Shown here piece by piece: positions 1-64,000 of a DNA stretch of 64,000 nt. Made by a program: the position numbers and the translations under genes. Location of the stretch: the IMG/VR virus record IMGVR_UViG_3300042564_002819, positions 248,001 to 312,000 of that record; one strand, given 5' to 3'. A model generated the notes under the pieces. That model was not told the origin of the DNA. It did not search any database and saw only the letters and a list, made by a program, of their open reading frames with translations. How positions within the stretch are numbered: the first letter of the stretch is position 1; each line of letters starts with the position of its first letter.

Positions 1-1
1 A

Positions 2-106
2 ATGAAATCAGCCAACCAATCATTAGTCAAGGTTATAATCGGTGCCGCTGCTACTATTAGTTCTGGCTTGCTCGGAACAATCGTAGTAATGTTAATGAAA
101 TTCTAA
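2..106 (+). CDS. 3' end of a gene with a C-terminal hydrophobic helix (probably partial)
   Basis: Open frame to TAA 104-106; LVKVIIGAAATISSGLLGTIVVMLMKF. Confidence 0.6.
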   Translation: MKSANQSLVKVIIGAAATISSGLLGTIVVMLMKF

Positions 107-123
107 ACACGATAAATAACTTT

Positions 124-399
124 ATGTTATTGCGTGAATTATTTGATCAACCTGTAAATGAAAAAGTAGTGTGGGGGAGAACTGGTAAATCAGTTGTTCG
201 CAAATATCGTTGCTCCGGCGGGAAACGACACGGTCGTGTTGTTAGCAAAATGGCACAATGTTTTGCTCCACTTGACTTTAAACAGAGTGCAAGTTTTAAG
301 CGAACCAAATCGAGATTTGGCAGACGCATGGCTAGAAAAGCTGGAAGAACAAAGCGTGTAAATCCTGCTAGTCGTAGAATACAAGCGTTGAACAGATAA
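124..399 (+). CDS. Basic hypothetical protein, putative head-internal
   Basis: TAAATA 5 nt before ATG; N-terminus MLLRELFD; K/R rich. Confidence 0.75.
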   Translation: MLLRELFDQPVNEKVVWGRTGKSVVRKYRCSGGKRHGRVVSKMAQCFAPLDFKQSASFKRTKSRFGRRMARKAGRTKRVNPASRRIQALNR

Positions 400-428
400 C
401 AAACAGCGGACAGAAAGAAAATAAGATA

Positions 429-860
429 ATGCGAGCAGATGAATTTATTAACAGCGACGAAAAGCTAGACGAAATATTACCTCTTATTGGAATGGCTGCC
501 GGGGCGGCTGCTAGATCAGTAGCAGGCATGGCTGCTAAACAGGTTGGAAAAGCTGTAGCAGGCGCCGCTGCACAGAAAATAGGACAAAAAGTTGCCGGAA
601 TGGCAGGCTCGCAAAAACAACCAACATTGCCCGGCGATAACACAGCCTATGCAGACGTTGATAGAGCAAAAGATGCTTTATTGCAACCGGGAAAAAAGTT
701 AGTGCTTCCAACTCAAGCCGGAACCCCTCAAGCATTCAAGATTACAAAAGTAGCAGGCGATGAAGTAGAAATAGAAAACCCGGATGCAATTAAAGATCCT
801 AGCCAGCCAGATAAAATTACTTATAACAAGCAAGATATTAAGAAATCGATATCAATATGA
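429..860 (+). CDS. Hypothetical protein, putative head-internal
   Basis: MRADEFI start, Ala-rich segment; operon packing. Confidence 0.75.
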   Translation: MRADEFINSDEKLDEILPLIGMAAGAAARSVAGMAAKQVGKAVAGAAAQKIGQKVAGMAGSQKQPTLPGDNTAYADVDRAKDALLQPGKKLVLPTQAGTPQAFKITKVAGDEVEIENPDAIKDPSQPDKITYNKQDIKKSISI

Positions 861-1063
861 AATTTAATGAGTTAATTAAAGAATTTTCAATACAGATGAG
901 CAATGAAGAAAAAACATTGCTTGACAAGATATCAAAACCGTGTTATGTTGAGTCATTCTCACAGAGAGAACAATATGTGATTGAAAACTTAATTAAAAAA
1001 AGTTTGCTTTCAAAGGTATATTATAAAGGTAGCACGGTAGTAATTCCAAATGAAAGACCTTGA
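857..1063 (+). CDS. Hypothetical protein
   Basis: ATGA overlap with upstream gene. Confidence 0.7.
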   Translation: MKFNELIKEFSIQMSNEEKTLLDKISKPCYVESFSQREQYVIENLIKKSLLSKVYYKGSTVVIPNERP

Positions 1064-1478
1064 CATAGCTATTCAGGAACTTGAAGACATAATCGACTCT
1101 AAAATGAACAATTTTTCGTTGCCTTATAAAAAGGGCAACAGTGTCAGACTCGGACATATTGTCATAAGAAAAAGCAAAAATCTCGGATATATAGTATTCG
1201 ATACTAAACTAAACAAACCCATAACAACTACTTTTAGTATAACAGGGGCTCTTGCCGTAGCAAAAGCTTCTATTAAAAAGTCTCCAATTTATACTATTAT
1301 GAAATACGATAACATAATAGAAAAAAATTATAATGACAGTCAATTTTATTCTCACATCATACATGGAAACGCCAGCGAGTCTCGCAAAAAAGCAGTAGCT
1401 TCTCGTCTTGAAATATCGAAGACAAAAATCGATGCTGCAAAAAATGCTCTTGATGAGTTCATTATGAAAGATATGTGA
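1050..1478 (+). CDS. Hypothetical protein
   Basis: 142-aa ORF overlapping upstream gene. Confidence 0.7.
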   Translation: MKDLDIAIQELEDIIDSKMNNFSLPYKKGNSVRLGHIVIRKSKNLGYIVFDTKLNKPITTTFSITGALAVAKASIKKSPIYTIMKYDNIIEKNYNDSQFYSHIIHGNASESRKKAVASRLEISKTKIDAAKNALDEFIMKDM

Positions 1479-1510
1479 TAAATAAATTAAACAATTCCAG
1501 GAACCCAACC

Positions 1511-2446
1511 ATGAACATAAGAGAATTTGCTAAACCAGTTACTGCTAAGTCGTTAAACGAAAGCCTTGCTGCTCGATTCGGACAAAAGATTAATTTAGAG
1601 CGTTTTACAATAGAACAGCTTCAAGATGCACGTAATAGATTGCGTACAAAACTAAGTCAAGTAGAAACAAACGAATCGTTTGACGCTGTTCATAATGAAA
1701 CTTATCAAAAATCAAAAATGATGCTTGATGTATTAAATGCTGCTCTTTCCGAAAGAGGACATGTTGAAGAAGACACTTCAACTAAGCGTTTAAGAGAAGG
1801 CGAAGAAGACAAAGCTGAATTGGTAATGTCAGCTAAAGACATGGTTGATCGTCTAACTGGTTGGATGGAAGATGTAGCAGAAATGCAAACAGAATCTATG
1901 CTTGAACTTGCTGACGCAATTCGCGACGAGCTAGGACAAGAATCTTCAGAAGCATTTGTTGGATTGGTAAAGCCTGCACTTGACAGCCTCTACCAAGCTA
2001 TGGAATCAACTCGTACTTCGTTAACTGGCGGTGTAAGTCAGTTGACCGGCGAAGGAACAGCACCAACACCTATGCCAGGTGAAGAACCAGGAATGGATGC
2101 AGATTTAGGTGCAGAAGACGAACTAGATGCAGACCTCGGCGGCGACATTACTCCGGTCAGTTCGGTAGACGACGACTTTGGAGCAGCAGAACCAGCAGCC
2201 GGCGGCGAAGAACCAGCAGATAGAGCAAAGCGTGAGTCAAAAGACTACTCAGCTAAAAAAGCAGCCGCAGGTAAAGACATTGGCAAGCCAGGCAAGCAAT
2301 TTGCAAAGATTGCAAAGAGTGCAGGCGAAAAGTATGGTAGCAAAGAGCGTGGCGAAAAGGTAGCCGGTGCTGTTCTTAAAAAGCTACGCACAAAAGAATC
2401 AGTAAATCCAACTACACTTGCAAACATACTTTCAAAAAAAAAGTAA
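1511..2446 (+). CDS. Acidic coiled-coil protein, possible prohead core/scaffold
   Basis: AGGA SD then ATG 1511 (MNIREFA); TAAATA upstream; E/D-rich helices; ends on an A9G slippery run. Confidence 0.7.
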   Translation: MNIREFAKPVTAKSLNESLAARFGQKINLERFTIEQLQDARNRLRTKLSQVETNESFDAVHNETYQKSKMMLDVLNAALSERGHVEEDTSTKRLREGEEDKAELVMSAKDMVDRLTGWMEDVAEMQTESMLELADAIRDELGQESSEAFVGLVKPALDSLYQAMESTRTSLTGGVSQLTGEGTAPTPMPGEEPGMDADLGAEDELDADLGGDITPVSSVDDDFGAAEPAAGGEEPADRAKRESKDYSAKKAAAGKDIGKPGKQFAKIAKSAGEKYGSKERGEKVAGAVLKKLRTKESVNPTTLANILSKKK

Positions 2447-2754
2447 CTGAAGAAGTTAACGCTAATAAACTGTACCAACTTCTAGTTTTATTAAAAAATA
2501 AAGGAAACTTCAACGTTTCCTTTAATCAATTAAATCAATATATGAGTAACATGGGTGACGAAGGTTTCACTTATGATATCTTTCAACAAGCATACAACAG
2601 TGACCCTAAAATTCAAAATATAGTGGCTGACTTTAATAAAAACTCTGTTAAAATAAAAACAGGCGATGAAAATAATTTATCGAGAAAACCTACATCAGGA
2701 AAAAATACTGTTTCGGCAATGGCAAAAAGAGCAACTGACTTAGGTGATTTGTAA
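2443..2754 (+). CDS. Hypothetical ORF, likely -1 frameshift extension of the preceding gene (alternative start ATG 2542)
   Basis: -1 frame is open from A AAA AAG (2437-2443) for 33 codons before the first ATG. Confidence 0.55.
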   Translation, partial: VTEEVNANKLYQLLVLLKNKGNFNVSFNQLNQYMSNMGDEGFTYDIFQQAYNSDPKIQNIVADFNKNSVKIKTGDENNLSRKPTSGKNTVSAMAKRATDLGDL

Positions 2755-2769
2755 AAATTGTAATTAGGC

Positions 2770-3450
2770 ATGACATTAATAAAAAAGAAATATGAATATA
2801 AAAAACTTTTAAGAGTTGAAGTAAATGGCAAAAGAAGATATGACTGGGGTGGCAGCATCCCAGTTCCTAGTGTTACAACAATTCTGTCAGAGACAAAAGA
2901 TCAAACACACTTGATAGAATGGCGAAAGCGTGTTGGCGAAGAAAAAGCAAAAGAAATAACAGTTGAAGCTGCTGGTGTAGGTACTCGTATGCACAAGTAT
3001 CTAGAAGATTATATCGACACCGGCAGTTGGCCAGTGCCTGGCAGCAATCCTTACGCTCAAAAAGCACATGCAATGGCAACTCGGATCAAAGTACATGCAC
3101 TCGACGATGTAAACGAAATTTGGGGATCAGAAGTTTCTTTGTACATGCCAGATCTTTATGCAGGAACAACAGATTTAGTTGGACTGTACAAAGGCAATCC
3201 GTCAATCATGGATTTTAAACAGAGCAACAAAGTTAAAAAGAAAGAGTGGATTGAAGATTATTATCTTCAAATGACTGCGTATGCACTTGCTCATAATGAA
3301 ATACACGGTACTAACATTCGTGAAGGACACATTTTTATGTGTACTAGAGACGAACAGTATTTGCAATTTGATCTGTGGCCCGATGAATTTGACGAATGGT
3401 CTCACAAATGGTGGGACCGAGTACACGACTACTATTCCAAGTACGCATAA
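2770..3450 (+). CDS. PD-(D/E)XK exonuclease
   Basis: PSVTTIL, GTRMH, E...YAGTTDL...IMDFKQS, YYLQMTAYA motifs. Confidence 0.85.
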   Translation: MTLIKKKYEYKKLLRVEVNGKRRYDWGGSIPVPSVTTILSETKDQTHLIEWRKRVGEEKAKEITVEAAGVGTRMHKYLEDYIDTGSWPVPGSNPYAQKAHAMATRIKVHALDDVNEIWGSEVSLYMPDLYAGTTDLVGLYKGNPSIMDFKQSNKVKKKEWIEDYYLQMTAYALAHNEIHGTNIREGHIFMCTRDEQYLQFDLWPDEFDEWSHKWWDRVHDYYSKYA

Positions 3451-3476
3451 ATATATAAAAGCGTAGGAGTAGTTAA

Positions 3477-5093
3477 ATGGCTGTAGTTCAAATCTCGAGA
3501 ATTCAACATCGTAGAGGTAGAAAACTTACCAACACCGGAATGCCTCAATTAGCGTCGGGCGAAATTGGATGGGCAATTGATACACAAGAATTGTTTATTG
3601 GAAACGGGTCAGTAAGCGAAGGTGCTCCGTATGTTGGTAATACAAAAGTTCTTACCGAACACGACAACATTTTTACTCTTGCTGATCAGTATACTTATAA
3701 ACCAGACGACAATCTTTGGGGATCTCAAATACCTGTAAGTAGACCCTTACAAGAAAGATTAGACGAGTTTGTATCTGTATTTTCTTTTGGAGCAACAGCT
3801 GACGGAACTGACCAAACAACAGCTATAGAAAATGCAGTAAACAATCTTTATAAAAACAGCGATAACGCTAGTAGAGTAATACTTTGGTTTCCTGCCGGTA
3901 CCTATTTAATTTCCAGCACAATACAATTGCCTCCTTATGTAACACTTAGAGGTGCAGGAAAAGGTAAAACAAAAATCATTACATCAAACTGTGATGCGTT
4001 TACAACAATACACTATAATCCTAACAATGTGTTAGAAACAATCACAAACTTAAATCAAGCAAGATACATTGAAATGTCGGATATGACTATATCAATACCG
4101 TCAACATCTTACAAAGGTATAACAGTTGCATCCGGTGTTAACAGTGTGTTTAAAAATTTACGTTTTGAAGGTGCATGGGACTTTGGTGCTACAAATACTT
4201 CACACAGTGCAATAGTATTAACAGCAACAGCAACTGATATTACATCATCATTCAATCTTTTTGAAAATATTGAGATTGACAGTTTTAATTATGCAGTATA
4301 TAGTGATGATGATGTTAAACATAACGTCTTCTCTAATTGCATTTTTTATAAGATTAAACAAGCAATTGCATTTGGACTAAACAGCGTCATTGGTAGTAAT
4401 AACCAAATGACCGGTCCATTGTTTAACACTTTTGAAAAATGTATATTTGATCGCGTAGATCAAGAAGGCATCTATGTAAAAAATGGTGAATACAATGTAA
4501 GCAGAGAAAACAAATATCTAAACGTAGGTAATAACAGTGCAGGTACTCCAATACCGTTTTACTCTAATGTACGTTTTGAAACAAACACAAACATTTCTGA
4601 TAACGACTATTTTGAAAGAACTGCATCACTTACACCAAACGAAGATGGCAACCCTTCTGTACTAAACTTTGATACACGTTATGTTCCTGAAATACACGGA
4701 AGAACTAACGTTAGACTACCTTATGCTAATGAAATTACAATAGGATATATGCCTGGTAAAGTACCAAGCGGTGATCCACAGGAAATTCTAAAGTTTCCTG
4801 TTATCAATAGCGGAACTATATTTGTTGATTATGTTTACACAGAAACTAACAATAATATAGTAAGAGAAGGTGTGCTTGAAATAGTATGTAACTTGGACAC
4901 AGAAGAAGTTACAGTAAATGACGATTACACCTACTTAGGATCATCAACTGATTACAGCACTGCATTAACTTTTTATGCAGAGTTTGCTGACTTAGGTGGC
5001 GATCTAAACAAAGATACTATTAGAATTAATTGTATTAACACAATTGCTTCAGCAGACGACAAGTTTTATTATACAATAAGAGTAAAATCGTAA
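3477..5093 (+). CDS. Tail fibre/spike-like beta-helix protein
   Basis: N-terminal IQHRRG...LASGEIGWAIDTQELFIGNG module; FGATADGTDQT...FPAGTY pectate-lyase-like start. Confidence 0.7.
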   Translation: MAVVQISRIQHRRGRKLTNTGMPQLASGEIGWAIDTQELFIGNGSVSEGAPYVGNTKVLTEHDNIFTLADQYTYKPDDNLWGSQIPVSRPLQERLDEFVSVFSFGATADGTDQTTAIENAVNNLYKNSDNASRVILWFPAGTYLISSTIQLPPYVTLRGAGKGKTKIITSNCDAFTTIHYNPNNVLETITNLNQARYIEMSDMTISIPSTSYKGITVASGVNSVFKNLRFEGAWDFGATNTSHSAIVLTATATDITSSFNLFENIEIDSFNYAVYSDDDVKHNVFSNCIFYKIKQAIAFGLNSVIGSNNQMTGPLFNTFEKCIFDRVDQEGIYVKNGEYNVSRENKYLNVGNNSAGTPIPFYSNVRFETNTNISDNDYFERTASLTPNEDGNPSVLNFDTRYVPEIHGRTNVRLPYANEITIGYMPGKVPSGDPQEILKFPVINSGTIFVDYVYTETNNNIVREGVLEIVCNLDTEEVTVNDDYTYLGSSTDYSTALTFYAEFADLGGDLNKDTIRINCINTIASADDKFYYTIRVKS

Positions 5094-5096
5094 CAC

Positions 5097-5522
5097 ATGT
5101 TTGATAAAAGATTTGAGGACAGGCTGCGAGCCTGGGCTGATTTTAGAAATCAGCTAGAGTTTTCTCACAACCCAATACAAGAGGTCATAGATTTTTATAA
5201 TCGTGCTCCTTTAGTTAACATACAGGTTGATCCATATGACCAGACCAGTTGGCTAGATCCTTGGTCACTTTTAAGAGAAAATAATTATTGTAATTTTGCA
5301 TTAATTTTAGGAATTGCCTATACTTTGCAATTAACCACTCGCTTTTCTGAGGCTCAATTTGAGATACATATCTGTACCGATAAGGAAAAGTCAGAGATAA
5401 AATATCTACTTTTTGTTGACAATTGTGTTATTGGATACAATAGAAATTGTGCAATAAAAGTTGTAGATTTACCACCATCTCTGCAATTCGAAAAATCTTA
5501 TCGGCTACCTGCCCTACAATAA
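5097..5522 (+). CDS. Hypothetical protein
   Basis: 141-aa ORF with tight spacing. Confidence 0.7.
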   Translation: MFDKRFEDRLRAWADFRNQLEFSHNPIQEVIDFYNRAPLVNIQVDPYDQTSWLDPWSLLRENNYCNFALILGIAYTLQLTTRFSEAQFEIHICTDKEKSEIKYLLFVDNCVIGYNRNCAIKVVDLPPSLQFEKSYRLPALQ

Positions 5523-5559
5523 ATATCTAACAAATTATAGAGTCTTAAAGAGGAATTTA

Positions 5560-7869
5560 ATGATGATTCAAGTCACCAAACGTAATGGTAAAAAAGAACC
5601 CCTTGATATCGAAAAGTTACACAAAGTAGTTTTTCATGCATGTGAGGGTATTACAGGAGTAAGTCCTAGCGAAGTTGAAATTAAAAGTCAAATACAATTT
5701 TACAATGGTATTAAAACAAACGACATTCAAGAAACACTTATCAAGGCAGCAGCAGATCTTATTTCGGAAGAAAATCCAAATTACCAATACGTAGGTGGCA
5801 GACTAATCAATTATGGACTACGAAAAGAAGTATACGGGCAGTATAAACCATGCACAGTAAAAGAACTTGTAGTTCGCAATATTGAAAACGGTTTTTACGA
5901 TACAGAACTAATCAACTATTATACTGACGAAGAATGGGAAAAAATTAATAGTTTTGTTAAGCACGAACGTGACGAAAACTTAACTTATGTTGCAATGGAG
6001 CAACTAAGAGGCAAGTATCTAGCACAGAATCGTGTAACAGGTGAAATCTTTGAAACTCCGCAGATGTGCTATATTTTAATCGCTGCAACACTGTTTCAAA
6101 GTTATCCAAAAGAAACAAGACTACAATGGGTCAAAGATTACTATGATGCTATATCTCTTCATGATATCAGTTTGCCTACTCCTGTTATGGCTGGTGTTCG
6201 CACACCTCAAAGACAGTTCAGTAGTTGCGTCCTTATTGAATCTGATGATAGCCTTGACAGTATCAATGCTACAACCAGTGCTATTGTTAAGTATGTGAGT
6301 CAAAAAGCTGGCATTGGTGTCGGCGGCGGGAAAATACGTGCAGTTGGATCGCCTGTTCGCAAAGGTGATGCATATCATACTGGTATTATTCCTTTCTACA
6401 AAATGTTCCAAGCAGCCGTTAAAAGCTGTAGTCAAGGCGGTGTTCGTGGAGGAGCAGCAACTATATACTATCCTGCCTGGCACTTAGAAGTTGAAGATCT
6501 TCTTGTGTTGAAGAATAACAAAGGCACAGAAGAAACTCGTGTACGTCATATGGACTACGGTGTACAGTTTAACAAACTAATGTACGAGCGTCTAATTACC
6601 GGAGGAAATATCACACTATTTTCGCCTAGCGATGTTCCTGGACTGTATGATGCGTTTTTTGCAGATCAAGAAAAGTTTAAAGAGCTTTATGAAACAGCAG
6701 AACGCAATACAAGAATTCGTAAAAAGACTGTTAGAGCAGCAGACTTGTTTGGTTCATTTATGGAAGAACGCAAAGCAACCGGCCGCATCTATTTGCAGAA
6801 TGTAGACAATGCAAACGACCACGGATCGTTCTTGCCCGAAGTTGCACCTATTCGTCAAAGCAATCTTTGTGCAGAAATTGATCTTCCGACCAAGCCATTA
6901 AATGATTTAAATGATCCGGAGGGAGAAATCAGCCTTTGCACCCTTTCCGCCATTAACTGGGGTAATATTAAAACACCAGCAGACTTTGAGCGTGTATGTA
7001 CTCTTGCAGTTCGCGGACTTGATGCACTGTTAAGCTATCAAGATTATCCTGTTCTAGCAGCACGTCTTTCAACTGAAAAGCGTCGTCCATTAGGAATTGG
7101 TATCATCAATTTTGCATACTGGATGGCCAAGCACGGCCTTTCCTATCAGCACATCGATACAGCAGGTCTTGCTGTGATTGATGAATGGGCAGAAGCTTGG
7201 AGTTACTATCTAATCAAAGCTAGTGCAGACATTGCTAAGGAGCAAGGTGCACCAAGTGGTAATTTAGAAACCAAGTATGGTCACGGTATTACTCCTAATC
7301 AAACTTACAAGAAAGATGTAGATACTCTTGTTCCGCATGTCGAACGCATGGATTGGGACAGTCTTCGTGCTCAACTACGGGAGACAGGTATTCGCAACAG
7401 CACACTAATGGCACTGATGCCCAGCGAAACATCTGCACAAATAGCAAATGCTACAAACGGTATTGAACCACCACGTGCCTACATTTCAGTTAAGCAAAGC
7501 AAGCACGGTGTTCTCAAGCAAGTTGTTCCAGAATACAAGCGTTTAAAGAACAAATACGATCTGCTTTGGGATCAGAAGTCGCCCGAAGGCTATCTAAAGA
7601 TCATGGCTGTCTTACAGAAATATATTGACCAAGGTATTTCAGTAAACACCAGTTACAATCCTATTTTCTTTAACGACGAAAAAATTCCAATGAGTGTTAT
7701 GCTACAGCACATGATTATGTTCTACAAGTACGGTGGAAAGCAGTTGTATTACTTTAATACAAACGACGGCGCAGGCGAAGTAGATTTATCTAAATTTGCC
7801 AAAGAAGATGTATTCGAAGCAGAATTACAAATTAGTGACGACGTTGCCTGCGAAAGCTGCACAATATGA
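5560..7869 (+). CDS. nrdA: Ribonucleotide reductase class Ia alpha subunit
   Basis: ATP cone VTKRNG; QFSSCVL, SNLCAEI, C-terminal CESC. Confidence 0.98.
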   Translation: MMIQVTKRNGKKEPLDIEKLHKVVFHACEGITGVSPSEVEIKSQIQFYNGIKTNDIQETLIKAAADLISEENPNYQYVGGRLINYGLRKEVYGQYKPCTVKELVVRNIENGFYDTELINYYTDEEWEKINSFVKHERDENLTYVAMEQLRGKYLAQNRVTGEIFETPQMCYILIAATLFQSYPKETRLQWVKDYYDAISLHDISLPTPVMAGVRTPQRQFSSCVLIESDDSLDSINATTSAIVKYVSQKAGIGVGGGKIRAVGSPVRKGDAYHTGIIPFYKMFQAAVKSCSQGGVRGGAATIYYPAWHLEVEDLLVLKNNKGTEETRVRHMDYGVQFNKLMYERLITGGNITLFSPSDVPGLYDAFFADQEKFKELYETAERNTRIRKKTVRAADLFGSFMEERKATGRIYLQNVDNANDHGSFLPEVAPIRQSNLCAEIDLPTKPLNDLNDPEGEISLCTLSAINWGNIKTPADFERVCTLAVRGLDALLSYQDYPVLAARLSTEKRRPLGIGIINFAYWMAKHGLSYQHIDTAGLAVIDEWAEAWSYYLIKASADIAKEQGAPSGNLETKYGHGITPNQTYKKDVDTLVPHVERMDWDSLRAQLRETGIRNSTLMALMPSETSAQIANATNGIEPPRAYISVKQSKHGVLKQVVPEYKRLKNKYDLLWDQKSPEGYLKIMAVLQKYIDQGISVNTSYNPIFFNDEKIPMSVMLQHMIMFYKYGGKQLYYFNTNDGAGEVDLSKFAKEDVFEAELQISDDVACESCTI

Positions 7870-7872
7870 TTG

Positions 7873-7892
7873 ACAGAGCCTACGGGCTCTGT
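7873..7892 (+). terminator. Stem-loop after nrdA (cUACGg loop)
   Basis: ACAGAGCC-TACG-GGCTCTGT. Confidence 0.55.
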
Positions 7893-7928
7893 TATATTCT
7901 TATATATAAATCTACTTAAGGACAGATT

Positions 7929-9056
7929 ATGAGCGTTTTCGATCTTAATAATAAAGCTGATCACACAAAAGTTTTAGCATTTCTCGACCCCACAGGCGGC
8001 CCAACAGTTCAACGTTACGATACTATGAAGTATCCGTCGCTTGATAAATTTACAGACAAGCAACACGGATTCTTTTGGAGACCCAGCGAACTTGATCTTT
8101 ACAAAGATGCAACAGAGTTTAAAGCTCTTACCGAACACGAACAACATATTTTTACCAGCAATCTAAAGCGTCAGATTTTGCTAGATTCTGTGCAGGGTCG
8201 TGCCCCAGTTGAAGCTTTTAGTCCTATTGTTAGTTTGCCCGAACTTGAAAATTGGATTCTAACTTGGACGTTTAGCGAAAGCATCCATAGCCGTAGTTAC
8301 ACTCACATTATCAGAAACGTGTATAACAATCCTAGCAAGATCTTCGACGAAATGATGGACATCGAAGAGATTGTGGATTGTGCAGAAGATATCAGTAAAA
8401 ATTACGACGATCTGATTGAACTAGCATCGTGGTATAATCTGCTAGGTGAAGGAACTCACACAGTTAACGGCAAGACTATCACAGTAGATCTTTACGATCT
8501 TAAAAAGAAGTTGTGGCTTGCACTGATGAGTGTGAACATTCTCGAAGGTGTTCGTTTCTATGTTAGCTTTGCATGTAGTTGGGCATTTGCTGAACTTAAG
8601 AAGATGGAAGGCAATGCTAAGATTATCAAACTGATTGCACGTGATGAAAATCTGCATCTTGGTAGCACACAACTGTTGCTCGGGCTGCTTGCCAAAGACG
8701 ATCCTGACTTTGCTAAGATTGCAGAAGAATGTCAAGAAGAAGCAGTTAAGATGTTTGTTGATGCAGTTAATCAAGAAAAAGTGTGGGCTGACTACTTGTT
8801 TAAAGACGGCAGCATGATCGGCTTGAACAAGCAACTGTTATGCGAATACATTGAATGGATTGCAGCACGTCGAATGAAAAAGGTTAATCTTCCTTGCCCA
8901 TACAACGTTAAAAGCAATCCACTTCCTTGGACTGAAAAGTGGATCTCGGGTGCAGAAGTACAGGTTGCACCACAGGAAACAGAAATTAGTTCTTATATCA
9001 TCGGTGATATCAAGCGAGACATCGATGACGATACATTTAAAGGGTTAAGCCTATGA
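7929..9056 (+). CDS. nrdB: Ribonucleotide reductase class Ia beta subunit
   Basis: FFWRP, ESIHSRSY, EGVRFY, DENLH, VAPQETEISSY. Confidence 0.98.
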   Translation: MSVFDLNNKADHTKVLAFLDPTGGPTVQRYDTMKYPSLDKFTDKQHGFFWRPSELDLYKDATEFKALTEHEQHIFTSNLKRQILLDSVQGRAPVEAFSPIVSLPELENWILTWTFSESIHSRSYTHIIRNVYNNPSKIFDEMMDIEEIVDCAEDISKNYDDLIELASWYNLLGEGTHTVNGKTITVDLYDLKKKLWLALMSVNILEGVRFYVSFACSWAFAELKKMEGNAKIIKLIARDENLHLGSTQLLLGLLAKDDPDFAKIAEECQEEAVKMFVDAVNQEKVWADYLFKDGSMIGLNKQLLCEYIEWIAARRMKKVNLPCPYNVKSNPLPWTEKWISGAEVQVAPQETEISSYIIGDIKRDIDDDTFKGLSL

Positions 9057-9139
9057 GAAAACCTCGTAAGCCTCGCGGTCCTGCAAAAGTTAAAGCAGCG
9101 GCAAAAAGAGCAGTAAAGATTGGAAAAAAAAGGAAATGA
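9053..9139 (+). CDS. 28-aa highly basic peptide
   Basis: MRKPRKPRGPAKVKAAAKRAVKIGKKRK; ATGA overlaps at both ends. Confidence 0.55.
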   Translation: MRKPRKPRGPAKVKAAAKRAVKIGKKRK

Positions 9140-9387
9140 GTGGAACTATCGTTTGGAGCAAAGACAATTGTCCGTATTGCGTAAAAGCAAAACGTATGCT
9201 GGATGGTAAAGGTATTCGTTACGAAGAAAGAAACATTAGCACCGGGCCGTGGACTAAAGAGCAATTGTTAGAAGCAGTTCCCAACGCACGAACTGTTCCG
9301 CAGATTTTCTTGCACGGAAATTATATTGGCGGATCAGATGCACTTGAAAAATATTTTGAAGATCATGACATGTGGAGAAATGATTAA
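9136..9387 (+). CDS. Glutaredoxin
   Basis: CPYC, TVPQIF, IGG. Confidence 0.95.
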   Translation: MSGTIVWSKDNCPYCVKAKRMLDGKGIRYEERNISTGPWTKEQLLEAVPNARTVPQIFLHGNYIGGSDALEKYFEDHDMWRND

Positions 9388-9677
9388 TGCTTATTGAAGC
9401 ACCTATGAAAGACGGTGACACTGTTACTATCAAAACGTTTAACGGCGACGAGCTGGTTGCTAGACTTGTAGAAACTAAACCAAACACTTATGTGGTTTCC
9501 AAGCCAATGGCAATTATGGCAACACCGCAAGGACTAGGATTGGGTCCTTATACGTTTACAGTTAATCCGGATACAAAAATTGAGATTAACAAAAATGCAG
9601 TAATCTTTATTGCTAAAACTGATAGCGAAATGGCTAAACAATATATTAGCAGCACTAGCGGAATCAAACTTGTATGA
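9387..9677 (+). CDS. Hypothetical protein, possible Sm-like fold
   Basis: GDTVTIKTFNGDELVARL beta-strand pattern. Confidence 0.55.
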   Translation: MLIEAPMKDGDTVTIKTFNGDELVARLVETKPNTYVVSKPMAIMATPQGLGLGPYTFTVNPDTKIEINKNAVIFIAKTDSEMAKQYISSTSGIKLV

Positions 9678-9991
9678 CAAACTTTGCTAGACTAGACGAC
9701 GAAACTACAGGTGTTTGTAGCATACACGGTCCTCAAAGCGGAAAAATTACCGGAAGTGCAACAATAACATTTATCGAAGGTAAGTTAGCAGCAAGAGTCG
9801 GTGACGAAGTAACAGCTGATTGCGGACACAAAGGTAAAATAAGTGTAGCTTCGGGTAACATAATTGCCGAAGGCCAACGTGTTGCTAGGAAAGACGACCC
9901 ATTCACCGGAACCTACACTGGAACAATCGTCGGCAGTGCTTCTAGAACAGGAACTGATAACAGCGTTTCCGGCGATGGCGGACCGCAATAA
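9674..9991 (+). CDS. PAAR-like spike-tip protein
   Basis: FARLDD, AARVGD, VARKDD repeats with Cys/His ligands. Confidence 0.85.
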   Translation: MTNFARLDDETTGVCSIHGPQSGKITGSATITFIEGKLAARVGDEVTADCGHKGKISVASGNIIAEGQRVARKDDPFTGTYTGTIVGSASRTGTDNSVSGDGGPQ

Positions 9992-10005
9992 CATATAGGT
10001 AAAAA

Positions 10006-10578
10006 ATGAAGAAAATCTTAACAGACTGCGATGGTTGCACGTTTGATTGGGAAACTCCCTTCCACGAATGGATGGTTGAAAAAGGCTATAGCAAGGTTGT
10101 GCATGATACATATAACCTCGACATAGCCTATGCTATTCCGAAAAGTGAAAAGCGTGATCTTGTTCGTGATTTTAACGAAAGTGCTTGGATCAGTAACTTG
10201 CCAGCTTTTCGTGATGCTCGCAGTGGAATAGCACGTTTAGTTGAAGCCGGTTATACGTTTGATGCTATTACTAGCCTAAGCAAAGATCCGTTTGCACATT
10301 CTCTGCGATGGACTAATCTTCGTTCTCGTTTTGGAACTGATGCATTTGAACACTTAATCTGTCTCGATACTGGTGCAGACAAAGACGAAGCATTGGAAAA
10401 GTACGCCGACACTGGGTTATGGTGGATCGAGGATAAGCCAGAAAACTGCGACACTGGTTTAAAATTTGGTCTACGGCCGATCTTGATTGACCATTCACAC
10501 AATCAGTGGTATACTAATCCAGCAGTGATTCGTGTCAAAACATGGAAAGAAATCTGTGAGGTAGTTCTCGGTGAGTGA
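10006..10578 (+). CDS. HAD-family nucleotidase-like protein
   Basis: ILTDCDG motif I; WIEDK motif. Confidence 0.8.
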   Translation: MKKILTDCDGCTFDWETPFHEWMVEKGYSKVVHDTYNLDIAYAIPKSEKRDLVRDFNESAWISNLPAFRDARSGIARLVEAGYTFDAITSLSKDPFAHSLRWTNLRSRFGTDAFEHLICLDTGADKDEALEKYADTGLWWIEDKPENCDTGLKFGLRPILIDHSHNQWYTNPAVIRVKTWKEICEVVLGE

Positions 10579-10750
10579 TACGCACGAACAGCTAAAACTA
10601 GCTTGGGCTATTTATTTGCAAGAAAACGATAAGTTTGAAGCAAAAGGCATCAAGACTAGTGCTGTTCGTGCGAGACAAGCACTCAACAACATGAAAGATC
10701 TTATCACAGAACGAAGAAAAGAAATACAAGAAAAGAAAAGTGACCTATAA
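10571..10750 (+). CDS. Histone H1-like (Hc1-type) small protein
   Basis: Not in the ORF track; GTG start, 59 aa, KFEAKGIKTSAVRARQALNNMKDLITERRKEI. Confidence 0.65.
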   Translation: MSDTHEQLKLAWAIYLQENDKFEAKGIKTSAVRARQALNNMKDLITERRKEIQEKKSDL

Positions 10751-10773
10751 TAAATACAGTATAGGAGAACAGC

Positions 10774-11046
10774 ATGAACACACTAAAAGATCTTAGAAAT
10801 TACATTAAGTTAGAGTATGGTATTGATCCTGTGATGTTTGATGGAAAAACACTAGAATACAGAGCTGTTTCATTTGAACGTAACGAATCACCGTACATTT
10901 ACGTAAACAGAGAAACAATGTCTGACATGTGGACTGTAAGACGTAAAAACCATAGTATTGATTTTTTTAGAACACGTGAGTTAGAAAAAGCTATTTCTCC
11001 TTCTGGAAGCTTATTGTACTACTTTATACCGGAGTCTAGATTTTAA
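10774..11046 (+). CDS. Hypothetical protein
   Basis: AGGAG SD; TAAATA upstream. Confidence 0.7.
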   Translation: MNTLKDLRNYIKLEYGIDPVMFDGKTLEYRAVSFERNESPYIYVNRETMSDMWTVRRKNHSIDFFRTRELEKAISPSGSLLYYFIPESRF

Positions 11047-11369
11047 TGAATCAAGAAAACATCGATTATCTATATAATATTGGTAAACGTGTAGAATATT
11101 ATTTCAATATAAGAAAAAAAGCAGTTAATTTTATTTTATCAAACAAAATAACAAATAACGATTTGTCTGTTCATTTAGTATTAATGTCGGCTATTTGGGC
11201 AGCAACACAGATTGGTGATGAATTAACCCAAGAAGATTTACTAGTATTGTTTGGACTTACTAGTAATTTTAATGACGAATTTAATCAGCAAGTTATGAAA
11301 ATGCACCCAGACCAAGCACACTTAAGTTTAGAAGAAATCTTTAAGGCTGTAGTAGAAAATTTTAAATAA
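11046..11369 (+). CDS. Hypothetical protein
   Basis: TAATG overlap. Confidence 0.65.
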   Translation: MNQENIDYLYNIGKRVEYYFNIRKKAVNFILSNKITNNDLSVHLVLMSAIWAATQIGDELTQEDLLVLFGLTSNFNDEFNQQVMKMHPDQAHLSLEEIFKAVVENFK

Positions 11370-11379
11370 TGGAAAAAAA

Positions 11380-11574
11380 ATGTACTCAATAAGCAGAAAT
11401 CACCACAATACTCCTCAAAATCTTATAGAAGAATTTATATCCAAAGGCGGACAAGTAAAAGTCTGTCCAGTAGGTGAACGCACAGAAGACATAGAATACA
11501 CTGGCGGATTCTATGGAAAAAGAAAAAAGAAAACAGAAACAGTAGACGTTGAAATCAACGAAGATGAAAGTTAA
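11380..11574 (+). CDS. Hypothetical protein
   Basis: IEEFISKGGQVKVCP motif typical of small phage proteins. Confidence 0.65.
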   Translation: MYSISRNHHNTPQNLIEEFISKGGQVKVCPVGERTEDIEYTGGFYGKRKKKTETVDVEINEDES

Positions 11575-11776
11575 AGCACATCTTGTAGATATAGACTGGC
11601 CTGTTAAGCTCGGCAATCCTTGCGGAGAAATCAGTCTTCCAGTGTTGATAAGACCGATGGATATTACCTATCTACGGTTAAAAGGCATTACTGTATTTGA
11701 TTACACAGAAAGCTTAGGAATGGAAGATGAATGGGTTGATCCCGAATCATGCTATTCGCTAGGTATCGAAAAATAA
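11564..11776 (+). CDS. Hypothetical protein
   Basis: ORF packed between neighbours. Confidence 0.55.
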   Translation: MKVKAHLVDIDWPVKLGNPCGEISLPVLIRPMDITYLRLKGITVFDYTESLGMEDEWVDPESCYSLGIEK

Positions 11777-11783
11777 ATAACTT

Positions 11784-11981
11784 GTGACACAAGATCAATA
11801 TAAAGAAGCCAATAGATATTATTGGATTGTTAAAGGCCAGCTAATTCCGGACGCTTGGAGCGAAAAAGACATATTGAGTGTATACAACGGCTACTTTGAA
11901 CGTATCTGGGGTAATCACGAAAATGTTGTTCACGAAGAAGGCTTTGAAGAAGCATGGTCAAAAAAAATGTCACTAAAATAA
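11784..11981 (+). CDS. Hypothetical protein
   Basis: GTG start 4 nt after TAAATA. Confidence 0.65.
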   Translation: MTQDQYKEANRYYWIVKGQLIPDAWSEKDILSVYNGYFERIWGNHENVVHEEGFEEAWSKKMSLK

Positions 11982-11984
11982 AGA

Positions 11985-12028
11985 TTTTACAAAAATTTCA
12001 CAAAATTGTCATAAAACTGTTACAATGA
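11985..12028 (+). promoter_or_regulatory. Pho boxes (four 11-bp-phased PhoB half-sites)
   Basis: TTTTACA 11985, TTTCACA 11996, TGTCATA 12007, TGTTACA 12018, directly upstream of pstS. Confidence 0.8.
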
Positions 12029-12086
12029 TGTTGTAAACTAATAATATCTTCAGAAATTGAAGATTTCATTAACAAAAGGATTAAAA

Positions 12087-13049
12087 ATGAAAACATTTAT
12101 AGCAGCGGCCGCAGTAGTCGCATTAACAGCTACGACAGCACTTGCAAGAGACAACGTACAGGTTACTGGCTCGTCAACTGTTCTACCATATGCAACTATT
12201 GTTGCTGAAGCATTTGGCGAAAACTTCGAATTCCCGTCACCGGTTGTTGAAGGCGGCGGTTCAGGTGCAGGCCGTAAGAAACTATGCGAAGGTACAGGTG
12301 AAAATACTGTAGACATTGCTAACAGCAGTTCTAAGATGAAAGAAGAAGAATATGCAGCTTGCGAAGCTGTAGTTGGCGAAGTAACTGAAGTTAGAATCGG
12401 CTATGACGGCATTGTATTTGCTTCAAATATTGACCAACTTAATATTGATAACTTAACGGTCAAGCAACTGTATAACGCACTACACGAGTCAAGCACTGCA
12501 AAACTATGGAGTGAAGTAGATTCGACACTTCCGGAAGTAGAAATCCTTGTATATATTCCAGGAACCAAGCACGGAACTCGTGAAGTGTTTGATGTAAAGG
12601 TTATGGAAGATGGTTGTAAAGCAGCTCTTGGTGTTGAAAAACTAGACGACGATCAAAAGAAGGCTTGTGTAAAAGTAAGAACTGACGGTGTAGCAATTGA
12701 CATCGACGGCGACTATACAGAAACACTTGCACGCCTTGATGCTAATAAAACTTCACTAGGTGTATTTGGTCTTAGTTTCTATCAGAACAACACAAGCAAA
12801 CTAGAAGTTGCAACAGTTGATGGAGTATTCCCAAGCGTCGAAACTATCTCAAGCGGTGATTACCCAATCAGCCGTCCATTGTTCTTCTATGTTAAGAACG
12901 CACACCTTGGAGTTATTCCAGGTCTTAAAGAATACGTCCAATTCTTTGTAAGTGATGAAATGGCAGGACCGGATGGTGCTCTAGCACAATACGGACTTGT
13001 TCCAGACCCAGAACTAGCAGCTACACAAGAGATGATTGCTAACTGGTAA
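12087..13049 (+). CDS. pstS: Phosphate ABC transporter substrate-binding protein
   Basis: Signal peptide; TGSSTVLP, GGSGAG, IANSS, GTREVF, YPISRPLFFY. Confidence 0.93.
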   Translation: MKTFIAAAAVVALTATTALARDNVQVTGSSTVLPYATIVAEAFGENFEFPSPVVEGGGSGAGRKKLCEGTGENTVDIANSSSKMKEEEYAACEAVVGEVTEVRIGYDGIVFASNIDQLNIDNLTVKQLYNALHESSTAKLWSEVDSTLPEVEILVYIPGTKHGTREVFDVKVMEDGCKAALGVEKLDDDQKKACVKVRTDGVAIDIDGDYTETLARLDANKTSLGVFGLSFYQNNTSKLEVATVDGVFPSVETISSGDYPISRPLFFYVKNAHLGVIPGLKEYVQFFVSDEMAGPDGALAQYGLVPDPELAATQEMIANW

Positions 13050-13058
13050 TTAAAAATA

Positions 13059-13088
13059 AAAATAGAGTGGCGAAAGTCACTCTATTTT
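13059..13088 (+). terminator. Intrinsic terminator
   Basis: AAAATAGAGTGGC-GAAA-GTCACTCTATTTT. Confidence 0.8.
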
Positions 13089-13124
13089 CTTGACTGATAC
13101 TAAGAAATAGCATATAAATAACTT

Positions 13125-13420
13125 GTGATGTTGAAGTTCACTGAACACGGGACAGACCCGGGGGCGGTACCCGGCGACTCCACCAAGTACACACTACCTA
13201 ATAACAGCGGCGTACCCGTGGAGTTATTAGGAGTCTTGCAAGCTAGTGTGTATTTGCTGGGGTCGAAATAGGATCGATGTACGAACTAGGCAGGATGGAG
13301 TCACCCGGCGAAAGCTCGGTTAACGCAATAAAATTATAGTCGCAAACAGCAACTATGCTCCTCAGGAGCTCATGGTAGCCTAAGGGTTACGGGGGTTAGT
13401 CGCCTAGCAACAGAAAGACT
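13125..13420 (+). ncRNA. ssrA: Two-piece (circularly permuted) tmRNA, tag ANSNYAPQELMVA
   Basis: Acceptor 3' strand CGACTCC-A-CCA ends at 13185, before the 5' strand GGGGTCG at 13259 (G3-U pair); tag ORF 13342-13383; outer ends approximate. Confidence 0.92.
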
Positions 13421-13422
13421 GG

Positions 13423-13449
13423 AAAGGGTGTCTACGGGCACCCTTTTTT
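13423..13449 (+). terminator. Intrinsic terminator after tmRNA
   Basis: AAAGGGTGTC-TACG-GGCACCCTTTTTT. Confidence 0.85.
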
Positions 13450-13524
13450 AATATGCCTTTTTAGAGTGTAACGTTTATATTAAAAATATAAATACTATTA
13501 TTACAAACAAAAGGATATGTATCA

Positions 13525-14151
13525 ATGTTTACTACAATGATTAAAAAATCAATACATAAAAGTCAGCACTGTCAGAGAAATTGGGACTTAGATAAACAAA
13601 TCTCAGAAGAAGATTTACAAGTACTAGAAACTGCGGTAACTGCCTGTCCAAGTAAACAAAATATCGTTTTTTATAAACCATATTTTATCCAAGATAGAAA
13701 AGTTATTGAAGAAATACACAACACAACTAATGGCTTTACTGTAAACTACGATACAAAAGTATCGGTAACTAATAGTCAAACACTGGCAAATCTTTTAGTA
13801 GTATTAGTTGAAGATCAATCGTGGTTTGATGAGAAATACAGAAATCTCGAAATGTTAGCATCCCAAGAAATGCAAAAAGAACATGAAATCATGCAAAGAG
13901 ACAAGCTTCTTTCTGTAGGAGTAGCAGCTGGATATCTTAATTTATCGGCTACTATGTTGGGACTATCAACTGGATGTTGCAGTTGCTTCGATGATGATAA
14001 GATAAGAAAAATTCTTAATATAAACGATTCTGTTTTGTTGTTAATGGGTATCGGATATCCAAACGATAACAAAAATCGAAGAGAGCATCACAAAGATCAA
14101 AATTTTATGTTCCCAACTTTCTCTAAAAAAATGGAAGTTATTAAAATTTAA
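13525..14151 (+). CDS. Nitroreductase-family flavoprotein
   Basis: CQRNW, ACPSKQN, GVAAGYLNLSATMLGLSTG, MGIGYP. Confidence 0.8.
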   Translation: MFTTMIKKSIHKSQHCQRNWDLDKQISEEDLQVLETAVTACPSKQNIVFYKPYFIQDRKVIEEIHNTTNGFTVNYDTKVSVTNSQTLANLLVVLVEDQSWFDEKYRNLEMLASQEMQKEHEIMQRDKLLSVGVAAGYLNLSATMLGLSTGCCSCFDDDKIRKILNINDSVLLLMGIGYPNDNKNRREHHKDQNFMFPTFSKKMEVIKI

Positions 14152-14199
14152 AAACTGTGTCAAAGTTTTAACTAATAAGGCTAGGTTACATAATACCAT

Positions 14200-14403
14200 A
14201 TGAATTGGATAGAGATCGATAAAGTGCTTTATAGAATTATAGGGCGTCACGACAATGTAGACGCAATTTATTCCGAAGCACAAAAAACATTTAAATGGGA
14301 TTTATCGCAAGTTAAAGCGGCGGTGGATCCGATATTAAAAAGACACAGCACAATTAAAATTACAGAAACTCCTAAAAAACTCACAAGGAGAAAATTAAAA
14401 TGA
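14200..14403 (+). CDS. Hypothetical protein
   Basis: 67-aa ORF. Confidence 0.6.
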   Translation: MNWIEIDKVLYRIIGRHDNVDAIYSEAQKTFKWDLSQVKAAVDPILKRHSTIKITETPKKLTRRKLK

Positions 14404-14642
14404 AAATATACACAATATCTCCTAAGCCTGCAGAATTTGTTGTAACATTTTTAACAACAGATTATCCTAGTATACTTGAACCAGGGCCCCAAGAGGGCCA
14501 ATTTTTTTTAACACAAACTGTTAAAAAATGGCAAGCCATAAATGACATAAAGCTTTTCTTAACCATAGAAAATAACATAGCTACTATGAAATTTTTAACA
14601 GACGAGGATGCAGAATTCTTTTACGAAGAGTGGGCTAAATAA
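14400..14642 (+). CDS. Hypothetical protein
   Basis: AGGAG SD. Confidence 0.65.
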   Translation: MKIYTISPKPAEFVVTFLTTDYPSILEPGPQEGQFFLTQTVKKWQAINDIKLFLTIENNIATMKFLTDEDAEFFYEEWAK

Positions 14643-14645
14643 TGT

Positions 14646-14855
14646 ATGCAAGACGAAAGCCCTAACACTCCTACTGAAGAAGAAAAGTTCGAAGTTAGCT
14701 TTAGAATTTTAGGTAACGAATTACTAGCTATGCAACTTATTAGTGCAAGCAAAAAAAAGAACTGGATAGTGTTTGGGCTAATTGCATTAATACTAATGTC
14801 TGTATTAGTAGAACGCTTATTGCCTGTTATAGACAAAATGACAACAGCATTATAG
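14646..14855 (+). CDS. Small membrane protein
   Basis: One hydrophobic helix WIVFGLIALILMSVLV. Confidence 0.65.
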   Translation: MQDESPNTPTEEEKFEVSFRILGNELLAMQLISASKKKNWIVFGLIALILMSVLVERLLPVIDKMTTAL

Positions 14856-15001
14856 CTGTTGCAAAAATAGCACACATATCAAAATTAGAGTAGCAAAACA
14901 CGTCAAACCTGTTCAAACTGGTTGCACGTTACAATAAAAACTGTATAACTACATTACAGATTCACAGAATTAACTGTGATCAGGTTTTAAAAGGATAGAT
15001 A

Positions 15002-15793
15002 ATGAAACTACTACTTTCTTCTATTGCAGCTATTGCGTTTGCTGGTGCTGCATTTGCTGCCGATGTTTCGACTGAAATTGGTGCAGACGTTACTAAAAAC
15101 ATTGCCGGAGACTACATTGTAACTCCGTCAGTCGATCTTTCTTTCGGCTCGAAAACCGAAGGTGCTACTGCATTTGGTAGCTTGGGCGTTGTTTCTGATA
15201 ACGGCGACTTGGCTGTTGATACTTGGGCGTTGGGTCTTGCATTTGGTGCTACCAGTGTTAGCTTTGGCGATCAAGAGGACTTGTTCAGCTTTGGCGGACT
15301 TGAAGTCGTTGGCGGTGATACACTTGCAACTGTTGCAGACGATCACGAGTCGATCATTGTTAAGCACGGCAGCATTGCTGGCTTGATTGGTTTCACTGAT
15401 ATCGGTGCTGATGTTTCAGAAATTGAAAACGTTCAGCTTTCGTATGCTAAAGACTACGGCAAAATTGACGTAACTTCGGCACTTGACTACAACTTGGACA
15501 CCGAAGACACTACTGTTGCTGTTTCAACTGGTGTTGAAGTTACTGAAGCAGTTTATGCTAACATGACTGTTACTTATGCAGATGCATTTGCATACGAAGC
15601 ACTTGGTGCTTATACTCTTAACGAAGCTGTAAAAGTAAGTGCTTTTGTTAACGGCGACGAAGATGAATTTGCTCAAAACGTCGGTGCCGGTGTAGTTTAC
15701 ACCAAAGACAGCTTGAGTGCATACGCAGAAGTTGGCTACAACATTGACGCAGAAGAAGTAACTCCTGCTGTTGGTATTAGCTTCTCGTTCTAA
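15002..15793 (+). CDS. Outer-membrane porin-like beta-barrel
   Basis: Signal peptide ending AFA; amphipathic strands; C-terminal GISFSF barrel signature. Confidence 0.8.
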   Translation: MKLLLSSIAAIAFAGAAFAADVSTEIGADVTKNIAGDYIVTPSVDLSFGSKTEGATAFGSLGVVSDNGDLAVDTWALGLAFGATSVSFGDQEDLFSFGGLEVVGGDTLATVADDHESIIVKHGSIAGLIGFTDIGADVSEIENVQLSYAKDYGKIDVTSALDYNLDTEDTTVAVSTGVEVTEAVYANMTVTYADAFAYEALGAYTLNEAVKVSAFVNGDEDEFAQNVGAGVVYTKDSLSAYAEVGYNIDAEEVTPAVGISFSF

Positions 15794-15825
15794 GCAATAG
15801 GGATAGGCTATACGCCGTCCGAACT

Positions 15826-15852
15826 AAAGGTCGCCTAGTGCGGCCTTTTTTT
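15826..15852 (+). terminator. Intrinsic terminator
   Basis: AAAGGTCGC-CTAGT-GCGGCCTTTTTTT. Confidence 0.8.
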
Positions 15853-15905
15853 ATATTCTTTTTTAGGTAAATATTTTTATATTTTTAAATAACCTAAGGA
15901 AAAAC

Positions 15906-16343
15906 ATGAAAAAATTACTATTAGTATTACTTTTGCTTCCAGCTATGGCGTTTGCTGAAGTAAAAACACCAACTGGTGTAGCACACGAATTAAAAATTCT
16001 TCGCGTAGTAGACGGCGACACAGTGGAATTCGAAGCAGCATTCTTGCTAGATCCACTACCTAAGAAGTTGTCATTGCGTGTATGGGGTGTAGATACCCCA
16101 GAAAAAGGTGGCAGAGCAGAATGCAAAAAAGAAGCAGACATGGGCGATGCTGCTAGTAAGTTTACAAAAGATCTTCTAGCAAAATCTAAATCAACTAAAA
16201 TTGTAATCTACGAATGGGACAAGTTTGGCGGCAGAGTTTTAGGCGATGTGTTAATTGATGGCAACAGCTTAACCAAGATGCTAATTGAAAAAGGATTTGC
16301 TAGAGAATACTACGGCGATAAAAAAACATCGTGGTGTAATTAA
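15906..16343 (+). CDS. Secreted thermonuclease (SNase family)
   Basis: Signal peptide; RVVDGDT, RVWGVDTPE, DKFGGRVLG. Confidence 0.9.
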   Translation: MKKLLLVLLLLPAMAFAEVKTPTGVAHELKILRVVDGDTVEFEAAFLLDPLPKKLSLRVWGVDTPEKGGRAECKKEADMGDAASKFTKDLLAKSKSTKIVIYEWDKFGGRVLGDVLIDGNSLTKMLIEKGFAREYYGDKKTSWCN

Positions 16344-16344
16344 G

Positions 16345-16373
16345 TTGACAACTAGAGTTACTCCTGCTATATT
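16345..16373 (+). promoter_or_regulatory. Sigma70-type promoter overlapping a 13-bp inverted repeat
   Basis: TTGACA-N17-TATATT with extended -10 TG. Confidence 0.75.
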
Positions 16374-16400
16374 AAGATATAATTTGCTAGGAGTAACTCT

Positions 16401-16787
16401 ATGTCAATGCATCTTGTTGGACCTTATTTAACTACTACTAAGTACAACTCAAAACGTAAGATTGCTAATACAAAAAAACTGCGTGATGCAAAAGCAGAGC
16501 ACGAAGCATGGCTTAAAAAGCACGGAATTGACGATGCTAGTCTTGCTAAAAAATTACCCAAGGATCGTCGAGGTAACCGTGTAAGTATACACGAAATTCC
16601 TAATTACCAAGAACACGCACCAAAAGTTAAACTCAGCAATCAAGTTGCAGGGTCTGGTGCTAAAACAGAAGAAAAACGCTACACAGGTACGCTTATTAAA
16701 GGTATTGCTACTATGCACAAAAGCAATGCTGTTCCTATTATGAACAAACAACAGGCTATCGAAGTTAGCAACATGCGTAGAGGTTAA
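16401..16787 (+). CDS. Conserved-looking phage hypothetical protein
   Basis: AGGAG SD; YTGTLIKGIATMHKSNAVP motif. Confidence 0.75.
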   Translation: MSMHLVGPYLTTTKYNSKRKIANTKKLRDAKAEHEAWLKKHGIDDASLAKKLPKDRRGNRVSIHEIPNYQEHAPKVKLSNQVAGSGAKTEEKRYTGTLIKGIATMHKSNAVPIMNKQQAIEVSNMRRG

Positions 16788-16827
16788 TCTACTGTTATAT
16801 TGCTAAAAAAGGTAGGATAAATATTAC

Positions 16828-18576
16828 ATGTTCTTAGGTTTTCTTACAATGCTAACAGCATTGAGTATCAGTGCTGTTGCAATATACTATTCGGTAGCAG
16901 GTCTTGTAGCAATATTTGCTGCGGCCGCAGTGCCTATTATTATCATGGGCAGTGTGTTAGAAATAGCAAAGTTGGTTACTGCCGTATGGTTACACTACTA
17001 CTGGGATCGTGCAGTATGGTGGTTAAAAACTTATCTACTAGTTTCTGTTGCTGTTTTGATGTTGATCACCAGCATGGGTATCTTTGGTTTCTTATCTAAA
17101 GCACACATTGATCAAACTGCCAGTGCTAAGGATGGCTTAGCAAGATTAGAACAAATTGACAACCAAATTGTTAAACAACAAAGCATCATCACCAAAGCAG
17201 AACAAGAAATTGAAAAACTTGAAATTGCTGGTACTAACCGCGATGAAGAAATACAAACACAAATTGACAAAGAGCAGTTGCGTATAGATTCTGCTTATGC
17301 TCGTATTCAGCCTGCAATTGACGAACAAAATAGTATTATTGAAAAAGAAGAACAAAGACTTGGCGGCGGTCTATCGTTGTATGAAGATCAACTAGCTACA
17401 GTTAACAGCAATTTACAAAATATCGAACAATATATTTCGTCTGACAACATCAAAGCATTGCAAGCATTGGTAGGTGTTCGTGCAGATGGCAGACTAGGAC
17501 CTGCTACCACACAAGCAATCGAAGCGTATAGAATTGCACAGACTGCTGAAAAACAAAGATTGGCAGAACTAATTGCACAAGAAAGCAGCAAACTATCCTC
17601 GCCAGTAATTGATGCAGCTCGTAGCGAAATACAACGTTTACGAAGTTTAGCTGAAACAGAAATTAAAAATTCAAATGAATTGATCAACAGACTTAGACAA
17701 CAGCTAGGTACAACTAACGAAGAAAAAGTTGCAACGGAAATAGCACAACAAAACACAGTTATTGTTGAGGCTGAAAAGGTTATATCAACTTTAGCAGAAC
17801 AAAAATACGGATTAGAAGCAGAATATAGAAAACTAGAAGCAGAAGTAGGCCCTATCAAATATCTTGCAGAATTTGTATATGGCGAGTCTGGTAACAAAGA
17901 TCTTTTAGAAGAAGCAGTGCGTTGGGTAATTATTTTAATAATTTTTGTGTTTGATCCATTGGCTGTGTTGCTGCTGATTGCAAGTCAACACACATTTAAT
18001 TTTCACAAAGAACTTCGCACAAAAGAGGATTTAAAAAATGATGTATCTGATAGACCTGATTATGAACAATCAGATAACAAAGATCTCAAAGCCACAACCA
18101 CAACCCCAACCAGTGTTGCAGCCACAGCCACAACCACAGAGAAAACCGGGCCCAACAATGGCGGAACTGAAATTGATGATACCTTGTCTAGAACAAGATC
18201 TCAAAACGGAGGACTAGACAATGATAGAATTATTCCGAAAACTAACACTGATGCAGATGCAATCGTGGGAGAACTTCGTACAGAAGACCTTGCTTCCGCC
18301 GCAGTTGAAGATGATGCAGGAGTGGAACCGCGTGAAGTATCAGATGATGAAACTCGACAAAGAAGAATAAACGAGCTAGATGCAATAGAAAGTCACGCCG
18401 AAAACAAGCTTGCAAAAATACAGTGGAAACAAGATCATCCAGATTTAACTATCAAAGAGTTTAAAGAAGCATATATAAATGGAGAGATTGATCGCCTTCC
18501 TTGGGAAGCGTATGTTCAAAACTCCGAACAAAACCCTAACAGTATCTGGAATAAAATAAGATCTGACAATGAATAA
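16828..18576 (+). CDS. Membrane coiled-coil protein with a putative peptidoglycan-binding segment
   Basis: Three N-terminal TM helices, long coiled coil, LQALVGVRADGRLGPATTQAI, fourth TM helix. Confidence 0.75.
   Translation: MFLGFLTMLTALSISAVAIYYSVAGLVAIFAAAAVPIIIMGSVLEIAKLVTAVWLHYYWDRAVWWLKTYLLVSVAVLMLITSMGIFGFLSKAHIDQTASAKDGLARLEQIDNQIVKQQSIITKAEQEIEKLEIAGTNRDEEIQTQIDKEQLRIDSAYARIQPAIDEQNSIIEKEEQRLGGGLSLYEDQLATVNSNLQNIEQYISSDNIKALQALVGVRADGRLGPATTQAIEAYRIAQTAEKQRLAELIAQESSKLSSPVIDAARSEIQRLRSLAETEIKNSNELINRLRQQLGTTNEEKVATEIAQQNTVIVEAEKVISTLAEQKYGLEAEYRKLEAEVGPIKYLAEFVYGESGNKDLLEEAVRWVIILIIFVFDPLAVLLLIASQHTFNFHKELRTKEDLKNDVSDRPDYEQSDNKDLKATTTTPTSVAATATTTEKTGPNNGGTEIDDTLSRTRSQNGGLDNDRIIPKTNTDADAIVGELRTEDLASAAVEDDAGVEPREVSDDETRQRRINELDAIESHAENKLAKIQWKQDHPDLTIKEFKEAYINGEIDRLPWEAYVQNSEQNPNSIWNKIRSDNE
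18038..18217 (+). CDS. Nested +1-frame ORF (59 aa, PQ repeats)
   Basis: GAGGA 8 nt before ATG, inside 16828-18576. Confidence 0.35.
   Translation: MMYLIDLIMNNQITKISKPQPQPQPVLQPQPQPQRKPGPTMAELKLMIPCLEQDLKTED
18221..18370 (+). CDS. Second nested +1-frame ORF (49 aa)
   Basis: GGAGG 8 nt before ATG; starts 3 nt after the first nested stop. Confidence 0.35.
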   Translation: MIELFRKLTLMQMQSWENFVQKTLLPPQLKMMQEWNRVKYQMMKLDKEE

Positions 18577-18958
18577 TATTGTTATAATTACTCCGCCGGA
18601 TATATTAAACAATGATGCATTTAGTATTTGTTTAATACATCCTAGAAAAGAGTTAAAAGAAACTTTGCACGATATTTTAACTCGCGTTGAAATAAATGTA
18701 AATGTTTTTTTATACGAATTATTAGCAGACTATGATATTGAATGGCTGTTAAATGTGGTAAAGTCATCCGATGTAGTTTTAATTGATGTTGATAATTGTG
18801 ACGTACTTACAAAAGTTTTTTCTAGTCATATTATTGCACAACCGAAAACATTTTACTTGACAAATGATAACTATACCCCTTATAATGTAATAAGCAAGAA
18901 CAGAGTTTATGATCTGTCTTGGTTAGAAAATATTCTTAATAGAGGAACAAATGAATAA
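18569..18958 (+). CDS. Hypothetical protein
   Basis: Overlapping operon packing. Confidence 0.7.
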   Translation: MNNIVIITPPDILNNDAFSICLIHPRKELKETLHDILTRVEINVNVFLYELLADYDIEWLLNVVKSSDVVLIDVDNCDVLTKVFSSHIIAQPKTFYLTNDNYTPYNVISKNRVYDLSWLENILNRGTNE

Positions 18959-19181
18959 ATTTCACCAAACCGATAGCTATCCTAAAGGTTTAAGAGTTGA
19001 GGTCCATAATAACGATCTCACAAAGGCACTACGCAAACTTAAAAAGAAAATTGCAGACGACGGTATTATGCAAGATATTAAAAATAAAGAATTTTTTGAA
19101 AGCAAAAGTCTCAAGCGTCGTAAAGCAAAAGAAGCTGCAATTAGACGTTACAAGAAAACACAAAAAATGCAAGACCTCTAA
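18951..19181 (+). CDS. rpsU: Ribosomal protein bS21
   Basis: [18 protein letters not shown]...[21 protein letters not shown]. Confidence 0.85.
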
Positions 19182-19189
19182 GGTTTAAA

Positions 19190-20323
19190 ATGCGTTTAGA
19201 TTTAGATATAAAATTAGATTATAAAGACGTTCTTATACGTCCCAAAAGAAGTACATTAGGAAGTCGTGCAGAAGTAGATCTAATACGTAACTTTACGTTT
19301 AGAAACTATGTTCCTGGATTTCCTGAAAACACAGAAGATTATCATTATCGTGGTATTCCTATTATGGCAGCCAACATGGACGGTGTTGGCACATTTGAAG
19401 TAGCAGATGCTCTTGCGAAGCAAGGACTGTTTACATGCCTTGTAAAAACTTACACAGAAAAAGAATTAGTCGATTATTTTAATCAAGAACCGGGCGGCAT
19501 TTATAGAACAGATCATGTTGCTATGAGTATCGGAGTAAGCAATGCAGATTACGAAAAGTTCTGTAAAGTTTATTTAAGTCTCGGTGCTAGATTAAAATAC
19601 CTCTGTATCGATGTTGCTAATGGATATACAGAAACTTTTGTTAATCATGTAAGAAACATTCGCGAACGCTATCCGGAAATAGTTATTATTGCCGGTAACG
19701 TAGTAACAGGCGAAATGACGGAGGAACTTATTCTTGCTGGAGCAGATATCGTTAAAGTTGGCATTGGTCCTGGTAGTGTTTGTACTACTCGTATACAGAC
19801 TGGTGTGGGTTATCCGCAATTATCAGCAGTTATCGAATGTGCAGATGCTGCTCATGGACTCGGTGGTCATATTATTGCTGACGGGGGTTGCACTTGTCCT
19901 GGCGACGTAGCCAAAGCATTTGCAGCCGGTGCTGACTTTGTAATGCTAGGTGGAATGTTAGCCGGGCATGATCAAGGCGGCGGCAACGTTATACACAAGG
20001 CTTTCAAGACTGGCGAAATACACTATGATAACGGCGACGAAATACTTGATATAAAAAAGTTTGTGCAGTTTTATGGTATGAGTTCAAAAGCTGCTAACGA
20101 TAAACACTTCGGTGGCTTAAAAGATTACAGAGCATCCGAAGGTAGAGAAGTTCTTGTACCTTACAGAGGTGATGTACAAGTAACTGTGCAAGAAATACTA
20201 GGCGGGCTGCGTAGTACTTGCACGTATGCAGGTGCTAAGACATTAAAACAACTTAGCAAATGCACAACCTTTGTACGTGTAACACAGCAATTTAATGCTG
20301 TTTATGCGAACAATGGTAAATAA
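19190..20323 (+). CDS. guaC: GMP reductase
   Basis: [41 protein letters not shown]. Confidence 0.95.
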
Positions 20324-20378
20324 AAGTGGAACGCCAAAACGGGTTCCGAAAGATCTTGCTTAAATAAGGAGATATAAA

Positions 20379-20813
20379 ATGACAAGACTTACAACATTAG
20401 ACCTACCCTCATTTCATCGTGCCACAGTTGGCTTTGACAGAATTTTTAATGAAATTGAACGTCAATTTGCCAATTCTCCAAATACCAACAACTATCCTCC
20501 ATACAACGTTGCTGAAATCAACGAAAACGAATGGATGATCAGTATTGCAGTTGCTGGCTTTGGAATGGACAATCTCGATATTGTACACGATAAAAATATC
20601 TTGACTGTTGAGGGCACATCTCCAAAAGGAGACGAGGAAGTAAAGTATCTACACAAGGGACTCGGAAGACGCAGTTTCCGTAGAAGCTTTACACTAGCCG
20701 ACTTTGTTGAAGTTGCAAACGCAACCCTTGAGCTCGGTATGCTAAATATTCATCTAAAGCGTAATGTTCCAGAAGAACTACAGCCGAAGAGAATTGAAAT
20801 TATTGCTAACTAA
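20379..20813 (+). CDS. Small heat-shock protein Hsp20 (IbpA-like)
   Basis: YPPYN, AVAGF, YLHKG, FRRSFTLAD, GMLNIHL. Confidence 0.95.
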   Translation: MTRLTTLDLPSFHRATVGFDRIFNEIERQFANSPNTNNYPPYNVAEINENEWMISIAVAGFGMDNLDIVHDKNILTVEGTSPKGDEEVKYLHKGLGRRSFRRSFTLADFVEVANATLELGMLNIHLKRNVPEELQPKRIEIIAN

Positions 20814-20820
20814 TGTCTAA

Positions 20821-20849
20821 TTGTTAGAGGGTGCAACACCCTCTAACAA
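20821..20849 (+). terminator. Stem-loop after hsp20
   Basis: TTGTTAGAGGGTG-CAA-CACCCTCTAACAA. Confidence 0.55.
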
Positions 20850-20866
20850 ACCTTGGAGAAAAATAA

Positions 20867-21199
20867 ATGACAAATGATGTATATAAACAAAAAGAACAAC
20901 TCGACATTGCTAAAGTTAATGAAAAAATAAAAGTTGATTATAAAGAACCGTCGAGATTTAAGGTTGTGTTTTTAAATGACGACCATACTCCAATGGAATT
21001 TGTAGTTATGTTATTAGTCAAACTTTTTAAACACTCTGAAGAAACTGCACACGCTCTTACTATGAAAATTCACGAAGAAGGTTCGGGAGTTGTTGGAGTT
21101 TACAGTTATGAAATTGCCGAAGAAAAGGCCATAGAAACAATTTCTGTTTGCAGAGATAACGGGTTTCCTTTAAGAATTAAGTTAGAGGAAGAAGCTTGA
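20867..21199 (+). CDS. clpS: Clp protease adaptor ClpS
   Basis: KVVFLNDDHTPMEFVV, IHEEG, YEIAE, FPL. Confidence 0.95.
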   Translation: MTNDVYKQKEQLDIAKVNEKIKVDYKEPSRFKVVFLNDDHTPMEFVVMLLVKLFKHSEETAHALTMKIHEEGSGVVGVYSYEIAEEKAIETISVCRDNGFPLRIKLEEEA

Positions 21200-21723
21200 A
21201 GTTAAAAGAACTAACATACGAAGTTCATCAACGTGCTGAACGTACCGAATTTGCACGAAATCTTCTTAAAGGGCTTTCTCCAGAAGAATACCATCGTTAT
21301 CTGTATAATCAGTATATGATATATTCTATACTTGAAGATGCTGCCAAGCATGTATTACCTGAACTAAAAGAAATCTATAGAGCAGAACGCATTTATGCAG
21401 ATATCAGAGAACTCGAACGAGAATACGCTATAGGCACCACACCCAGTCTCTTAATGCCAGTTGTGCGTGAATATGAAAAGCATATTATAAATCTAAATCG
21501 AGAAGGTATACTTGCTCACATTTACGTTCGTCATTTTGGCGATATGTATGGCGGCCAGATGATTAAGAAACGTAATCCAGGATCAGGAACTATGTATGAT
21601 TTTGATAACGTTGAAGAACTTAAAACTAAGGTTAGATCAATGCTGTCAGATGACATGGCAGAAGAAGCAAATCGTTGTTTTGAGTTTGCTATTCAATTGT
21701 TTACGGAATTAACCAATGAGTGA
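21196..21723 (+). CDS. Heme oxygenase (HemO/Ho1-like)
   Basis: LKELTYEVHQRAE, AHIYVRHFGDMYGGQMI. Confidence 0.9.
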   Translation: MKLKELTYEVHQRAERTEFARNLLKGLSPEEYHRYLYNQYMIYSILEDAAKHVLPELKEIYRAERIYADIRELEREYAIGTTPSLLMPVVREYEKHIINLNREGILAHIYVRHFGDMYGGQMIKKRNPGSGTMYDFDNVEELKTKVRSMLSDDMAEEANRCFEFAIQLFTELTNE

Positions 21724-22396
21724 AGTTTGGAATCAGTTAGTCAATCTTCAAGATAAAATTATATCTAAACTCAACTCGTGTGCCACAGAAGTATACGAGC
21801 CTGGCATGGATAGATTTAATCAGCCGGGCTGGGTGAATAGAGTTTGGCAAAACGACACAATTCGTCGTGCCCATGTTGATGTGGTTGATGCAAGATCAAC
21901 TAAAGGACTGTGGATGATGCATGTTTGTTTATTTCCACATTGCACAGATACTGCACCAATTTACGGGCTAGACATAATAGCAGGTAAAAATAAAGTTACA
22001 GGATTTTTTCACGATTTTAGTCCAACTGTAGCACCTAATCATACAATGATTATAAACTTTGGAAAAGTTGTATCTGAGTATGACTGGAAAAAAGAAAGAG
22101 AGCTTCCTGACTGGGCTAAAGCTATTTTTAGTCAGTATATGGTTGCTGTTGGTAATGTAAATACCAACGAAGAATTAGAATCGTTAATAGACTTAAGTCT
22201 TAACAATCTTGATGACTGGCTTGGATATTACAGATACACAAAATGCACTTACGAAGAAGGCGCGGCAGCACAAAATCGTTATGCATATTATCAAAAACAA
22301 AATCCGCATACACCAAGAACAATGACAGCTCTTGGACTAAACGAAGAAGATGTACAAGTTTTTGTACAGGAATGCTTGTTTCCTGATATAAAATAA
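21716..22396 (+). CDS. Ferredoxin-dependent bilin reductase (PcyX/PcyA-like)
   Basis: RRAH, MMHVCLFP, PIYGLD, FHDFSP, RELPDWA, QKQNPHT; coupled to heme oxygenase. Confidence 0.85.
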   Translation: MSEVWNQLVNLQDKIISKLNSCATEVYEPGMDRFNQPGWVNRVWQNDTIRRAHVDVVDARSTKGLWMMHVCLFPHCTDTAPIYGLDIIAGKNKVTGFFHDFSPTVAPNHTMIINFGKVVSEYDWKKERELPDWAKAIFSQYMVAVGNVNTNEELESLIDLSLNNLDDWLGYYRYTKCTYEEGAAAQNRYAYYQKQNPHTPRTMTALGLNEEDVQVFVQECLFPDIK

Positions 22397-22451
22397 TATT
22401 AGCATACATAGAAATGACTCCGTTAGTTAAATAATAATGGAGGGCATTCCA

Positions 22452-22907
22452 ATGAAAAAAATAATAATAATCGCATGTTTGATTGCGAATCCGGCCCTAG
22501 CGGATATCGTGTTTGAATTTAATTCCCCTGCTTTTAGCGGCAATGGATATAGTACACACGTTCTTACTATTGAACAGTTAGAGCAACAACGCAGAGATAA
22601 AATTAAAGCAGACGAGCAAGCAGAACTTGATCGCATTGAGCGTGAATATCGTAACAGTAACGCTTATAAATTTCAAAACAACTTAGAAAGTCGTATCTAC
22701 GCACAACTGTCAAAACAAATAGCAGATGCACTATTTGGCGAAGGCGGCACCATTACAATAGGAGAATGGGCAGAAGCAGAAACTCCATTCGGCGATAATA
22801 TTCGTTGGATGAGAGATGTTGATGACAGAATTTATATAGAGGTATACGACTCAAATGGAGAGTTAGTATCTAGCTTTGATGTACCAGTAGGGGAGTTTGC
22901 GTTCTAA
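22452..22907 (+). CDS. csgF: Curli assembly protein CsgF-like
   Basis: Signal peptide then VFEFNSPAFSG; upstream of csgG. Confidence 0.7.
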   Translation: MKKIIIIACLIANPALADIVFEFNSPAFSGNGYSTHVLTIEQLEQQRRDKIKADEQAELDRIEREYRNSNAYKFQNNLESRIYAQLSKQIADALFGEGGTITIGEWAEAETPFGDNIRWMRDVDDRIYIEVYDSNGELVSSFDVPVGEFAF

Positions 22908-23680
22908 TGAAAATACTATTATCTATATTGCTGGCCACATCTATATTAGCAAGTTGTTCATCTACAGTGAATAGAATTGAAAGTGAACCGCCGCAGGTTG
23001 TGATCACAGACGAAGAATACCTAAATGCACTTCCTCCTCTAGCAGGACCTATGGTAGCAGCAGTGTATCAATTTGAAGATAAAACAGGGCAGCGTAAACC
23101 TAGTGAACGCCTTGCAAATATCAGCACAGCCGTTACACAAGGTGCAAGTGAATACGTAATTAAAGCACTACGCGAAGTAGGCAACGGTACATGGTTTAAA
23201 GTTGTTGAACGTGTGGGATTAGAAAACTTGTCTAAAGAGCGTCAGATTATTAGACAGACCAGAGAAAGTGTAGGAGACGAAACTCCTCTAGCACCAATGA
23301 TGTTTGCAGGACTAATTGTAGAAGGTGCTATAGTTGGTTATGATTCAAATACTCTAACAGGCGGAGCGGGGGCACGCTATTTAGGTATAGGACCGAGCAC
23401 TCAATACACAGAAGATGTTATAACTGTAACAATGCGTTGTGTAAGTGTGCAGACCGGTGAAATATTAACCAGCACGGCGGTAACAAAAACAGTTGTAAGC
23501 ACTAGCACAGATATGGGGGTATTTCGCTTTATTGAGTTAGGCACACAAGCAGTTGAATTAGAAGTGGGCAACAGTCAAAACGAAAGCGTAAATCATGCTG
23601 TAAGATTGGCAATTCAAGCAGCAATAGTAGAAATGATAAAGGAAGGTGCGGATAACGGTATCTGGACCATCCAACAATAA
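22907..23680 (+). CDS. csgG: Curli secretion channel lipoprotein CsgG
   Basis: Lipobox LASC; AVYQFEDKTGQRKP, STAVTQG, WFKVVER, GAIVGYDSN, GARYLGIG. Confidence 0.92.
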   Translation: MKILLSILLATSILASCSSTVNRIESEPPQVVITDEEYLNALPPLAGPMVAAVYQFEDKTGQRKPSERLANISTAVTQGASEYVIKALREVGNGTWFKVVERVGLENLSKERQIIRQTRESVGDETPLAPMMFAGLIVEGAIVGYDSNTLTGGAGARYLGIGPSTQYTEDVITVTMRCVSVQTGEILTSTAVTKTVVSTSTDMGVFRFIELGTQAVELEVGNSQNESVNHAVRLAIQAAIVEMIKEGADNGIWTIQQ

Positions 23681-23719
23681 ACAGAGTAAGATAAAACTTA
23701 CCAATACGAGGGCAAAAAA

Positions 23720-24553
23720 ATGAAAAAGATTCTAACCACAGTGGCTTTCTCTATGTTGGCAACAACAGCGATAGCAAGTGAAGTATATATTGATCAAGCA
23801 GGTGGTGCATTGAATGTAGATGTGCTACAAGAAAATGGACTTAACCGTGTTAATAGAGAAGACAACCCTTTTGATATTGAAGGAAATGACATTGATATTA
23901 ACATAACTCAAAACGGCGACGGCAACGAAGCAGATTTTGAATTAGAATCAGGGGCAAATAATACTACACTGGTCTACAGTGCCGCTGGAGATTATAACAC
24001 TATAATTGGACAAATATTTGGCGGAATTTCAAATACATTTGATACTACTATTACTGGTAGTTCGAACGCTATTACATACTGTAGAGATTATACAAACAGT
24101 AATTGTAATGGTGTAATTGTTAACAATACCACAACTACAGTAGAACTAATAGGTAGTAATAACCAGTTGAACTTTGCATTAGACAGTGCAGATAGCACTA
24201 ATAATATAAAAATAGGACAAACTACTCCTAGCGATCAAAACGTGTTCAATCTTACACAAATTTCAACAGCAGGCTATGACTCTGTAACTGCTAACATTGA
24301 TGGAGATTCAAACACTACCGATATTACTCAAAATACCACAGGTGGAAACAATGTAGTAATTATGGACATCATTGGTGGAAACAACGTATTAGCATTTACT
24401 CAAACTGGAGCAGCAGGTTATAACAATATCACAATGGACATAACCGGAAACTCCAATGCATTTACGTTTGATCAACAGACTGCTATAGGATATACTTATA
24501 TCACTGGTGTAGTTGCTGGTAATTCAAATACTGTGAATATATTACAGAACTAA
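23720..24553 (+). CDS. Curlin-repeat secreted protein
   Basis: Signal peptide; repeated Q-x-G-x-x-N and G-x-x-N beta-arc units. Confidence 0.75.
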   Translation: MKKILTTVAFSMLATTAIASEVYIDQAGGALNVDVLQENGLNRVNREDNPFDIEGNDIDINITQNGDGNEADFELESGANNTTLVYSAAGDYNTIIGQIFGGISNTFDTTITGSSNAITYCRDYTNSNCNGVIVNNTTTTVELIGSNNQLNFALDSADSTNNIKIGQTTPSDQNVFNLTQISTAGYDSVTANIDGDSNTTDITQNTTGGNNVVIMDIIGGNNVLAFTQTGAAGYNNITMDITGNSNAFTFDQQTAIGYTYITGVVAGNSNTVNILQN

Positions 24554-24554
24554 T

Positions 24555-25649
24555 ATGTGGCGTTGGTTTGGAATAATGGTTATTATACCTAGCATAGCAT
24601 TTGCTGAAGTGGGCAGTATCACAGAGTTTGATGGCAATCCTGCAGGTGCTGTTCGTAGCAAAGAAGAACTTGTTTTTGAACAAGCAGGGTTCGGTGTGGA
24701 AATGCTAGACAAGTTGATTACTGCTCAAACTAATTTAGAAATTACATTTGAAGACGATTCAAAAGTAAGAATTACTGAACAAAGTGAATTAGTGATAGAC
24801 GATTTTGTATATGACCCAAACACCAGCACAGGAAGTATGAGTATGAAAGTTGCCCTCGGCACTGTACAAATGACCAGCGGTAAACTAGCTAAAACTAGCC
24901 GAGATCGTGTAAGTATAAACACGCCTACTGCTAGCATAACAGTTAGAGGTACTGATTTTTCAATGACTGTGGACGAGTTAGGTCGTAGTCTGATAATTCT
25001 GCTTCCAAGTTGCCCTGACGAAACACTCAACGAAGACGAATGTCCAGTGGGTGCTATTACAGTTAGTAACGCAGCAGGTAGTGTATCTCTTAACGAAGCA
25101 TACCAAGGAACTATGGTAAGCAGTATGGCAATGTTACCAAGCGATCCTCGTAGATTATTGTTACAAAGATCAAATATTAACAATGAATTAATCATTGTTC
25201 CTCCTAGTGAATTTCCAAACGGATTTGCTACTGAAGACGAAGAAGAAGAAATTAGAACAGGCCTTGATGTAGACTTTTTAGAATATCAAGAACTTAGCGT
25301 AAATTTATTAAACGACGATCTTCTTAACTTTTCACAATTAGACGTAAACAGGCTTAATAACAAATACTTGGATAACTTTTTAGATTTCACACCAGGCTTA
25401 GACGACAACGAACTAGATGAAGAAGAAAATACAATTTTACCAAACATACACAAATATCCATGGATGACATGGATTGCAAACGAAGAAAGCATATTTATAG
25501 ACAGTGATCGCCCTCCTCACATTGCTGTTCTAAATACCAGGGCAGACACACACGGAACTTACAGTCTTACACAAGACGACTACGTTGCAAACGTTCAAAT
25601 ACAAGACGGTGGCGACAACATCAATATTAAGGTGGTACAAAAACAATGA
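24555..25649 (+). CDS. FecR-domain periplasmic protein
   Basis: ITFEDDSKVRITEQSELVIDDFVYDP, TPTASITVRGTDF. Confidence 0.85.
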   Translation: MWRWFGIMVIIPSIAFAEVGSITEFDGNPAGAVRSKEELVFEQAGFGVEMLDKLITAQTNLEITFEDDSKVRITEQSELVIDDFVYDPNTSTGSMSMKVALGTVQMTSGKLAKTSRDRVSINTPTASITVRGTDFSMTVDELGRSLIILLPSCPDETLNEDECPVGAITVSNAAGSVSLNEAYQGTMVSSMAMLPSDPRRLLLQRSNINNELIIVPPSEFPNGFATEDEEEEIRTGLDVDFLEYQELSVNLLNDDLLNFSQLDVNRLNNKYLDNFLDFTPGLDDNELDEEENTILPNIHKYPWMTWIANEESIFIDSDRPPHIAVLNTRADTHGTYSLTQDDYVANVQIQDGGDNINIKVVQKQ

Positions 25650-27295
25650 AAACAATAATAAAAATAATCGCAACATTTTTTGTACTAACATTTGCCACAG
25701 CAGCAAACGCTGCAATTACAGATGGTAAATTTGGTATAGCACAAATATTTGACGTTCAATATTATTGGAATGGAACAACGCTTAATGCAAGCAACTTTAT
25801 TGCTCCATACGATAAGGACTTCAACACAGTAACAGCAACCTCCGGGCAGTATTTTGAATTTTTTGATTCAACAGTGCAACCGGGAAAACAAGGTCTAAGA
25901 TTAATGAATTCCAACGGAACACTGGATCGTATTATTCATGACTACGGAGACATTACAGCACTAGGCTCCGGCGCCATATTTTATATCGGCAGCGGATTCT
26001 TTGGTAATGTTATCTCGACAGCACAAGGTTATAACTATGGATCTAGTGCTTCGTTTACAAATATGGATACAAGTGTAGATTCAAGTGATTTAACAAGTTA
26101 CACTTTCGCAAGTTCGCAGCCGCTAGCAGCAGGACAAAGTGCTGCTCCAGCAGGTCCAACTTATACTAACCTAAACAGTACTATAACAACTGTTTATCCA
26201 ACTAGTACTAATACACCTGCAGGTGAAGAAGCCATTAAAGCAGTCGACGGCAGCGGCAGCACCAAGTATCTTAACTTTGACAGAGAAACAGCAGGTTTCA
26301 CTGTAAAATTAAGTGCAGGTCGTGTGGTAAAAGCATTGCAATTCACAACAGCAAACGATTTTGCATTGCGTGATCCAACTAAGTTTACACTTTATGGTTC
26401 AAACGATGGTGTTACTTGGACAGCAATTGTACAAGATCAACCTATTACACTGCCTAGCGGACGTGGTGTAACAATAGATCCTGTAGTTATTACAAACACA
26501 ACAGCATATGTTTATTACTTTATTACATTCCCTGAATTAAAGTCAACAACAGATCCTAGTTGTGCTAATCCAACTACACAACAACAGATACTTGCTTGCG
26601 ACAGTGTTCAGATTGCAGAAGTAATATTCTTGATGGAAGACGGCGATACCACTACCAGCACTGACCAAGGTTCAGGAAGTGTAAGCAACCCAGGTCCACA
26701 AGTACAAGTACCGTTAACCAGTATCACAAGTGTACAACAAGCACAAGTTGCAACAGCATTTGCTATTACAAGTGGCAACAATGTTGACTTTACTATTATA
26801 GGTAGTTCAAACACAGTTGACATTGAACAACTAAGCAATGGTAACTATGTATTACTTTACTTAAACGGTAGTTCAAACACACTGGATATTTCACAGAGTG
26901 GATCAAATGCTGATAGAAACTTTGCTGACATTAACATTGTAGGCAGCAACAACACTATGACATTTGAACAAAGTGGTAACAGCAACAAAACAGCATTTTT
27001 AGATATTGACGGTAGTTACGGAACATACAACATTACTCAAACAGGAACTGGACTACATCATTTAGATCTTACCAACGTCGGCGATGATGCTACAGTTACA
27101 GTATTGCAAGAAGGTGCAGGTAATCATCAAGCAATAGTAGAACTAGAAAATGCAGGCGGAAACTGGAACTTCAATCTTACACAGAGTGGAGATACAAGTC
27201 AGCTGTATAGTCTTCCAAATAACCTCAGTGACAATACTGTAGTAAATGGCGTTTGTACTAGCGGCACTTGCAATATGACAGTTAATCAACAATAA
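25646..27295 (+). CDS. Secreted protein with a discoidin (F5/8C)-like domain and C-terminal curlin repeats
   Basis: AVDGSGSTKYLNF...TANDFALRDPTKFTLYGSNDG; C-terminal GSSNT.DI.Q repeats. Confidence 0.75.
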   Translation: MKTIIKIIATFFVLTFATAANAAITDGKFGIAQIFDVQYYWNGTTLNASNFIAPYDKDFNTVTATSGQYFEFFDSTVQPGKQGLRLMNSNGTLDRIIHDYGDITALGSGAIFYIGSGFFGNVISTAQGYNYGSSASFTNMDTSVDSSDLTSYTFASSQPLAAGQSAAPAGPTYTNLNSTITTVYPTSTNTPAGEEAIKAVDGSGSTKYLNFDRETAGFTVKLSAGRVVKALQFTTANDFALRDPTKFTLYGSNDGVTWTAIVQDQPITLPSGRGVTIDPVVITNTTAYVYYFITFPELKSTTDPSCANPTTQQQILACDSVQIAEVIFLMEDGDTTTSTDQGSGSVSNPGPQVQVPLTSITSVQQAQVATAFAITSGNNVDFTIIGSSNTVDIEQLSNGNYVLLYLNGSSNTLDISQSGSNADRNFADINIVGSNNTMTFEQSGNSNKTAFLDIDGSYGTYNITQTGTGLHHLDLTNVGDDATVTVLQEGAGNHQAIVELENAGGNWNFNLTQSGDTSQLYSLPNNLSDNTVVNGVCTSGTCNMTVNQQ

Positions 27296-27311
27296 ATTTG
27301 TATACCACCTT

Positions 27312-27340
27312 AATGATAGGGCCTACGGGCCCTATCATTT
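27312..27340 (+). terminator. Intrinsic terminator (cUACGg loop)
   Basis: AATGATAGGGCC-TACG-GGCCCTATCATTTT. Confidence 0.8.
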
Positions 27341-27368
27341 TAAATAAATACGTTAGGGGGCAATAACA

Positions 27369-27707
27369 ATGGATTTAGTATACGGAATAGCATTGAGTTT
27401 TCATCTAGGAATGAACGAGGACTACAATAATTTGCATCCACATATTCGTTTACAAAACGATGACTTTATTGCAGGTGCTTACTACAATAGCGAAGATGCA
27501 TTAAGTGCTTATGCTGGGATTGAGCTAGGCAGCGGAAAATGGAATCACGAATTCGGTTTAGTATCTGGATACAATGAAAGCACTGTAATTCCTTTTGTTA
27601 GATCCACTTATGAATTAAATGATAATACAATAGGTTATATATCGCCAGGGTTCGAAGATAACAACATTGGTGTAGTATTAGGCATAGAATTTCAAATTAA
27701 AAAATGA
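27369..27707 (+). CDS. Small beta-barrel-like protein
   Basis: SFH...YNNLHP, GAYYNSE, GLVSGY, LGIEF. Confidence 0.55.
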   Translation: MDLVYGIALSFHLGMNEDYNNLHPHIRLQNDDFIAGAYYNSEDALSAYAGIELGSGKWNHEFGLVSGYNESTVIPFVRSTYELNDNTIGYISPGFEDNNIGVVLGIEFQIKK

Positions 27708-27943
27708 AGTGGCTGATCGATCTATTTAAAGGAAAAGAAGATGAAGTACACAGTGGATCATCGGACCTCCATATTAGAATTGCTGAAATCCAGACCCGCA
27801 TCGCCGCTGTTAGAAGCCGCAATGGCTGGGACAAAGAACCCTATAAAAATACTAAAATACAATCCCAACCAGTGGTGGCCCAGGAAAAACCTAAAGTAGG
27901 CAGCGAAGATTTAAAAGCTAAACTACTTGCTATAAAAAAATAA
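27704..27943 (+). CDS. Hypothetical protein
   Basis: ATGA overlap. Confidence 0.6.
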   Translation: MKWLIDLFKGKEDEVHSGSSDLHIRIAEIQTRIAAVRSRNGWDKEPYKNTKIQSQPVVAQEKPKVGSEDLKAKLLAIKK

Positions 27944-27950
27944 ATACAGT

Positions 27951-29990
27951 ATGAAAAAATTACTGTTATCGCCTGTTTGGAGCATTTTAGTATTAGTATT
28001 GTTGGCTTGGCTACAGTTTGCTAATCCTAGTTTTTTAGAAAGTCTACAGCTACGTTACTTTGACCAACTTATAGTAAATCAAGAACCTGTAGCTAACAAC
28101 GTTTACACAGTAAACATAGACGAAGCAAGTTTAAAGGCAAACGGACAATGGCCGTGGCCAAGAGGCGAATACGCCAAACTCATCGAAGAACTATATGCAC
28201 GTGGTGCAGGATTAGTTGTGTTCAACGTTCTAATGAGTGAAACAGATCGTGCAGGACAAGATGGCGTATTATCTACCACAATGAGCAACTATCCTGTTAT
28301 AGTTACAATGTTGGGTACAGAGGAAAACAAAAATGAACCAATCAATCCTGGTGCTAGTATTATTAATAGCGACTACATCGATCTTATTCCTTCCGTGCCT
28401 GGCATCACAGCAAACGTGTCAGATATTGAACGTGCGGCTGTTGGATCAGGAATTGTTAACACTTTTCCAGAAATAGACGGTGTTACAAGACGTGCTCCAC
28501 TAATACTAGAAAGCGGTGGAATACTGTATCCTAACGTTACTATGGAAGTGCTTCGTGTTCTTGCCGGCGATCCAAGTTTCCAAATTAAACTGTCACCAAT
28601 TGGTATAGACAAACTTCGTATTCCACAGTATGGTGTATTACAAACAGATGAAATCGGCAGAGTTTGGTTAGATTGGAGTCAAAATTTTTCCAGTTACAGT
28701 GCTGCTGAGTTGCCCGATGATTTTGCAGGCGGTATAGTTTTTGTAGGACCAACAGCAGCCGGCATTACACAACCAATTGCAACAGCCGCAGGCGGTATTT
28801 GGCCGCATGAACTACAAGCTATAATGCTAGGTACAGTGTTTAATCAAAGCAATATAAAACGTCCAGCATGGGCAACAGGTGCTGAATTGCTAGGATTTGT
28901 AATTTCTGGCATAGCTTTAATAATAGCAGCACGTTGGACCTATGCGGGCATAGGAATATTTTTAATACTAGTTGGAACATCAATCGGTGGCAGCATCTAT
29001 ATGTTCTCTGCTTATAACTTCTTACTAGACGGTTTTGTTCCGGCAGCATTCTTGTTGTTGGTAGGATTAGTAAGATATACTGTTAAGTTTGTAAGTGAGT
29101 TCTTACAAAAGCAAAAGATCAAAAAACAATTTGGTGGTTATGTGTCGCCTAAGATTGTTGATTTACTGGCTAAAGATCCGAGTGTAATAGAACGTGGAGT
29201 AAAGAAAAACATCTCTATTACTATGACTGATCTGCGTGGCTTTACTCCTCTTGGAGAAAGTTACGGTGCTGATGTTGAAGGATTGCGTCAAATCATGAAT
29301 GACTACATGGAAGCAATTACACAGCCAGTATTACGCAACGAAGGCACTATTATCAAATATATCGGTGATGCAAGTTTACATATAAACGGTGCACCATTTG
29401 ATCAAGATAATCATGAATGTGTTGCGGTAAAAACTGCAATTGAAATGATAGATGCTGTAGAGGTGTTTAATGAAGAACTTAAAGCAAAAGGTAAGCCACC
29501 CGTTGGCATGGGTGCTGGTATCAATACTGGTCCTACAGTTATTGGTAATATTGGCAGTTATAAGCGTTATGGTTATGACGTTTTAGGTGATAGTGTAAGC
29601 ACAGCCGCACGTCTTGAAGGACAAACCAAGCCCTATGGTGTTTTATTAATACTAGGACCAAAAACTGCCGAAGTAGCACGTCATTTCTATCACGTTGTAG
29701 AATTAGATCTATTAGCAGTCAAAGGTAAAACCGAAGCACTTCCTATTTACACAGTAATTTGGAGAGAAACACCCAACACTGAGTTTTGGCATCATCATGA
29801 AACATTCTTATCAGAATACAGATTAGCAAATTGGAAATCAGCTCTGGAACAAATTCAGTGGTTAAAAATTAATGGTCCTGTCACACTAGTCAAGTACTAC
29901 GAGATGATGGAAGAACGTATTGCTGATCTATCTAAGAAAAAAATACAGCCCGGAAAATGGGACGGAGTATTCAGAGCTACAAGTAAATAA
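27951..29990 (+). CDS. CHASE2-domain class III adenylate/guanylate cyclase
   Basis: GQWPWPR CHASE2 motif, three TM helices, TDLRGFT, KYIGDA, GINTG, GDSVSTAARLEG. Confidence 0.93.
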   Translation: MKKLLLSPVWSILVLVLLAWLQFANPSFLESLQLRYFDQLIVNQEPVANNVYTVNIDEASLKANGQWPWPRGEYAKLIEELYARGAGLVVFNVLMSETDRAGQDGVLSTTMSNYPVIVTMLGTEENKNEPINPGASIINSDYIDLIPSVPGITANVSDIERAAVGSGIVNTFPEIDGVTRRAPLILESGGILYPNVTMEVLRVLAGDPSFQIKLSPIGIDKLRIPQYGVLQTDEIGRVWLDWSQNFSSYSAAELPDDFAGGIVFVGPTAAGITQPIATAAGGIWPHELQAIMLGTVFNQSNIKRPAWATGAELLGFVISGIALIIAARWTYAGIGIFLILVGTSIGGSIYMFSAYNFLLDGFVPAAFLLLVGLVRYTVKFVSEFLQKQKIKKQFGGYVSPKIVDLLAKDPSVIERGVKKNISITMTDLRGFTPLGESYGADVEGLRQIMNDYMEAITQPVLRNEGTIIKYIGDASLHINGAPFDQDNHECVAVKTAIEMIDAVEVFNEELKAKGKPPVGMGAGINTGPTVIGNIGSYKRYGYDVLGDSVSTAARLEGQTKPYGVLLILGPKTAEVARHFYHVVELDLLAVKGKTEALPIYTVIWRETPNTEFWHHHETFLSEYRLANWKSALEQIQWLKINGPVTLVKYYEMMEERIADLSKKKIQPGKWDGVFRATSK

Positions 29991-30014
29991 GGAGCCAAAA
30001 GGCTCCTTATTTTT
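29986..30014. terminator. Bidirectional terminator between convergent genes
   Basis: AATAAGGAGCC-AAAA-GGCTCCTTATTTTT. Confidence 0.8.
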
Positions 30015-30031
30015 ATTAATGTAAAGTGTTA

Positions 30032-30367
30032 TTATGAACGACTCATATAAGCACTAGAACCAAAGAATGATGCTACTACACCAGCTTGTGCAATGTAGAA
30101 CATACTTAAAATGTTGTCTAATGCTGCTAGTCTGTCAATACCGATAAAAGGTAAAAATAGTAAAACTGTAAATACAACCATACTAAGCATAGCAACCCAT
30201 GCCATTCTTCTAAGTTGATCTTCTTTTTGATCTTTGTTTTCTAAGTCAACAATGCGTTCTGCTTTAGCAAGTTCTTCGTCGGAAACTACGCCATCGCCGT
30301 CGGTGTCAAACTTGTTAAATTGACTGTCTTCTTGTAGTGTCTTTGGTGTTCTTGGTGTTCTTGCCAT
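30032..30367 (-). CDS. EF-hand two-TM membrane protein (holin-like)
   Basis: DTDGDGVVSDEE loop; two hydrophobic helices. Confidence 0.7.
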   Translation of the reverse strand: MARTPRTPKTLQEDSQFNKFDTDGDGVVSDEELAKAERIVDLENKDQKEDQLRRMAWVAMLSMVVFTVLLFLPFIGIDRLAALDNILSMFYIAQAGVVASFFGSSAYMSRS

Positions 30368-30384
30368 TTCTGGATCTCCCTCTA

Positions 30385-30729
30385 TTATTTTTTTTTATCT
30401 TCTCTGCCGGTGCTGTTAAAAACTTGGCTACGGCTTTGATACTTGTTAATCAATTCGTCGAGTTCGTCTTTTTTGTCATCTGGAAGCGAATCTATGTGTT
30501 GTCGATATTCTAAAACCATTGTTAGCTTACTGTTTAAACGAATCATGTCGTTATCTAACATACGTACACGATCCACTAGTTTAATCAGCGTCCCCATTGT
30601 TTCACCAATCACAGGATCAATTTCTTCAGTTACCCATTTCCATATAAAGAAAACAAAGTAGCCCATTCCCATTGCTGCAATGATCGGAAATCCAAAGTCT
30701 TTAATAGCCTGTGCAATATCAAATTCCAT
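30385..30729 (-). CDS. Single-TM coiled-coil protein
   Basis: FGFPIIAA TM; LVDRVRMLDNDMIRL. Confidence 0.75.
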   Translation of the reverse strand: MEFDIAQAIKDFGFPIIAAMGMGYFVFFIWKWVTEEIDPVIGETMGTLIKLVDRVRMLDNDMIRLNSKLTMVLEYRQHIDSLPDDKKDELDELINKYQSRSQVFNSTGREDKKK

Positions 30730-31007
30730 TAGTCTCTCCTTGCATCGTTTTTGCCTTCGTTAGCAGCAATACGATCTATATTAGGTTTAACATTTAACGC
30801 ATAACTTAATAGTGCATCTATCTTAACTAAATCATTATTCATAGTTTGAACACGATTATCTAACTGTGCAATAATATTTTTTAGAGTTGTAACAGATCCT
30901 GTTACTCCTGCTAGAATAAACTTCAATGTTAAGAAAACAAAACCGCCGGCTGCTAATGCACCGGCAATTGGAAACCCTACTTCGCTTACTAATTGCAAAA
31001 AATCCAT
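30729..31007 (-). CDS. Single-TM coiled-coil protein, paralogue of neighbour
   Basis: VGFPIAGA TM; LDNRVQTMNNDLVKI. Confidence 0.75.
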   Translation of the reverse strand: MDFLQLVSEVGFPIAGALAAGGFVFLTLKFILAGVTGSVTTLKNIIAQLDNRVQTMNNDLVKIDALLSYALNVKPNIDRIAANEGKNDARRD

Positions 31008-31104
31008 TAAAACGCCCTCACGTTTTGCATAGTATTTAGCATAATGCGATTGTTTTTTATTGACAAAATGCTTAAATATACTACTATATTACAAAGGAGA
31101 CTGC

Positions 31105-32238
31105 ATGAACAATTTTATAGAAGATTTTATTAAAAAAAATACATTTCACAGACCGACTTTAGTGTTAGATATAAATGAAGTGGAAAAAAACTTCTATAAT
31201 CTTAAACGTGGGATGCCCGATGCTCACATACACTATGCTGTTAAAAGCAATCCGCATCCTGAAATACTAAAATGCTTAGTGCAACAAGGTTGCAAGTTTG
31301 ATGCAGCATCGATGGGAGAAATAGATGCTTGTTTAGAAGCAGGTGCAAAGCCCGAACATATCAGTTTTGGCAATACTGTAAAGCGTTGGCAAGACATCAA
31401 ATATGCACACTCTATAGGTATTGACCTTTTTGCAGCAGATGCAAGTGAAGAACTTGAAAAGATTGCAAATTACGCACCTAACTCTCGCGTGTTTATTCGT
31501 GTATTGATTGGGCAAACTGAAGCAGAATGGCCGTTATCACGAAAGTTTGGTTGCGATCCCCAAATGGTTCTTGAGCTAATGGGATATGCTACAGACCTAG
31601 GTCTTAAGCCAGTTGGTATTAGTTGGCACATTGGTTCACAAACAAAACATCCTGAAATGTGGTTCGACACACTAGAAATGATGGCTAACCTTTGGGATGA
31701 AGCCTGCGGTTTTGGATACGATTTATCGTTGGTAAACATCGGCGGCGGATTTCCTGCATACTACGGTGTTGATATAACTCCGCCAGAAGAATACGGTAGA
31801 AAATTAATGGATCGTGTTCGTAAGCAATTTCCAGGTGCAGACTACATTATGGTCGAACCGGGTCGCGGATTAGTAGGCAGTGCTGGTGCTATTGCTGCTG
31901 AAGTGTTATTGGTTAGCAAGAAGTCATCCTACGAAACAGTGCGTTGGGTTTATTTAAACATAGGAAGATTTAGTGGATTGGCTGAAACCGAAGGCGAAGC
32001 TATTAAATATCAATTTTCTATACCAGGTAAAGAAAACTCTACTACAGGACCATGTATTCTTGCAGGTCCTACTTGCGATAGTGCAGATGTACTATATGAA
32101 AAGAACAAGGTTCATTTGCCAGTTGACCTTTGCAGTGGCGATCGATTTATTATACGAAACTGCGGGGCTTACACCAGCACCTACAGCACTATTGCGTTTA
32201 ACGGGTTTCCGCCGTTAGCTGTTGTAGTTTGCAAATGA
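31105..32238 (+). CDS. Ornithine/lysine decarboxylase (fold III PLP)
   Basis: AAGGAG SD; HYAVKSN, FDAAS, KFG, HIGSQ, NIGGGF, EPGR, GPTCDS, GAYT. Confidence 0.93.
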   Translation: MNNFIEDFIKKNTFHRPTLVLDINEVEKNFYNLKRGMPDAHIHYAVKSNPHPEILKCLVQQGCKFDAASMGEIDACLEAGAKPEHISFGNTVKRWQDIKYAHSIGIDLFAADASEELEKIANYAPNSRVFIRVLIGQTEAEWPLSRKFGCDPQMVLELMGYATDLGLKPVGISWHIGSQTKHPEMWFDTLEMMANLWDEACGFGYDLSLVNIGGGFPAYYGVDITPPEEYGRKLMDRVRKQFPGADYIMVEPGRGLVGSAGAIAAEVLLVSKKSSYETVRWVYLNIGRFSGLAETEGEAIKYQFSIPGKENSTTGPCILAGPTCDSADVLYEKNKVHLPVDLCSGDRFIIRNCGAYTSTYSTIAFNGFPPLAVVVCK

Positions 32239-32240
32239 GG

Positions 32241-32268
32241 TTGACAATTTTTACAATTTATGTATAGT
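32241..32268 (+). promoter_or_regulatory. Sigma70-type promoter for the downstream ncRNA
   Basis: TTGACA-N16-TATAGT. Confidence 0.6.
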
Positions 32269-32294
32269 AAAGAGAATAGCAATGATTGTCGCTG

Positions 32295-32442
32295 TTGGCC
32301 CGTGGCGATACATTGCTATAAATCTATAAGTCTTGACAATGAACCGAGTAAGATGATATTATCTGCGAAAGTCCGGCGAGAGCTTAAATTTGTCAAGGGT
32401 CACAAGCACTAGTCCAACAGTGTGTGGCTAACGGGCCGCCAA
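32295..32442 (+). ncRNA. Candidate 6S-like RNA (rod with central bubble)
   Basis: GGCCCGT/ACGGGCC, ATACATTG/CAGTGTGT, large internal bubble, CTTGACAA/TTGTCAAG. Confidence 0.45.
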
Positions 32443-32469
32443 TAGGAGGAAAGTTTGGTAAATAATAAC

Positions 32470-32646
32470 ATGAAAACGTATCCAGCTAATGAAATATTTC
32501 AAGACATTGAAAATGACAAAAACAACGTCTTGATGAATATTCCTCCTGAAATTGCAGAAGAATTAGGATGGGTACCGGGAGACGTCTTGAAGATCGAAAT
32601 ATTAGAAAGTGGCGGCGTTTCTATTTCCAAGGTAAAAAATGGCTAA
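32470..32646 (+). CDS. AbrB/MazE-like DNA-binding protein
   Basis: [22 protein letters not shown] swapped-hairpin signature. Confidence 0.75.
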
Positions 32647-32854
32647 AGAAGATGTTATTGAAGTAGAAGGCGAAATTGTAGATGTTTTGCCTAACCAAAC
32701 TTTTCGTGTAGAACTCGAAAACGGTCACAGGGTAACTTGTTACACTGGCGGAAAGATGAGACAATTTAAAATTAGACTCGTACAGGGCGACAAAGTTAAA
32801 GTAGAAATGACACCATACGATCTACAAAAAGGTCGAATTATGTTTAGGATCTAA
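32639..32854 (+). CDS. infA: Translation initiation factor IF-1
   Basis: [11 protein letters not shown]...[12 protein letters not shown]...[17 protein letters not shown]. Confidence 0.97.
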
Positions 32855-32855
32855 A

Positions 32856-33245
32856 ATGATACAAGAGCTTTTGAGTTTAGAAAAAGCGTTTAATTGCAAA
32901 CTTTCTCCAATTACTTTAGATTCGTGGAACAATTATAAAAGCATACCCAAAGGTCTGCGTGGTGTTTATATAATTTACGACGACGATAAATTCTACTATG
33001 TTGGAAAAGGATTTGTCAAAGATCGTCAACCGCATCACGAAGAAAAGTTTTCCGGTATTTTTAAAAAAGCTAGAGATACTGCTGGGTTTAGATGGCTTAG
33101 AGAAAGCGGAGTAGAATTCGACGTAACAAAAATGCGTATGACATACATTCCGTTAGAGCAAGAAACACTTATTTCTGCAATTGAAGGCAGTTTGATACAC
33201 ATGCTACAACCTATTGCAAACGACGAAGTAGTAAAAAGTCTTTAA
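32856..33245 (+). CDS. GIY-YIG nuclease-like protein
   Basis: GVYIIY...YYVGKG...R...H, later E and N. Confidence 0.65.
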   Translation: MIQELLSLEKAFNCKLSPITLDSWNNYKSIPKGLRGVYIIYDDDKFYYVGKGFVKDRQPHHEEKFSGIFKKARDTAGFRWLRESGVEFDVTKMRMTYIPLEQETLISAIEGSLIHMLQPIANDEVVKSL

Positions 33246-33251
33246 CAGGGC

Positions 33252-33280
33252 TTGACACGCCTTCTGCGATTTGCTATATT
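33252..33280 (+). promoter_or_regulatory. Sigma70-type promoter
   Basis: TTGACA-N17-TATATT with extended -10. Confidence 0.75.
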
Positions 33281-33311
33281 GCTACAAATGCAACAGCTAA
33301 AGGCTAGAAAA

Positions 33312-34007
33312 ATGTTTCCTACAGAACAACTGCTTGAATTTGCATATGCTGCATACCGTATCAATAACGGATATGTAAAATCAACAGTATATCATTCTGC
33401 AAATGATACTACAACTTATCCAAACAAGGATATTGTTCTTTTTTCTGCATTGAAAAAATTTCGCCCCGATGATTATATTCCGTCATGGTTTGTTATGCCA
33501 GAAATTACAGACCGAGACCGTGAAAATGTAAAACTTGCCCTAGAGCATTATAAACGTTATACGTTGCTGCTTTTGGGGACAGACCTGTCAACGTTTCAAA
33601 AAGATGTCTTTGCTGTAATCAGTCAAGATACTGTTCCCGTTCACAAAATCGGTCTAGTTGCTGTTGTTCCAACTGTGGTAAAAAGCGAAAAAGCAGAAAG
33701 TGTATATCTACGCAAACTAAAGAAAGATTTTTCTGATAGCAAACATTATGTTTTAAAGACATCTGTGAGTGGAACAATCGAAATTCTTAAACGTATCCAC
33801 CTCAGAGATTATTCCACTTATCTGTATTTTGCAGGATTAGGAGAAAACTTGATTTCTTTTACTAAACCGACTGAGTACAGTGTTGGTGCAGTATACGAAT
33901 TAAATGGTAAGGTAAAATCTCTCGAAAAAGAAAGAGAGACTGGATTCAATATGACAAAACTAAACTATGTCAAGTTAAATGCTGTTGAGGTAACAAACAA
34001 TGATTGA
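33312..34007 (+). CDS. Hypothetical protein
   Basis: ATG downstream of promoter; long ORF. Confidence 0.75.
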   Translation: MFPTEQLLEFAYAAYRINNGYVKSTVYHSANDTTTYPNKDIVLFSALKKFRPDDYIPSWFVMPEITDRDRENVKLALEHYKRYTLLLLGTDLSTFQKDVFAVISQDTVPVHKIGLVAVVPTVVKSEKAESVYLRKLKKDFSDSKHYVLKTSVSGTIEILKRIHLRDYSTYLYFAGLGENLISFTKPTEYSVGAVYELNGKVKSLEKERETGFNMTKLNYVKLNAVEVTNND

Positions 34008-34212
34008 ACTGTGGTTTTTGGCTGTTGCTGTAATTTTTACAGTATTTGGATATATCATTGGCGTAAAAAAACAAGTAAAAGTATCTGCAGAGATGATTAT
34101 TTCAACTACTATCGATACTCTTATTGAAGATGGATATCTTAAAACTAGAGGCACTGGAAACAACTTAGAGATTTTAAAAGTAGATGACAAAGCCGATAGA
34201 ACTCAGCCATAG
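34000..34212 (+). CDS. Small membrane protein
   Basis: GAGG SD; N-terminal TM. Confidence 0.7.
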   Translation: MIELWFLAVAVIFTVFGYIIGVKKQVKVSAEMIISTTIDTLIEDGYLKTRGTGNNLEILKVDDKADRTQP

Positions 34213-34465
34213 TCAGTGGAAAAAACTTTTAGAACGTCTTAAGGAGGATTACCCTCCTAGTGTTATTCTTGTTCGCAGCAAGATGAAAACAAAGTTAGGA
34301 TTCACATCTCGAGAATACAAAGACTGGGATGACAGCATAGGTAAGTATGGCGGCTGGCGTAAAAACTGTATCATGCTTGATTTTTATTCGGAAAAGAAAA
34401 GAACCTTCTTTATCGTGAAATACAGCGAATTTGTAAAAAAGGAAGATCTTAATGACAACTTCTAA
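34184..34465 (+). CDS. Hypothetical protein
   Basis: Operon packing. Confidence 0.7.
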   Translation: MTKPIELSHSQWKKLLERLKEDYPPSVILVRSKMKTKLGFTSREYKDWDDSIGKYGGWRKNCIMLDFYSEKKRTFFIVKYSEFVKKEDLNDNF

Positions 34466-34784
34466 TAATGATCACATCTTTATTGCGTATTGGGATTGTT
34501 ACGGATTTGAATGCGTTGTAGACTTAACTTCATATGAACGACATAAATTGTTGTCTGATATTAAAGGAGACCCTCTTAAATCTCCTGTTAATCTACATTA
34601 TTTAACTATGCGAGCTCGGTTTAATCCACAACGTGACCCTGAAATTTGGCTCTTTACTTCTGAAGTAGACGAAGCTACACTGCAAGAGTTAGCAGAAGAA
34701 CAGCCGCAGATGTTGGCAGATCTTATTCGCAGTCATGGAAAAAATCTATACAAAAGTAAAACACTGGAACCAAAAATAAAATGA
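34452..34784 (+). CDS. Hypothetical protein
   Basis: SD; operon packing. Confidence 0.7.
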   Translation: MTTSNNDHIFIAYWDCYGFECVVDLTSYERHKLLSDIKGDPLKSPVNLHYLTMRARFNPQRDPEIWLFTSEVDEATLQELAEEQPQMLADLIRSHGKNLYKSKTLEPKIK

Positions 34785-35137
34785 TACGTTATACTGACAT
34801 CAACACCGGCAACAATCTACTAGACGAAGCACTAGAAAACTATCTCATGCATGGGTTTCAGCCCGGCGGATTTCTAACCAGTGTTCTTGCTAACGACTTG
34901 CAGCTAGCTGTTGGAAGGGCAGATCATTGGAATAAAACTCGTCTGCCTGAAATTGTAGATGCAGTAGTGTACAATGTCCCAGATCGTGCTTGGGGCAGTT
35001 ATCAGCGTGTCAGAGATTGGTGTGTAGACAAAGACGGGCATCGTACCGCATATGCTCAACGTAAAGAAAAAGAATATACGTTTAACGTATTGAAAGGCAA
35101 TGTACGTGCAAAAGAACCGCAAGACCCCCCGTTTTGA
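34781..35137 (+). CDS. Hypothetical protein
   Basis: HGFQPGGFLTSVLANDL...AWGS motif. Confidence 0.75.
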   Translation: MIRYTDINTGNNLLDEALENYLMHGFQPGGFLTSVLANDLQLAVGRADHWNKTRLPEIVDAVVYNVPDRAWGSYQRVRDWCVDKDGHRTAYAQRKEKEYTFNVLKGNVRAKEPQDPPF

Positions 35138-35405
35138 AGTAGACTATAAAGAACGTCTTGAACAAAAACGAACAGCAATCAATGCTGTTCGCTTGCCTCG
35201 TCTTGGCTATTCTCAATATCGTGTATATGATATTCGAGAGCGGTCCACTCGTCAATACAACAACGGCAACTGGCAGAACTGGATCTTGTGGGCAGTTGTT
35301 GATGAACTAGAATCTCGTACAGAACCACCTCATCAAGTAAAATGGCTCAAACCTAAACAGGTGACATTGCTTAGACTACAAGGACATAGGGTAGAAGAAG
35401 TATGA
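35100..35405 (+). CDS. Hypothetical protein
   Basis: Operon packing. Confidence 0.6.
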   Translation: MYVQKNRKTPRFEVDYKERLEQKRTAINAVRLPRLGYSQYRVYDIRERSTRQYNNGNWQNWILWAVVDELESRTEPPHQVKWLKPKQVTLLRLQGHRVEEV

Positions 35406-35668
35406 ATTACGTTGATGTTTTAACAGTTCGAGAGTATGTTGACTATTATAAGGCAAACGATCCTTATGTACACGCTGCTGTATTAGAACAAGCAGGATAC
35501 ACTCCAGTAAGTATTAACCCAAAAGTTTTTTGGGAATCTGCACACGAGTATATGACCAAACGTTATGGCGAGGACAATTACGTTTGGACTGGTGAAAAAT
35601 TTTGGTTTGATAATATGGAAGAAGCAAGTCATTTTTATGCATACTACAGCAGTTGGTTAGAGGATTAA
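35402..35668 (+). CDS. Hypothetical protein
   Basis: ATGA overlap. Confidence 0.7.
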   Translation: MNYVDVLTVREYVDYYKANDPYVHAAVLEQAGYTPVSINPKVFWESAHEYMTKRYGEDNYVWTGEKFWFDNMEEASHFYAYYSSWLED

Positions 35669-35938
35669 ATGATTACTTTTGTTTGCGAAATTAATCCAAC
35701 ATATGCCAAGCAGAATGGACTTAATAGATACTATCTTGCAAAGGCTAAAAATGCAAATTGGCAAAAAGAAACAAATCTTCCTCGTTCACTACTGTATGGC
35801 TCTGACCGTGTGTGGAGAATTTACGAAAACGGAACAGTTGATTTTGTAAAAAATAGATTTACAGGTATTATGACTCCTGTCGATCAAAGAGAACTTACTG
35901 TTGCTCTCTTGAGTGCAGTATGCTATAACAGTGTATGA
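35669..35938 (+). CDS. Hypothetical protein
   Basis: GAGGA SD. Confidence 0.65.
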   Translation: MITFVCEINPTYAKQNGLNRYYLAKAKNANWQKETNLPRSLLYGSDRVWRIYENGTVDFVKNRFTGIMTPVDQRELTVALLSAVCYNSV

Positions 35939-36543
35939 TCAAAGTACAAGGCAAACTCCCTCGCAGTGTTTACGTCGGATGTTCCGGCGGCTCGGATTCT
36001 ATGGCTGTGGTCGATTTCTTGTCTCGTAGACATGATGTTGAAGTTATTTTCTTCCATCATGGCTCCGAACACGACACTGTTGCACAAGATCTTGTTTATA
36101 ATTACTGTCATAAAAAGAACATCGAATGTATTCTCGGCGGCATGAACAAAGACGATACAATCAAGCCAGGAATGAGCAAAGAAGACTTTTGGAGATGGCG
36201 TCGCTATCGATTCTTTGAGCAATTCGCTAGGCCTGAAACTCCTGTTATTACTTGCCATCATCTAGATGACTGTGCTGAAACTTGGATTTGGAGTAGCTTG
36301 AACGGAAGTCCTTGTATTATTCCTTATCGTAGAAACAATGTGATTAGACCGTTTAGACTTAACAGAAAAAAAGACTTGGAGCTCTGGGCACAACTTAATG
36401 GCGTGCCCTACATCGACGATCCTACTAACACCGATACTACTTTTACTCGAAATTATATTAGACACGAGCTAATGCCACATGCATTACGAGTTAATCCTGG
36501 ACTGCACAAGGTTATTAAAAAGAAAGTTTTAGATGATGTTTAG
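35935..36543 (+). CDS. tilS: tRNA(Ile)-lysidine synthase-like PP-loop ATPase (N-terminal domain only)
   Basis: SGGSDS, RY.FF, TCHHLDD.AET, IRP, DPTN...FTRNYIRH. Confidence 0.85.
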   Translation: MIKVQGKLPRSVYVGCSGGSDSMAVVDFLSRRHDVEVIFFHHGSEHDTVAQDLVYNYCHKKNIECILGGMNKDDTIKPGMSKEDFWRWRRYRFFEQFARPETPVITCHHLDDCAETWIWSSLNGSPCIIPYRRNNVIRPFRLNRKKDLELWAQLNGVPYIDDPTNTDTTFTRNYIRHELMPHALRVNPGLHKVIKKKVLDDV

Positions 36544-37015
36544 TATTTTTAAAACACGCCATACTCACAGATGGGAATTGGTTGCGTGTAACGACAACTA
36601 TCATACTGAATACACAGATACTGGTAAAAAAATATATTGGAAACAGCGTTTTTACAAATGCAGTTGCGGTGCTCGCAAACACGAAGACAATCGTAATCAG
36701 TATCAAACTCACGAAGGAATTGATGCTGCTAAGAAAAACTGGATTGATGCTGGTGTTGTTCCGAACGGCAGTTATTACCCCGGAACACAAAATGGCTATG
36801 TCAAGATTGATGATGTTCCCCAGGATACGTTAGATCCAATTGAAAAATTAAATAAAAATCTCGAAGAGTTGTTCAACATGATGAGTGTAATTAAAAGAGA
36901 CTATGATCTTGAAAAAAAGTATCCTAAGTTAAAAACTCTTGCAGACAAATACAATCAAGAGCTAAGTAAGTATAGAACGTTTGAATCATTGAAAGGTAAA
37001 GACAATGTCACATGA
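36533..37015 (+). CDS. Hypothetical protein
   Basis: HTHRW...KCSCG possible zinc site. Confidence 0.7.
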   Translation: MMFSIFKTRHTHRWELVACNDNYHTEYTDTGKKIYWKQRFYKCSCGARKHEDNRNQYQTHEGIDAAKKNWIDAGVVPNGSYYPGTQNGYVKIDDVPQDTLDPIEKLNKNLEELFNMMSVIKRDYDLEKKYPKLKTLADKYNQELSKYRTFESLKGKDNVT

Positions 37016-37211
37016 TTTTATATATTTTGAAAACAGCCTTGAAGACGACGACTACGGACTTGTTGTAGGAAAAGATGGAATGCTAAAAGGAATTTGGGTT
37101 CCGAAAGGTCTGGAAAACGAAGAAGACGTGCCATCTACTGTAGCTAGAGTATGTATAGAATATTTTGGACTAGATCCTAACGACGAAAGCAACTACGGAG
37201 TCATTCATTAA
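37005..37211 (+). CDS. Hypothetical protein
   Basis: Operon packing. Confidence 0.65.
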   Translation: MSHDFIYFENSLEDDDYGLVVGKDGMLKGIWVPKGLENEEDVPSTVARVCIEYFGLDPNDESNYGVIH

Positions 37212-37447
37212 TGACACCGTTAGAAATTGCTGAGTACAAAATGCGGTGGATGCGTGATGGCGGATACAGTATTCGCCTTCACAGTGACCTTGACGTAGCA
37301 GGTAAGGACTGGTGTCGTAAAAATATTGAACGCCATCAATGGAGTTTTGAAGCGTATACTGCTATCTATCAGCATACCTTTTATTTCGAAGATCAAGCGG
37401 TAAGCCAACAATTTGCACAAGAATTTCACAATTGGGTGCAGCGTTGA
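37211..37447 (+). CDS. Hypothetical protein
   Basis: TAATG overlap. Confidence 0.7.
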   Translation: MTPLEIAEYKMRWMRDGGYSIRLHSDLDVAGKDWCRKNIERHQWSFEAYTAIYQHTFYFEDQAVSQQFAQEFHNWVQR

Positions 37448-37635
37448 AAGTGTTAATGATTGACCCACCAGAAGGATGGAAATACGGGTTTCCTAAACCA
37501 GTACATGAAGAATATTATACACTAGGCGAAGATTTTGATCTTGGGCGGTGGCTGGTTTCTGAAGGATATCCTGCCAAAGACGTCGAATTGGCACTAAAGT
37601 ACAGTAGATATTTGGAGATAGACAATGAAGGCTGA
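37444..37635 (+). CDS. Hypothetical protein
   Basis: IDPPEGWKYGFPK motif; start uncertain. Confidence 0.65.
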   Translation: MKVLMIDPPEGWKYGFPKPVHEEYYTLGEDFDLGRWLVSEGYPAKDVELALKYSRYLEIDNEG

Positions 37636-37981
37636 AACACCAGCAGAAGGCATTCTAAAAACTACCGAATGGGGAGACAGCAAGTGGTATCACATTCGTT
37701 GTGAATGTGGCAGTGACGATTGCAGCCACGAACTAAATGTGGAAGCAGACGATGTTGAAGTTCAAGTTCACATCTATGTAAAGAATCGTACCAAGTGGTG
37801 GGAGCGGAATCGTTGGAAGCAAATTTGGCAAATCCTTACTCGAGGATATGCAGAAATGCAAACAACAATTGTTTTGAAAGAACAAGTTGCCATCAATTAT
37901 GCCGAGACTCTTAAGAGTGCAGTTGCAGATGTAAAACAATTCAAAGCCGATTACTGGGCAAAAAAGGAAGCGACAAAATGA
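37625..37981 (+). CDS. Hypothetical protein
   Basis: GGAG SD; CECG...H. Confidence 0.7.
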   Translation: MKAETPAEGILKTTEWGDSKWYHIRCECGSDDCSHELNVEADDVEVQVHIYVKNRTKWWERNRWKQIWQILTRGYAEMQTTIVLKEQVAINYAETLKSAVADVKQFKADYWAKKEATK

Positions 37982-38187
37982 CCGAAGACGAAATACTTAA
38001 AAAAGCTGAAGAAATTAAAGCAGCTAGAGAAAAAGATAATAGAACTAAAAGTTTTAAAAATGGAACAAAGTTTTATGTTAGATGGGAGTGCAGATTTCAA
38101 GAATACGGTTGCTCTTCTGATCAAGTTGTAGTAAATTATAGTGATATTGAAGAACTTGTTCTTAGAAAATTAAAAGAACAAAATTAA
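37978..38187 (+). CDS. Hypothetical protein
   Basis: ATGA overlap. Confidence 0.65.
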   Translation: MTEDEILKKAEEIKAAREKDNRTKSFKNGTKFYVRWECRFQEYGCSSDQVVVNYSDIEELVLRKLKEQN

Positions 38188-38207
38188 ATTTCACATAGAG
38201 AAGAAAA

Positions 38208-38942
38208 ATGAAAATCAAGATCGGCCCGTATAAGAATTGGTTTGGCCCTTATCAGTTGGCTAAAATGATCATGTTTTGGGTTCCTGACGAAAAAGACGAG
38301 TACGGGTTTTCCCATACCGCTGATCGTGTTCATAAGTTTGGTGAATGGCTTGCTCATGGTAGTATCCGCCCTGAGCCTGCTGTAGACGAAGTATATGACT
38401 TTGGCGACGAACGTCCTGACACTTGGATCTACCGACTGCTACTGTGGATTGATCGTAAGAAAAAGCGTAAGATCAAAGTTCATATCGATCGCTGGGATAC
38501 CTGGGGCATGAGTGAGACTTTAGGCTACATTGTTCGTCCTATGCTTAAACAACTGAATGAAAATAAGCACGGTGCACCTTATGTTGACGACGAAGACGTT
38601 CCTGAGCATCTGCGTAGTACTGCGGCCCCTGAACTTTCGCAAGATAAAAAAGATACTGGTCACACCGATGACAATCATTTCAAGCGGTGGGATTGGGTCA
38701 TGGACGAAATGATCTTTGCGTTTGAAAGTCTTGATGGCGGTGCTAATGCGGATTGGGAAGATCAGTTTACCACTGGAAAATATGATTATCGTCTTAAAAA
38801 ACAAGACAACGGTACTAGTCTAATGGTCCACGGTCCTAATCACACTGCTGAAACAGATTGGGAAGGTCGCAAAGCATATGCAGAACGTGTAGCAAATGGT
38901 TTCCGGCTGTTTGGTAAGTATTACCAATCGCTTTGGGACTAA
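38208..38942 (+). CDS. Conserved-looking phage hypothetical protein
   Basis: DTW.M..TL, HGAP.VD..DVP..LR, RWDWVMDEMIFAF, GFRLFGKYYQSLWD. Confidence 0.8.
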   Translation: MKIKIGPYKNWFGPYQLAKMIMFWVPDEKDEYGFSHTADRVHKFGEWLAHGSIRPEPAVDEVYDFGDERPDTWIYRLLLWIDRKKKRKIKVHIDRWDTWGMSETLGYIVRPMLKQLNENKHGAPYVDDEDVPEHLRSTAAPELSQDKKDTGHTDDNHFKRWDWVMDEMIFAFESLDGGANADWEDQFTTGKYDYRLKKQDNGTSLMVHGPNHTAETDWEGRKAYAERVANGFRLFGKYYQSLWD

Positions 38943-38974
38943 AATACACATATAAAAACTTATAGGATTAAAAG

Positions 38975-39676
38975 ATGCAAAACATCGCAGTTAGCTGGGA
39001 TATAATGTTTAATGAAGATACATCGAAAAATAAGAAAGAAGAAACAAAACTTATTACGTTTCATCACGATCCGTTAGCCTTTACTATAAAAATGGACAGT
39101 GACGGGATGAGTTTAGGAGAGATTCACACTGCACTTTTGCTTGCTAATACCACCGAAGTTGAACAGTGTTTTATCGATGAAGCAAGTAAAATACGTAGCT
39201 TTTTCAACCACTCGATCCTTCTAAGACGTCTTAAAAATGAATTTATTAGTTCATTTATGGAAATTGTTGAAGCACTTAACAACAATGTATACGTTGTAGA
39301 TGAATCACACCTAAAAGCATTGGTAAAATTACCCGACTTTTTTAAAGAGTCAACCGAAACTAACATGCTGTTTGCAGAACACGTATCTTTAAGTATTAAC
39401 CAACCATCTGGCGATTTGTCTGATACATGGAATTTTGTTAAGAAAATAAAAAGATCAAGCAAACACGAAAATCAATATCGTTATTATTTTACCAATGACA
39501 AAAAGCAGTTGCTTAGTTTTTTTGTAAATGTTTCGGACAGATCTTTTCCTGTATGGAATTATATTGCAAGCAGCGGGCCTGTTGGTATAAAAGGATATGC
39601 CTATCCTAATAAACAACCAGGGCACGACTTTATTTTTTACAAGATGAGTAACTATGAATTTTATCCCGTCCGTTGA
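38975..39676 (+). CDS. Hypothetical protein
   Basis: AGGA SD; 233 aa. Confidence 0.7.
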   Translation: MQNIAVSWDIMFNEDTSKNKKEETKLITFHHDPLAFTIKMDSDGMSLGEIHTALLLANTTEVEQCFIDEASKIRSFFNHSILLRRLKNEFISSFMEIVEALNNNVYVVDESHLKALVKLPDFFKESTETNMLFAEHVSLSINQPSGDLSDTWNFVKKIKRSSKHENQYRYYFTNDKKQLLSFFVNVSDRSFPVWNYIASSGPVGIKGYAYPNKQPGHDFIFYKMSNYEFYPVR

Positions 39677-39896
39677 ACAACTTATAAGTTTAGCAAAAGA
39701 AGCAGAAATAACAGATCCGTTGAACTGGGACTTGATCAAGGTTGACAAAGAAACAGTTTATAGTATTATGGCTTCAAATGTGCTAGAACAGTTTGCATCT
39801 TTAAAAGATGAAGAAAAATTAGTTATAGCAATGGGAACTGTAACCAAGCTTTTGGTTGAAAATTTTTACTTACATATGAAAGAAAAACTAAAATGA
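39654..39896 (+). CDS. Hypothetical protein
   Basis: Operon packing. Confidence 0.65.
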   Translation: MNFIPSVEQLISLAKEAEITDPLNWDLIKVDKETVYSIMASNVLEQFASLKDEEKLVIAMGTVTKLLVENFYLHMKEKLK

Positions 39897-40300
39897 AAGT
39901 AGGATCTAGCCTTAGCCGGTGTGTGCGAGACATTTATGAAGGCACAGTTGACATTTATGATGTGCTAGTGATTGTTGCCCGTACAGATTTCGATCCCGAA
40001 GATGATCGTCATTGGAAATCGATCTGGAAAGGTTACGCTGGAGGCAACAGCACGGGCAGTCTGTATAGCCAGCCAGAATGGAGTGTTATTCCTGCAGAAG
40101 ACGAATCTAAGGTTAGAGACATCTGTGTTCAACTTAAGAAGCTAGGCAAGTTGCATCAGCCTCGACAGTACGGTGCTCATCCTACAAGATTGAATCACTA
40201 TTGGTATGATGTTATACTTACAGATGACGTTGTAAATACAAATCCCGCAGCTAAGAAAGCATGGGATAATTATAAGACGATTGCTGGCCTTTCTAAATAA
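39893..40300 (+). CDS. Hypothetical protein
   Basis: SLSRCVRDI...GKLHQPR motif. Confidence 0.75.
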   Translation: MKVGSSLSRCVRDIYEGTVDIYDVLVIVARTDFDPEDDRHWKSIWKGYAGGNSTGSLYSQPEWSVIPAEDESKVRDICVQLKKLGKLHQPRQYGAHPTRLNHYWYDVILTDDVVNTNPAAKKAWDNYKTIAGLSK

Positions 40301-40328
40301 TTTTTTCAAAAAAGATAAATAAAACTAG

Positions 40329-40357
40329 TTGACAGATAAATAAAGTTGTAGTAAGTT
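40329..40357 (+). promoter_or_regulatory. Sigma70-type promoter of the tRNA operon leader
   Basis: TTGACA-N17-TAAGTT. Confidence 0.65.
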
Positions 40358-40398
40358 ACTACTATAAGTTTAAAACAACATAAGAAAGACACATTGTA

Positions 40399-40491
40399 AT
40401 GAAACTCGCATATGAACATAAGTTTATGATTAGAAGCATTGAAAAATGCCGCGAGTATCGCTATGGCGTCTCGGAGGGTTCAGCTGTATGA
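40399..40491 (+). CDS. Putative attenuator leader peptide MKLAYEHKFMIRSIEKCREYRYGVSEGSAV
   Basis: 30-codon ORF between promoter and terminator; contains antiterminator strand GGAGGGTT 40473-40480; codons match downstream tRNAs. Confidence 0.7.
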   Translation: MKLAYEHKFMIRSIEKCREYRYGVSEGSAV

Positions 40492-40517
40492 TGTGATTAA
40501 CACACATATAGATTTAC

Positions 40518-40550
40518 AAACCCTCCAGTAGCAATACTAGGAGGGTTTTT
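40518..40550 (+). terminator. Attenuator terminator upstream of the tRNA array
   Basis: AAACCCTCC-AGTA-GCAA-TACT-A-GGAGGGTTTTT. Confidence 0.85.
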
Positions 40551-40562
40551 CATTATGTGCAT

Positions 40563-40660
40563 ATAGGAAACGAGGTCCTACTCAAAGCACTTTAAAAAAC
40601 AGAGAAACGGGCGGGCTAGTGGATGAAATGACCGGAGATAACGGCAGAGTAAAATACTAG
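40563..40660 (+). ncRNA. Candidate structured RNA at the start of the tRNA operon
   Basis: TAGGA/TCCTA, CTAGT/ACTAG and CCG/CGG helices; no credible ORF. Confidence 0.35.
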
Positions 40661-40663
40661 CAG

Positions 40664-40743
40664 GTAATAGTAAAGCACACTCGTTCTGCCGGGCTGCGAA
40701 CCCGGAATTGGACTGCATAGCGGAGAGTGTGTTTCACTATTAC
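40664..40743 (+). ncRNA. Long hairpin element with ACACT/AGTGT basal stem
   Basis: GTAATAGT-AAAGCACACTC / GAGTGTGTTT-C-ACTATTAC enclosing CCGGG-CTGCGAA-CCCGG. Confidence 0.45.
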
Positions 40744-40751
40744 AAATAATT

Positions 40752-40838
40752 GGTCGGTGGCCCGGATGGTAAGGGGATGGACTGCAACTCCATAGCACTG
40801 CACGACAGTAATCAGTTCGATTCTGATACCGACCTCCA
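40752..40838 (+). tRNA. tRNA-Cys(GCA) with long variable arm
   Basis: GGTCGGT/ACCGACC, U73, encoded CCA; ATGGA-CTGCAAC-TCCAT. Confidence 0.88.
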
Positions 40839-40843
40839 CAATT

Positions 40844-40920
40844 GGTGCCGTAACTCAGTTGGTCAGAGTGCATCGCTCATAACGATGAAGTCGGTGGTTC
40901 AAATCCACCCGGCACCACCA
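40844..40920 (+). tRNA. tRNA(CAT), elongator Met (Ile2 not excluded)
   Basis: GGTGCCG/CGGCACC; CATCG-CTCATAA-CGATG; CCA. Confidence 0.9.
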
Positions 40921-40925
40921 AAATT

Positions 40926-41002
40926 GGGACATTGGACTTCTTGGCGAAGGTCGCCGCCCTTTCAAGGCGGAGAAACGGGTTCGAAACCCGTATGTCCTAC
41001 CA
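40926..41002 (+). tRNA. tRNA-Glu(TTC)
   Basis: CCGCC-CTTTCAA-GGCGG; TTCGAAA T-loop; CCA. Confidence 0.9.
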
Positions 41003-41043
41003 AAATAGATCAAGCCTAGTCGATCTCGAAAATCACTAGGCCC

Positions 41044-41109
41044 GCTCCTGAGGATCAAGCCATCGGAAGGTTCGAGACTTCCTTTGCAGGGTCGTCACCT
41101 GCCAGGAGT
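41044..41109 (+). ncRNA. Candidate T-loop-containing junction RNA
   Basis: GCTCCTG/CAGGAGT closing GGAAG-GTTCGAGA-CTTCC and GCAGG-GTCGTCA-CCTGC. Confidence 0.4.
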
Positions 41110-41118
41110 AACATACAT

Positions 41119-41203
41119 GGGAGAGACGCCTCAAGGTGAGGCAGTGGATTGTAAATCCATCGCGGCAACGCACGGACGGGTTCGATTCCCTCCTCTCCCA
41201 CCA
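41119..41203 (+). tRNA. tRNA-Tyr(GTA)
   Basis: GGGAGAG/CTCTCCC; GTGGA-TTGTAAA-TCCAT; long variable arm; CCA. Confidence 0.9.
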
Positions 41204-41209
41204 AAATTA

Positions 41210-41285
41210 GGGTCTCTGGTATAGCTGGTGCGTACGGCTGCCTGAAGAGCAGTAGGACACGGTTCGATTCCGTGGGGACCCGCCA
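41210..41285 (+). tRNA. tRNA-Phe(GAA)
   Basis: GGGTCTC/GGGACCC; GCTGC-CTGAAGA-GCAGT; CCA. Confidence 0.88.
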
Positions 41286-41320
41286 AGAATTATACTACCA
41301 TAAACACGAAAGAAAATAAA

Positions 41321-41467
41321 ATGAAACTTGATCCGGAAGAAAGAATCTTCTTGACTGAAGAAGAATTGAAGCGTATACATGATGCTTGTGCTAATCCACC
41401 GGAACCAACAGACTATGTAAGACGCTATATTAACGCATATAGGAGAAAAAATGAAACGAAAACGTAA
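41321..41467 (+). CDS. 48-aa protein resembling the C-terminal part of DUF1778/TacA antitoxins
   Basis: Not in the ORF track; ERIFLTEEELKRIHDACANPPEPTDYVRR. Confidence 0.55.
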   Translation: MKLDPEERIFLTEEELKRIHDACANPPEPTDYVRRYINAYRRKNETKT

Positions 41468-41494
41468 CGCAGAAGATTATGACAAACGCAACAT

Positions 41495-41570
41495 GGACCG
41501 GTAGCTGAGGTGGTTTTAGCACCCGACTTTTAATCGGAGTACGTGGGTTCGAGTCCCACCCGGTCCACCA
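41495..41570 (+). tRNA. tRNA-Lys(TTT)
   Basis: GGACCGG/CCGGTCC; CCGA-CTTTTAA-TCGG; CCA. Confidence 0.9.
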
Positions 41571-41684
41571 TAGTTTTGATGATACACTGACGCCGCGTGG
41601 TTACGGCTATACAACTAGGCTTATCGCAACCTAATAACCATAGAGGGTTGAGTCGAGGTTGAGCAGTGTATCTTTTAAACTATG
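41569..41684 (+). ncRNA. Long hairpin element with ACACT/AGTGT basal stem
   Basis: CATAGTTT...GATACACTG / CAGTGTATC...AAACTATG between tRNA-Lys and tRNA-Ile. Confidence 0.45.
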
Positions 41685-41689
41685 AATAT

Positions 41690-41765
41690 TGTTCCATAGC
41701 ACAACTGGTTAGTGCAGGCGACTGATAATCGTCAGATCTGAGTTCGAGTCTCGGTGGAACAACCA
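41690..41765 (+). tRNA. tRNA-Ile(GAT)
   Basis: TGTTCCA/TGGAACA; GGCGA-CTGATAA-TCGTC; CCA. Confidence 0.9.
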
Positions 41766-41786
41766 AAATTAGTAGGAAGACAGCCA

Positions 41787-41966
41787 GTGGAAGAACAGGA
41801 ATATTACGCACCGTGGGAATGGCAGCCGATCGAATTCATGCCTAACGGATGTAATGATGTTGTTGTAAGAGACCGTGAAGGCAACACTCGAGAATTGTGT
41901 TCATGCGATTACTGGTGGTTGTCAGCAGAAGATAAAAAGATTTACACATCTTTTAGATTTGTGTAA
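41787..41966 (+). CDS. Hypothetical protein
   Basis: AGGA SD then GTG; WQPIE motif; the track start lies inside tRNA-Ile. Confidence 0.55.
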   Translation: MEEQEYYAPWEWQPIEFMPNGCNDVVVRDREGNTRELCSCDYWWLSAEDKKIYTSFRFV

Positions 41967-41978
41967 TTTTAACATAAT

Positions 41979-42053
41979 GCCGTGCTTGGTGTAAGGGTAG
42001 CATACCGCACTGTGACTGCGTTGGAATAGGTTCAAATCCTATACACGGTACCA
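41979..42053 (+). tRNA. tRNA-His(GTG), alphaproteobacterial type
   Basis: CGCA-CTGTGAC-TGCG; G1-U72, A73, T rather than G at -1. Confidence 0.85.
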
Positions 42054-42065
42054 ATACAAATTTAA

Positions 42066-42659
42066 TTATTGTACTTTTTTACTTAATACTCTGTATATGT
42101 CGTTATAGTTATTTTTATATTTCGACTCATTGACAATTTCGTAGTTATATAATTGGTTTAATACCTTTAAACCATGTATTCCATCTTTAGTATCTAATTG
42201 ATTGCATGTACCTATTACATGATCTGACAATGACAAACTATAATCAAATAGTTCTTCCCAAGTATTATTATATGGATACAGTTCTATAATTACCATTTGA
42301 TGTTTTTTAGTGTAATTAAAAAAATCACATTTCATAGCTGTGATGTTTGGGTAGTTGTGCATTGTGTTAAACAGTGCTAGGGTGTTTTGTTTTTTTAAAA
42401 ACTTATCCGCACAAGTCATCTTATGAAGATCACGCAACTCTTCGTATGTTTCAATATAGTGAAACGTATCTATTGCAGTAACATGTGTCTTTGGAAATGA
42501 ACGACAAATTGCCGCAGCAACTCTGCCGCCAAATGTGCCAGCACACAAAACGTCACGTATATCATTGTTTGATATATGATCGCAAATATTAACTATTTCC
42601 TCGTATCCAGTCCAATTTGGAAAGTCCATTAGTATATTATATTTGCTTTTATATGACAT
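42066..42659 (-). CDS. SAM-dependent methyltransferase-like protein
   Basis: DVLCAGTFGGR...VTAIDTF Rossmann-like motifs; TATAAATA and AGGA upstream on the minus strand. Confidence 0.55.
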   Translation of the reverse strand: MSYKSKYNILMDFPNWTGYEEIVNICDHISNNDIRDVLCAGTFGGRVAAAICRSFPKTHVTAIDTFHYIETYEELRDLHKMTCADKFLKKQNTLALFNTMHNYPNITAMKCDFFNYTKKHQMVIIELYPYNNTWEELFDYSLSLSDHVIGTCNQLDTKDGIHGLKVLNQLYNYEIVNESKYKNNYNDIYRVLSKKVQ

Positions 42660-42715
42660 GTGATATTCCTTGTATAACTAAAACGTATTTATAAAACTTA
42701 AAATAAGAGAGATAA

Positions 42716-43147
42716 ATGATGAGCAAATATGACACATATAACAGATTAACCGAACCTGTAAAATCATTTGATGAACTACGCGGCCGTGCGTTAACTCGTG
42801 TTGAAAAAATCGGAAACGACGAATTGCGTTTCTACTTAACAGATGAACATTATGTTCGTATGCATCACAATCAAGATTGTTGCGAATCAGTAACAATCGA
42901 GGATATTGTTGGTGATTTAGACGATTTAGTCGGAACTCCGTTGCTGGTTGTCGAAGAACGTGTTTCTCGTAACGATGGCGGTACAGATGAACTGTATTGT
43001 GATTCATACACTTGGACATACTACAGTTTTCGCACTATCAAAGGTAGTGTAGATATTCGTTGGTATGGAAGTAGCAATGGATACTATTCAGAAGGTGTTG
43101 ACATTGACATTGTAACACCCGATGCAGAAAATCAAGTAGAAATCTAA
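42716..43147 (+). CDS. Conserved-looking phage hypothetical protein
   Basis: HNQDCCESV, WTYY, WYGSSNGYYSE. Confidence 0.75.
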   Translation: MMSKYDTYNRLTEPVKSFDELRGRALTRVEKIGNDELRFYLTDEHYVRMHHNQDCCESVTIEDIVGDLDDLVGTPLLVVEERVSRNDGGTDELYCDSYTWTYYSFRTIKGSVDIRWYGSSNGYYSEGVDIDIVTPDAENQVEI

Positions 43148-43216
43148 GGCCAAAGGCTTAGATCACATCAAGTTAAACTGTATTATTTCTATATACTGTC
43201 ATTTTATAAATATTTT

Positions 43217-43729
43217 ATGAGGGTATTACTAATAATAACGCTATTATTATCTCTTTCTGCTTGTGCTGATTTTAAGAAAATTCTTCGACCCGAACCTACA
43301 CCAGAACCGATAAAAACAGCAATAGAAAAAGTAGGTTGGAACGAGCATCAAGACCGCAGAGAAATAAGAGAATTTACTGGTGTAGATCCAGTAAGTACAC
43401 AATGGTGTGCTGCGTTTGTAAACGCAGTTCTTGAAGAAAATGGGTTACCTGGATCGGAGTTCTATAACGAAAATCCACTGTTAGCAAGAAGTTTTCTGTC
43501 CTGGGGTGTAGAGGTAGAAGAGCCCGAATACGGCGATATTGTAGTATTTGCTCGAGGCAATGAAGCTTGGAAGGGTCATGTTGGGTTTTATGTAACTTCG
43601 ACATATTTAGAAGGTCAAAAACACTACTTAGTTCTTGGCGGAAATCAAAACAACAGTGTCACATACAAAGCATATCCTACTCGTAGACTGCTTTCTGTAA
43701 GACGACTTACAACAGAAGATACTGAATAA
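43217..43729 (+). CDS. CHAP/NlpC-like cell-wall peptidase lipoprotein (TIGR02594-like)
   Basis: Lipobox LSAC; WCAAFVN, ARSFLSWG, GDIVVF, GHVGFY, LGGNQ. Confidence 0.85.
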   Translation: MRVLLIITLLLSLSACADFKKILRPEPTPEPIKTAIEKVGWNEHQDRREIREFTGVDPVSTQWCAAFVNAVLEENGLPGSEFYNENPLLARSFLSWGVEVEEPEYGDIVVFARGNEAWKGHVGFYVTSTYLEGQKHYLVLGGNQNNSVTYKAYPTRRLLSVRRLTTEDTE

Positions 43730-43742
43730 AATTTAGTTTAAT

Positions 43743-43819
43743 GCTCTCGTAGCTCAATGGATTAGAGCGTCGGTCTACGAAACCGAAGGTTAGAGGTTCG
43801 AGTCCTCTCGAGAGTGCCA
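43743..43819 (+). tRNA. tRNA-Arg(ACG)
   Basis: GCTCTCG/CGAGAGT; TCGGT-CTACGAA-ACCGA; CCA. Confidence 0.93.
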
Positions 43820-43828
43820 AAATACTAG

Positions 43829-43857
43829 TTGACACTGGCATAGACAAGTGTTATTGT
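43829..43857 (+). promoter_or_regulatory. Sigma70-type promoter
   Basis: TTGACA-N17-TATTGT with extended -10. Confidence 0.7.
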
Positions 43858-43882
43858 GAGTGCAACAAGAAAGGAAATACAC

Positions 43883-44179
43883 ATGAATAAAATTCTAATT
43901 TCTGCACTTTTTGCCTTTGTTTCTACTGCTGCTACTGCAAAAACAGTTTATTACCCCGAAGCTGCATGTAACGAAATTCTCAGCAGCGAATACAGCACTG
44001 GTGGGGGTGATTCCAGCTGGGAGATGTACGAAATTCTTTGCCGTGACGCTAATGGAAAATACACTACCTTTGTTACCAGCTGGATGAGTGTTGCAGGGTT
44101 CTTTGGTATGGGTCGAGTTGCATACGAAGAAACGATTGACCTTGTACCCTACAACGGTACTACATTGAAGGCTGAATAA
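43883..44179 (+). CDS. Secreted hypothetical protein
   Basis: AAGGA SD; signal peptide. Confidence 0.7.
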   Translation: MNKILISALFAFVSTAATAKTVYYPEAACNEILSSEYSTGGGDSSWEMYEILCRDANGKYTTFVTSWMSVAGFFGMGRVAYEETIDLVPYNGTTLKAE

Positions 44180-44180
44180 A

Positions 44181-44624
44181 ATGAAAATCGAATATCGTAA
44201 AGGCAACATGTTTGAAACTGACATCCTGCATATTGCACATGGCTGCAATGCACAAGGTGTTATGGGATCTGGCGTTGCTAAGATTGTAAAAGAAGATTAC
44301 TTTGATGCATATCGTTTCTACGCAGAACAGTACGACGAGCATGGACTTAAATTAGGAGATGTGCAGTTTGTTCCTGCAAACGGCAAAGTAATCATCAATG
44401 CTGTTACGCAGAATCTGTACGGCAAAGACGGTCGTCGTTTTGTTAATTACGAAGCAGTTGCAGAGTGCATGAGAACTATTAATAGTGTACTTAAGCAAAG
44501 TGGCGAAACTCATGTTGCTATGCCGCAAATTGGTGCCGGCCTTGGTGGCGGCGATTGGCGTGTGATTGAAGCAATCATTGAAAGCGAAATGACAGACATT
44601 CAACCTGTGGTGTATGTACTGTGA
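44181..44624 (+). CDS. Macro domain protein (ADP-ribose processing)
   Basis: KGNMF, HGCNAQGVMGSGVA, MPQIGAGLGGGDW. Confidence 0.9.
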   Translation: MKIEYRKGNMFETDILHIAHGCNAQGVMGSGVAKIVKEDYFDAYRFYAEQYDEHGLKLGDVQFVPANGKVIINAVTQNLYGKDGRRFVNYEAVAECMRTINSVLKQSGETHVAMPQIGAGLGGGDWRVIEAIIESEMTDIQPVVYVL

Positions 44625-44767
44625 CAACACCCTTAGCAGATCAGAAGATATTCTCACTCAATGATCTCATTGAAATGGGTCTTATTACACGTAAACAGTT
44701 AGAAGATCACATCCGATACATGGAAGCAAAACAGTTAGTAAAAGAACTGTTTCCAGGAATGTTTTAA
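44621..44767 (+). CDS. Small hypothetical protein (48 aa)
   Basis: GTGA overlap with the macro gene; not in track. Confidence 0.5.
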   Translation: MTTPLADQKIFSLNDLIEMGLITRKQLEDHIRYMEAKQLVKELFPGMF

Positions 44768-44795
44768 AAATAAAGAATAGGTAGCCGCGACTACC

Positions 44796-44927
44796 TTGGC
44801 TAGGAGACTATTTGCATTGTGCATCGTGGGGCCTTTGTGTAGTAGACTGTTTCGTCTAACGGAGAGGACGCCGGTGGAGATCCGGAGATACAGGTTCGAG
44901 TCCTGTAGCAGTTTTGCTCCTAGCCAA
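44796..44927 (+). ncRNA. tRNA-like RNA embedded in an 11-bp outer stem
   Basis: TTGGCTAGGAG/CTCCTAGCCAA encloses a cloverleaf at 44845-44913 with a non-canonical anticodon loop and no CCA. Confidence 0.55.
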
Positions 44928-44936
44928 AATAATTTA

Positions 44937-45012
44937 GCCTTCGTAGCTCAACTGGAAGAGCAAGGGATTTCTACTCCCTAGGTTGTGGGTTCGACTCCTG
45001 CCGGGGGCACCA
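44937..45012 (+). tRNA. tRNA-Arg(TCT)
   Basis: GCCTTCG/CGGGGGC; AGGGA-TTTCTAC-TCCCT; CCA. Confidence 0.92.
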
Positions 45013-45021
45013 AAAAAGCTG

Positions 45022-45050
45022 TTGACACAGACTTGGCACTATGCTACAAC
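45022..45050 (+). promoter_or_regulatory. Sigma70-type promoter
   Basis: TTGACA-N17-TACAAC with extended -10. Confidence 0.65.
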
Positions 45051-45067
45051 AAGTTATTGAATAACAC

Positions 45068-45472
45068 ATGAGGAACACTGAGATGAAGACTGCTTACAAG
45101 AACCGTGACGGCGAATGGGTTGTGGCCGAGCAGATCAAGATGAGCCGGTATGACCTTGAAGGTTCGGTAGATTCGATTAAGGCTGCACTGGACGAGGTTC
45201 GCGACCGTGCTACCGCAATGGGTATGGTGGGTGAAGGCACTGTTGACATCAGCCTGAACCGCGGCTTCTACTCGGACGACTACGAAATAGAAGTGGAATA
45301 CTCCTTCACTCGGTATGAATACCCTGTGGAGATGGAGCGGCGTTTGGAGCGTGAGGCCAAGGATAAGGCTGCGGCTGCTGCCAAGCGTAAGGAAGCCGCC
45401 CAGAAGCGGAAACTCAAGAACGATCCTGAGTATGTGGAGTTTGAACGGCTCCGGGCCAAGTTTGGTGGTTGA
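45068..45472 (+). CDS. Hypothetical protein (GC-richer)
   Basis: ORF after promoter; charged C-terminal helix. Confidence 0.7.
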   Translation: MRNTEMKTAYKNRDGEWVVAEQIKMSRYDLEGSVDSIKAALDEVRDRATAMGMVGEGTVDISLNRGFYSDDYEIEVEYSFTRYEYPVEMERRLEREAKDKAAAAAKRKEAAQKRKLKNDPEYVEFERLRAKFGG

Positions 45473-45497
45473 CAACACTCTCCTGCTGTGCTATAAC
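45469..45497 (+). promoter_or_regulatory. Sigma70-type promoter
   Basis: TTGACA-N17-TATAAC with extended -10. Confidence 0.75.
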
Positions 45498-45528
45498 AAC
45501 AGCATAGGGCAACACGAGGAGAAATCAA

Positions 45529-45876
45529 ATGCCTTGTAGAGTCAACGACGAAGACTGGAAACCGCGTAAAGAAACCCGCCACGGGATGGATATCGAATCT
45601 TTCGAAGCTACACTTTGCGGCGTCTTCACTGCTGCAGAGGAAGGCGCCTTTGCGCCTACGGTTGTTGGCGGAGTTGATGGCTTGCTGGATGTGATCGACT
45701 GGAAAGAAGCCGGAGTGAAACGCAAGACCGTTGAAGCATGGTGGAAGCGGCATAAGGCAGAAGATGCTGCCCGCCTTGCTCGCGAATCTGCTGAACGGCG
45801 TAAGGCTGAACTCAAGCGGATTGCGATCGGCAAACTCACTGCAGAAGAACTGGAAGTGTTGGGGATCAAACTCTAA
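45529..45876 (+). CDS. Hypothetical protein
   Basis: GAGGAG SD; MPC start, WW..H...D..R, KLT.EE..VLG. Confidence 0.75.
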   Translation: MPCRVNDEDWKPRKETRHGMDIESFEATLCGVFTAAEEGAFAPTVVGGVDGLLDVIDWKEAGVKRKTVEAWWKRHKAEDAARLARESAERRKAELKRIAIGKLTAEELEVLGIKL

Positions 45877-45886
45877 CACTTTCTGG

Positions 45887-45915
45887 TTGACATCCTACCT
45901 ACACCGTGCTATGTA
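45887..45915 (+). promoter_or_regulatory. Sigma70-type promoter
   Basis: TTGACA-N17-TATGTA with extended -10. Confidence 0.65.
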
Positions 45916-45947
45916 TATTGTATAGGGCAACAAGAGGACAACCACAG

Positions 45948-46199
45948 ATGCCGAATCCTGCTACTGCTCCCCGTGACGAATTGAACGAGTTTACTCGCTC
46001 TGTATGGCTGCTTGGTAACAGCAACTGGGGTAATCACGGTGTACGTCTTCGGAACGGGTTGATTGTCAAACCGATCTACAAGCCCGCAGAAGACGAGACC
46101 AGTGAAGATGCATTCTTCACCGAAGACTATGAATACTGCTGGAACCTGGACGGCACTTCGGTAACCCGCAGGGACTTTGATATGATGGAGATCGTGTGA
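45948..46199 (+). CDS. Hypothetical protein
   Basis: GAGGA SD then ATG 45948. Confidence 0.7.
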   Translation: MPNPATAPRDELNEFTRSVWLLGNSNWGNHGVRLRNGLIVKPIYKPAEDETSEDAFFTEDYEYCWNLDGTSVTRRDFDMMEIV

Positions 46200-46200
46200 T

Positions 46201-46608
46201 ATGATCAGAGACCTATTCGTTCCTGTGGCTGAACTGCTGTTCTGGTTCACCGGCGGAGAACTACTGCTGAATACCTGGTGGTTCTTTGTGTGGGTTGTTG
46301 GTGGTGCGTTCCTTGTAACCTTGCCGCTGTGGTTAGGTATGCGTCTGGCCAGACGTGGTAGTAACCTCAAGTGGATACCTGGCACACTCTTCCTAGTCGG
46401 CTTCTTCCCTGCCTTACTGCTGATCACCAGCCCAGGCATCATCCAAGCCGACTTGATGGAAGAATGCCTACCCGTCCAGACCGTAACAGTGGATACCGCA
46501 CAGGTCAAAGGTATTGAAGTTCGAGTTCGCCAGTGTCGCTTCAAGGCCAACTACTATGACAAAAATTATGGTGAATGGCAAGCCTGGGCGGTTGACCGGC
46601 ACCAATAA
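46201..46608 (+). CDS. Membrane protein
   Basis: GGAG SD; two to three hydrophobic helices. Confidence 0.7.
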   Translation: MIRDLFVPVAELLFWFTGGELLLNTWWFFVWVVGGAFLVTLPLWLGMRLARRGSNLKWIPGTLFLVGFFPALLLITSPGIIQADLMEECLPVQTVTVDTAQVKGIEVRVRQCRFKANYYDKNYGEWQAWAVDRHQ

Positions 46609-46624
46609 CTGTATTATAAGCTGC

Positions 46625-46880
46625 ATAAGGAGAGACCGGCAACTTGTGTAGTGCATGTAGTGACGACTTGCGGATAACAGGTGGGATCGTGACATGTTGT
46701 AAATCTTTATGTAAGGGGTCGACACTTTATATAGAGAGAACGCTGCATACGCTGTGGGACCTCGGCGTATCATTAAGGTGATCAAATCACGCAGGGGTAA
46801 AAGCCCTAATGAGGGGTCCTAGGAATTAAAGGAAATACTGTGAGATATAGAAAGTTTTACGACGACTTCTAGGCTATAAC
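46625..46880 (+). ncRNA. Candidate structured ncRNA or long 5' leader
   Basis: Gap of about 285 nt after TTGACC-N17-TATAAG with many nested helices. Confidence 0.45.
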
Positions 46881-46893
46881 CTAGGAGAATCAA

Positions 46894-47100
46894 ATGGCAA
46901 AATCACCTGTTTACGGCAGAGGCCGTAATCGTAAACATAGAGGGCACCGCGGCCCTGTTCACGCTGCGGCTGCTAACATCAATATGCGTGGCAAAAAAAG
47001 CAAACCTGACCACTGCTGGTGCTGTATTTGTATTGACATGCGTGAAGATATCTTGTATCGTATACACAAGAAGGAGATGAGAGATGAAAGAGACACGTAA
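46894..47100 (+). CDS. Small basic Cys-cluster protein
   Basis: AGGAG SD; R/K-rich N-terminus; HCWCCIC. Confidence 0.65.
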   Translation: MAKSPVYGRGRNRKHRGHRGPVHAAAANINMRGKKSKPDHCWCCICIDMREDILYRIHKKEMRDERDT

Positions 47101-47608
47101 GTATCTAGTATTTTTAGACATTGACGGCGTTTTTACTAGCTCTCGTGTTCACTTTGCACACGCTGCTGCTTATGAAATGTGGCACAGATTTGATCCTGTA
47201 GCAGTTGATTTTATGAACAAGATTCATGACAGATATCCTGTGGAGTTTGTGATCATGAGTACTTGGAAGGACAACCTTCGCAGTGACGATAACAACGTAA
47301 AACACTGGGTTCATGCTGCGTTTGGCAACAGTGGCTTTCGTGGGCAACTTGCTACACCTTGGAAAACAGATCCTGACAACGTCATCTGGCAGCGTAAAGG
47401 TGCAAATGATCGTGCCTACGAAGTAAAAGAATATTTAGAACTATACGCAACAGATATAAAAGATTACATTTTGTTTGATGATAATCGCTATCAATTCAAA
47501 GAAGTGCTAGGCGTTAATCGCCTAGTTCATACAGATCACGAAAATGGTCTGTTATACAAGCATATGCTAAATGCTCATAGTTTGATGGGACAGTGGCACG
47601 AGCGGTGA
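47084..47608 (+). CDS. HAD phosphatase of the Swiss-army-knife RNA-repair type
   Basis: VFLDIDGV, STW, YILFDD, GL. Confidence 0.8.
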   Translation: MKETRKYLVFLDIDGVFTSSRVHFAHAAAYEMWHRFDPVAVDFMNKIHDRYPVEFVIMSTWKDNLRSDDNNVKHWVHAAFGNSGFRGQLATPWKTDPDNVIWQRKGANDRAYEVKEYLELYATDIKDYILFDDNRYQFKEVLGVNRLVHTDHENGLLYKHMLNAHSLMGQWHER

Positions 47609-47640
47609 CATCGCTCGGAATAATAACAAAGGAAACAGAG

Positions 47641-47850
47641 ATGACTAAAGAACAAGTTTTAAAATCGCTACCCACGTTTAAATTGCTGGCATGGGGAGAA
47701 ACCGCAGAAACCAGCGGCAATGGAAAATATGTGCATTTTGATGCAAAAGAATCTAGTACACGTATCTTTACTATTGAAGCAATTCTTGCAGAACTAGATA
47801 AGCGTGACGACAATCCTAACCGAGATTCTAGAAAAAAGAAGAAAAAATGA
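47641..47850 (+). CDS. Hypothetical protein
   Basis: AAGGA SD then ATG 47641. Confidence 0.6.
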   Translation: MTKEQVLKSLPTFKLLAWGETAETSGNGKYVHFDAKESSTRIFTIEAILAELDKRDDNPNRDSRKKKKK

Positions 47851-47933
47851 TTAAGTTGCATATTGCTAATTTGGTTAATATTTTGTTATCCAAATTGCAA
47901 GAGATATTGTATAATAGATTAATAAATTAAAGT

Positions 47934-48506
47934 ATGTGTAAGTTAGTTTTTGTTTATAGTTCTATGAATTCCGGTAAAAGCCTAGCTGTTCTTACCAAAA
48001 ATTATATGTTAAAAGAAAAAGGTTTTAAGACTGTGCTCATGAAGCCGGCAGTTGATACTAGGACTGCGGCAACTGTGGCTACACGCTTAGGCTTAGAAGA
48101 GCCCTGTGTTGTACTAGGAACAACTGATTTGCCTAGTCATACTATACTAAAATCAGCACACGACAAGCCTGATTTTATTATTGTTGACGAAGCACAGTTT
48201 TTAACAAGCGAACAAGTTTGGGACCTAGCTGGCTTAGTCGACAACTGGGGCATAAACGTGTATTGCTATGGTCTACGACTTAACTGGCAAGGAGAGTTTT
48301 TTACAGGATCGGAAGCACTGATGAAAATTGCTGATGTGCTAGAACCAATCGAAAACTTCTGTCAAATAAATAAAGGAGCACTAGCATTCTTTCATATTAA
48401 AAAAGCAGGTGGCGATAATCCTGTAGAAGTTGGAATGGAAGACATGTATGACACTGCGTCTAGAAAAGCCTGGAAGCAGTGGTATGACACAAAAAGGCCT
48501 CTGTAG
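47934..48506 (+). CDS. tdk: Thymidine kinase
   Basis: YSSMNSGKS, KPAVDTR, VDEAQFL, CYGLR. Confidence 0.93.
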   Translation: MCKLVFVYSSMNSGKSLAVLTKNYMLKEKGFKTVLMKPAVDTRTAATVATRLGLEEPCVVLGTTDLPSHTILKSAHDKPDFIIVDEAQFLTSEQVWDLAGLVDNWGINVYCYGLRLNWQGEFFTGSEALMKIADVLEPIENFCQINKGALAFFHIKKAGGDNPVEVGMEDMYDTASRKAWKQWYDTKRPL

Positions 48507-48572
48507 CTCAATGGATAGAGCAGCAGACTTCGAATCTGTAGGTTGGGCGTTCGAGTCGCTCCAGGGGTACCA
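48497..48572 (+). tRNA. tRNA-Arg(TCG)
   Basis: GCCTCTG/CAGGGGT; GCAGA-CTTCGAA-TCTGT; CCA; overlaps the tdk stop. Confidence 0.9.
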
Positions 48573-48634
48573 AAATAACACTTGATCTCTTACTTTGCAT
48601 AGTGTAAGCTGTAAGTATAGTAAAGGAGAATCAA

Positions 48635-48814
48635 ATGTGGAAACTTTATATTATGGAATCTGAACGCGGTTGGGGTCAACGAGTTGACGAAATACTAAAG
48701 TTCGACACGTATGAAGAGGCCGATAAATACAAAAAAGAATTTAACAGTAAAAACAATCTTCCTGAAGTGCCTGATTGGTACATGTATGCAGATGGACCTG
48801 TTAAAGTAGATTAA
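48635..48814 (+). CDS. Small hypothetical protein (59 aa)
   Basis: AAGGAG SD; MESERGWGQR...VPDWY; not in track. Confidence 0.7.
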   Translation: MWKLYIMESERGWGQRVDEILKFDTYEEADKYKKEFNSKNNLPEVPDWYMYADGPVKVD

Positions 48815-48898
48815 GTCGCTGTGGTGTAATGGTAGCCACGACAGCTTGAGGTGCTGTTGCCGCAAGGCGTGGGAGTTCGAATCTCCCCAGCGACACCA
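48815..48898 (+). tRNA. tRNA-Leu(GAG)
   Basis: GTCGCTG/CAGCGAC; ACAGC-TTGAGGT-GCTGT; long variable arm; CCA. Confidence 0.92.
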
Positions 48899-48914
48899 AT
48901 TTTAAGGAATAAAA

Positions 48915-49565
48915 ATGGCTCTAACTAGATTAATTGGCGACATTCATGGAATGGTAAATGACTACAAGGCCTATTCTATTGGGGATTTTAGTGGTCCTAC
49001 AATTCAACTTGGCGACTTTGGAGTTGGGTTCGGTCAAAATGATTACTGGTATGAAAGCATTAATTCTTTTCATAAAGCAGGCAACCATCGGTTTATTCGT
49101 GGTAATCATGATAATCCTGCTCTGTGCAAAACTATGGACGGATACATTACAGACGGTAGCATTGAGAATGATGTAATGTTTATTGGTGGTGCTTGGAGCA
49201 TCGATAATCCTAATGCACCTCCGGGTTGGTATAAGCGTACAAAGGACTATGACTGGTGGGAGGAAGAAGAACTCAGCAGTGACGAACTTGAACGTATGAT
49301 TGATATCTATGCTGTAGTTAAACCACGTGTGATGATTACACATGATTGTCCTAACATTATCAGCAGACAGATGTTTTTCAACAGTGGATTTCTAAAAGGT
49401 CCTGAATACCCCAACCGTACAAGTGCTGCGTTTACTCGTATGTTGGATATTCATCAACCCGACGAATGGTACTTTGGACACTGGCATTTTACAATGCAAT
49501 ACAAATACGGACGCACACTATTTCACTGTCTTGGTGAACTAGATTACGTAGACGTAGAACTTTAA
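48915..49565 (+). CDS. Calcineurin-like metallophosphoesterase
   Basis: GDIHG, GDFG, RGNHD, THDCP, FGHWH. Confidence 0.9.
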   Translation: MALTRLIGDIHGMVNDYKAYSIGDFSGPTIQLGDFGVGFGQNDYWYESINSFHKAGNHRFIRGNHDNPALCKTMDGYITDGSIENDVMFIGGAWSIDNPNAPPGWYKRTKDYDWWEEEELSSDELERMIDIYAVVKPRVMITHDCPNIISRQMFFNSGFLKGPEYPNRTSAAFTRMLDIHQPDEWYFGHWHFTMQYKYGRTLFHCLGELDYVDVEL

Positions 49566-49630
49566 GGTTGATGTTCTGTTGTGTACTTGCTATAATGCAA
49601 GTCACAACAGCACATTGAAAGAATCTTAAA

Positions 49631-49954
49631 ATGTCGGAAACTACGTATAAATTTACTATCGGAGATGAAGGCATGGTTATTTCGGCTAGCTACGATACTG
49701 GTTGGAATGACAGTCTCAATTGTGGCGGCGTTGGCGGCTGGTCCGGAGTTATTAATAGTAACAGCGGAACATACGAATTTTACATGAAAAGTATTAAAAG
49801 TCTAAACGGCCTTGCTGTAAAAAGTAATGGAAAGGACTTTTGGACCGAGTATTACAATTCTAGCAGAGGTGTAGATGGATACACCGTGACTATCGAAGAT
49901 AACACTATTACTGTTATTGCAAATGAACCTCAATCTTTTCCATGGTGGAAATAA
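49631..49954 (+). CDS. Hypothetical protein
   Basis: ORF after TGCTATAAT promoter element. Confidence 0.65.
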   Translation: MSETTYKFTIGDEGMVISASYDTGWNDSLNCGGVGGWSGVINSNSGTYEFYMKSIKSLNGLAVKSNGKDFWTEYYNSSRGVDGYTVTIEDNTITVIANEPQSFPWWK

Positions 49955-49966
49955 AGGAAAAACAAA

Positions 49967-50203
49967 ATGACTTATATGGCTACATTGTGGTATGCTGGTG
50001 CTGTGGTTATGCAACTAGGTTCGGAAGGACAAAATCTTAATGATTGTGAAATGTTAAAAACTATGATGATCACTGACATTGAACAAACATATTCCGATCC
50101 TAGTAAAATTGATGAACTTTCTAAATCAATTTTTCCTACAAACCAGTTTGAAGTAACCTGTGAAACACAGTTGCTTGCAGTTGATGAGAAATACAAAAAA
50201 TGA
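49967..50203 (+). CDS. Hypothetical protein
   Basis: AAGGA SD. Confidence 0.65.
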   Translation: MTYMATLWYAGAVVMQLGSEGQNLNDCEMLKTMMITDIEQTYSDPSKIDELSKSIFPTNQFEVTCETQLLAVDEKYKK

Positions 50204-50592
50204 CATCTAAACTTTATATTGTTATGCGGCGTGATCTGTGGGATATGAACCCAGGCAAGGCTATGGCACAGGCTGCTCATGCTCAAGCAGACTTTGACCT
50301 GTATATGTTTGCTGATCCTAAAGCTGCAAAAAGCAAAGAAATTGCAGATGCTGTAATAGCATGGCGTGAAGATAGGCATTTTGGCACTACGCTAGTGCTG
50401 CACGAACCAGTGGATACATTTGACAAGATTTCAATGAATGTAGCACATTGGGGCTACGTTACTGATCCTACATATCCGTACCGTAACTATTACGGTGAAG
50501 TGTTTCTTCGTAGCGAAGTTACCTGTATGTGGGTATTTGCCTACACTGAAGCAGAACTAAAATATATGAGTCAATTTGATCTTCACCGTTGA
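50200..50592 (+). CDS. Peptidyl-tRNA hydrolase 2-like protein
   Basis: KLYIVMRRDL..MNPGKAMAQAAHA. Confidence 0.7.
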   Translation: MTSKLYIVMRRDLWDMNPGKAMAQAAHAQADFDLYMFADPKAAKSKEIADAVIAWREDRHFGTTLVLHEPVDTFDKISMNVAHWGYVTDPTYPYRNYYGEVFLRSEVTCMWVFAYTEAELKYMSQFDLHR

Positions 50593-50617
50593 CCTTAGGT
50601 CAGCTTGATGCTATGTT
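50589..50617 (+). promoter_or_regulatory. Sigma70-type promoter of rIIA
   Basis: TTGACC-N17-TATGTT with extended -10. Confidence 0.65.
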
Positions 50618-50649
50618 ACATACACAGAGAAACAACTTAGGCACAAAAC

Positions 50650-52788
50650 ATGATTATTAATTCAACTCCGGACAATATTGCAACTCTTGGCAACATTGAT
50701 CAAGTCAGCGAATTTAAAATTCGCAACAGTGCAAAGGCATTTGGCATTCTTTCGAGTGGGCTTTATGCAAACAAAATTCGAGCAATCATTCGAGAACTAA
50801 GCTGCAATGCTGTTGATAGCCATGTTGCAGCTGGCATTCCTGATATTACTTTTGACGTGCATCTTCCTACTCCGCTTCGTCCGTACTTTTCTATTCGCGA
50901 CTACGGAACCGGTTTGAGCCACGATCAAGTCCTCAATATCTACACCACTTACTTCGAAAGCACCAAAACTAACAGCAACGACTTTATCGGTGCATTGGGT
51001 CTTGGATCAAAAAGTCCTTTTAGCTATACTGACAATTTTACTGTCATTGCAATTAAAGATGGCAAAAAAGGTGTTTACAGTGCATTTATCAACGACAACG
51101 GTGTTCCTGCTGTTGCTGTGATGGGCCAAGGAGATACCGAAGAACCTGCTGGTGTTGAAGTTAAATTTGCAGTTACTGACAGCGACGACTTTCACAAGTT
51201 TAAGTACGAAGCAGAACAAGTTTATCGTTATTTTGCACTTAAGCCTAATTTTACTGGTGCAGAAGTTAAACTTACTGCCGTTGAGTACTCTGTTGAAAAC
51301 GTTATTAATAATGTTCATCAACGTGCAGATGTTGACTATCGTAGCGGTCGTACAAATCGTGCAATTATGGGCAATATTGAGTATCCTATCGAGCTTCCAC
51401 GTAAAAATACAGAACTCGGAGAACTAAGCCACATTGATAACAATAGTCTTGATCTGTTTTTTGAAATCGGTGATTTGGATTTCCAAGCAAGCCGCGAAGG
51501 GTTGCAGTATACTGAAAAGACTATTGCATCTATTTTGGCAAAATATCGCGAAATTTCAGATGTTCTTGCAGAAAAGTTTGCCAAGGAAACCGCAGGCATT
51601 AAAAATAAATGGGAACTTGCAAGGTTTGTAGTCAATCAATGCAATAGCCAATTGTGGTCTACTGCTGCAAGACAGTATGTTAGCAAACATAAAGTTCCGT
51701 TTGTTCACTGCTATTCACACGGTCACGCATATCTAACTGCTGCCGATGTATCAATCAAGGTCATCGAAGAACAGTTCAATATTTCTGTACGAGCTTTCAC
51801 AGTCGACGACGGATACAGCGTAGATCGTACTTCTAGTGAAGTTAAGCCTAGCTATAGTCAGACTTTCTCAGTTTGCCCAAGCCAAAACATGAAATTTGTA
51901 AAAAACCCTGAGAATAAAAAAATCTGGGAACAAAGTAAGTATCACTTCAAGACGCAGACTGAGGGTAAACATCTTGTGTGGGTATTGTATGCCAAGGATC
52001 CTGCTAAGCCTGTGCTGTTTGACAAGTTTTTTAAGTTCATTTACGATCCTCCCGAAAACAGTATTTTTGAAGTAGAGAATCTTGTTAAGAAAGAAGTTAA
52101 ACAACGGCAAAAACAAAACAGAAAGATTTCTACTCTGCGTCTTGCTTATCGTCAAAGTAGTTATAAGGACGAGTGTGTTTGGGAGCCTTATGTTCTCGAT
52201 CAGACCCAACAACAGACTGAAACCAACTATTATGTTCCGATCAAAGGTTACCAGGCGTTTGACCGTAATAATCAACCTATTGACATCAAGCAGTATTATA
52301 TGCAACTGATGAAAAGTAAGAAAAAGGAATTTCACAAGCTTCGAGTGTTTGGTGTTCGCCAGGACGACATTCCTGTTGTCGAAAGCCAAAGTAATTGGAT
52401 TTTGCTGGATGACTTTCTTGCAGTTGAACTTGGACGGGTTACTAAAGAAGATTTCTTTGGAATGATTGTTGCTTCGGTTGACAAGAATAATTCAAGAATG
52501 TATACTTCAGAAAGGATCATGAAAAACTTAGATCCTAGCAGTCCGTTTGTACTGTTTGGTTCTAAGGCAACTACGGCAGAAAATAACACACTTCATTATC
52601 TTGCTGACTTGTGTAAAATTTATGCACCTGCGGTAGACGTAGAAAATCTTAAAAATGAGGCAAAAGCTGAAATGGAAAAGATTCAAACACGCTATCCTAT
52701 GTTAAAACTTCTCCGCAACGGTTATTACGACGACCCGGCTGTGGTAGAATATATCCAATTCGTCGATCAACACAAAGGATTGAACTAA
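50650..52788 (+). CDS. rIIA: RIIA-like protein
   Basis: GHKL motifs RELSCNAVDSH, IRDYGTG, GALGLGSKSPFSY; followed by rIIB. Confidence 0.9.
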   Translation: MIINSTPDNIATLGNIDQVSEFKIRNSAKAFGILSSGLYANKIRAIIRELSCNAVDSHVAAGIPDITFDVHLPTPLRPYFSIRDYGTGLSHDQVLNIYTTYFESTKTNSNDFIGALGLGSKSPFSYTDNFTVIAIKDGKKGVYSAFINDNGVPAVAVMGQGDTEEPAGVEVKFAVTDSDDFHKFKYEAEQVYRYFALKPNFTGAEVKLTAVEYSVENVINNVHQRADVDYRSGRTNRAIMGNIEYPIELPRKNTELGELSHIDNNSLDLFFEIGDLDFQASREGLQYTEKTIASILAKYREISDVLAEKFAKETAGIKNKWELARFVVNQCNSQLWSTAARQYVSKHKVPFVHCYSHGHAYLTAADVSIKVIEEQFNISVRAFTVDDGYSVDRTSSEVKPSYSQTFSVCPSQNMKFVKNPENKKIWEQSKYHFKTQTEGKHLVWVLYAKDPAKPVLFDKFFKFIYDPPENSIFEVENLVKKEVKQRQKQNRKISTLRLAYRQSSYKDECVWEPYVLDQTQQQTETNYYVPIKGYQAFDRNNQPIDIKQYYMQLMKSKKKEFHKLRVFGVRQDDIPVVESQSNWILLDDFLAVELGRVTKEDFFGMIVASVDKNNSRMYTSERIMKNLDPSSPFVLFGSKATTAENNTLHYLADLCKIYAPAVDVENLKNEAKAEMEKIQTRYPMLKLLRNGYYDDPAVVEYIQFVDQHKGLN

Positions 52789-53618
52789 TGTTTCCGTATA
52801 TGATTCAAGGCAATAACATTGTTGTAGTTATCGGTACTCAACCGCATACTATCAACAAAACCCATGTTGCATACGAAAAGGTCAAAAACGCTATTCGTAA
52901 TAACGACTGGGATACCGTAAAGAAAATTATCGACCCTGAGAAGGTTGTTCTCGATTATGGCAGCGGTCGTGTTGCTGTGCAAGGAGACAAGCTGTTCTGG
53001 GACGGTGTTGAAATGCACAACGCTCTGTCACGCCGCATGATTCAAATGCTGCAAGAAGACTTCCCGATTGAGCCGCTGGTTAAGTTTATGGAAAACCTCC
53101 ACGAAAACCCGAGCTTCCGTGCAGTTAACGAACTGTATGGCTTCCTTGAAAAGAACAGCCTGCCGATTACTCCGGACGGTCACTTCCTTGCTTACAAGAA
53201 GGTGCGTGACGACTTTATGGACGTACACTCGGGCACTGTGTCTAACAAGCCTGCTTATGCGTTTACGGACGAAGAAAAAGCTGCTATGCCGTTAACTTCG
53301 GGTAAGAAAAAAGAAGTTTCTGTTGCACTCGAAAATGGTGTAACTGTTATCTCGATGCCGCGTAACATGGTCAATGACGATAAGAATCAGACTTGCAGCG
53401 AAGGTTTGCACTTCTGCTCTAAAGAGTACTTGGGTCACTTCGGTGGTGAACGAATCGTGATCCTTAAAATTAACCCGCGTGATGTTGTTAGTATTCCTTC
53501 GGATTACAACAACAGCAAGGGTCGTGCTTGCCGTTACGAGATTGCTGGCGAACTTGGCGTTGATCCTGATACTGCATTTACTGCTGCTGTACAGGAAAAT
53601 GCTAACACAGAAGCATAA
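52788..53618 (+). CDS. rIIB: RIIB-like protein
   Basis: LPITPDGHFLAYK, CSEGLH, VVSIP.DYN..KGRACRY. Confidence 0.9.
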   Translation: MFPYMIQGNNIVVVIGTQPHTINKTHVAYEKVKNAIRNNDWDTVKKIIDPEKVVLDYGSGRVAVQGDKLFWDGVEMHNALSRRMIQMLQEDFPIEPLVKFMENLHENPSFRAVNELYGFLEKNSLPITPDGHFLAYKKVRDDFMDVHSGTVSNKPAYAFTDEEKAAMPLTSGKKKEVSVALENGVTVISMPRNMVNDDKNQTCSEGLHFCSKEYLGHFGGERIVILKINPRDVVSIPSDYNNSKGRACRYEIAGELGVDPDTAFTAAVQENANTEA

Positions 53619-53619
53619 T

Positions 53620-53745
53620 ATGAAATTAGCTATTGTAATGATAGTCTCGTACATCCCGTTTTTTTACGGGATGTACAAAATGTATAAAGAAGAACAAGCC
53701 GAAAAAAATAGCCATCGTCCTAAGTCTTCTTCTAAAAATACTTGA
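53620..53745 (+). CDS. Small membrane peptide
   Basis: ATG right after the rIIB stop; one TM. Confidence 0.45.
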   Translation: MKLAIVMIVSYIPFFYGMYKMYKEEQAEKNSHRPKSSSKNT

Positions 53746-53800
53746 CAAGCTTATTGTAGTTATATAGTGTATAAACAACGTAACACATAGAGGATTTAAA

Positions 53801-54244
53801 ATGTTAATCGTATTTGATATTGATGGAACACTGGCTAACATCGAGCATCGTTTGGACTATGTTCGTAGCAAGCCCAAGAACTGGGCTGCGTTTGATGCTG
53901 GCATTCCGAATGATAAAGTAAACGAGCCTGTAGCAGAAGCATTCCGCTCGCTGTCTGCATTTAACACTATCATTCTTGCGAGTGGGCGGAATGAGCGTAG
54001 TCGCTCTGCTACTGAAAAGTGGCTACAGAGCAATGGGTTTTATGAATACGAAAAACTCTACATGCGTAAGGCAGACGACTTTCGCGGTGACGACATTGTG
54101 AAGCAGGAAATCCTGGATCAAATCGTTGCTGACTACGGTAAGAAGCCGGACATGGTGTTCGACGACAGGCCTCGCGTGGTTCGCATGTGGCGTGATAACG
54201 GTATCTTTGTGTTTAACGTATACCAAGGTGAGGAGGACTTCTAA
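53801..54244 (+). CDS. Polynucleotide 3'-phosphatase (Pnkp HAD domain)
   Basis: FDIDGTLA, SGR, LYMR...DFR.D..VK, FDDRP.VV.MW. Confidence 0.88.
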   Translation: MLIVFDIDGTLANIEHRLDYVRSKPKNWAAFDAGIPNDKVNEPVAEAFRSLSAFNTIILASGRNERSRSATEKWLQSNGFYEYEKLYMRKADDFRGDDIVKQEILDQIVADYGKKPDMVFDDRPRVVRMWRDNGIFVFNVYQGEEDF

Positions 54245-54541
54245 ATGACCGAAAAAACTGTAGATGAACGTATTCGTCAGCATTACCAAGTAAATAAAGG
54301 CGAATGGCTTGTTGAAAAAGGCAAAGTGAAAGAGGCAAAGCTGCTGAAAGAAGCTTGCGAAACAATTGAACGTCTGCGTAATCAAGCTGCTAATTCTGAG
54401 CGTCTTTATTGGGAAATGCTTAGAAAAACAGAGGCAAAACAGTCTGAGCTTTCAAAGCGTGAAAAGGATATTGCAGAGCGTGAAGAAAAGTTTGAGGCTC
54501 GCAAGGCTTCTTTCATTCGAGATTTTGAAAAATGGGTGTAA
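54245..54541 (+). CDS. Coiled-coil hypothetical protein
   Basis: GAGGA SD. Confidence 0.65.
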   Translation: MTEKTVDERIRQHYQVNKGEWLVEKGKVKEAKLLKEACETIERLRNQAANSERLYWEMLRKTEAKQSELSKREKDIAEREEKFEARKASFIRDFEKWV

Positions 54542-54592
54542 GCTAAAGCATATACTATGATTGCATAGCATTAATGCTATTTTAAAGCCTGG

Positions 54593-55324
54593 TTAAACTC
54601 CAGGCTTTTCTTTTGGTTCTAGCGTGGTTTGTTGAGGCGGCGGAGCAGGTTGTTGTGCTGCTCGGTCTCTTGAACGATTTCTTGCTTGTAGTTCGTTATC
54701 AATCCATGCTTGTGCAGTAGGATTCTTAACTGGTGTATTAAGCCATCTGCGTATAGGACGTTCGACTCTATTAAAATTAGGCTGTTCGCCGTTGTTATCT
54801 ACTACAAAAAATCTATCGCCGAATAAAGTTTTTAATTGTTCAGCACCTTGCTGTATTCTATCATATGTCGTTTTTATGAAATTGTGATCTATTTCTCTAC
54901 CGTAGTCCGGACCAGGCACTTGAGCTCTTCTTTCAGCTCGTTCGATACTGGTTTCTAGTGTAACATCAACAAACACCATTATGGTTTCGTAACCTCTAGA
55001 CTCTAATGTTTCTTTGATTTCCTTAATTACATTTGGATTTTTTGCTGTTCCGTTAACGATTAAGCCCATTCTACCTTTTTGTGATAATTCGTCTTCTTTT
55101 CTATAATGCTGCCAAAATTTTTCGTAATCTTGTGGTTGGCCTTTTTTCTGGTAAAGTGTCCAAAATTTATCTACATTTAGTTCTTTTAAGCCACTGCCTC
55201 TAAATAAACGACTAACTACTGTGCTTTTACCTGCGCCGGGAGCACCGGCCATAAAAACAGCCTTGAAAATGTTAGGATCGTACACGCCCTCTTTTGTAAT
55301 TTGGGTGATTTCGTTAATCTTCAT
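54593..55324 (-). CDS. P-loop kinase (zeta/AAA_33-like), putative virion-packaged
   Basis: AGAPGAGKS Walker A, NVD, IVNGT, R...RA lid; TAAATA 4 nt before ATG. Confidence 0.8.
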   Translation of the reverse strand: MKINEITQITKEGVYDPNIFKAVFMAGAPGAGKSTVVSRLFRGSGLKELNVDKFWTLYQKKGQPQDYEKFWQHYRKEDELSQKGRMGLIVNGTAKNPNVIKEIKETLESRGYETIMVFVDVTLETSIERAERRAQVPGPDYGREIDHNFIKTTYDRIQQGAEQLKTLFGDRFFVVDNNGEQPNFNRVERPIRRWLNTPVKNPTAQAWIDNELQARNRSRDRAAQQPAPPPQQTTLEPKEKPGV

Positions 55325-55353
55325 ACTATATTTATGTTTGAAATAAATATAAT

Positions 55354-58300
55354 ATGAGATTAAGAAACCTTTTTGAAGTACAAGTGCAACCAGGTGAACG
55401 CAGAGGATTTTCGCTGCGGTTGAAGCGTCTTGAAGATTTGCAAGTAAAAATTGCAGAAATACAAAATACTATAAGCGAACTTGGTAATGTTAGCGTTCCA
55501 GAAAACTTAAAAAAACAAATGGAAGATCTTATCGATGCTGCTAAAATAGAAAAAGAAAAAATCTATGCAGAAGTATCTGACGCAGAAGTAAAAAATCCAA
55601 GAATTCAAGGAATACCTGGATCTGTCATGAAGTTACTTAGAGGCATAGAAAAAAATGCTTCAACTATAATGAACGCATACAGAAAAACTGGAAAATATCT
55701 CTATAGAGGAATCAAATCTTCCGAAGACGCACTTTATGGAAAACCTTTTGACATCAGAAAAGCCAAGGATAGTAATGTAGATTTAAGTAATGCATTAAAT
55801 CAATCCTTAGCAGACCAAGGATTTAATGCTAGAAGAGACAACACTACTTTTACTTCTGGTTCTTATAATCAGGCTAGTAATTACGGTACTGTGTATATAA
55901 TATTTCCTAGAGATGGGTTCTCATTCCATTACAGTAAAAAGATAAGAGACCTTGTTTTAGATACCGGCAAGATTGATATGTTACTGGATCCCGAAATAAC
56001 AGGTTATATCGAAAGTGCTATACGTTCTAACTGGAGCAATCTCAAAAACTATTTTTCTTATAAATTTAGTGGAGATAAATTCTTTACAGGTTATGAATAT
56101 CAAAAAGATTTAGATGGGTTACAACGTGCAGTAGCAGACGGTGTGCTTCCACAAGAATTTGCAAAATATAAGACTTTTTATGATCTAGTTGATCCTGCAA
56201 AAGTTATAGCTAATTTTCAATACAATCAAACTGATCTCGACAGTGCTATAACTTCCGAACATGAAGTCATGATTACAGGACCGTATTATGCTGTTAAAAC
56301 AGAGTCCTTTCAAGATTATATTGACAAATATATTAAAATGACAGCAAATGGTGAATTTGATGTCACTCCAGATAACAAAAAAGAAAAAACTACTTTAAAT
56401 CAAAAAATACAATCTATAGTAGGCGGTTCCGCGCCTGAGTTTGCAATAGGAGATTGGGTGCAGCATAAGTACGAAGGATTTAAAGGTGAAGTTGTTGACT
56501 ATTACCATACCAATGACTTTGTTCAAATTAAAGATTATGCCGGAAAACTAAAATTAGTCAATAAGAAAAATATTGATAAAATTAAAACTCCTGAGATGCC
56601 CGACTACCAGCCCGGCGATAAAGTTTATCTAAGAACAAAAGACACAGAATGGGAATATTATAATAATAAAAAATACAAGGTAGTAGACTCTGATAAGTTT
56701 ACCGTAACAGTTCAAAAAGGCAGTTACGACACCACAATTACATTACCTAAATTGTTAACCGAACCTGCTCCTAAATTTGATACCAAAGATCCAAGTGTAG
56801 GAGACACAGTTCATGTTACCAAGGGCGATTTTGAAAACATGTACGGAACTATTACATATGTTTCTAGTTACAGTAAAGATATTGATGTTGACTTCGGAGA
56901 CAGCGATTCGCACACTGTTCAAAAAGGATCTTACGAAGTTATTGATCCTGCAACAAAACCTGCAGATGCAAACTCTATTGCATCAAAGTTTAAAGAAGGT
57001 GATTACGTTAGAATCTCTGACGACGGGTTTGATTACAGTGGTCTTGTAGCGGTAATTAATAAACCTGGTTTATCAAAATCAAGAGTATATCCGTTCGGCG
57101 AAAAAAGTTATGCTTTAAGTATAAAAAATTCTAGATTAAAAGCTATTGATGAAGATGAATTTAAAAAACAATCGTTTAGCATAACAGATCAAGTAGTTGT
57201 ATCTGGCGGCAAGCATGATGGAAAGAGTGGAAAACTTAATTATGTAAGCTTTGATGGAACTATGGAAATAGTTGTCAGTAGTGGTAACACCATAGAAGTA
57301 CCCGGAAAATATGTTTTTAATCAAAACGTAAATGGTTCTCCTGAAAATAACGAGAATAAAGAAACAATTAAAAAAGGTGATTTTGTAAAAATCTCAGACG
57401 ACTCGGACTTGTTCCCAGGTTCTGTAGCAAAAGTAGTTGTAAAGAATTCCGGCGAAAAATCTACAATATTAGTAAACAACGACAACAATCTCGATTATAT
57501 TATTGATACAAAATATCTAACCAAGATTGATGAAAATGAATTTAACAATAAAAAGCTGTCAACCGGCGACGAAGTCAATGTCACAGACGGATATTATAAA
57601 GGAAAAACTGGAAAAATAAAATCGTTTGGGACTGATGGTCCTGTAAGAGTTGATATAACTTCGCCGTCCACAGGGGATACATTTACAATTAAGGTACTTC
57701 CACAATACTTGGAAAAAATAAATCAAAGCAGTGACGACTTAATTGATTTAATGGATCTTGAGTTTGAACCGATGGACGAGCCTACTGATTTTAAAAATAA
57801 TGAAACTAAAAAATTTAAAGTCGGCGACAGCGTAAAAGTAATTAATGGTAAACACAAAGGAAAAACTGGAAAAATAAATTACCTATATACGTATACAAAA
57901 GAAGCGTATGTTGACTTCGACGGTGAATATCACGACATTGAGTTAAAAGACTTAGAGTTAGACAAAGAAGAATCAAAAACTGATAGCAATTTTAACAAAG
58001 ACGAATTAAAAAAGCTAATCAGTCAAGGAAAAGAAAAAGGTTTTATAACCTATAATCAACTAAACGATGTAGTGCCTTCGGACAAAGTTACTTCTGAAGA
58101 AATTGAAGATATAATGGATATGTTAAATGAATTAGGAATCAATTTAGTTGATGCTGAAAAAGACTCGGCTCCATCAGGTGAAACTCCACAGGAATTACAA
58201 GCAAGAATAAACGATCCAGATACAAAAGCGTTCCTTAAACAAGCATTTGCAGATCCTGATGTAAAAGAACTAGTGAGTAATATAATCAAAAAGAAAATTA

Positions 58301-58413
58301 TAACAACCGACGACATTGATAATATATCTGTTCTAGTAGGATATGACAAGTATTTGTTTGGCATAAAACCATATATCGAACTTAAAGGCGTTGTATACCA
58401 ACCTACTACTTGA
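55354..58413 (+). CDS. Multidomain protein: putative ADP-ribosyltransferase, about 8 KOW repeats, sigma70 region 1.1
   Basis: YLYRG / FTS / EHEV triad; GD.V.V..G..KGK.G.I repeats; LKKLISQGKEKGFITYNQLNDVVP...IEDIMDMLNELGINLV. Confidence 0.75.
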   Translation: MRLRNLFEVQVQPGERRGFSLRLKRLEDLQVKIAEIQNTISELGNVSVPENLKKQMEDLIDAAKIEKEKIYAEVSDAEVKNPRIQGIPGSVMKLLRGIEKNASTIMNAYRKTGKYLYRGIKSSEDALYGKPFDIRKAKDSNVDLSNALNQSLADQGFNARRDNTTFTSGSYNQASNYGTVYIIFPRDGFSFHYSKKIRDLVLDTGKIDMLLDPEITGYIESAIRSNWSNLKNYFSYKFSGDKFFTGYEYQKDLDGLQRAVADGVLPQEFAKYKTFYDLVDPAKVIANFQYNQTDLDSAITSEHEVMITGPYYAVKTESFQDYIDKYIKMTANGEFDVTPDNKKEKTTLNQKIQSIVGGSAPEFAIGDWVQHKYEGFKGEVVDYYHTNDFVQIKDYAGKLKLVNKKNIDKIKTPEMPDYQPGDKVYLRTKDTEWEYYNNKKYKVVDSDKFTVTVQKGSYDTTITLPKLLTEPAPKFDTKDPSVGDTVHVTKGDFENMYGTITYVSSYSKDIDVDFGDSDSHTVQKGSYEVIDPATKPADANSIASKFKEGDYVRISDDGFDYSGLVAVINKPGLSKSRVYPFGEKSYALSIKNSRLKAIDEDEFKKQSFSITDQVVVSGGKHDGKSGKLNYVSFDGTMEIVVSSGNTIEVPGKYVFNQNVNGSPENNENKETIKKGDFVKISDDSDLFPGSVAKVVVKNSGEKSTILVNNDNNLDYIIDTKYLTKIDENEFNNKKLSTGDEVNVTDGYYKGKTGKIKSFGTDGPVRVDITSPSTGDTFTIKVLPQYLEKINQSSDDLIDLMDLEFEPMDEPTDFKNNETKKFKVGDSVKVINGKHKGKTGKINYLYTYTKEAYVDFDGEYHDIELKDLELDKEESKTDSNFNKDELKKLISQGKEKGFITYNQLNDVVPSDKVTSEEIEDIMDMLNELGINLVDAEKDSAPSGETPQELQARINDPDTKAFLKQAFADPDVKELVSNIIKKKIITTDDIDNISVLVGYDKYLFGIKPYIELKGVVYQPTT

Positions 58414-58437
58414 CATCTTTGATAAAAAGTGTATACT
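58410..58437 (+). promoter_or_regulatory. Sigma70-type promoter overlapping the upstream stop codon
   Basis: TTGACA-N16-TATACT. Confidence 0.6.
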
Positions 58438-58446
58438 ACAAACACT

Positions 58447-59340
58447 ATGAATCAAAAATTACAAGATCATTTAATCGGGTCACTTGTTGGCCTTGCCGTC
58501 GGTGATGCAGTAGGCACTACTGTTGAATTTAAACCGCGTGGCTCATTTCCTAAGATTGTTGACATGATCGGCGGCGGCCCTTTTAGATTGCCAGTAGGGT
58601 ATTGGACAGATGATACATCTATGGCATTGTGCCTAGCAGAAAGTCTTATAGCATATCCACTGCTTGATAAAAAAGATTTGTTAACTCGTTTTTGTAACTG
58701 GTATAAGAATGGACATAATTCTTCTACCGGTCGTTGCTTTGACATTGGTAATACAACTGTCTCTGCACTAGAAGAATTTATTCACAGTGGTCAAACGAAT
58801 AACAATCCTGAAGACTTTTATGCAGGTAATGGATCTATTATGCGATTGTCTCCTGTGGCAATTGCAAATTATAAAGACTTACACAAAGCAATTAAAATTG
58901 CACGTGAACAAAGTGAAACAACTCATGAAACTATTAAAGCAACTGCTTCTTGTGAGTTGCTTGCAGAAATTTTAGTTAGAGCATACACTGCTGAAACTAA
59001 ACAGCAAGTAATGGATATTGAATGTCCGTTACATTGGCCCGAACCTGTTTGCGATATTGTTGCATCTAGCGTTGTTAAAAAAACTGAAGCAGAAATTAAG
59101 TCTTCGGGTTACGTTATTGACACATTAGAAGCAGCCGTCTGGGCATTTTTAAATACAGACAACTTTGAGGATGCAGTTTTAATAGCAGTTAATCTTGGAC
59201 ACGATGCTGATACAGTCGGTGCTGTAACAGGACAAATTGCCGGAGCATACTATGGAGAAACCGGAATTCCTAAACATTGGCTAGAAAAGCTTTATAACCA
59301 TGAACACATCAGAAACCTTGCAATCAAACTTTCCGAATAA
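58447..59340 (+). CDS. ADP-ribosylglycohydrolase (DraG/ARH family)
   Basis: GLAVGDAVG, WTDDT, FDIGNTT, AGNGSIMR, TH, NLGHDADT. Confidence 0.95.
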   Translation: MNQKLQDHLIGSLVGLAVGDAVGTTVEFKPRGSFPKIVDMIGGGPFRLPVGYWTDDTSMALCLAESLIAYPLLDKKDLLTRFCNWYKNGHNSSTGRCFDIGNTTVSALEEFIHSGQTNNNPEDFYAGNGSIMRLSPVAIANYKDLHKAIKIAREQSETTHETIKATASCELLAEILVRAYTAETKQQVMDIECPLHWPEPVCDIVASSVVKKTEAEIKSSGYVIDTLEAAVWAFLNTDNFEDAVLIAVNLGHDADTVGAVTGQIAGAYYGETGIPKHWLEKLYNHEHIRNLAIKLSE

Positions 59341-59821
59341 AGTAGTAGTTTTCTTAGACCTCGACGGTCCTATCATTGATCTTAAAACTTACAAGACCAA
59401 CCCGATTGTGTCTTATTATAGAACTGGTGGAAATTCAAAGGCTATCGAAAATCTTGTAAAGTTGTGCGACGAGTTTGGTCTTGAAATCGTCACTAATTCT
59501 ATGCACAACTATTACCAGTTAGGAGATGATACTCTTCAGGACGATTTAGTATCCTGGGGTATTCCTGTAGATCTTTTTCACAGTGACTGGAGAACTATTT
59601 TTCCTAAAGTTAATTACAAGGAAATAAAAAGCACTGTTCGGGGAATTGGTAGACTTTACGCTATTGAACAATGGATCAAAGAACATCCTGGGTATAACTG
59701 GATTTGTTTTGATGATCGAAAGTTTACAGAAGATCCGAGACTGATACATATTTCTAGAGAAAACGGAATCGACCAAGGATATTACGAGCAGGCAAGAAAA
59801 ATTCTAAAAACACTTGCTTGA
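59300..59821 (+). CDS. HAD phosphatase of the Swiss-army-knife RNA-repair type
   Basis: VFLDLDGP, NS, R...I..W, ICFDD. Confidence 0.7.
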   Translation: MNTSETLQSNFPNKVVVFLDLDGPIIDLKTYKTNPIVSYYRTGGNSKAIENLVKLCDEFGLEIVTNSMHNYYQLGDDTLQDDLVSWGIPVDLFHSDWRTIFPKVNYKEIKSTVRGIGRLYAIEQWIKEHPGYNWICFDDRKFTEDPRLIHISRENGIDQGYYEQARKILKTLA

Positions 59822-59846
59822 CAGCAGTGTCGATTCCTGTTACTTT
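59818..59846 (+). promoter_or_regulatory. Sigma70-type promoter
   Basis: TTGACA-N17-TACTTT with extended -10. Confidence 0.7.
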
Positions 59847-59867
59847 GTTGCAAACATGGAGATCTAA

Positions 59868-60401
59868 ATGAGCGAACCCGTCTGCACTGTAATGGTTGGC
59901 TTGCCTGCTATGGGCAAGTCCACTCTTGTTAAAGGCATGTGGAAAGATGAAAGCACTTTCATCTACAGCACTGACGATCTTCTTGAGGCCGCTGCTAAAG
60001 AACTTGGCAGCACTTACAATGAAGTGTTTGAAACGCTAATCAAGTCAGTTACTGAGGCAGCAAACGGATCTCTCGATGTTGCCGTCAAGAACCGTCAAGA
60101 CATCATCTGGGATCAAACCAACTTGGGTGCAGGCAAGCGTCGTAAAATTATTAATCGTATGCGTCAGGCAGGTTATCAAGTTCGTTGTGTTTGTATCGTT
60201 CCTCCTGAAGCAGGACACATCAGTAATCTCAAGGACTGGAAGTATCGTTTGGCTAACCGCCCTGGTAAAACTATTCCAGATGAGGTGTTGACAAACATGT
60301 ATCGTTCGTTTACACTGCCTACAGTAGAGGAAGGGTTTGATATGATTACCTTCTATAACATGCACGGTGCCCTGTTGGGTGTTGACTATGGAGAAGAATA
60401 A
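59868..60401 (+). CDS. Polynucleotide 5'-kinase-like P-loop protein
   Basis: VGLPAMGKST, STDD, WDQTN, RPGK.IP, EEGFD. Confidence 0.85.
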   Translation: MSEPVCTVMVGLPAMGKSTLVKGMWKDESTFIYSTDDLLEAAAKELGSTYNEVFETLIKSVTEAANGSLDVAVKNRQDIIWDQTNLGAGKRRKIINRMRQAGYQVRCVCIVPPEAGHISNLKDWKYRLANRPGKTIPDEVLTNMYRSFTLPTVEEGFDMITFYNMHGALLGVDYGEE

Positions 60402-61558
60402 TGCACTACCGTTTTCCTGAGATCCGTCACATTAGTGATGTGCTTCCGCACATCGAAGGTCGTGAGGAATTTGTTGTAGCAGAGCGTGAAGGCTACACTG
60501 TGATCAACTACGTGGTTGCAATGGCCGACACCTTTGACATGACTGGAGCAGATGACTTGGGCGGTGCAATCCGTCGTGAATGTCGTGGCTTGATTTTTGA
60601 CCGTGATGGTAACATCATGAGCCGTCCGTTTCACAAGTTCTTCAACATCAACGAGCGTGAAGAAACTCAAGCACATCGGTTGGATCTCAGTGTTTTGTTT
60701 GACCATGTGATCATGGAAAAGATGGATGGTTCGATGATCCGTCCTATCTTAGTCGATGGACACTTGCGTCTTGCTACCAAGATGGGTGTAACTGAAGTGG
60801 CCATGCAGGCCGAAACTTGGCTAGCTGCTCAGGACCCTATGTTGAAGAAGTGGATGGCTATCATGATGGCACAGGGTATTACTCCGATCTTCGAGTGGGT
60901 AAGCCCGTTCAATCAGATTGTGTTGGCGTATGAAACCGCTGATCTTGTGCTATTGGCACTGCGTAACAACATCACTGGCGAATACCTTGATGTCGGCGAT
61001 CCAAAAGACGACAAACTGTGGACTGTGGTTCCGCAGTATGGTTCAGTAGAAGGCAACCTTGGTGACTATATTGCTCGTCAGCGTGGTGCAGAAGGTCGCG
61101 AAGGTGACATCATTCGCTTTGCGGATGGGCATATGGTCAAGGTCAAGAACGACTGGTATGTGCGTATTCACAAGACTGTGGATCGCATCGTGTTCGACCG
61201 TAACATTGTTGCTCTTATCCTCAACGAGGAAGTGGACGACGTGTTGCCGATGTTGCCGCAGGTTCAAGCAGATCGTGTTCGTGTATTCGAGCGTCGATTC
61301 GCCGAACGGCTTCACGCTGTGGTTGAAAACTACGAACGCTACTGGAACACTGTAGTAGCATCGGGTCTTGACCGCAAGCGTTATGCTCAAGAGTGGATGC
61401 CTACTATTAAGGGCAACGATCCGTTTGCTACTAACTACGTGTTTGGTCGCTTTGCTGGTCGAGATGGTCGTCAAATGATTCTTGATCATATCGAAAAGAG
61501 CATCACTACCAACGTTCGTTGGGATGAATGTGCAGCGTGGATGGGGATGGGTCCGTGA
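60401..61558 (+). CDS. RNA ligase 1 (T4 Rnl1-like)
   Basis: ECRGLIF, RPFHKFFN, EKMDGSMI, FEW, EG, KVKNDWY. Confidence 0.92.
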   Translation: MHYRFPEIRHISDVLPHIEGREEFVVAEREGYTVINYVVAMADTFDMTGADDLGGAIRRECRGLIFDRDGNIMSRPFHKFFNINEREETQAHRLDLSVLFDHVIMEKMDGSMIRPILVDGHLRLATKMGVTEVAMQAETWLAAQDPMLKKWMAIMMAQGITPIFEWVSPFNQIVLAYETADLVLLALRNNITGEYLDVGDPKDDKLWTVVPQYGSVEGNLGDYIARQRGAEGREGDIIRFADGHMVKVKNDWYVRIHKTVDRIVFDRNIVALILNEEVDDVLPMLPQVQADRVRVFERRFAERLHAVVENYERYWNTVVASGLDRKRYAQEWMPTIKGNDPFATNYVFGRFAGRDGRQMILDHIEKSITTNVRWDECAAWMGMGP

Positions 61559-61797
61559 CCGATCCCCTCTTTTCTATCTGTAAACGTCTTCCTACAGACT
61601 ACAGTGATTATGGCGGAGAGATCAAGCGTTGGGACTACGAAGGCGTAGACTATCCTGACTGTAGTTGTGGTTGTCGCTGGTTTTTGCCACTTGAAGGCGA
61701 CTTAGGTTCTGACTGGGGTGTTTGCAGTAAATTAGATGGCCCAAGAGCAGGATTGCTAACTTTTGAACATCAAGCAGGAAAGGGCTGCTTTGAATAA
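61555..61797 (+). CDS. Cys-rich small protein (DUF3027-like)
   Basis: CSCGCRWFLPLEGDLGSDWGVC...TFEH...C; GTGA overlap. Confidence 0.65.
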   Translation: MTDPLFSICKRLPTDYSDYGGEIKRWDYEGVDYPDCSCGCRWFLPLEGDLGSDWGVCSKLDGPRAGLLTFEHQAGKGCFE

Positions 61798-61802
61798 CTA
61801 TT

Positions 61803-61961
61803 ATGAACTTTGACGAATGGTTTGAACAACACCGAGACATTTTAGCAGGTCTGCTACGCAATGATCAACTAGAAGCACTATGGATTGCGTGGTATGCTGG
61901 CTACCAAAAAGGTCTTGACGACAGAATTAAAATTGATAAAGAATTTTGGACACTAAAATGA
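61803..61961 (+). CDS. Small hypothetical protein (52 aa)
   Basis: MNFDEWF...AWYAGY; ATGA overlap downstream; not in track. Confidence 0.55.
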   Translation: MNFDEWFEQHRDILAGLLRNDQLEALWIAWYAGYQKGLDDRIKIDKEFWTLK

Positions 61962-62320
61962 AATACTGGTCACTGTTTTTAGACGACATTCGGTTTCCGG
62001 AAGATGTAAAATTCTTCTATGGCCCCTATGAGAATCTGCGTATTTGCCGCAGCATGGATGATGCTGTGTGGGCAGTCAAGCAGTATGGTTTGCCTACATT
62101 TATTAGTTTCGACCATGACCTTGCTGACGTTCACTACATCATCGGCGATGGCGAAAAGACTGGCTACACCTTTGCTAAATGGTTCTGTGATTATGTGATG
62201 GATAACGATTTGATTTTGCCTGTGGGCTTTGGATATCATGTTCACAGCATGAATCCAGTTGGTGCTGTGAACATTAGAACTTACATGGAAAACTTTTTAA
62301 AGGCATATGACCGTGACTAA
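61958..62320 (+). CDS. Cyclic-phosphate-processing receiver-like protein
   Basis: LFLDDIR, ISFDHDL, TGY, HSMNPVG. Confidence 0.8.
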   Translation: MKYWSLFLDDIRFPEDVKFFYGPYENLRICRSMDDAVWAVKQYGLPTFISFDHDLADVHYIIGDGEKTGYTFAKWFCDYVMDNDLILPVGFGYHVHSMNPVGAVNIRTYMENFLKAYDRD

Positions 62321-62540
62321 TGAAGAACGCTGGGCCAAACTGCTCGAACCTTGTAAGTGTGAACCACGATACACTATTGAACCGCACGGTACGGGTTATG
62401 CGTTGTATCACGGTCGTTGCGTTCACCGTCACGGATACAATTTGGTTTATTTGAATGAACCTGCTGCTAACTGTGATCTAAAACACATTGAACGCTTGCT
62501 TAATGTAGGCGATGCATTTGTCAAGGAAGGCTTGTTATGA
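62307..62540 (+). CDS. Hypothetical protein
   Basis: Operon packing. Confidence 0.6.
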   Translation: MTVTNEERWAKLLEPCKCEPRYTIEPHGTGYALYHGRCVHRHGYNLVYLNEPAANCDLKHIERLLNVGDAFVKEGLL

Positions 62541-62977
62541 ACTACGCAGAAAATCCAATTACAGATTTAGCAGACTGCATCGCTCACGCTCAGTATGTGG
62601 GCTTCTCAGACATTGAATACGAACGAATGGACTACGATGCTGTTCGCAATGCTAGAACCGCCGAAGAAAAGCGAGCAAGCATGAGTGCTACAGTAAAAGC
62701 ACTTCGTCGTCCAACTACACGAGACTTTGGGGTCTATGCAATGTTTCCGCAAACTTGGGGCAGCACTGCTCTAGGACACGGCGGAATGGGCGGAGCAGCC
62801 ATGACTAAAGCATATACTGTTGTGTTGGAATGTTATGCCACGCAGGAGTTTTTGGTTTACTTTGGCAGTGAGTTCTGTTATAAAGTAGATAGACGCAGCA
62901 AGAATCTTGATGTGTTTATCGAAGACTGTCGTAACCACTGCTTGGCAAGCAAACGAGATAGCGAGAAATATCAATGA
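62537..62977 (+). CDS. Conserved-looking phage hypothetical protein
   Basis: FPQTWGSTALGHGGMGGAAMT.AYT. Confidence 0.75.
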   Translation: MNYAENPITDLADCIAHAQYVGFSDIEYERMDYDAVRNARTAEEKRASMSATVKALRRPTTRDFGVYAMFPQTWGSTALGHGGMGGAAMTKAYTVVLECYATQEFLVYFGSEFCYKVDRRSKNLDVFIEDCRNHCLASKRDSEKYQ

Positions 62978-63339
62978 TCGACTTTGAGAATCTAAATTTT
63001 GGTGATCGAATATATGTCGTTTCTGAAAGAAACAATGCGTTTACCAAAAAGAAAATTGAAAAGACAGACGAAAACGGAATCACTTGGTTTCGTTATGACA
63101 GAGATCACTGGGAGTATTCAATCAGCGAAATTGTATACTGCGGTAAAGTAACATATGTAGAAGAAGGCGAAGTTCGTTTTAGCGAAGACCGTTTAACTGA
63201 ATATCACTTTCTGTATCCAGATGGTCAAATCTATCACGAAAATGAACCTGGATACAACGATGATTTTGATGACTGGTTTCTTACCAAAGAAGAAGCAGAA
63301 GCATACATAGACTTTAAAAAACAAACAAAAAATTCTTAA
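62974..63339 (+). CDS. Hypothetical protein
   Basis: ATGA overlap; C-terminal FLTKEEAE. Confidence 0.7.
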   Translation: MIDFENLNFGDRIYVVSERNNAFTKKKIEKTDENGITWFRYDRDHWEYSISEIVYCGKVTYVEEGEVRFSEDRLTEYHFLYPDGQIYHENEPGYNDDFDDWFLTKEEAEAYIDFKKQTKNS

Positions 63340-63344
63340 GGCAA

Positions 63345-63800
63345 GTTAGGAAAGTAAAGGCTATATACGACACAGTTTAGCCGTGAGGTCACCTTGAGCC
63401 CGCAATGCGGTCGGATCTGGTGGTGTTCCTGGCGTGGTTCTTGCACGCCTTGTAGTCCGTTATCGTGGCTCCTTGACCGGAGCGAATGAGTAGGCTCTCC
63501 TGACACTTGGATCCTACAGACGACGAGACAGTTGGTCATATTATTGTCTCGTGAGTCCGCGTTGTAATTAAGCACAAAATAAAAAGGTACAGCACAACCG
63601 CCTTTCCCTTACCAAGTAGGTTTTTGAATATGACTGTGATGAAAGAACTCAGATAGAGTCTTTTTTGCCTTAGCCTGTAAGAAGGCTAAGTGTGAATCCA
63701 AATCTAGATAGAATCTCTCATAAAAAACAATATGTTAAGTATTGAATGAGACAAGTGTCGAAATGAAAAACTTAACTGATCAACGTTAGTTGATCACACT
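63345..63800. ncRNA. Large structured non-coding region (ncRNA or origin-like)
   Basis: Gap of about 550 nt, GC-elevated first half, at least 8 hairpins. Confidence 0.45.
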
Positions 63801-63836
63801 ACGATAATTCAAAATAGATTTAAGGTGAATTATGAC

Positions 63837-63865
63837 TTGACAGAACACCGGTTGAGTTGTATGTT
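63837..63865 (+). promoter_or_regulatory. Sigma70-type promoter
   Basis: TTGACA-N17-TATGTT. Confidence 0.65.
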
Positions 63866-63886
63866 GAACTATAGAGGAGAAGATTT

Positions 63887-64000
63887 ATGATCAATAAAGA
63901 ACCTAAGCAATACCTTTGGGTCAAGCAGGGCCGTGCTCCGATTTTTGTTACAGATTTAGTAGCACTATACAAGGATCACGACTTTGATCCTGCTGAGGAT
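63887..64000 (+). CDS. 5' end of a gene running off the window
   Basis: GAGGAG SD then ATG. Confidence 0.65.
   Translation, partial: MINKEPKQYLWVKQGRAPIFVTDLVALYKDHDFDPAED

Follow-up and report, generated by a model that had tools for sequence, protein, structure and literature searches.

A jumbo phage protein combining a candidate ADP-ribosyltransferase domain, KOW modules and a captured sigma-70 region 1.1, encoded beside an ADP-ribosyl hydrolase

A single intact open reading frame in a jumbo phage (55354-58413, plus strand, in the window, the 64-kb stretch of DNA analysed here) encodes a 1019 aa protein, the effector, in which an N-domain with motifs in the order of ADP-ribosyltransferases (ARTs) is followed by about eight KOW/SH3-like modules, a sigma-70 region 1.1 homologue and a C-terminal tail. 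This domain order had been proposed from the sequence and is borne out by Pfam, repeat analysis and motif positions. The effector gene belongs to a conserved four-gene module that also encodes a zeta-like kinase, an ADP-ribosyl hydrolase and a HAD phosphatase-like protein. Directly established are the domain make-up, how far the module and a promoter within it are conserved, and the virion association of homologues. The reading that best fits them, which we hold with belief and doubt in equal measure, is that of an effector carried in the virion, injected and docking on the host's transcription apparatus, accompanied by early-expressed erasers. The size of the N-domain family, its tandem arrays, its link to the zeta-like kinase, the virion-detected relatives and the four-gene module are new.

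Results

The sigma-70 region 1.1 homologue spans aa 881-941 (57994..58176, plus strand) and matches Pfam Sigma70_r1_1 (PF03979) with an E value of 2.1e-20 and 72.9 bits against a cutoff of 22.5. About 20 solved RpoD or SigA chains match in phmmer, all at their N-terminal region 1.1 (E ~1e-9 to 1e-10; RpoD chains in the PDB ~4e-10), and by tblastn the segment is 42% identical to enterobacterial RpoD. The Pfam and RpoD chain matches bear out the reading of this segment as region 1.1 and confirm it as a real homologue, captured from a bacterial sigma factor. The acidic linkers described near it are present on both sides, with a net charge of -17 over aa 851-950. Region 1.1 of sigma-70 is acidic and normally occupies the DNA channel of RNA polymerase. 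As Pfam detects neither sigma-70 region 2 or 4 nor any further sigma domain in the effector, the protein is not a sigma factor. The C-terminal tail (aa 942-1019 and the stop codon, 58177..58413) has no Pfam match and is kept in the consensus of close homologues, and it is missing from P0137, a homologue of 30% identity in which the kinase is fused N-terminally to the effector.

Ahead of region 1.1, at aa 361-866 (56434..57951, plus strand), repeat analysis delimits eight beta modules of ~50-60 aa with short linkers between them, five of which are clearly KOW-like. Modules R5, R7 and R8 have the canonical G-K-x-G signature and are cross-detected with R1 and R3, R4 and R6 make up a separate subtype, and R2 is not placed clearly. 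The Pfam models KOW (50.5 bits against 22.3) and KOW4_SPT5 (56.1 against 27) exceed their cutoffs, KOW2_Spt5 also matches, and partial matches to NusG, UpxY and L24 are found in NCBIfam, so that the predicted array of about eight KOW-like repeats holds. A PHROG match to a MotB-like regulator covers aa 819-843. No NGN domain is found in the effector by Pfam, and the NCBIfam nusG score is 21.3 bits against a cutoff of 135.7.

The N-terminal part comprises a leader (aa 1-8), a PGERRG element and a predicted coiled-coil hairpin (aa ~24-80), together encoded by 55354..55650, and a catalytic-looking core (aa 100-335, 55651..56358). In the AF2 model (pLDDT 85.5) the pLDDT is mostly >90 across the core, with low values in the first 10 residues, and helices 24-44 and 50-80 make up the hairpin. 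The three motifs lie where they had been placed, with YLYRG at aa 115-119 (nt 55696), TFTS at aa 165-168 (nt 55846) and SEHEV at aa 301-305 (nt 56254). Family-wide alignments show R118, G119, R135, R161 and N163 to be invariant and E304 to be at least 90% conserved, and the invariance of R, R, R, N and E in thousands of divergent members points to catalysis. R118, which is invariant in each of the alignments A2, A3 and A4, sits on predicted strand 117-120, TFTS occupies predicted strand 165-168 and is followed by helix 171-175, placing T167-S168 at the strand end ahead of a helix, and E304 is at a predicted strand start. The family consensus around TFTS is NSIFxTS, with the S/T positions <90% conserved and N163 invariant. 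A helical insert of ~100 aa (aa 200-300) is modelled where ARTs have their substrate-recognition loop. At position 302 the window protein has E, where homologues have G, A, N, K or R and the consensus is G/A/N/K; with E302 unconserved and E304 alone kept, a family-wide 'ExE' motif is ruled out. Arginine specificity therefore cannot be read from the transferase, and it is the type of the hydrolase alone that suggests it.

Comparison with established ARTs gives a mixed picture. The N-domain matches no ART family in Pfam, a search of 23 members with the E limit raised to 10 included, the ART-PolyVal model gives no match, no PDB sequence match is found, and hhalign detects no relationship to T4 Alt, ModA or ModB. 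As a control, Pfam also misses T4 ModA and ModB, which are two of the three proven T4 ARTs. The LYRG tetrapeptide of the N-domain is identical to the string around the catalytic R73 of T4 ModB (PMC10468400), and its EVMI string is identical to one in T4 ModA. Foldseek with the effector's own AF2 model returns nothing from the PDB at E<1, and no ART. The model of a compact homologue (pLDDT 90.2) has as its top Foldseek match Bacillus cereus BC2332 (PDB 2AUA, chain 2aua_B), a member of the ADP-ribosylation superfamily (SCOP d.166.1.6; PMC3000352, PMC3024214), although this match is marginal (E 9.6e-3, prob 0.94, TM 0.42/0.39, 10% identity), and the weaker matches include pertussis S1 and ParT. 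The original prediction of an ART has in its favour the motifs with R, S/T and E, which follow one another as in ARTs, and a marginal fold match to BC2332, but no HMM or profile link, and the N-domain is a weakly supported candidate ADP-ribosyltransferase.

Divergent from the effector gene lies a gene for a zeta-toxin/AAA_33-type P-loop kinase (54593..55324, minus strand; phrog_12810), which matches Pfam Zeta_toxin at E 3.8e-15 (score 56.3 bits, cutoff 22.3) as well as AAA_33 and has a Walker A motif, GAPGAGKS, visible in its translation. In 27 of 54 loci a kinase homologue adjoins an array of N-domain genes or sits within it. The kinase N-terminus, MKINEI, is of the same leader type as that of the effector family, which in the effector itself has L-x-E at positions 6-8. 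The pattern h-x-[ED] occurs within the first 10 residues of 65% of family N-termini versus 28% of internal windows, and gp53-63 of phage Atu_ph07 all begin with M-[RK]-W-x-x-L-x-E. The leader is common to two unrelated enzyme families, the effector and the kinase. Between the two genes is a divergent control region (55329..55349) with ATAAATA-N4-ATG in both directions (plus copy 55343-55349, minus copy 55335-55329). The ATAAATA motif stands in front of only six ORFs within the window and also precedes the homologous genes in L051, L053, L127 and L129. It resembles the core of T4 late promoters, from which we infer the expression timing. Its presence ahead of a cyclase-like gene indicates that it is not a mark of virion genes alone.

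The next gene downstream of the effector (58447..59340, plus strand) encodes a Tri1/DraG-like ADP-ribosylglycohydrolase that matches Pfam ADP_ribosyl_GH (PF03747) with an E value of 7e-73 over profile positions 1-287 of 287. GDAxGT and the metal-binding Asp/Thr motifs TDDTS and DADT are invariant in five hydrolase homologues. In NCBIfam, Tri1 (354.6 bits, cutoff 490) outscores DraG (183.8 bits, cutoff 337), and since both scores are under the equivalog cutoffs the protein is a family member rather than an orthologue of Tri1 or DraG; the Tri1 match begins at profile position 60, leaving the N-terminal part of the model unmatched. The gene had been taken for a DraG-type hydrolase, which is right as to the family but not as to its nearest relative. 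Judged from these matches, the gene is intact and its product is of the arginine type, nearer to Tri1 than to DraG. A sigma-70 promoter-like site, TTGACA-16-TATACT, precedes it (58410-58437, plus strand; 11/12, the best match in the region), with equivalents of 12, 10, 11, 12 and 12 of 12 in L051, L053, L002, L127 and L129 and a spacer that varies in sequence. The proposal that the hydrolase has its own sigma70 promoter is upheld by this conservation (10-12 of 12 in 6/6 divergent loci). Because the site overlaps a GTG at 58429, the true start of the hydrolase is probably the ATG at 58447. A co-oriented HAD_SAK_2 phosphatase-like gene (59300..59821, plus strand; Pfam E 5.4e-9) overlaps the hydrolase gene and comes after it in the window, L002, L051-54, L127 and L129. 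The original prediction did not include the kinase partner, the co-transcribed HAD gene, how large the family is and its tendency to form tandem arrays, or the presence of similar hydrolases in other jumbo phages away from any such effector.

The N-domain family comprises >7000 clusters and forms tandem arrays in large phages. All eleven N-domain homologues of the cultured relative Atu_ph07 (gp53-gp63) were detected by ESI-MS/MS, with 3-31 unique peptides each, in virions that were PEG-purified only (PMC6102473 Table S5). The suggestion that the effector is injected is supported indirectly by these virion-associated relatives as far as the N-domain is concerned, the Atu_ph07 proteins being without KOW modules and without sigma region 1.1. 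The four genes, for kinase, effector, hydrolase and HAD protein, occur together in the window, L002, L051-54, L127 and L129 among differing flanking genes, and their adjacency holds down to 30-34% effector identity. The kinase shifts from divergent neighbour to N-terminal fusion while the hydrolase and HAD genes remain directly downstream, and an ADP-ribosyl hydrolase is a constant neighbour in the KOW-bearing clade. Serratia phage BF and related 350-kb phages also encode hydrolases 46-48% identical, with neither an N-domain gene nor a zeta kinase gene in the vicinity.

The macrodomain reported at 44181 is present (44181..44624, plus strand), 11 kb from the effector, and is DarG-like (PADLOC DarG E 8e-23; NCBIfam DarG 69.5 bits, with the cutoff at 250). 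In L051/L052 a macrodomain lies ~4.4 kb downstream of the end of the hydrolase gene, and the window copy is probably a counter-defence gene in its own right. After the HAD gene in the window come a PNK-like kinase and Rnl1, and Rnl1 is also near the module in L006/L007.

Discussion

In the favoured reading, the effector would be a virion-delivered host-takeover protein, made together with the divergent zeta-like kinase, and both proteins, each with its short N-terminal leader, would be carried in the phage head and delivered into the next host along with the DNA. The N-domain would have a divergent ART fold in which R118, T167/S168 and E304 form the NAD-binding and catalytic set, and would modify a host target. 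The eight KOW modules may serve as a long tether or adaptor, with the captured sigma-70 region 1.1, an acidic mimic, guiding the enzyme towards RNA polymerase or partners of it. The hydrolase and HAD phosphatase, in a separate operon with a consensus host-type promoter, could be made at once by host RNA polymerase and would remove or limit the marks, so that the machinery is handed back to the phage or, in an alternative likened to the Tri1 immunity hydrolase, the late phase is protected. The transferase activity, its target, the docking on RNA polymerase, the timing and the reversal by the hydrolase are thus the proposed elements of this reading.

A near known parallel is T4 Alt, an ART packed in the head that reaches the host along with the phage DNA and there modifies the host's RNA polymerase (T4 record note). 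The effector's family is similarly virion-associated in Atu_ph07, and the effector has the R..S..E order and short catalytic strings in common with T4 ModB and ModA. However, Alt matches Pfam ADPrib_exo_Tox (E 6e-36), which the effector does not, the hhalign comparison is negative, Alt has neither a KOW array nor sigma region 1.1, and the T4 region examined has no adjacent hydrolase, kinase or phosphatase partner. On the favoured reading the effector is a new variation on the T4 Alt theme. The pairing of a transferase with an adjoining DraG-family ADP-ribosyl-arginine hydrolase that reverses its mark is known from Tre1-Tri1, a type VI secretion effector with its immunity hydrolase, and from DraT-DraG, and the best curated match of the window hydrolase is Tri1, though under the equivalog cutoff. 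Here, in contrast to secretion systems and the control of nitrogenase, the pair is found in a phage, and the transferase is of another family. BC2332, the best structural match of a compact family member, offers a likeness in its ADP-ribosylation fold, but with a TM of ~0.4, 10% identity and no sequence-level link to the N-domain.

Polyvalent proteins of phages and conjugative elements are also reported to combine ART with zeta-like kinase domains. They are described in PMC7824862 as large proteins of several domains, ART and GNAT among them, which some phages inject along with their DNA. In the window family, by contrast, most of the activities reside on small individual proteins encoded in tandem arrays. 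To our knowledge, polyvalent proteins have not been described with KOW or sigma region 1.1 modules. Sigma region 1.1 is exploited by the phage protein T7 Gp2. T4 Srd and Srh copy pieces of host sigma factors (T4 record notes), although they are small and stand-alone with a postulated similarity to other sigma regions. In none of the three is an enzyme joined to a true homologue of region 1.1. KOW modules are likewise found in NusG/Spt5 and T4 MotB, to which the PHROG match also points, whereas the effector has no NGN and no MotB DNA-binding domain. Bacterial NusG has a single KOW domain, compared with the eight modules of the effector.

The absence of any sequence or profile link to ARTs, together with the marginal structural link, would also fit an N-domain with some other enzymatic activity, or one that serves the head as a structural or ejection protein, the KOW and sigma region 1.1 part then working by itself, as a non-enzymatic decoy or inhibitor, to plug or titrate the RNA polymerase of the host. 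Internal and ejection proteins typically form tandem paralogue arrays and are virion-associated, and the T4 record annotates Srd and Srh as postulated sigma-factor decoys. We consider this unlikely, though deserving of real weight, as the five polar residues invariant in thousands of divergent members point to catalysis, their order and strand positions fit ARTs, and an ADP-ribosyl hydrolase accompanies the KOW-bearing clade throughout. A much slighter chance is that the effector is a NusG-like transcription antiterminator, the name given by JGI to several homologues and in keeping with the KOW matches; the NGN domain is the RNA polymerase-binding part of NusG, and its absence, the partial NusG matches far under the cutoff and a wholly different architecture contradict that name.

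The hydrolase and HAD protein might instead be unrelated to the effector, serving early on in counter-defence or repair, for instance by erasing ADP-ribose marks made by host defence transferases or as part of the RNA-repair set, and owing their place to a shared ancestry of gene order. The similar hydrolases of Serratia phage BF and the 350-kb phages, which stand apart from any N-domain or kinase, are consistent with this, as are the PNK-like kinase and Rnl1 behind the HAD gene and the DarG-like macrodomain in the window, and all module-bearing loci may belong to one phage lineage. That adjacency is kept to 30-34% effector identity despite changed flanks, and that the hydrolase and HAD genes stay directly downstream even where the kinase has relocated to a fusion, makes such independence rather improbable. 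Nucleotides are substrates of some zeta-like kinases, and certain enzymes with the ART fold modify the ends of nucleic acids. The effector and kinase could likewise act on nucleic acid or nucleotides rather than on RNA polymerase protein, for example by ADP-ribosylation of RNA or DNA ends phosphorylated by the kinase, or by modification of NAD, with the KOW modules binding RNA. KOW occurs in RNA-binding ribosomal proteins, including L24, which the effector matches, RNA-repair genes adjoin the module in the window and Rnl1 is close to it in L006/L007, and Pfam assigns the HAD protein to the RNA-repair 'Swiss Army Knife' type. The hydrolase, however, is nearest to arginine-specific protein hydrolases, most loci have no RNA ligase close by, and we know of no nucleic-acid-binding role for sigma region 1.1, so that action on nucleic acid seems decidedly unlikely.

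Returning to the injected, RNA polymerase-directed effector, a wider and more doubtful proposal is that the N-domain represents a large, unrecognised clade of ART-like enzymes, which large phages would carry in the head as diversified arsenals. In this lineage one member would be aimed at the RNA polymerase DNA channel via the captured host sigma-70 region 1.1, within a set of four genes in which the kinase and the transferase are injected writers and the phosphatase and the hydrolase are erasers expressed early. If this is true, the phage holds a timed, reversible switch on host transcription.

A conserved four-gene module

The effector, a 1019-aa protein encoded by the intact ORF at 55354-58413 (plus strand), lies within a module consisting, in order, of a divergently transcribed zeta-toxin/AAA_33-type kinase gene (54593-55324, minus strand), the effector gene, an ADP-ribosylglycohydrolase gene (58447-59340, plus strand) and a HAD_SAK_2 phosphatase-like gene (59300-59821, plus strand). 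This order is kept in the window, in L002, whose effector N-terminal domain (N-domain) is 34% identical, and in L051-L054 and L129 (43-51% identical), and in L127 the kinase forms the N-terminal part of a fusion with an effector only 30% identical to that of the window. The genes flanking the module differ from locus to locus, and at all module loci the HAD gene directly adjoins the hydrolase gene or overlaps it. The hydrolase, predicted to be of the DraG type, is a full-length ADP-ribosylglycohydrolase (E 7e-73), but its closest curated model is Tri1 with DraG second, both scores falling under the equivalog cutoffs for these ADP-ribosyl-arginine hydrolases. The motifs of its metal site are the same in all five homologues compared.

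The N-terminal domain as a candidate ADP-ribosyltransferase

The three motifs that led to the original prediction of an ADP-ribosyltransferase (ART) are at the positions assigned to them, and sequence methods beyond this say nothing either way. The N-domain family has no model in Pfam, and the N-domain had no functional match in Pfam, PHROGs, PADLOC or PDB sequences, the matching PHROGs being families of unknown function only. Pfam, PADLOC and PDB sequences gave no match to the window protein or to profiles built from 23 or 99 members of the family, and hhalign and hmmsearch comparisons with T4 ModA, ModB and Alt gave nothing significant. The lack of an HMM match weighs little because, among the proven T4 ARTs used as a control, Pfam recognises Alt and misses ModA and ModB.

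The AF2 model of effector residues 1-350 is confident (pLDDT 85.5, core above 90). In it, one strand ends at R118 and the next at T167-S168, the latter leading into a helix; then come two more strands, a helical insert of roughly 100 residues and a strand starting from E304, a predicted order that is that of R-S-E ARTs. The insert occupies the position of the substrate-recognition loop in these enzymes. A Foldseek search of this 350-aa model against the PDB gave coiled-coil noise only and no ART, and the smallest complete family member (L036, 195 aa) was therefore modelled from a 99-sequence alignment (pLDDT 90.2). The best PDB match of this compact model is BC2332 (2aua_B; E 9.6e-3, probability 0.94, TM about 0.4), with pertussis toxin S1 and ParT following as weak matches. 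BC2332 is placed in the ADP-ribosylation superfamily (SCOP d.166.1.6; PMC3000352), and diphtheria-type ART active sites have been matched to it by ProFunc (PMC3024214). At the residue level, the LYRG at R118 is identical to that at the catalytic R73 of T4 ModB (PMC10468400), and the catalytic stretch E-x-E-V-M-I of T4 ModA is identical in the effector. R118, R135, R161 and N163 do not vary within the family, and E304 hardly does. E302 is not conserved, and the argument that an ExE motif indicates arginine as the target fails for the transferase for this reason. Taken together, an ART fold for the N-domain is probable.

KOW modules and sigma region 1.1

The predicted sigma70 region 1.1 was recovered by Pfam (Sigma70_r1_1, aa 881-941, E 2.1e-20), and by phmmer aa 882-943 align with the N-terminal region 1.1 of about 20 RpoD/SigA chains among PDB sequences. 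A search for the bacterial donor of this segment gave close phage relatives only. Upstream of it, the effector has KOW-type Pfam matches above threshold, and eight beta-rich modules (R1-R8) were delimited at aa 361-866. The earlier count of about eight KOW-like repeats is reasonable. Five are clear: sub-profile tests identify R5, R7 and R8 as canonical KOW and R1 and R3 as related to these, with R4 and R6 forming a subtype of their own and R2 uncertain. The NusG annotation that JGI gives to several homologues, and with it the reading of the effector as a NusG-like factor, was rejected because the NGN domain is absent.

Family distribution and probable packaging

Searched with a profile, 1.84 billion representative proteins yielded 7026 clusters of the N-domain family at E <=1e-3 and 4986 at E <=1e-10. 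Viral contigs carry the genes as tandem arrays, with two to eight or nine paralogues each, and arrays of 7-11 occur in L013, L015, L020, L028 and the cultured Agrobacterium phage Atu_ph07 (35890-54561). Two copies are joined in one protein in L008 (651 aa) and in Atu_ph07 gp054, and nine stretches of the metagenomic protein P0026 (2645 aa) match the N-domain. In 27 of 54 loci the array contains or adjoins a gene for a zeta-toxin/AAA_33-type kinase. Among 55 long family members, 21 carry KOW modules and nine carry sigma region 1.1; the full architecture of the window was found in 20 clusters. The family looks phage-borne because a degenerate DNA pattern, itself narrow, gave 68 matches in 185,579 cellular genomes with a single true member, at 1410-2234 of a Cellvibrionaceae MAG contig (CAZCJR010000010.1), which is probably prophage or phage DNA binned into the MAG.

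The case for packaging is strong for the homologues in Atu_ph07, which has eleven consecutive family genes (gp053-gp063), the first fused to a zeta-like kinase. All eleven products were detected in virions by ESI-MS/MS with 3-31 unique peptides and coverage up to 46.6% (PMC6102473, Table S5), although some carry-over is possible as the virions were purified by PEG only (PMC6102473). The RefSeq label of these genes as hypothetical proteins, considered as an argument against packaging, is overturned by the supplementary table of that study. At their N-termini the family members have a leader in common, M-[RK]-h-x-x-L-x-E or M-[RK]-[ILV]-x-E-[ILV], which is also borne by the structurally unrelated zeta-like kinases; in the window the strict pattern is found in the kinase only. 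The first 6-10 residues are of low confidence in both models. A leader ending in L-x-E on different cargo proteins is reminiscent of T4-type head targeting and processing signals, with cleavage being putative. Atu_ph07 encodes a gp21-like prohead protease (PMC6102473, Table S3).

Control signals

As predicted, the hydrolase gene has its own sigma-70-type promoter, found directly in front of the gene in six of six loci with site scores of 11, 12, 10, 11, 12 and 12 out of 12 and differing spacer sequences. The GTG at 58429, the mechanical start of the hydrolase ORF, is inside the -10 element, and translation probably begins with the ATG at 58447, the equivalent Met being the first residue of homologues. 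An inverted repeat rich in GC, CCCTCCC ... GGGAGGG, overlaps the ribosome-binding site in the 5' leader of the L053 hydrolase gene (9229-9276) and may form a hairpin for translational control.

The effector and kinase genes share ATAAATA-N4/5-ATG. Only six ORFs of the window have ATAAATA 4-5 nt before the ATG (at 112, 16817, 27940, 43206 and 55343 on the plus strand and 55335 on the minus strand), both divergent module genes among them. The motif resembles the core of T4 late promoters, and its fixed spacing suggests very short or absent mRNA leaders. As a mark of virion genes only it was rejected, as one of the six genes encodes a 679-aa cyclase-like protein (27951-29990, plus strand). We infer late expression of the effector and kinase genes and leave it at that because the motif also precedes this cyclase-like gene, whose product matches phrog_35576 (unknown function) and is 35-39% identical to annotated adenylate/guanylate cyclases of Pelagibacter phage HTVC008M and Methylophilales phage Melnitz.

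Genome setting and possible host group

The window is a piece of the 330-kb viral contig IMGVR_UViG_3300042564_002819 and includes genes for rIIA/rIIB, ribonucleotide reductase, an Rnl1-type RNA ligase and 12-13 tRNAs. A nucleotide similarity search gave no DNA-level match to isolate phages. At the protein level, the rIIA and rIIB homologues (50650-53618, plus strand) have as nearest isolate relatives Erwinia/Acinetobacter T4-like phages at 31-38% identity, and the hydrolase is nearest to homologues in 350-kb enterobacterial, Erwinia and Xanthomonas jumbo phages. A further gene has its nearest counterpart in Pelagibacter and Methylophilales myophages. A phage-encoded, two-piece (permuted) tmRNA of alphaproteobacterial type at 13086-13425 (plus strand), recognised by Rfam (RF01849, 104.4 bits; RF04321, 92.7 bits) but not reported by ARAGORN, hints at an alphaproteobacterial host group. 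In the tRNA array at 40752-48898 (plus strand), ARAGORN recognises 12 genes and Rfam adds one more at 41119-41200. Among the tRNAs are three for Arg and two for Leu(GAG), and small ORFs are scattered through the array, as is the predicted macrodomain gene at 44181, which is DarG-like.

Proposed mechanism and alternatives

In the proposed mechanism, the leader-bearing kinase and ART-like effector would be co-produced, packed and delivered to the host, where the KOW array and region 1.1 would direct the effector to the transcription machinery. Host RNA polymerase would transcribe the operon of hydrolase and phosphatase at once, and the marks would be removed or limited; alternatively, the hydrolase could provide Tri1-like self-protection in the late phase. 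Docking on RNA polymerase is the weakest link, and region 1.1 might have a different binding partner, such as sigma itself.

That the N-domain is not an ART, with the C-terminal half of the effector serving as a stand-alone decoy, is rather unlikely, the silence of the profile searches being compatible with it. The hydrolase and HAD genes could be independent counter-defence or repair genes, as hydrolases of this kind occur by themselves in Serratia phage BF and phages related to it; with the module order kept across loci, we regard this as doubtful. The targets of effector and kinase could also be nucleic acids or nucleotides, in keeping with the RNA-repair set lying directly 3' of the hydrolase (HAD_SAK_2 phosphatase, AAA_33/PNK-like kinase and T4 Rnl1-type RNA ligase; 59300-61558, plus strand), and this is judged improbable.

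Novelty and implications

T4 Alt is the textbook injected enzyme marking host RNA polymerase, and the idea of a phage injecting an ART to act on transcription is not new in itself. The enzyme family is new, and so are the capture of sigma region 1.1 together with a KOW array, the partnership with a kinase, and the pair of erasers under an early-type promoter of their own. Full-text literature searches found no such domain combination, and a comparative jumbo-phage review notes many ARTs but neither the N-domain family nor the effector architecture. If the proposed mechanism is true, the injected-enzyme strategy would be far commoner than the Alt example, with more than 7000 family clusters and up to eleven tandem copies per phage, a phage could target such an enzyme with a borrowed piece of host sigma factor, and the marks would have dedicated erasers that are timed separately. 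A testable function is thereby offered for a large family of unnamed virion proteins, and the effector would be a natural probe of the binding partners of sigma region 1.1 once it is detached from sigma.

What the first reader, a model, noticed from the sequence alone, without database searches (positions are those of the whole stretch)
63340..63830. Largest gap in the window is a densely structured non-coding element
Seen: GGCTA/TAGCC, CCGCA/TGCGG, GGCGTG/CACGCC (63431-63449), GCTCC/GGAGC, GTAGG/CCTAC, ACGAGACAGT/ATTGTCTCGT (63523-63552), AAAGG/CCTTT, CTTAGCCT/AGGCTAAG (63669-63690) and TGATCAAC/GTTGATCA (63777-63796). A GC-rich half is followed by an AT-rich half. Inference: a large ncRNA, an intron remnant, or an origin/packaging element.
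Basis: inference. Interest (0 to 1): 0.6.

Follow-up and report, generated by a model that had tools for sequence, protein, structure and literature searches.

The report
New large structured RNA of jumbo phages
The largest gene-free stretch of this 330-kb lake-water phage genome encodes a roughly 450-base, intricately folded RNA that is conserved in more than fifty uncultured freshwater and marine phage contigs, matches no described RNA family, and has no known function.

Summary
The gap 63340-63886 lies between two + strand genes. All nine inverted repeats are present, and eight are kept by compensatory changes in relatives.

The window comes from a 330-kb T4-like jumbo phage from lake water. 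A conserved 26-base pattern and a covariance model found the element once per genome in 52 contigs (32 distinct sequences, four subgroups, freshwater and marine). It is better conserved than the flanking proteins: 86% nucleotide identity against 60% amino-acid identity.

On the model alignment 98% of cells pair, against 86% in shuffles. Eighteen of 34 pairs change on both sides (0 of 500 shuffles reach this). Frequent G-U pairs fix the + strand. A loop-to-linker pseudoknot covaries in seven versions. Substitutions show no codon periodicity, so it is not coding.

Rfam 15, GenBank phages, 185,000 prokaryote genomes and the cultured relatives PA5oct and Atu_ph07 gave no match. The genomes checked encode no reverse transcriptase or Ro60.

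Best reading: a free-standing gene for a new large, stable, trans-acting RNA of the GOLLD/ROOL kind, with helically phased repeats upstream. The main rival is an origin or primer-RNA module like T4 oriE. Transcription is not shown and the function is unknown.

The parts
63339..63368 (+). Control region. Three AGG(C/A)W repeats 9-10 nt apart, the last inside the conserved AGGCTATATA motif. Candidate binding array and promoter for the RNA.
   Evidence: Subgroup A relatives have 2-4 AGGCW copies at 9-11 nt spacing, always ending in AGGCTATATA. Subgroup B has CTAAYACA every 11 nt, 3-7 copies, at the same place. The array occurs only here on the + strand of the 330-kb genome. GGCTATATA is not a recurrent promoter motif. 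No sigma-70-like promoter was found here. The function is inferred.
63380..63422 (+). 5' domain. Small hairpin P0 (63380-82 / 63387-89, GUGA loop). Helix P1 (CACC 63390-93 / GGUG 63419-22) encloses the conserved UUGAG, hairpin P2 (63400-03 / 63407-10) and GGAUCU.
   Evidence: P1 has 3 of 4 pairs with changes on both sides (CACC/GGUG, UACC/GGUA, CGCU/AGCG). P2 has a different sequence but a hairpin in every subgroup.
63431..63449 (+). Hairpin P3 (GGCGTG / CACGCC). Present in subgroups A and C, absent in B and D.
   Evidence: The stem is fully replaced by complementary sequences in L011, L034 and L046.
63468..63483 (+). Hairpin P4 (GCTCC / GGAGC) with a conserved UGAC-containing loop. Absent in subgroup D.
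   Evidence: At least five stem versions all pair: GCUCC/GGAGC, UCUCC/GGAGA, UCUC/GAGA, UGGUU/AACCA and UGGU/ACCA.
63485..63517 (+). Most conserved module. Linker AAUGAGUA overlaps hairpin P5 (GTAGG 63490-94 / CCTAC 63513-17; inner TCC 63498-500 / GGA 63509-11) with loop UGACACUU.
   Evidence: Almost invariant in all 32 distinct sequences. One pair covaries (A-U in 20 sequences, G-C in 12). This stretch supplied the search pattern.
63519..63557 (+). Hairpin P6 (ACGAGACAGT 63523-32 / ATTGTCTCGT 63543-52), closed by G63519-C63557 and A63520-T63556. Its loop (63533-42) forms the pseudoknot.
   Evidence: 7 of 8 model pairs change on both sides, and both closing pairs covary. G-U pairs in 25 and 24 of 32 sequences fix the + strand.
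63535..63634 (+). Pseudoknot PK1. The P6 loop GTCATATT (63535-42) pairs with AATATGAC (63627-34).
   Evidence: Seven complementary versions occur across subgroups. Mean duplex energy is -10.5 kcal/mol for cognate partners and -5.6 for non-cognate ones.
63559..63626 (+). Central junction. Conserved GCGUUG and UAAGCA. Helix Px (CAA 63575-77 / TTG 63624-26) encloses hairpin P7 (63583-88 / 63600-05, conserved 11-nt loop ending AACC) and hairpin P8 (63607-09 / 63618-20). The invariant GGUUU follows.
   Evidence: Px occurs in four versions: CAA/UUG, GUA/UAC, GAU/AUC and GAA/UUC, all pairing. P7 has 2 pairs with changes on both sides. P8 is CCUU/AAGG versus CCAU/AUGG.
63644..63661 (+). Variable hairpin P9 (AGAACTC / GAGTCT), specific to subgroup A.
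   Evidence: Seen in the alignments. The region differs in sequence and length between subgroups.
63663..63697 (+). U-rich linker, hairpin P10 (CTTAGCCT 63669-76 / AGGCTAAG 63683-90) and conserved GUGUGAAU. This is the end of the core shared by all subgroups.
   Evidence: The 3' strand is invariant. The 5' strand varies with wobble-compatible and compensatory changes (CUUAGCC, CUUGGCU, UUUGGCU, UUUAGCC, CUCGGCC).
63700..63821 (+). 3' domain of subgroup A, a three-way junction. Closing helix AAATCTA 63700-06 / TAGATTT 63815-21. P11 is 63734-43 / 63767-76. P12 is TGATCAAC 63777-84 / GTTGATCA 63789-96.
   Evidence: P12 has three covarying versions. P11 is GUUAAG/CUUAAC, GUUAAU/AUUAAC or GUUG/CAAC. 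RNAalifold on eight subgroup A sequences predicts the junction. Subgroup B has two different covarying hairpins at this place.
63837..63889 (+). Not part of the RNA. Sigma-70-like promoter TTGACA-17-TATGTT (63837-65), ribosome-binding site GAGGAG (63875-80) and ATG (63887) of the downstream 81-codon gene.
   Evidence: 10 of 12 consensus matches. The hexamers are identical in L004/L005 although the gene behind them differs.
62974..63339 (+). Upstream neighbour, a complete g100-like gene of 121 codons. It is not part of the element.
   Evidence: Pfam PF23772, E = 2e-05, covering profile positions 2-103 of 105. Homologues in L002, L003 and L006 have no RNA behind them.

Best explanation
The gap holds a free-standing gene for a large, highly folded non-coding RNA read from the + strand. 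The core shared by all relatives is about 260-330 nt (63382-63701 here). In this phage a 3' three-way junction extends it to about 63821, giving roughly 440-455 nt.

The RNA folds into about a dozen helices. Two long-range contacts lock them together: the loop of P6 pairs with the linker after P8, and helix Px closes over P7 and P8. Several long single-stranded stretches are nearly invariant, above all the 33-nt module 63485-63517.

Most likely (inferred) it is made as a discrete, stable RNA during infection. Its synthesis would be controlled by a phage DNA-binding protein that recognises the helically phased repeats directly upstream. It would then act in trans, as an RNA-only or RNA-protein machine like the orphan phage RNAs GOLLD and ROOL. 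The invariant unpaired stretches would be the surface that contacts a conserved partner.

A role in the tRNA and translation take-over of these tRNA- and tmRNA-bearing phages is a guess, not a finding.

Shown: conservation, fold, strand, non-coding nature, one copy per genome, restriction to an uncultured aquatic jumbo-phage group.
Inferred: transcription, RNA ends, action in trans, the partner.
For: - Conservation exceeds that of the neighbours. The element is 85.7% identical over 546 nt to L004/L005, while the flanking protein is 60% identical.
- The pattern search found 29 metagenome and 29 viral loci.
- Model R1 scores 145-308 bits in all 52 sources, and 253 bits in the window.
- There is one copy per genome.
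- Covariation: 98.3-98.4% of cells pair, against 85.6-85.8% in shuffles and 29-46% with slid partners. Eighteen of 34 pairs change on both sides; 0 of 500 shuffles reach this.
- Further helices and pseudoknot PK1 covary.
- G-U pairs dominate at four model pairs, which would be A-C mismatches on the other strand.
- Not coding: substitutions fall evenly on the three codon positions (12/14/10 and 19/25/24). The minus-strand frame is broken in L011, L014 and L017.
- Independent module: the neighbours differ. In subgroup A it lies near the Rnl1, cREC and g100-like genes. In subgroups B-D it lies between gp46 and the baseplate hub.
- A promoter for the next gene lies between the RNA and that gene.
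- Precedent: the related jumbo phage PA5oct makes abundant ncRNAs of unknown function (PMC7318152). GOLLD and ROOL are large, pseudoknotted phage RNAs of unknown function (PMC12286853).
Against: - No transcript has been seen. All runs holding the sequence are lake-water DNA, or 'RNA-Seq' libraries kept only as contigs that the tool rates as probably DNA.
- No recognisable promoter lies upstream and no intrinsic terminator downstream on the + strand. A discrete RNA would therefore need a phage-specific promoter and processing.
- Nothing points to a particular partner or activity.
- The phased upstream repeats and the AT-rich downstream stretch also fit an origin.
- The single-sequence folding energy is not exceptional.
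Confidence: 0.6

Rival explanations
1. Replication-origin module of the T4 oriE or R-loop type. The evenly spaced repeats would be iterons for an initiator. The transcript that starts behind them would fold, run into the AT-rich stretch (63700-63830), form an R-loop and prime leading-strand synthesis, as ColE1 RNA II and the T4 origin transcripts do.
For: - Repeats spaced 9-11 nt lie directly upstream in subgroups A and B, with a different motif in each subgroup.
- T4 oriE is the one T4 origin with evenly spaced 12-nt repeats, and it lies by the baseplate gene 5 region near a switch of transcription direction (PMC3016281).
- In subgroups B-D the element lies between gp46 and an oppositely oriented baseplate-hub gene.
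- The sequence downstream is AT-rich.
Against: - In this genome the element lies deep inside a long + strand block, with no GC-skew switch.
- The syntenic gp46-hub interval, which does lie at the skew minimum, has no copy and no repeat array.
- Known T4 R-loop origins need no specific RNA sequence. This RNA keeps a pseudoknotted fold and 33 almost invariant bases across phages whose gp46 proteins are only 57% identical.
- The AGGNW array in the window alone is not above chance: 1 seen, 0.65 expected per strand.
Confidence: 0.15
2. Cis-acting leader. The structure would be a long 5' untranslated region, or a processing or attenuation signal, that controls the genes downstream.
For: - All neighbouring genes are on the same strand.
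- No terminator separates the element from the next gene.
- Read-through from upstream genes is possible.
Against: - The gene behind the element differs. It is an 81-codon ORF in the window and L016, another gene in L004/L005, a 149-codon ORF in subgroup B, short ORFs of either direction in C, and a 173-codon ORF in D.
- A good sigma-70-like promoter lies between the structure and the next gene, and it is conserved.
- No riboswitch or leader family matches.
Confidence: 0.07
3. RNA part of a virion or packaging machine (as phi29 pRNA), or a DNA packaging signal.
For: - The RNA is large, folded and phage-encoded.
- The loop-linker pairing PK1 could in principle form between molecules, as the interlocking loops of pRNA do.
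- In subgroups B-D the element lies beside baseplate genes.
Against: - T4-type packaging is not known to need an RNA or a pac site (own knowledge).
- There is no similarity to any Rfam family.
- The element lies 18 kb from the end of a record without terminal repeats.
- G-U pairs show that selection acts on RNA, not on a DNA site.
Confidence: 0.04
4. Remnant of a self-splicing intron or of another mobile element.
For: - The position in the genome differs between subgroups.
- A SegE-like GIY-YIG homing endonuclease lies two genes upstream in subgroup C.
- The element is more GC-rich than its surroundings.
Against: - No group I or group II intron model matches, even at E = 10.
- No split host gene exists: the g100-like gene is complete.
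- No reverse transcriptase is present in G000, G001, G004 or G005.
- There is one copy per genome.
- A decaying remnant would not keep compensatory changes over four subgroups.
Confidence: 0.03
5. A small protein gene on the minus strand (63336-63575, 79 codons), or hairpins that arose by chance.
For: - An 80-codon frame is also open in L004/L005, and the two products align at 55% identity.
- The single-sequence folding z-score is unremarkable.
Against: - Protein identity (55%) is far below DNA identity (86%).
- Substitutions show no codon periodicity.
- The frame is broken in L011, L014 and L017.
- Indels of 1 and 2 nt occur between close relatives.
- There is no Pfam match.
- Covariation rules out chance.
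Confidence: 0.02

Closest known systems
GOLLD and ROOL RNAs (large 'ornate' RNAs of phages and prophages)
   Same: Encoded by phages. Several hundred nucleotides long, with many helices and pseudoknots and long conserved unpaired stretches. Known from comparative analysis of metagenomes, including lake and marine ones. No neighbouring protein partner and no known function (PMC12286853).
   Different: No match to their Rfam models, so it is unrelated in sequence and architecture. It is smaller (about 260-455 nt against 600-800 or more). It lies about 15 kb from the tRNA island rather than beside it. Whether it forms multimers is unknown.
ncRNA001-004 of Pseudomonas jumbo phage PA5oct
   Same: Gene-free, actively transcribed regions of 236-619 nt in a jumbo phage whose gp46 is the closest cultured match (48% identity) to that of subgroup B. 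Two of them make up 1-5% of phage reads. Function unknown (PMC7318152).
   Different: Model R1 finds nothing anywhere in PA5oct or Atu_ph07. The PA5oct RNAs lie elsewhere in that genome. No conserved fold has been reported for them.
T4 oriE (origin with evenly spaced 12-nt repeats) and R-loop origins oriF/oriG
   Same: Evenly spaced short direct repeats next to a transcribed, AT-rich region. In subgroups B-D the element neighbours baseplate genes at a change of gene direction.
   Different: T4 origins share no conserved RNA fold, and R-loop formation needs no specific sequence. Here the RNA fold is the conserved thing. In the window there is no skew or strand switch.
ColE1 RNA II (folded pre-primer RNA)
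   Same: A transcript of several hundred nucleotides whose folding matters, lying upstream of a replication start (own knowledge; mentioned).
   Different: No antisense partner, no RNase H site and no origin evidence here. The system is a phage, not a plasmid. Not testable with these tools.
phi29 pRNA
   Same: A phage-encoded structured RNA that works as part of a machine through loop-loop pairing (own knowledge; cited in the reference list seen).
   Different: pRNA is about 170 nt and belongs to small podoviruses with protein-primed genomes. There is no sequence or model similarity.

Membership tests
Any of the 4227 Rfam 15 families (including GOLLD, ROOL, OLE, HEARO, group I/II introns, RNase P, tmRNA, 6S, SRP, T-box, Y RNA-like, riboswitches) | Score against the family covariance model | tested here: not met
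   Window 63200-64000 at E up to 10 gave only three chance-level hits of 11-17 bits, all outside or at the edge of the element. Six relatives (31 kb) at E up to 1 gave nothing in the element. The gathering-threshold scan of the whole window finds only tRNAs and the tmRNA elsewhere.
GOLLD / ROOL kind (ornate phage RNAs) | Phage-encoded, large, many conserved helices with pseudoknots, no coding capacity | tested here: met
   Phage contigs only, and none in 185,579 prokaryote genomes by pattern. There are 12 or more helices plus PK1 and Px. Non-coding.
GOLLD / ROOL kind (ornate phage RNAs) | Homo-oligomeric RNA-only cage | not testable with these tools
   Needs in vitro transcription and cryo-EM or native gels.
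Group I / group II intron (or remnant) | Interrupts a gene whose two parts form one reading frame; intron core model match; reverse transcriptase or homing endonuclease inside | tested here: not met
   The g100-like gene upstream is complete. Neighbours vary. No intron model hit. No ORF inside. No RT in the genomes checked.
tmRNA / tRNA-like RNA | tRNA-like acceptor and T arm, tag reading frame | tested here: not met
   ARAGORN finds nothing in 63300-63900. The phage's tmRNA is at 13086-13425. A candidate tag frame in the window is not kept in subgroup B (reading of the alignment).
RNase P RNA | Model match and the conserved P4 strands | tested here: not met
   No Rfam RNase P hit. Short look-alike strings (GUAGGCU, AACCGCC) recalled from E. 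coli M1 RNA lie in a different order and in local hairpins. By eye only, so this is a lead that failed, not a rigorous test.
Retron / DRT-type ncRNA | Reverse transcriptase encoded beside the RNA | tested here: not met
   PF00078 is absent from G000, G001, G004 and G005, while the control genomes score.
Y RNA-like (YrlA) with Ro60 | Ro60 (TROVE) protein in the same genome; tRNA-like module | tested here: not met
   PF05731 is absent from the four phage records. No Rfam hit.
T4 oriE-like origin | Cluster of evenly spaced short direct repeats | tested here: met
   Subgroup B has an 11-nt period with up to 7.2 copies. Subgroup A has 2-4 AGGCW copies at 9-11 nt. In the window alone the array is not above chance.
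T4 oriE-like origin | Location at a switch of transcription direction and nucleotide skew | tested here: not met
   There is no switch near genome position 311 kb. The feature is met only loosely in subgroups B-D, where a hub gene on the other strand lies 0.2-1 kb downstream.
T4 oriE-like origin | Replication starts there | not testable with these tools
   Needs marker-frequency data or 2D gels from infected cells.
Cis-regulatory leader / riboswitch | Constant association with one downstream gene or gene family | tested here: not met
   The downstream genes differ. A promoter lies between the element and the next gene.

The most novel reading that the evidence does not exclude
A new class of large functional RNA that aquatic jumbo phages carry as a working machine. 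It could be a ribozyme, or a self-assembling or protein-recruiting RNA that handles tRNAs or the translation apparatus. The 33-nt invariant P5 module and the two UGAC-bearing loops would form its active or binding surface. The upstream repeats would be a dedicated switch.
Probability: 0.2. Interest if true: 0.85.

Novelty: new variant of a known kind. Interest (0 to 1): 0.7.

Why it matters
Large, intricately folded RNAs outside the ribosome are rare. Past examples (RNase P, group I and II introns, tmRNA, and more recently OLE, GOLLD and ROOL) each opened new biochemistry.

This family is a well-supported addition. It has a 260-330-nt shared core with covarying pseudoknots. It is found in four diverged subgroups of uncultured freshwater and marine jumbo phages and is absent from every library searched. 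Across these phages it is better conserved than the proteins compared.

It gives RNA structural biologists a defined target: short, single-copy, with natural variants. It gives phage biologists a marker and an unexplained conserved function in a widespread aquatic phage group. If the origin reading is right instead, it would be the first phage origin defined by a conserved folded RNA.

Tried and rejected
- **Single-sequence folding.** Not informative: z = -0.41 and -1.35.
- **GenBank phages.** Megablast and blastn with the window element and with subgroup B and C copies gave no match.
- **First search pattern.** The 19-mer from 63420-63438 brought two chance hits in coding DNA (L007, L010). 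Pattern AAGCACAAANTAAAANGGTAC brought two more false loci (L044, L045). All four were dropped.
- **Expression.** The run search found 20 lake-water DNA runs and 4 runs labelled RNA-Seq. All are kept as contigs only and are rated probably DNA. In two of them the only piece laid on the stretch falls inside the element, which shows conservation, not transcription.
- **Promoter.** GGCTATATA is not a recurrent motif in the genome. No sigma-70-like site lies upstream and no + strand intrinsic terminator lies downstream. The hairpins P12 (window) and 5069-5086 (L031) score as minus-strand terminators, but the G-U pairs put the RNA on the + strand.
- **Cultured relatives.** PA5oct and Atu_ph07 were searched whole, and their syntenic regions with filters off. 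Nothing scored above 8.8 bits.
- **Prokaryote genomes.** The pattern gave no hit.
- **Partner proteins.** Reverse transcriptase and Ro60 are absent.
- **Origin test.** No GC-skew switch. The syntenic gp46-hub interval of this genome is filled with ORFs and has no repeat array.
- **Look-alikes by eye.** Resemblances to RNase P, the 16S 3' end, 5S rRNA, hammerhead and C/D-box motifs are confined to one subgroup or fall inside covarying local hairpins. All were rejected.
- **Literature.** Full-text searches for the conserved motifs and for jumbo-phage structured RNAs found no description of this element.
- **Not done.** The extra helices were therefore counted with my own scripts and not with the count of structure pairs. 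The large protein searches, structure prediction and complex prediction were not used, because the element is not a protein. No genetic code other than table 11 was used.
Full report
**Setting.** The window is bases 248001-312000 of a 330,024-bp IMG/VR virus record, estimated 93% complete, with no end repeats found. The genome is 37% GC. The window carries T4-type genes: rIIA, an Rnl1-type RNA ligase and NrdA. It also carries 12-13 tRNA genes and a permuted, alpha-type tmRNA. Public runs that hold the stretch are lake-water metagenomes. It is therefore an uncultured freshwater jumbo phage of the T4-like kind. The gp46 protein of subgroup B, which is 57% identical to this phage's own, finds its closest cultured matches (47-48% identity) in PA5oct, Phosso and Atu_ph07.

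**The observation.** The gap runs from 63340, after the stop of a complete g100-like gene, to 63886. A sigma-70-like promoter (63837-65), a ribosome-binding site and the ATG of an 81-codon gene (63887) close it. The GC-rich then AT-rich layout is real. It is the largest gene-free stretch of the window once two spurious minus-strand frames are set aside. On its own the sequence does not fold better than shuffles.

**Relatives.**
- The upstream protein found five related viral contigs. Two of them, identical over this stretch, hold the element at 85.7% identity over 546 nt, although the protein beside it is only 60% identical.
- A third contig holds a 76%-identical copy 5 kb away from that gene.
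- A 26-base degenerate pattern from the most conserved stretch then found 29 metagenome loci (Tara Oceans, ENA and JGI marine and freshwater samples) and 29 viral contigs of up to 382 kb.
- A covariance model built from 27 sequences scores 145-308 bits in all 52 sources searched, 253 bits in the window. It finds exactly one copy in each whole record searched that has it.
- The 32 distinct sequences fall into four subgroups. A includes the window and has a 3' extension. B lacks hairpin P3. C is a third form. D is 258 nt and lacks P3 and P4.

**It is an RNA fold, read from the + strand.**
- On the model-based alignments 98.3-98.4% of cells form standard pairs, against 85.6-85.8% when partners are shuffled and 29-46% when they are slid.
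- Eighteen of 34 pairs show changes on both sides. None of 500 shuffles reaches the observed number of such pairs, the percentage of cells paired or the covariation score.
- These alignments are fitted to the model. However, the same compensatory changes are visible in plain MAFFT alignments.
- Four pairs are G-U in most sequences (for example 25, 24 and 31 of 32). On the other strand they would be A-C mismatches.
- My own scripts add helices that the automatic consensus missed. P4 and P10 each have five or more pairing versions, and the 3' hairpin P12 has three. Helix Px has four versions.
- The scripts also show a pseudoknot between the loop of P6 and the linker after P8, with seven complementary versions. 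Mean cognate duplex energy is -10.5 kcal/mol against -5.6 for non-cognate pairs.
- In subgroup A the part from 63700 to 63821 folds into a three-way junction whose arms also covary.

**It is not coding.** Substitutions between the window and six relatives fall evenly on the three codon positions. The 79-codon minus-strand frame is broken in several relatives. Its product is less conserved (55%) than the DNA (86%). One- and two-base indels separate close relatives.

**Anatomy in the window.**
- 63339-63368: repeats ending in AGGCTATATA.
- P0: 63380-89.
- P1: 63390-93 / 63419-22, around UUGAG, P2 (63400-10) and GGAUCU.
- P3: 63431-49.
- P4: 63468-83.
- Near-invariant AAUGAGUA plus P5: 63485-63517.
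- P6: 63519-57.
- GCGUUG and UAAGCA.
- Px: 63575-77 / 63624-26, around P7 (63583-605) and P8 (63607-20).
- PK1: 63535-42 / 63627-34.
- P9: 63644-61.
- P10: 63669-90, followed by GUGUGAAU.
- 3' junction: 63700-63821.
- After that come the promoter and start of the next gene.

**Surroundings.**
- In subgroup A the element lies in a loosely syntenic block behind an RNA ligase, a cREC-REC protein and the g100-like gene. The adjoining genes differ between contigs.
- In subgroups B, C and D it lies between the recombination nuclease genes gp47/gp46 (plus one to three small genes, in B a single RusA/PDDEXK-like gene and in C one for a SegE-like endonuclease) and an oppositely oriented baseplate-hub gene and a gp5-like gene.
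- This phage has that same gp46-hub interval at 128-132 kb, without the RNA.
- The RNA gene is thus a self-contained module that has moved.
- Directly upstream of it, every subgroup A and B member has short direct repeats one helical turn apart: AGGCW in A and CTAAYACA in B, up to seven copies. In this genome the array is found only here. This spacing suggests a protein bound to one face of the DNA, which is an inference.

**What it is not.**
- No Rfam 15 family matches, in the window or in relatives, even at permissive thresholds.
- GenBank phages, PA5oct and Atu_ph07 (whole genomes, and the syntenic place with filters off) and 185,579 prokaryote genomes give nothing.
- No reverse transcriptase or Ro60 is encoded in the four records checked.
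- It interrupts no gene.
- The full-text search found no paper with its conserved motifs.

**How it most likely works.**
- I take it for a gene for a stable, trans-acting, highly folded RNA (confidence 0.6). The reasons are a fold with pseudoknots, long invariant unpaired stretches that are kept across phages whose proteins have diverged strongly, one copy per genome, and independence from its neighbours. These are the marks of RNAs that act as machines or as partners of conserved macromolecules.
- The nearest known things in kind are GOLLD and ROOL, which are large, pseudoknotted phage RNAs of unknown function that form RNA-only cages (PMC12286853). Also close are the abundant orphan ncRNAs of the related phage PA5oct (PMC7318152).
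- It is not a member of either group.
- The upstream repeats would be its control region.
- What it binds or does is unknown. A link to the tRNA, tmRNA and RNA-repair equipment of these phages is only a guess.

**Main rival (0.15).** The element could be an origin module like T4 oriE, the one T4 origin with evenly spaced 12-nt repeats, which lies by the baseplate gene 5 region near a strand switch (PMC3016281). For this reading: the repeats, the AT-rich stretch downstream, and the location in subgroups B-D. Against it: no skew or strand switch here, the empty syntenic site at the skew minimum, and the fact that known T4 R-loop origins need no particular RNA sequence, whereas here the RNA fold is what is conserved. 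A cis-acting leader, a packaging RNA, an intron remnant, a small minus-strand gene and chance are each unlikely, for the reasons given under the rivals.

**Limits.** Transcription, RNA ends and function are not shown. The runs labelled RNA-Seq are contigs and probably DNA. Homologues were collected with an exact pattern from the most conserved stretch, so more distant members were missed and conservation of that stretch is partly by selection. The extra helices rest on my own scripts rather than on a formal covariation test.

Noticed in passing
window 13086-13425 (+): A permuted (two-piece, alpha-proteobacterial type) tmRNA gene in a phage. It scores 104 bits against alpha_tmRNA and 93 bits against tmRNA_permuted. 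ARAGORN did not report it. It may hint at an alphaproteobacterial host.
   Followed up: no
window 40301-49000: A tRNA island of 12 (ARAGORN) to 13 (Rfam) genes at 40752-48898. Two sizeable gene-free stretches lie beside or inside it: 40301-40749 (449 nt) and 46551-46902 (352 nt). These were not examined for further RNAs.
   Followed up: no
window 58429-62320 (+): A run of RNA-repair-looking genes just upstream of the element: ADP-ribosylglycohydrolase (58429-59340), T4 Rnl1-type RNA ligase (60401-61558) and a cyclic-phosphate-processing receiver domain protein, cREC_REC (61946-62320).
   Followed up: partly
window 55354-58413 (+): A 1019-codon ORF with short matches to phage sigma-factor, antiterminator and MotB-like families, plus an unknown-function PHROG. 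It may be a transcription factor of the phage.
   Followed up: no
genome G000:C1:125000-132950 (outside the window): The cumulative GC-skew minimum, which coincides with a switch of gene direction, lies at about 125 kb, next to gp46 (127993-129762) and the baseplate hub (132215-132949, minus strand). This is where subgroups B-D carry the RNA. In this genome the interval holds only ORFs.
   Followed up: partly
L049:9055-10530 (PA5oct NC_071039.1 75704-77180): The syntenic place in PA5oct, between the RusA-like gene and gp337, is annotated with only four ORFs of 39-50 codons. It could hold an unrelated non-coding element. Model R1 finds nothing there, and it is not among the four published PA5oct ncRNAs.
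   Followed up: partly
window 63651-63661 and 63706-63716: An 11-nt direct repeat (AGATAGAGTCT / AGATAGAATCT) flanks hairpin P10. It is conserved in subgroup A. The first copy is part of P9 and the second lies next to the closing helix of the 3' junction. Its meaning is unknown.
   Followed up: no
L028:4388-4834 (subgroup C): A SegE-like GIY-YIG homing endonuclease gene (Pfam E = 2e-35) lies two genes upstream of the RNA in subgroup C only. It may have helped to move or reshuffle this locus.
   Followed up: no
genome G000:C1:205000-245000 (outside the window): A GC-rich island (41-50% GC against 37% overall) with reversed skew lies just before the window. It was not examined.
   Followed up: no
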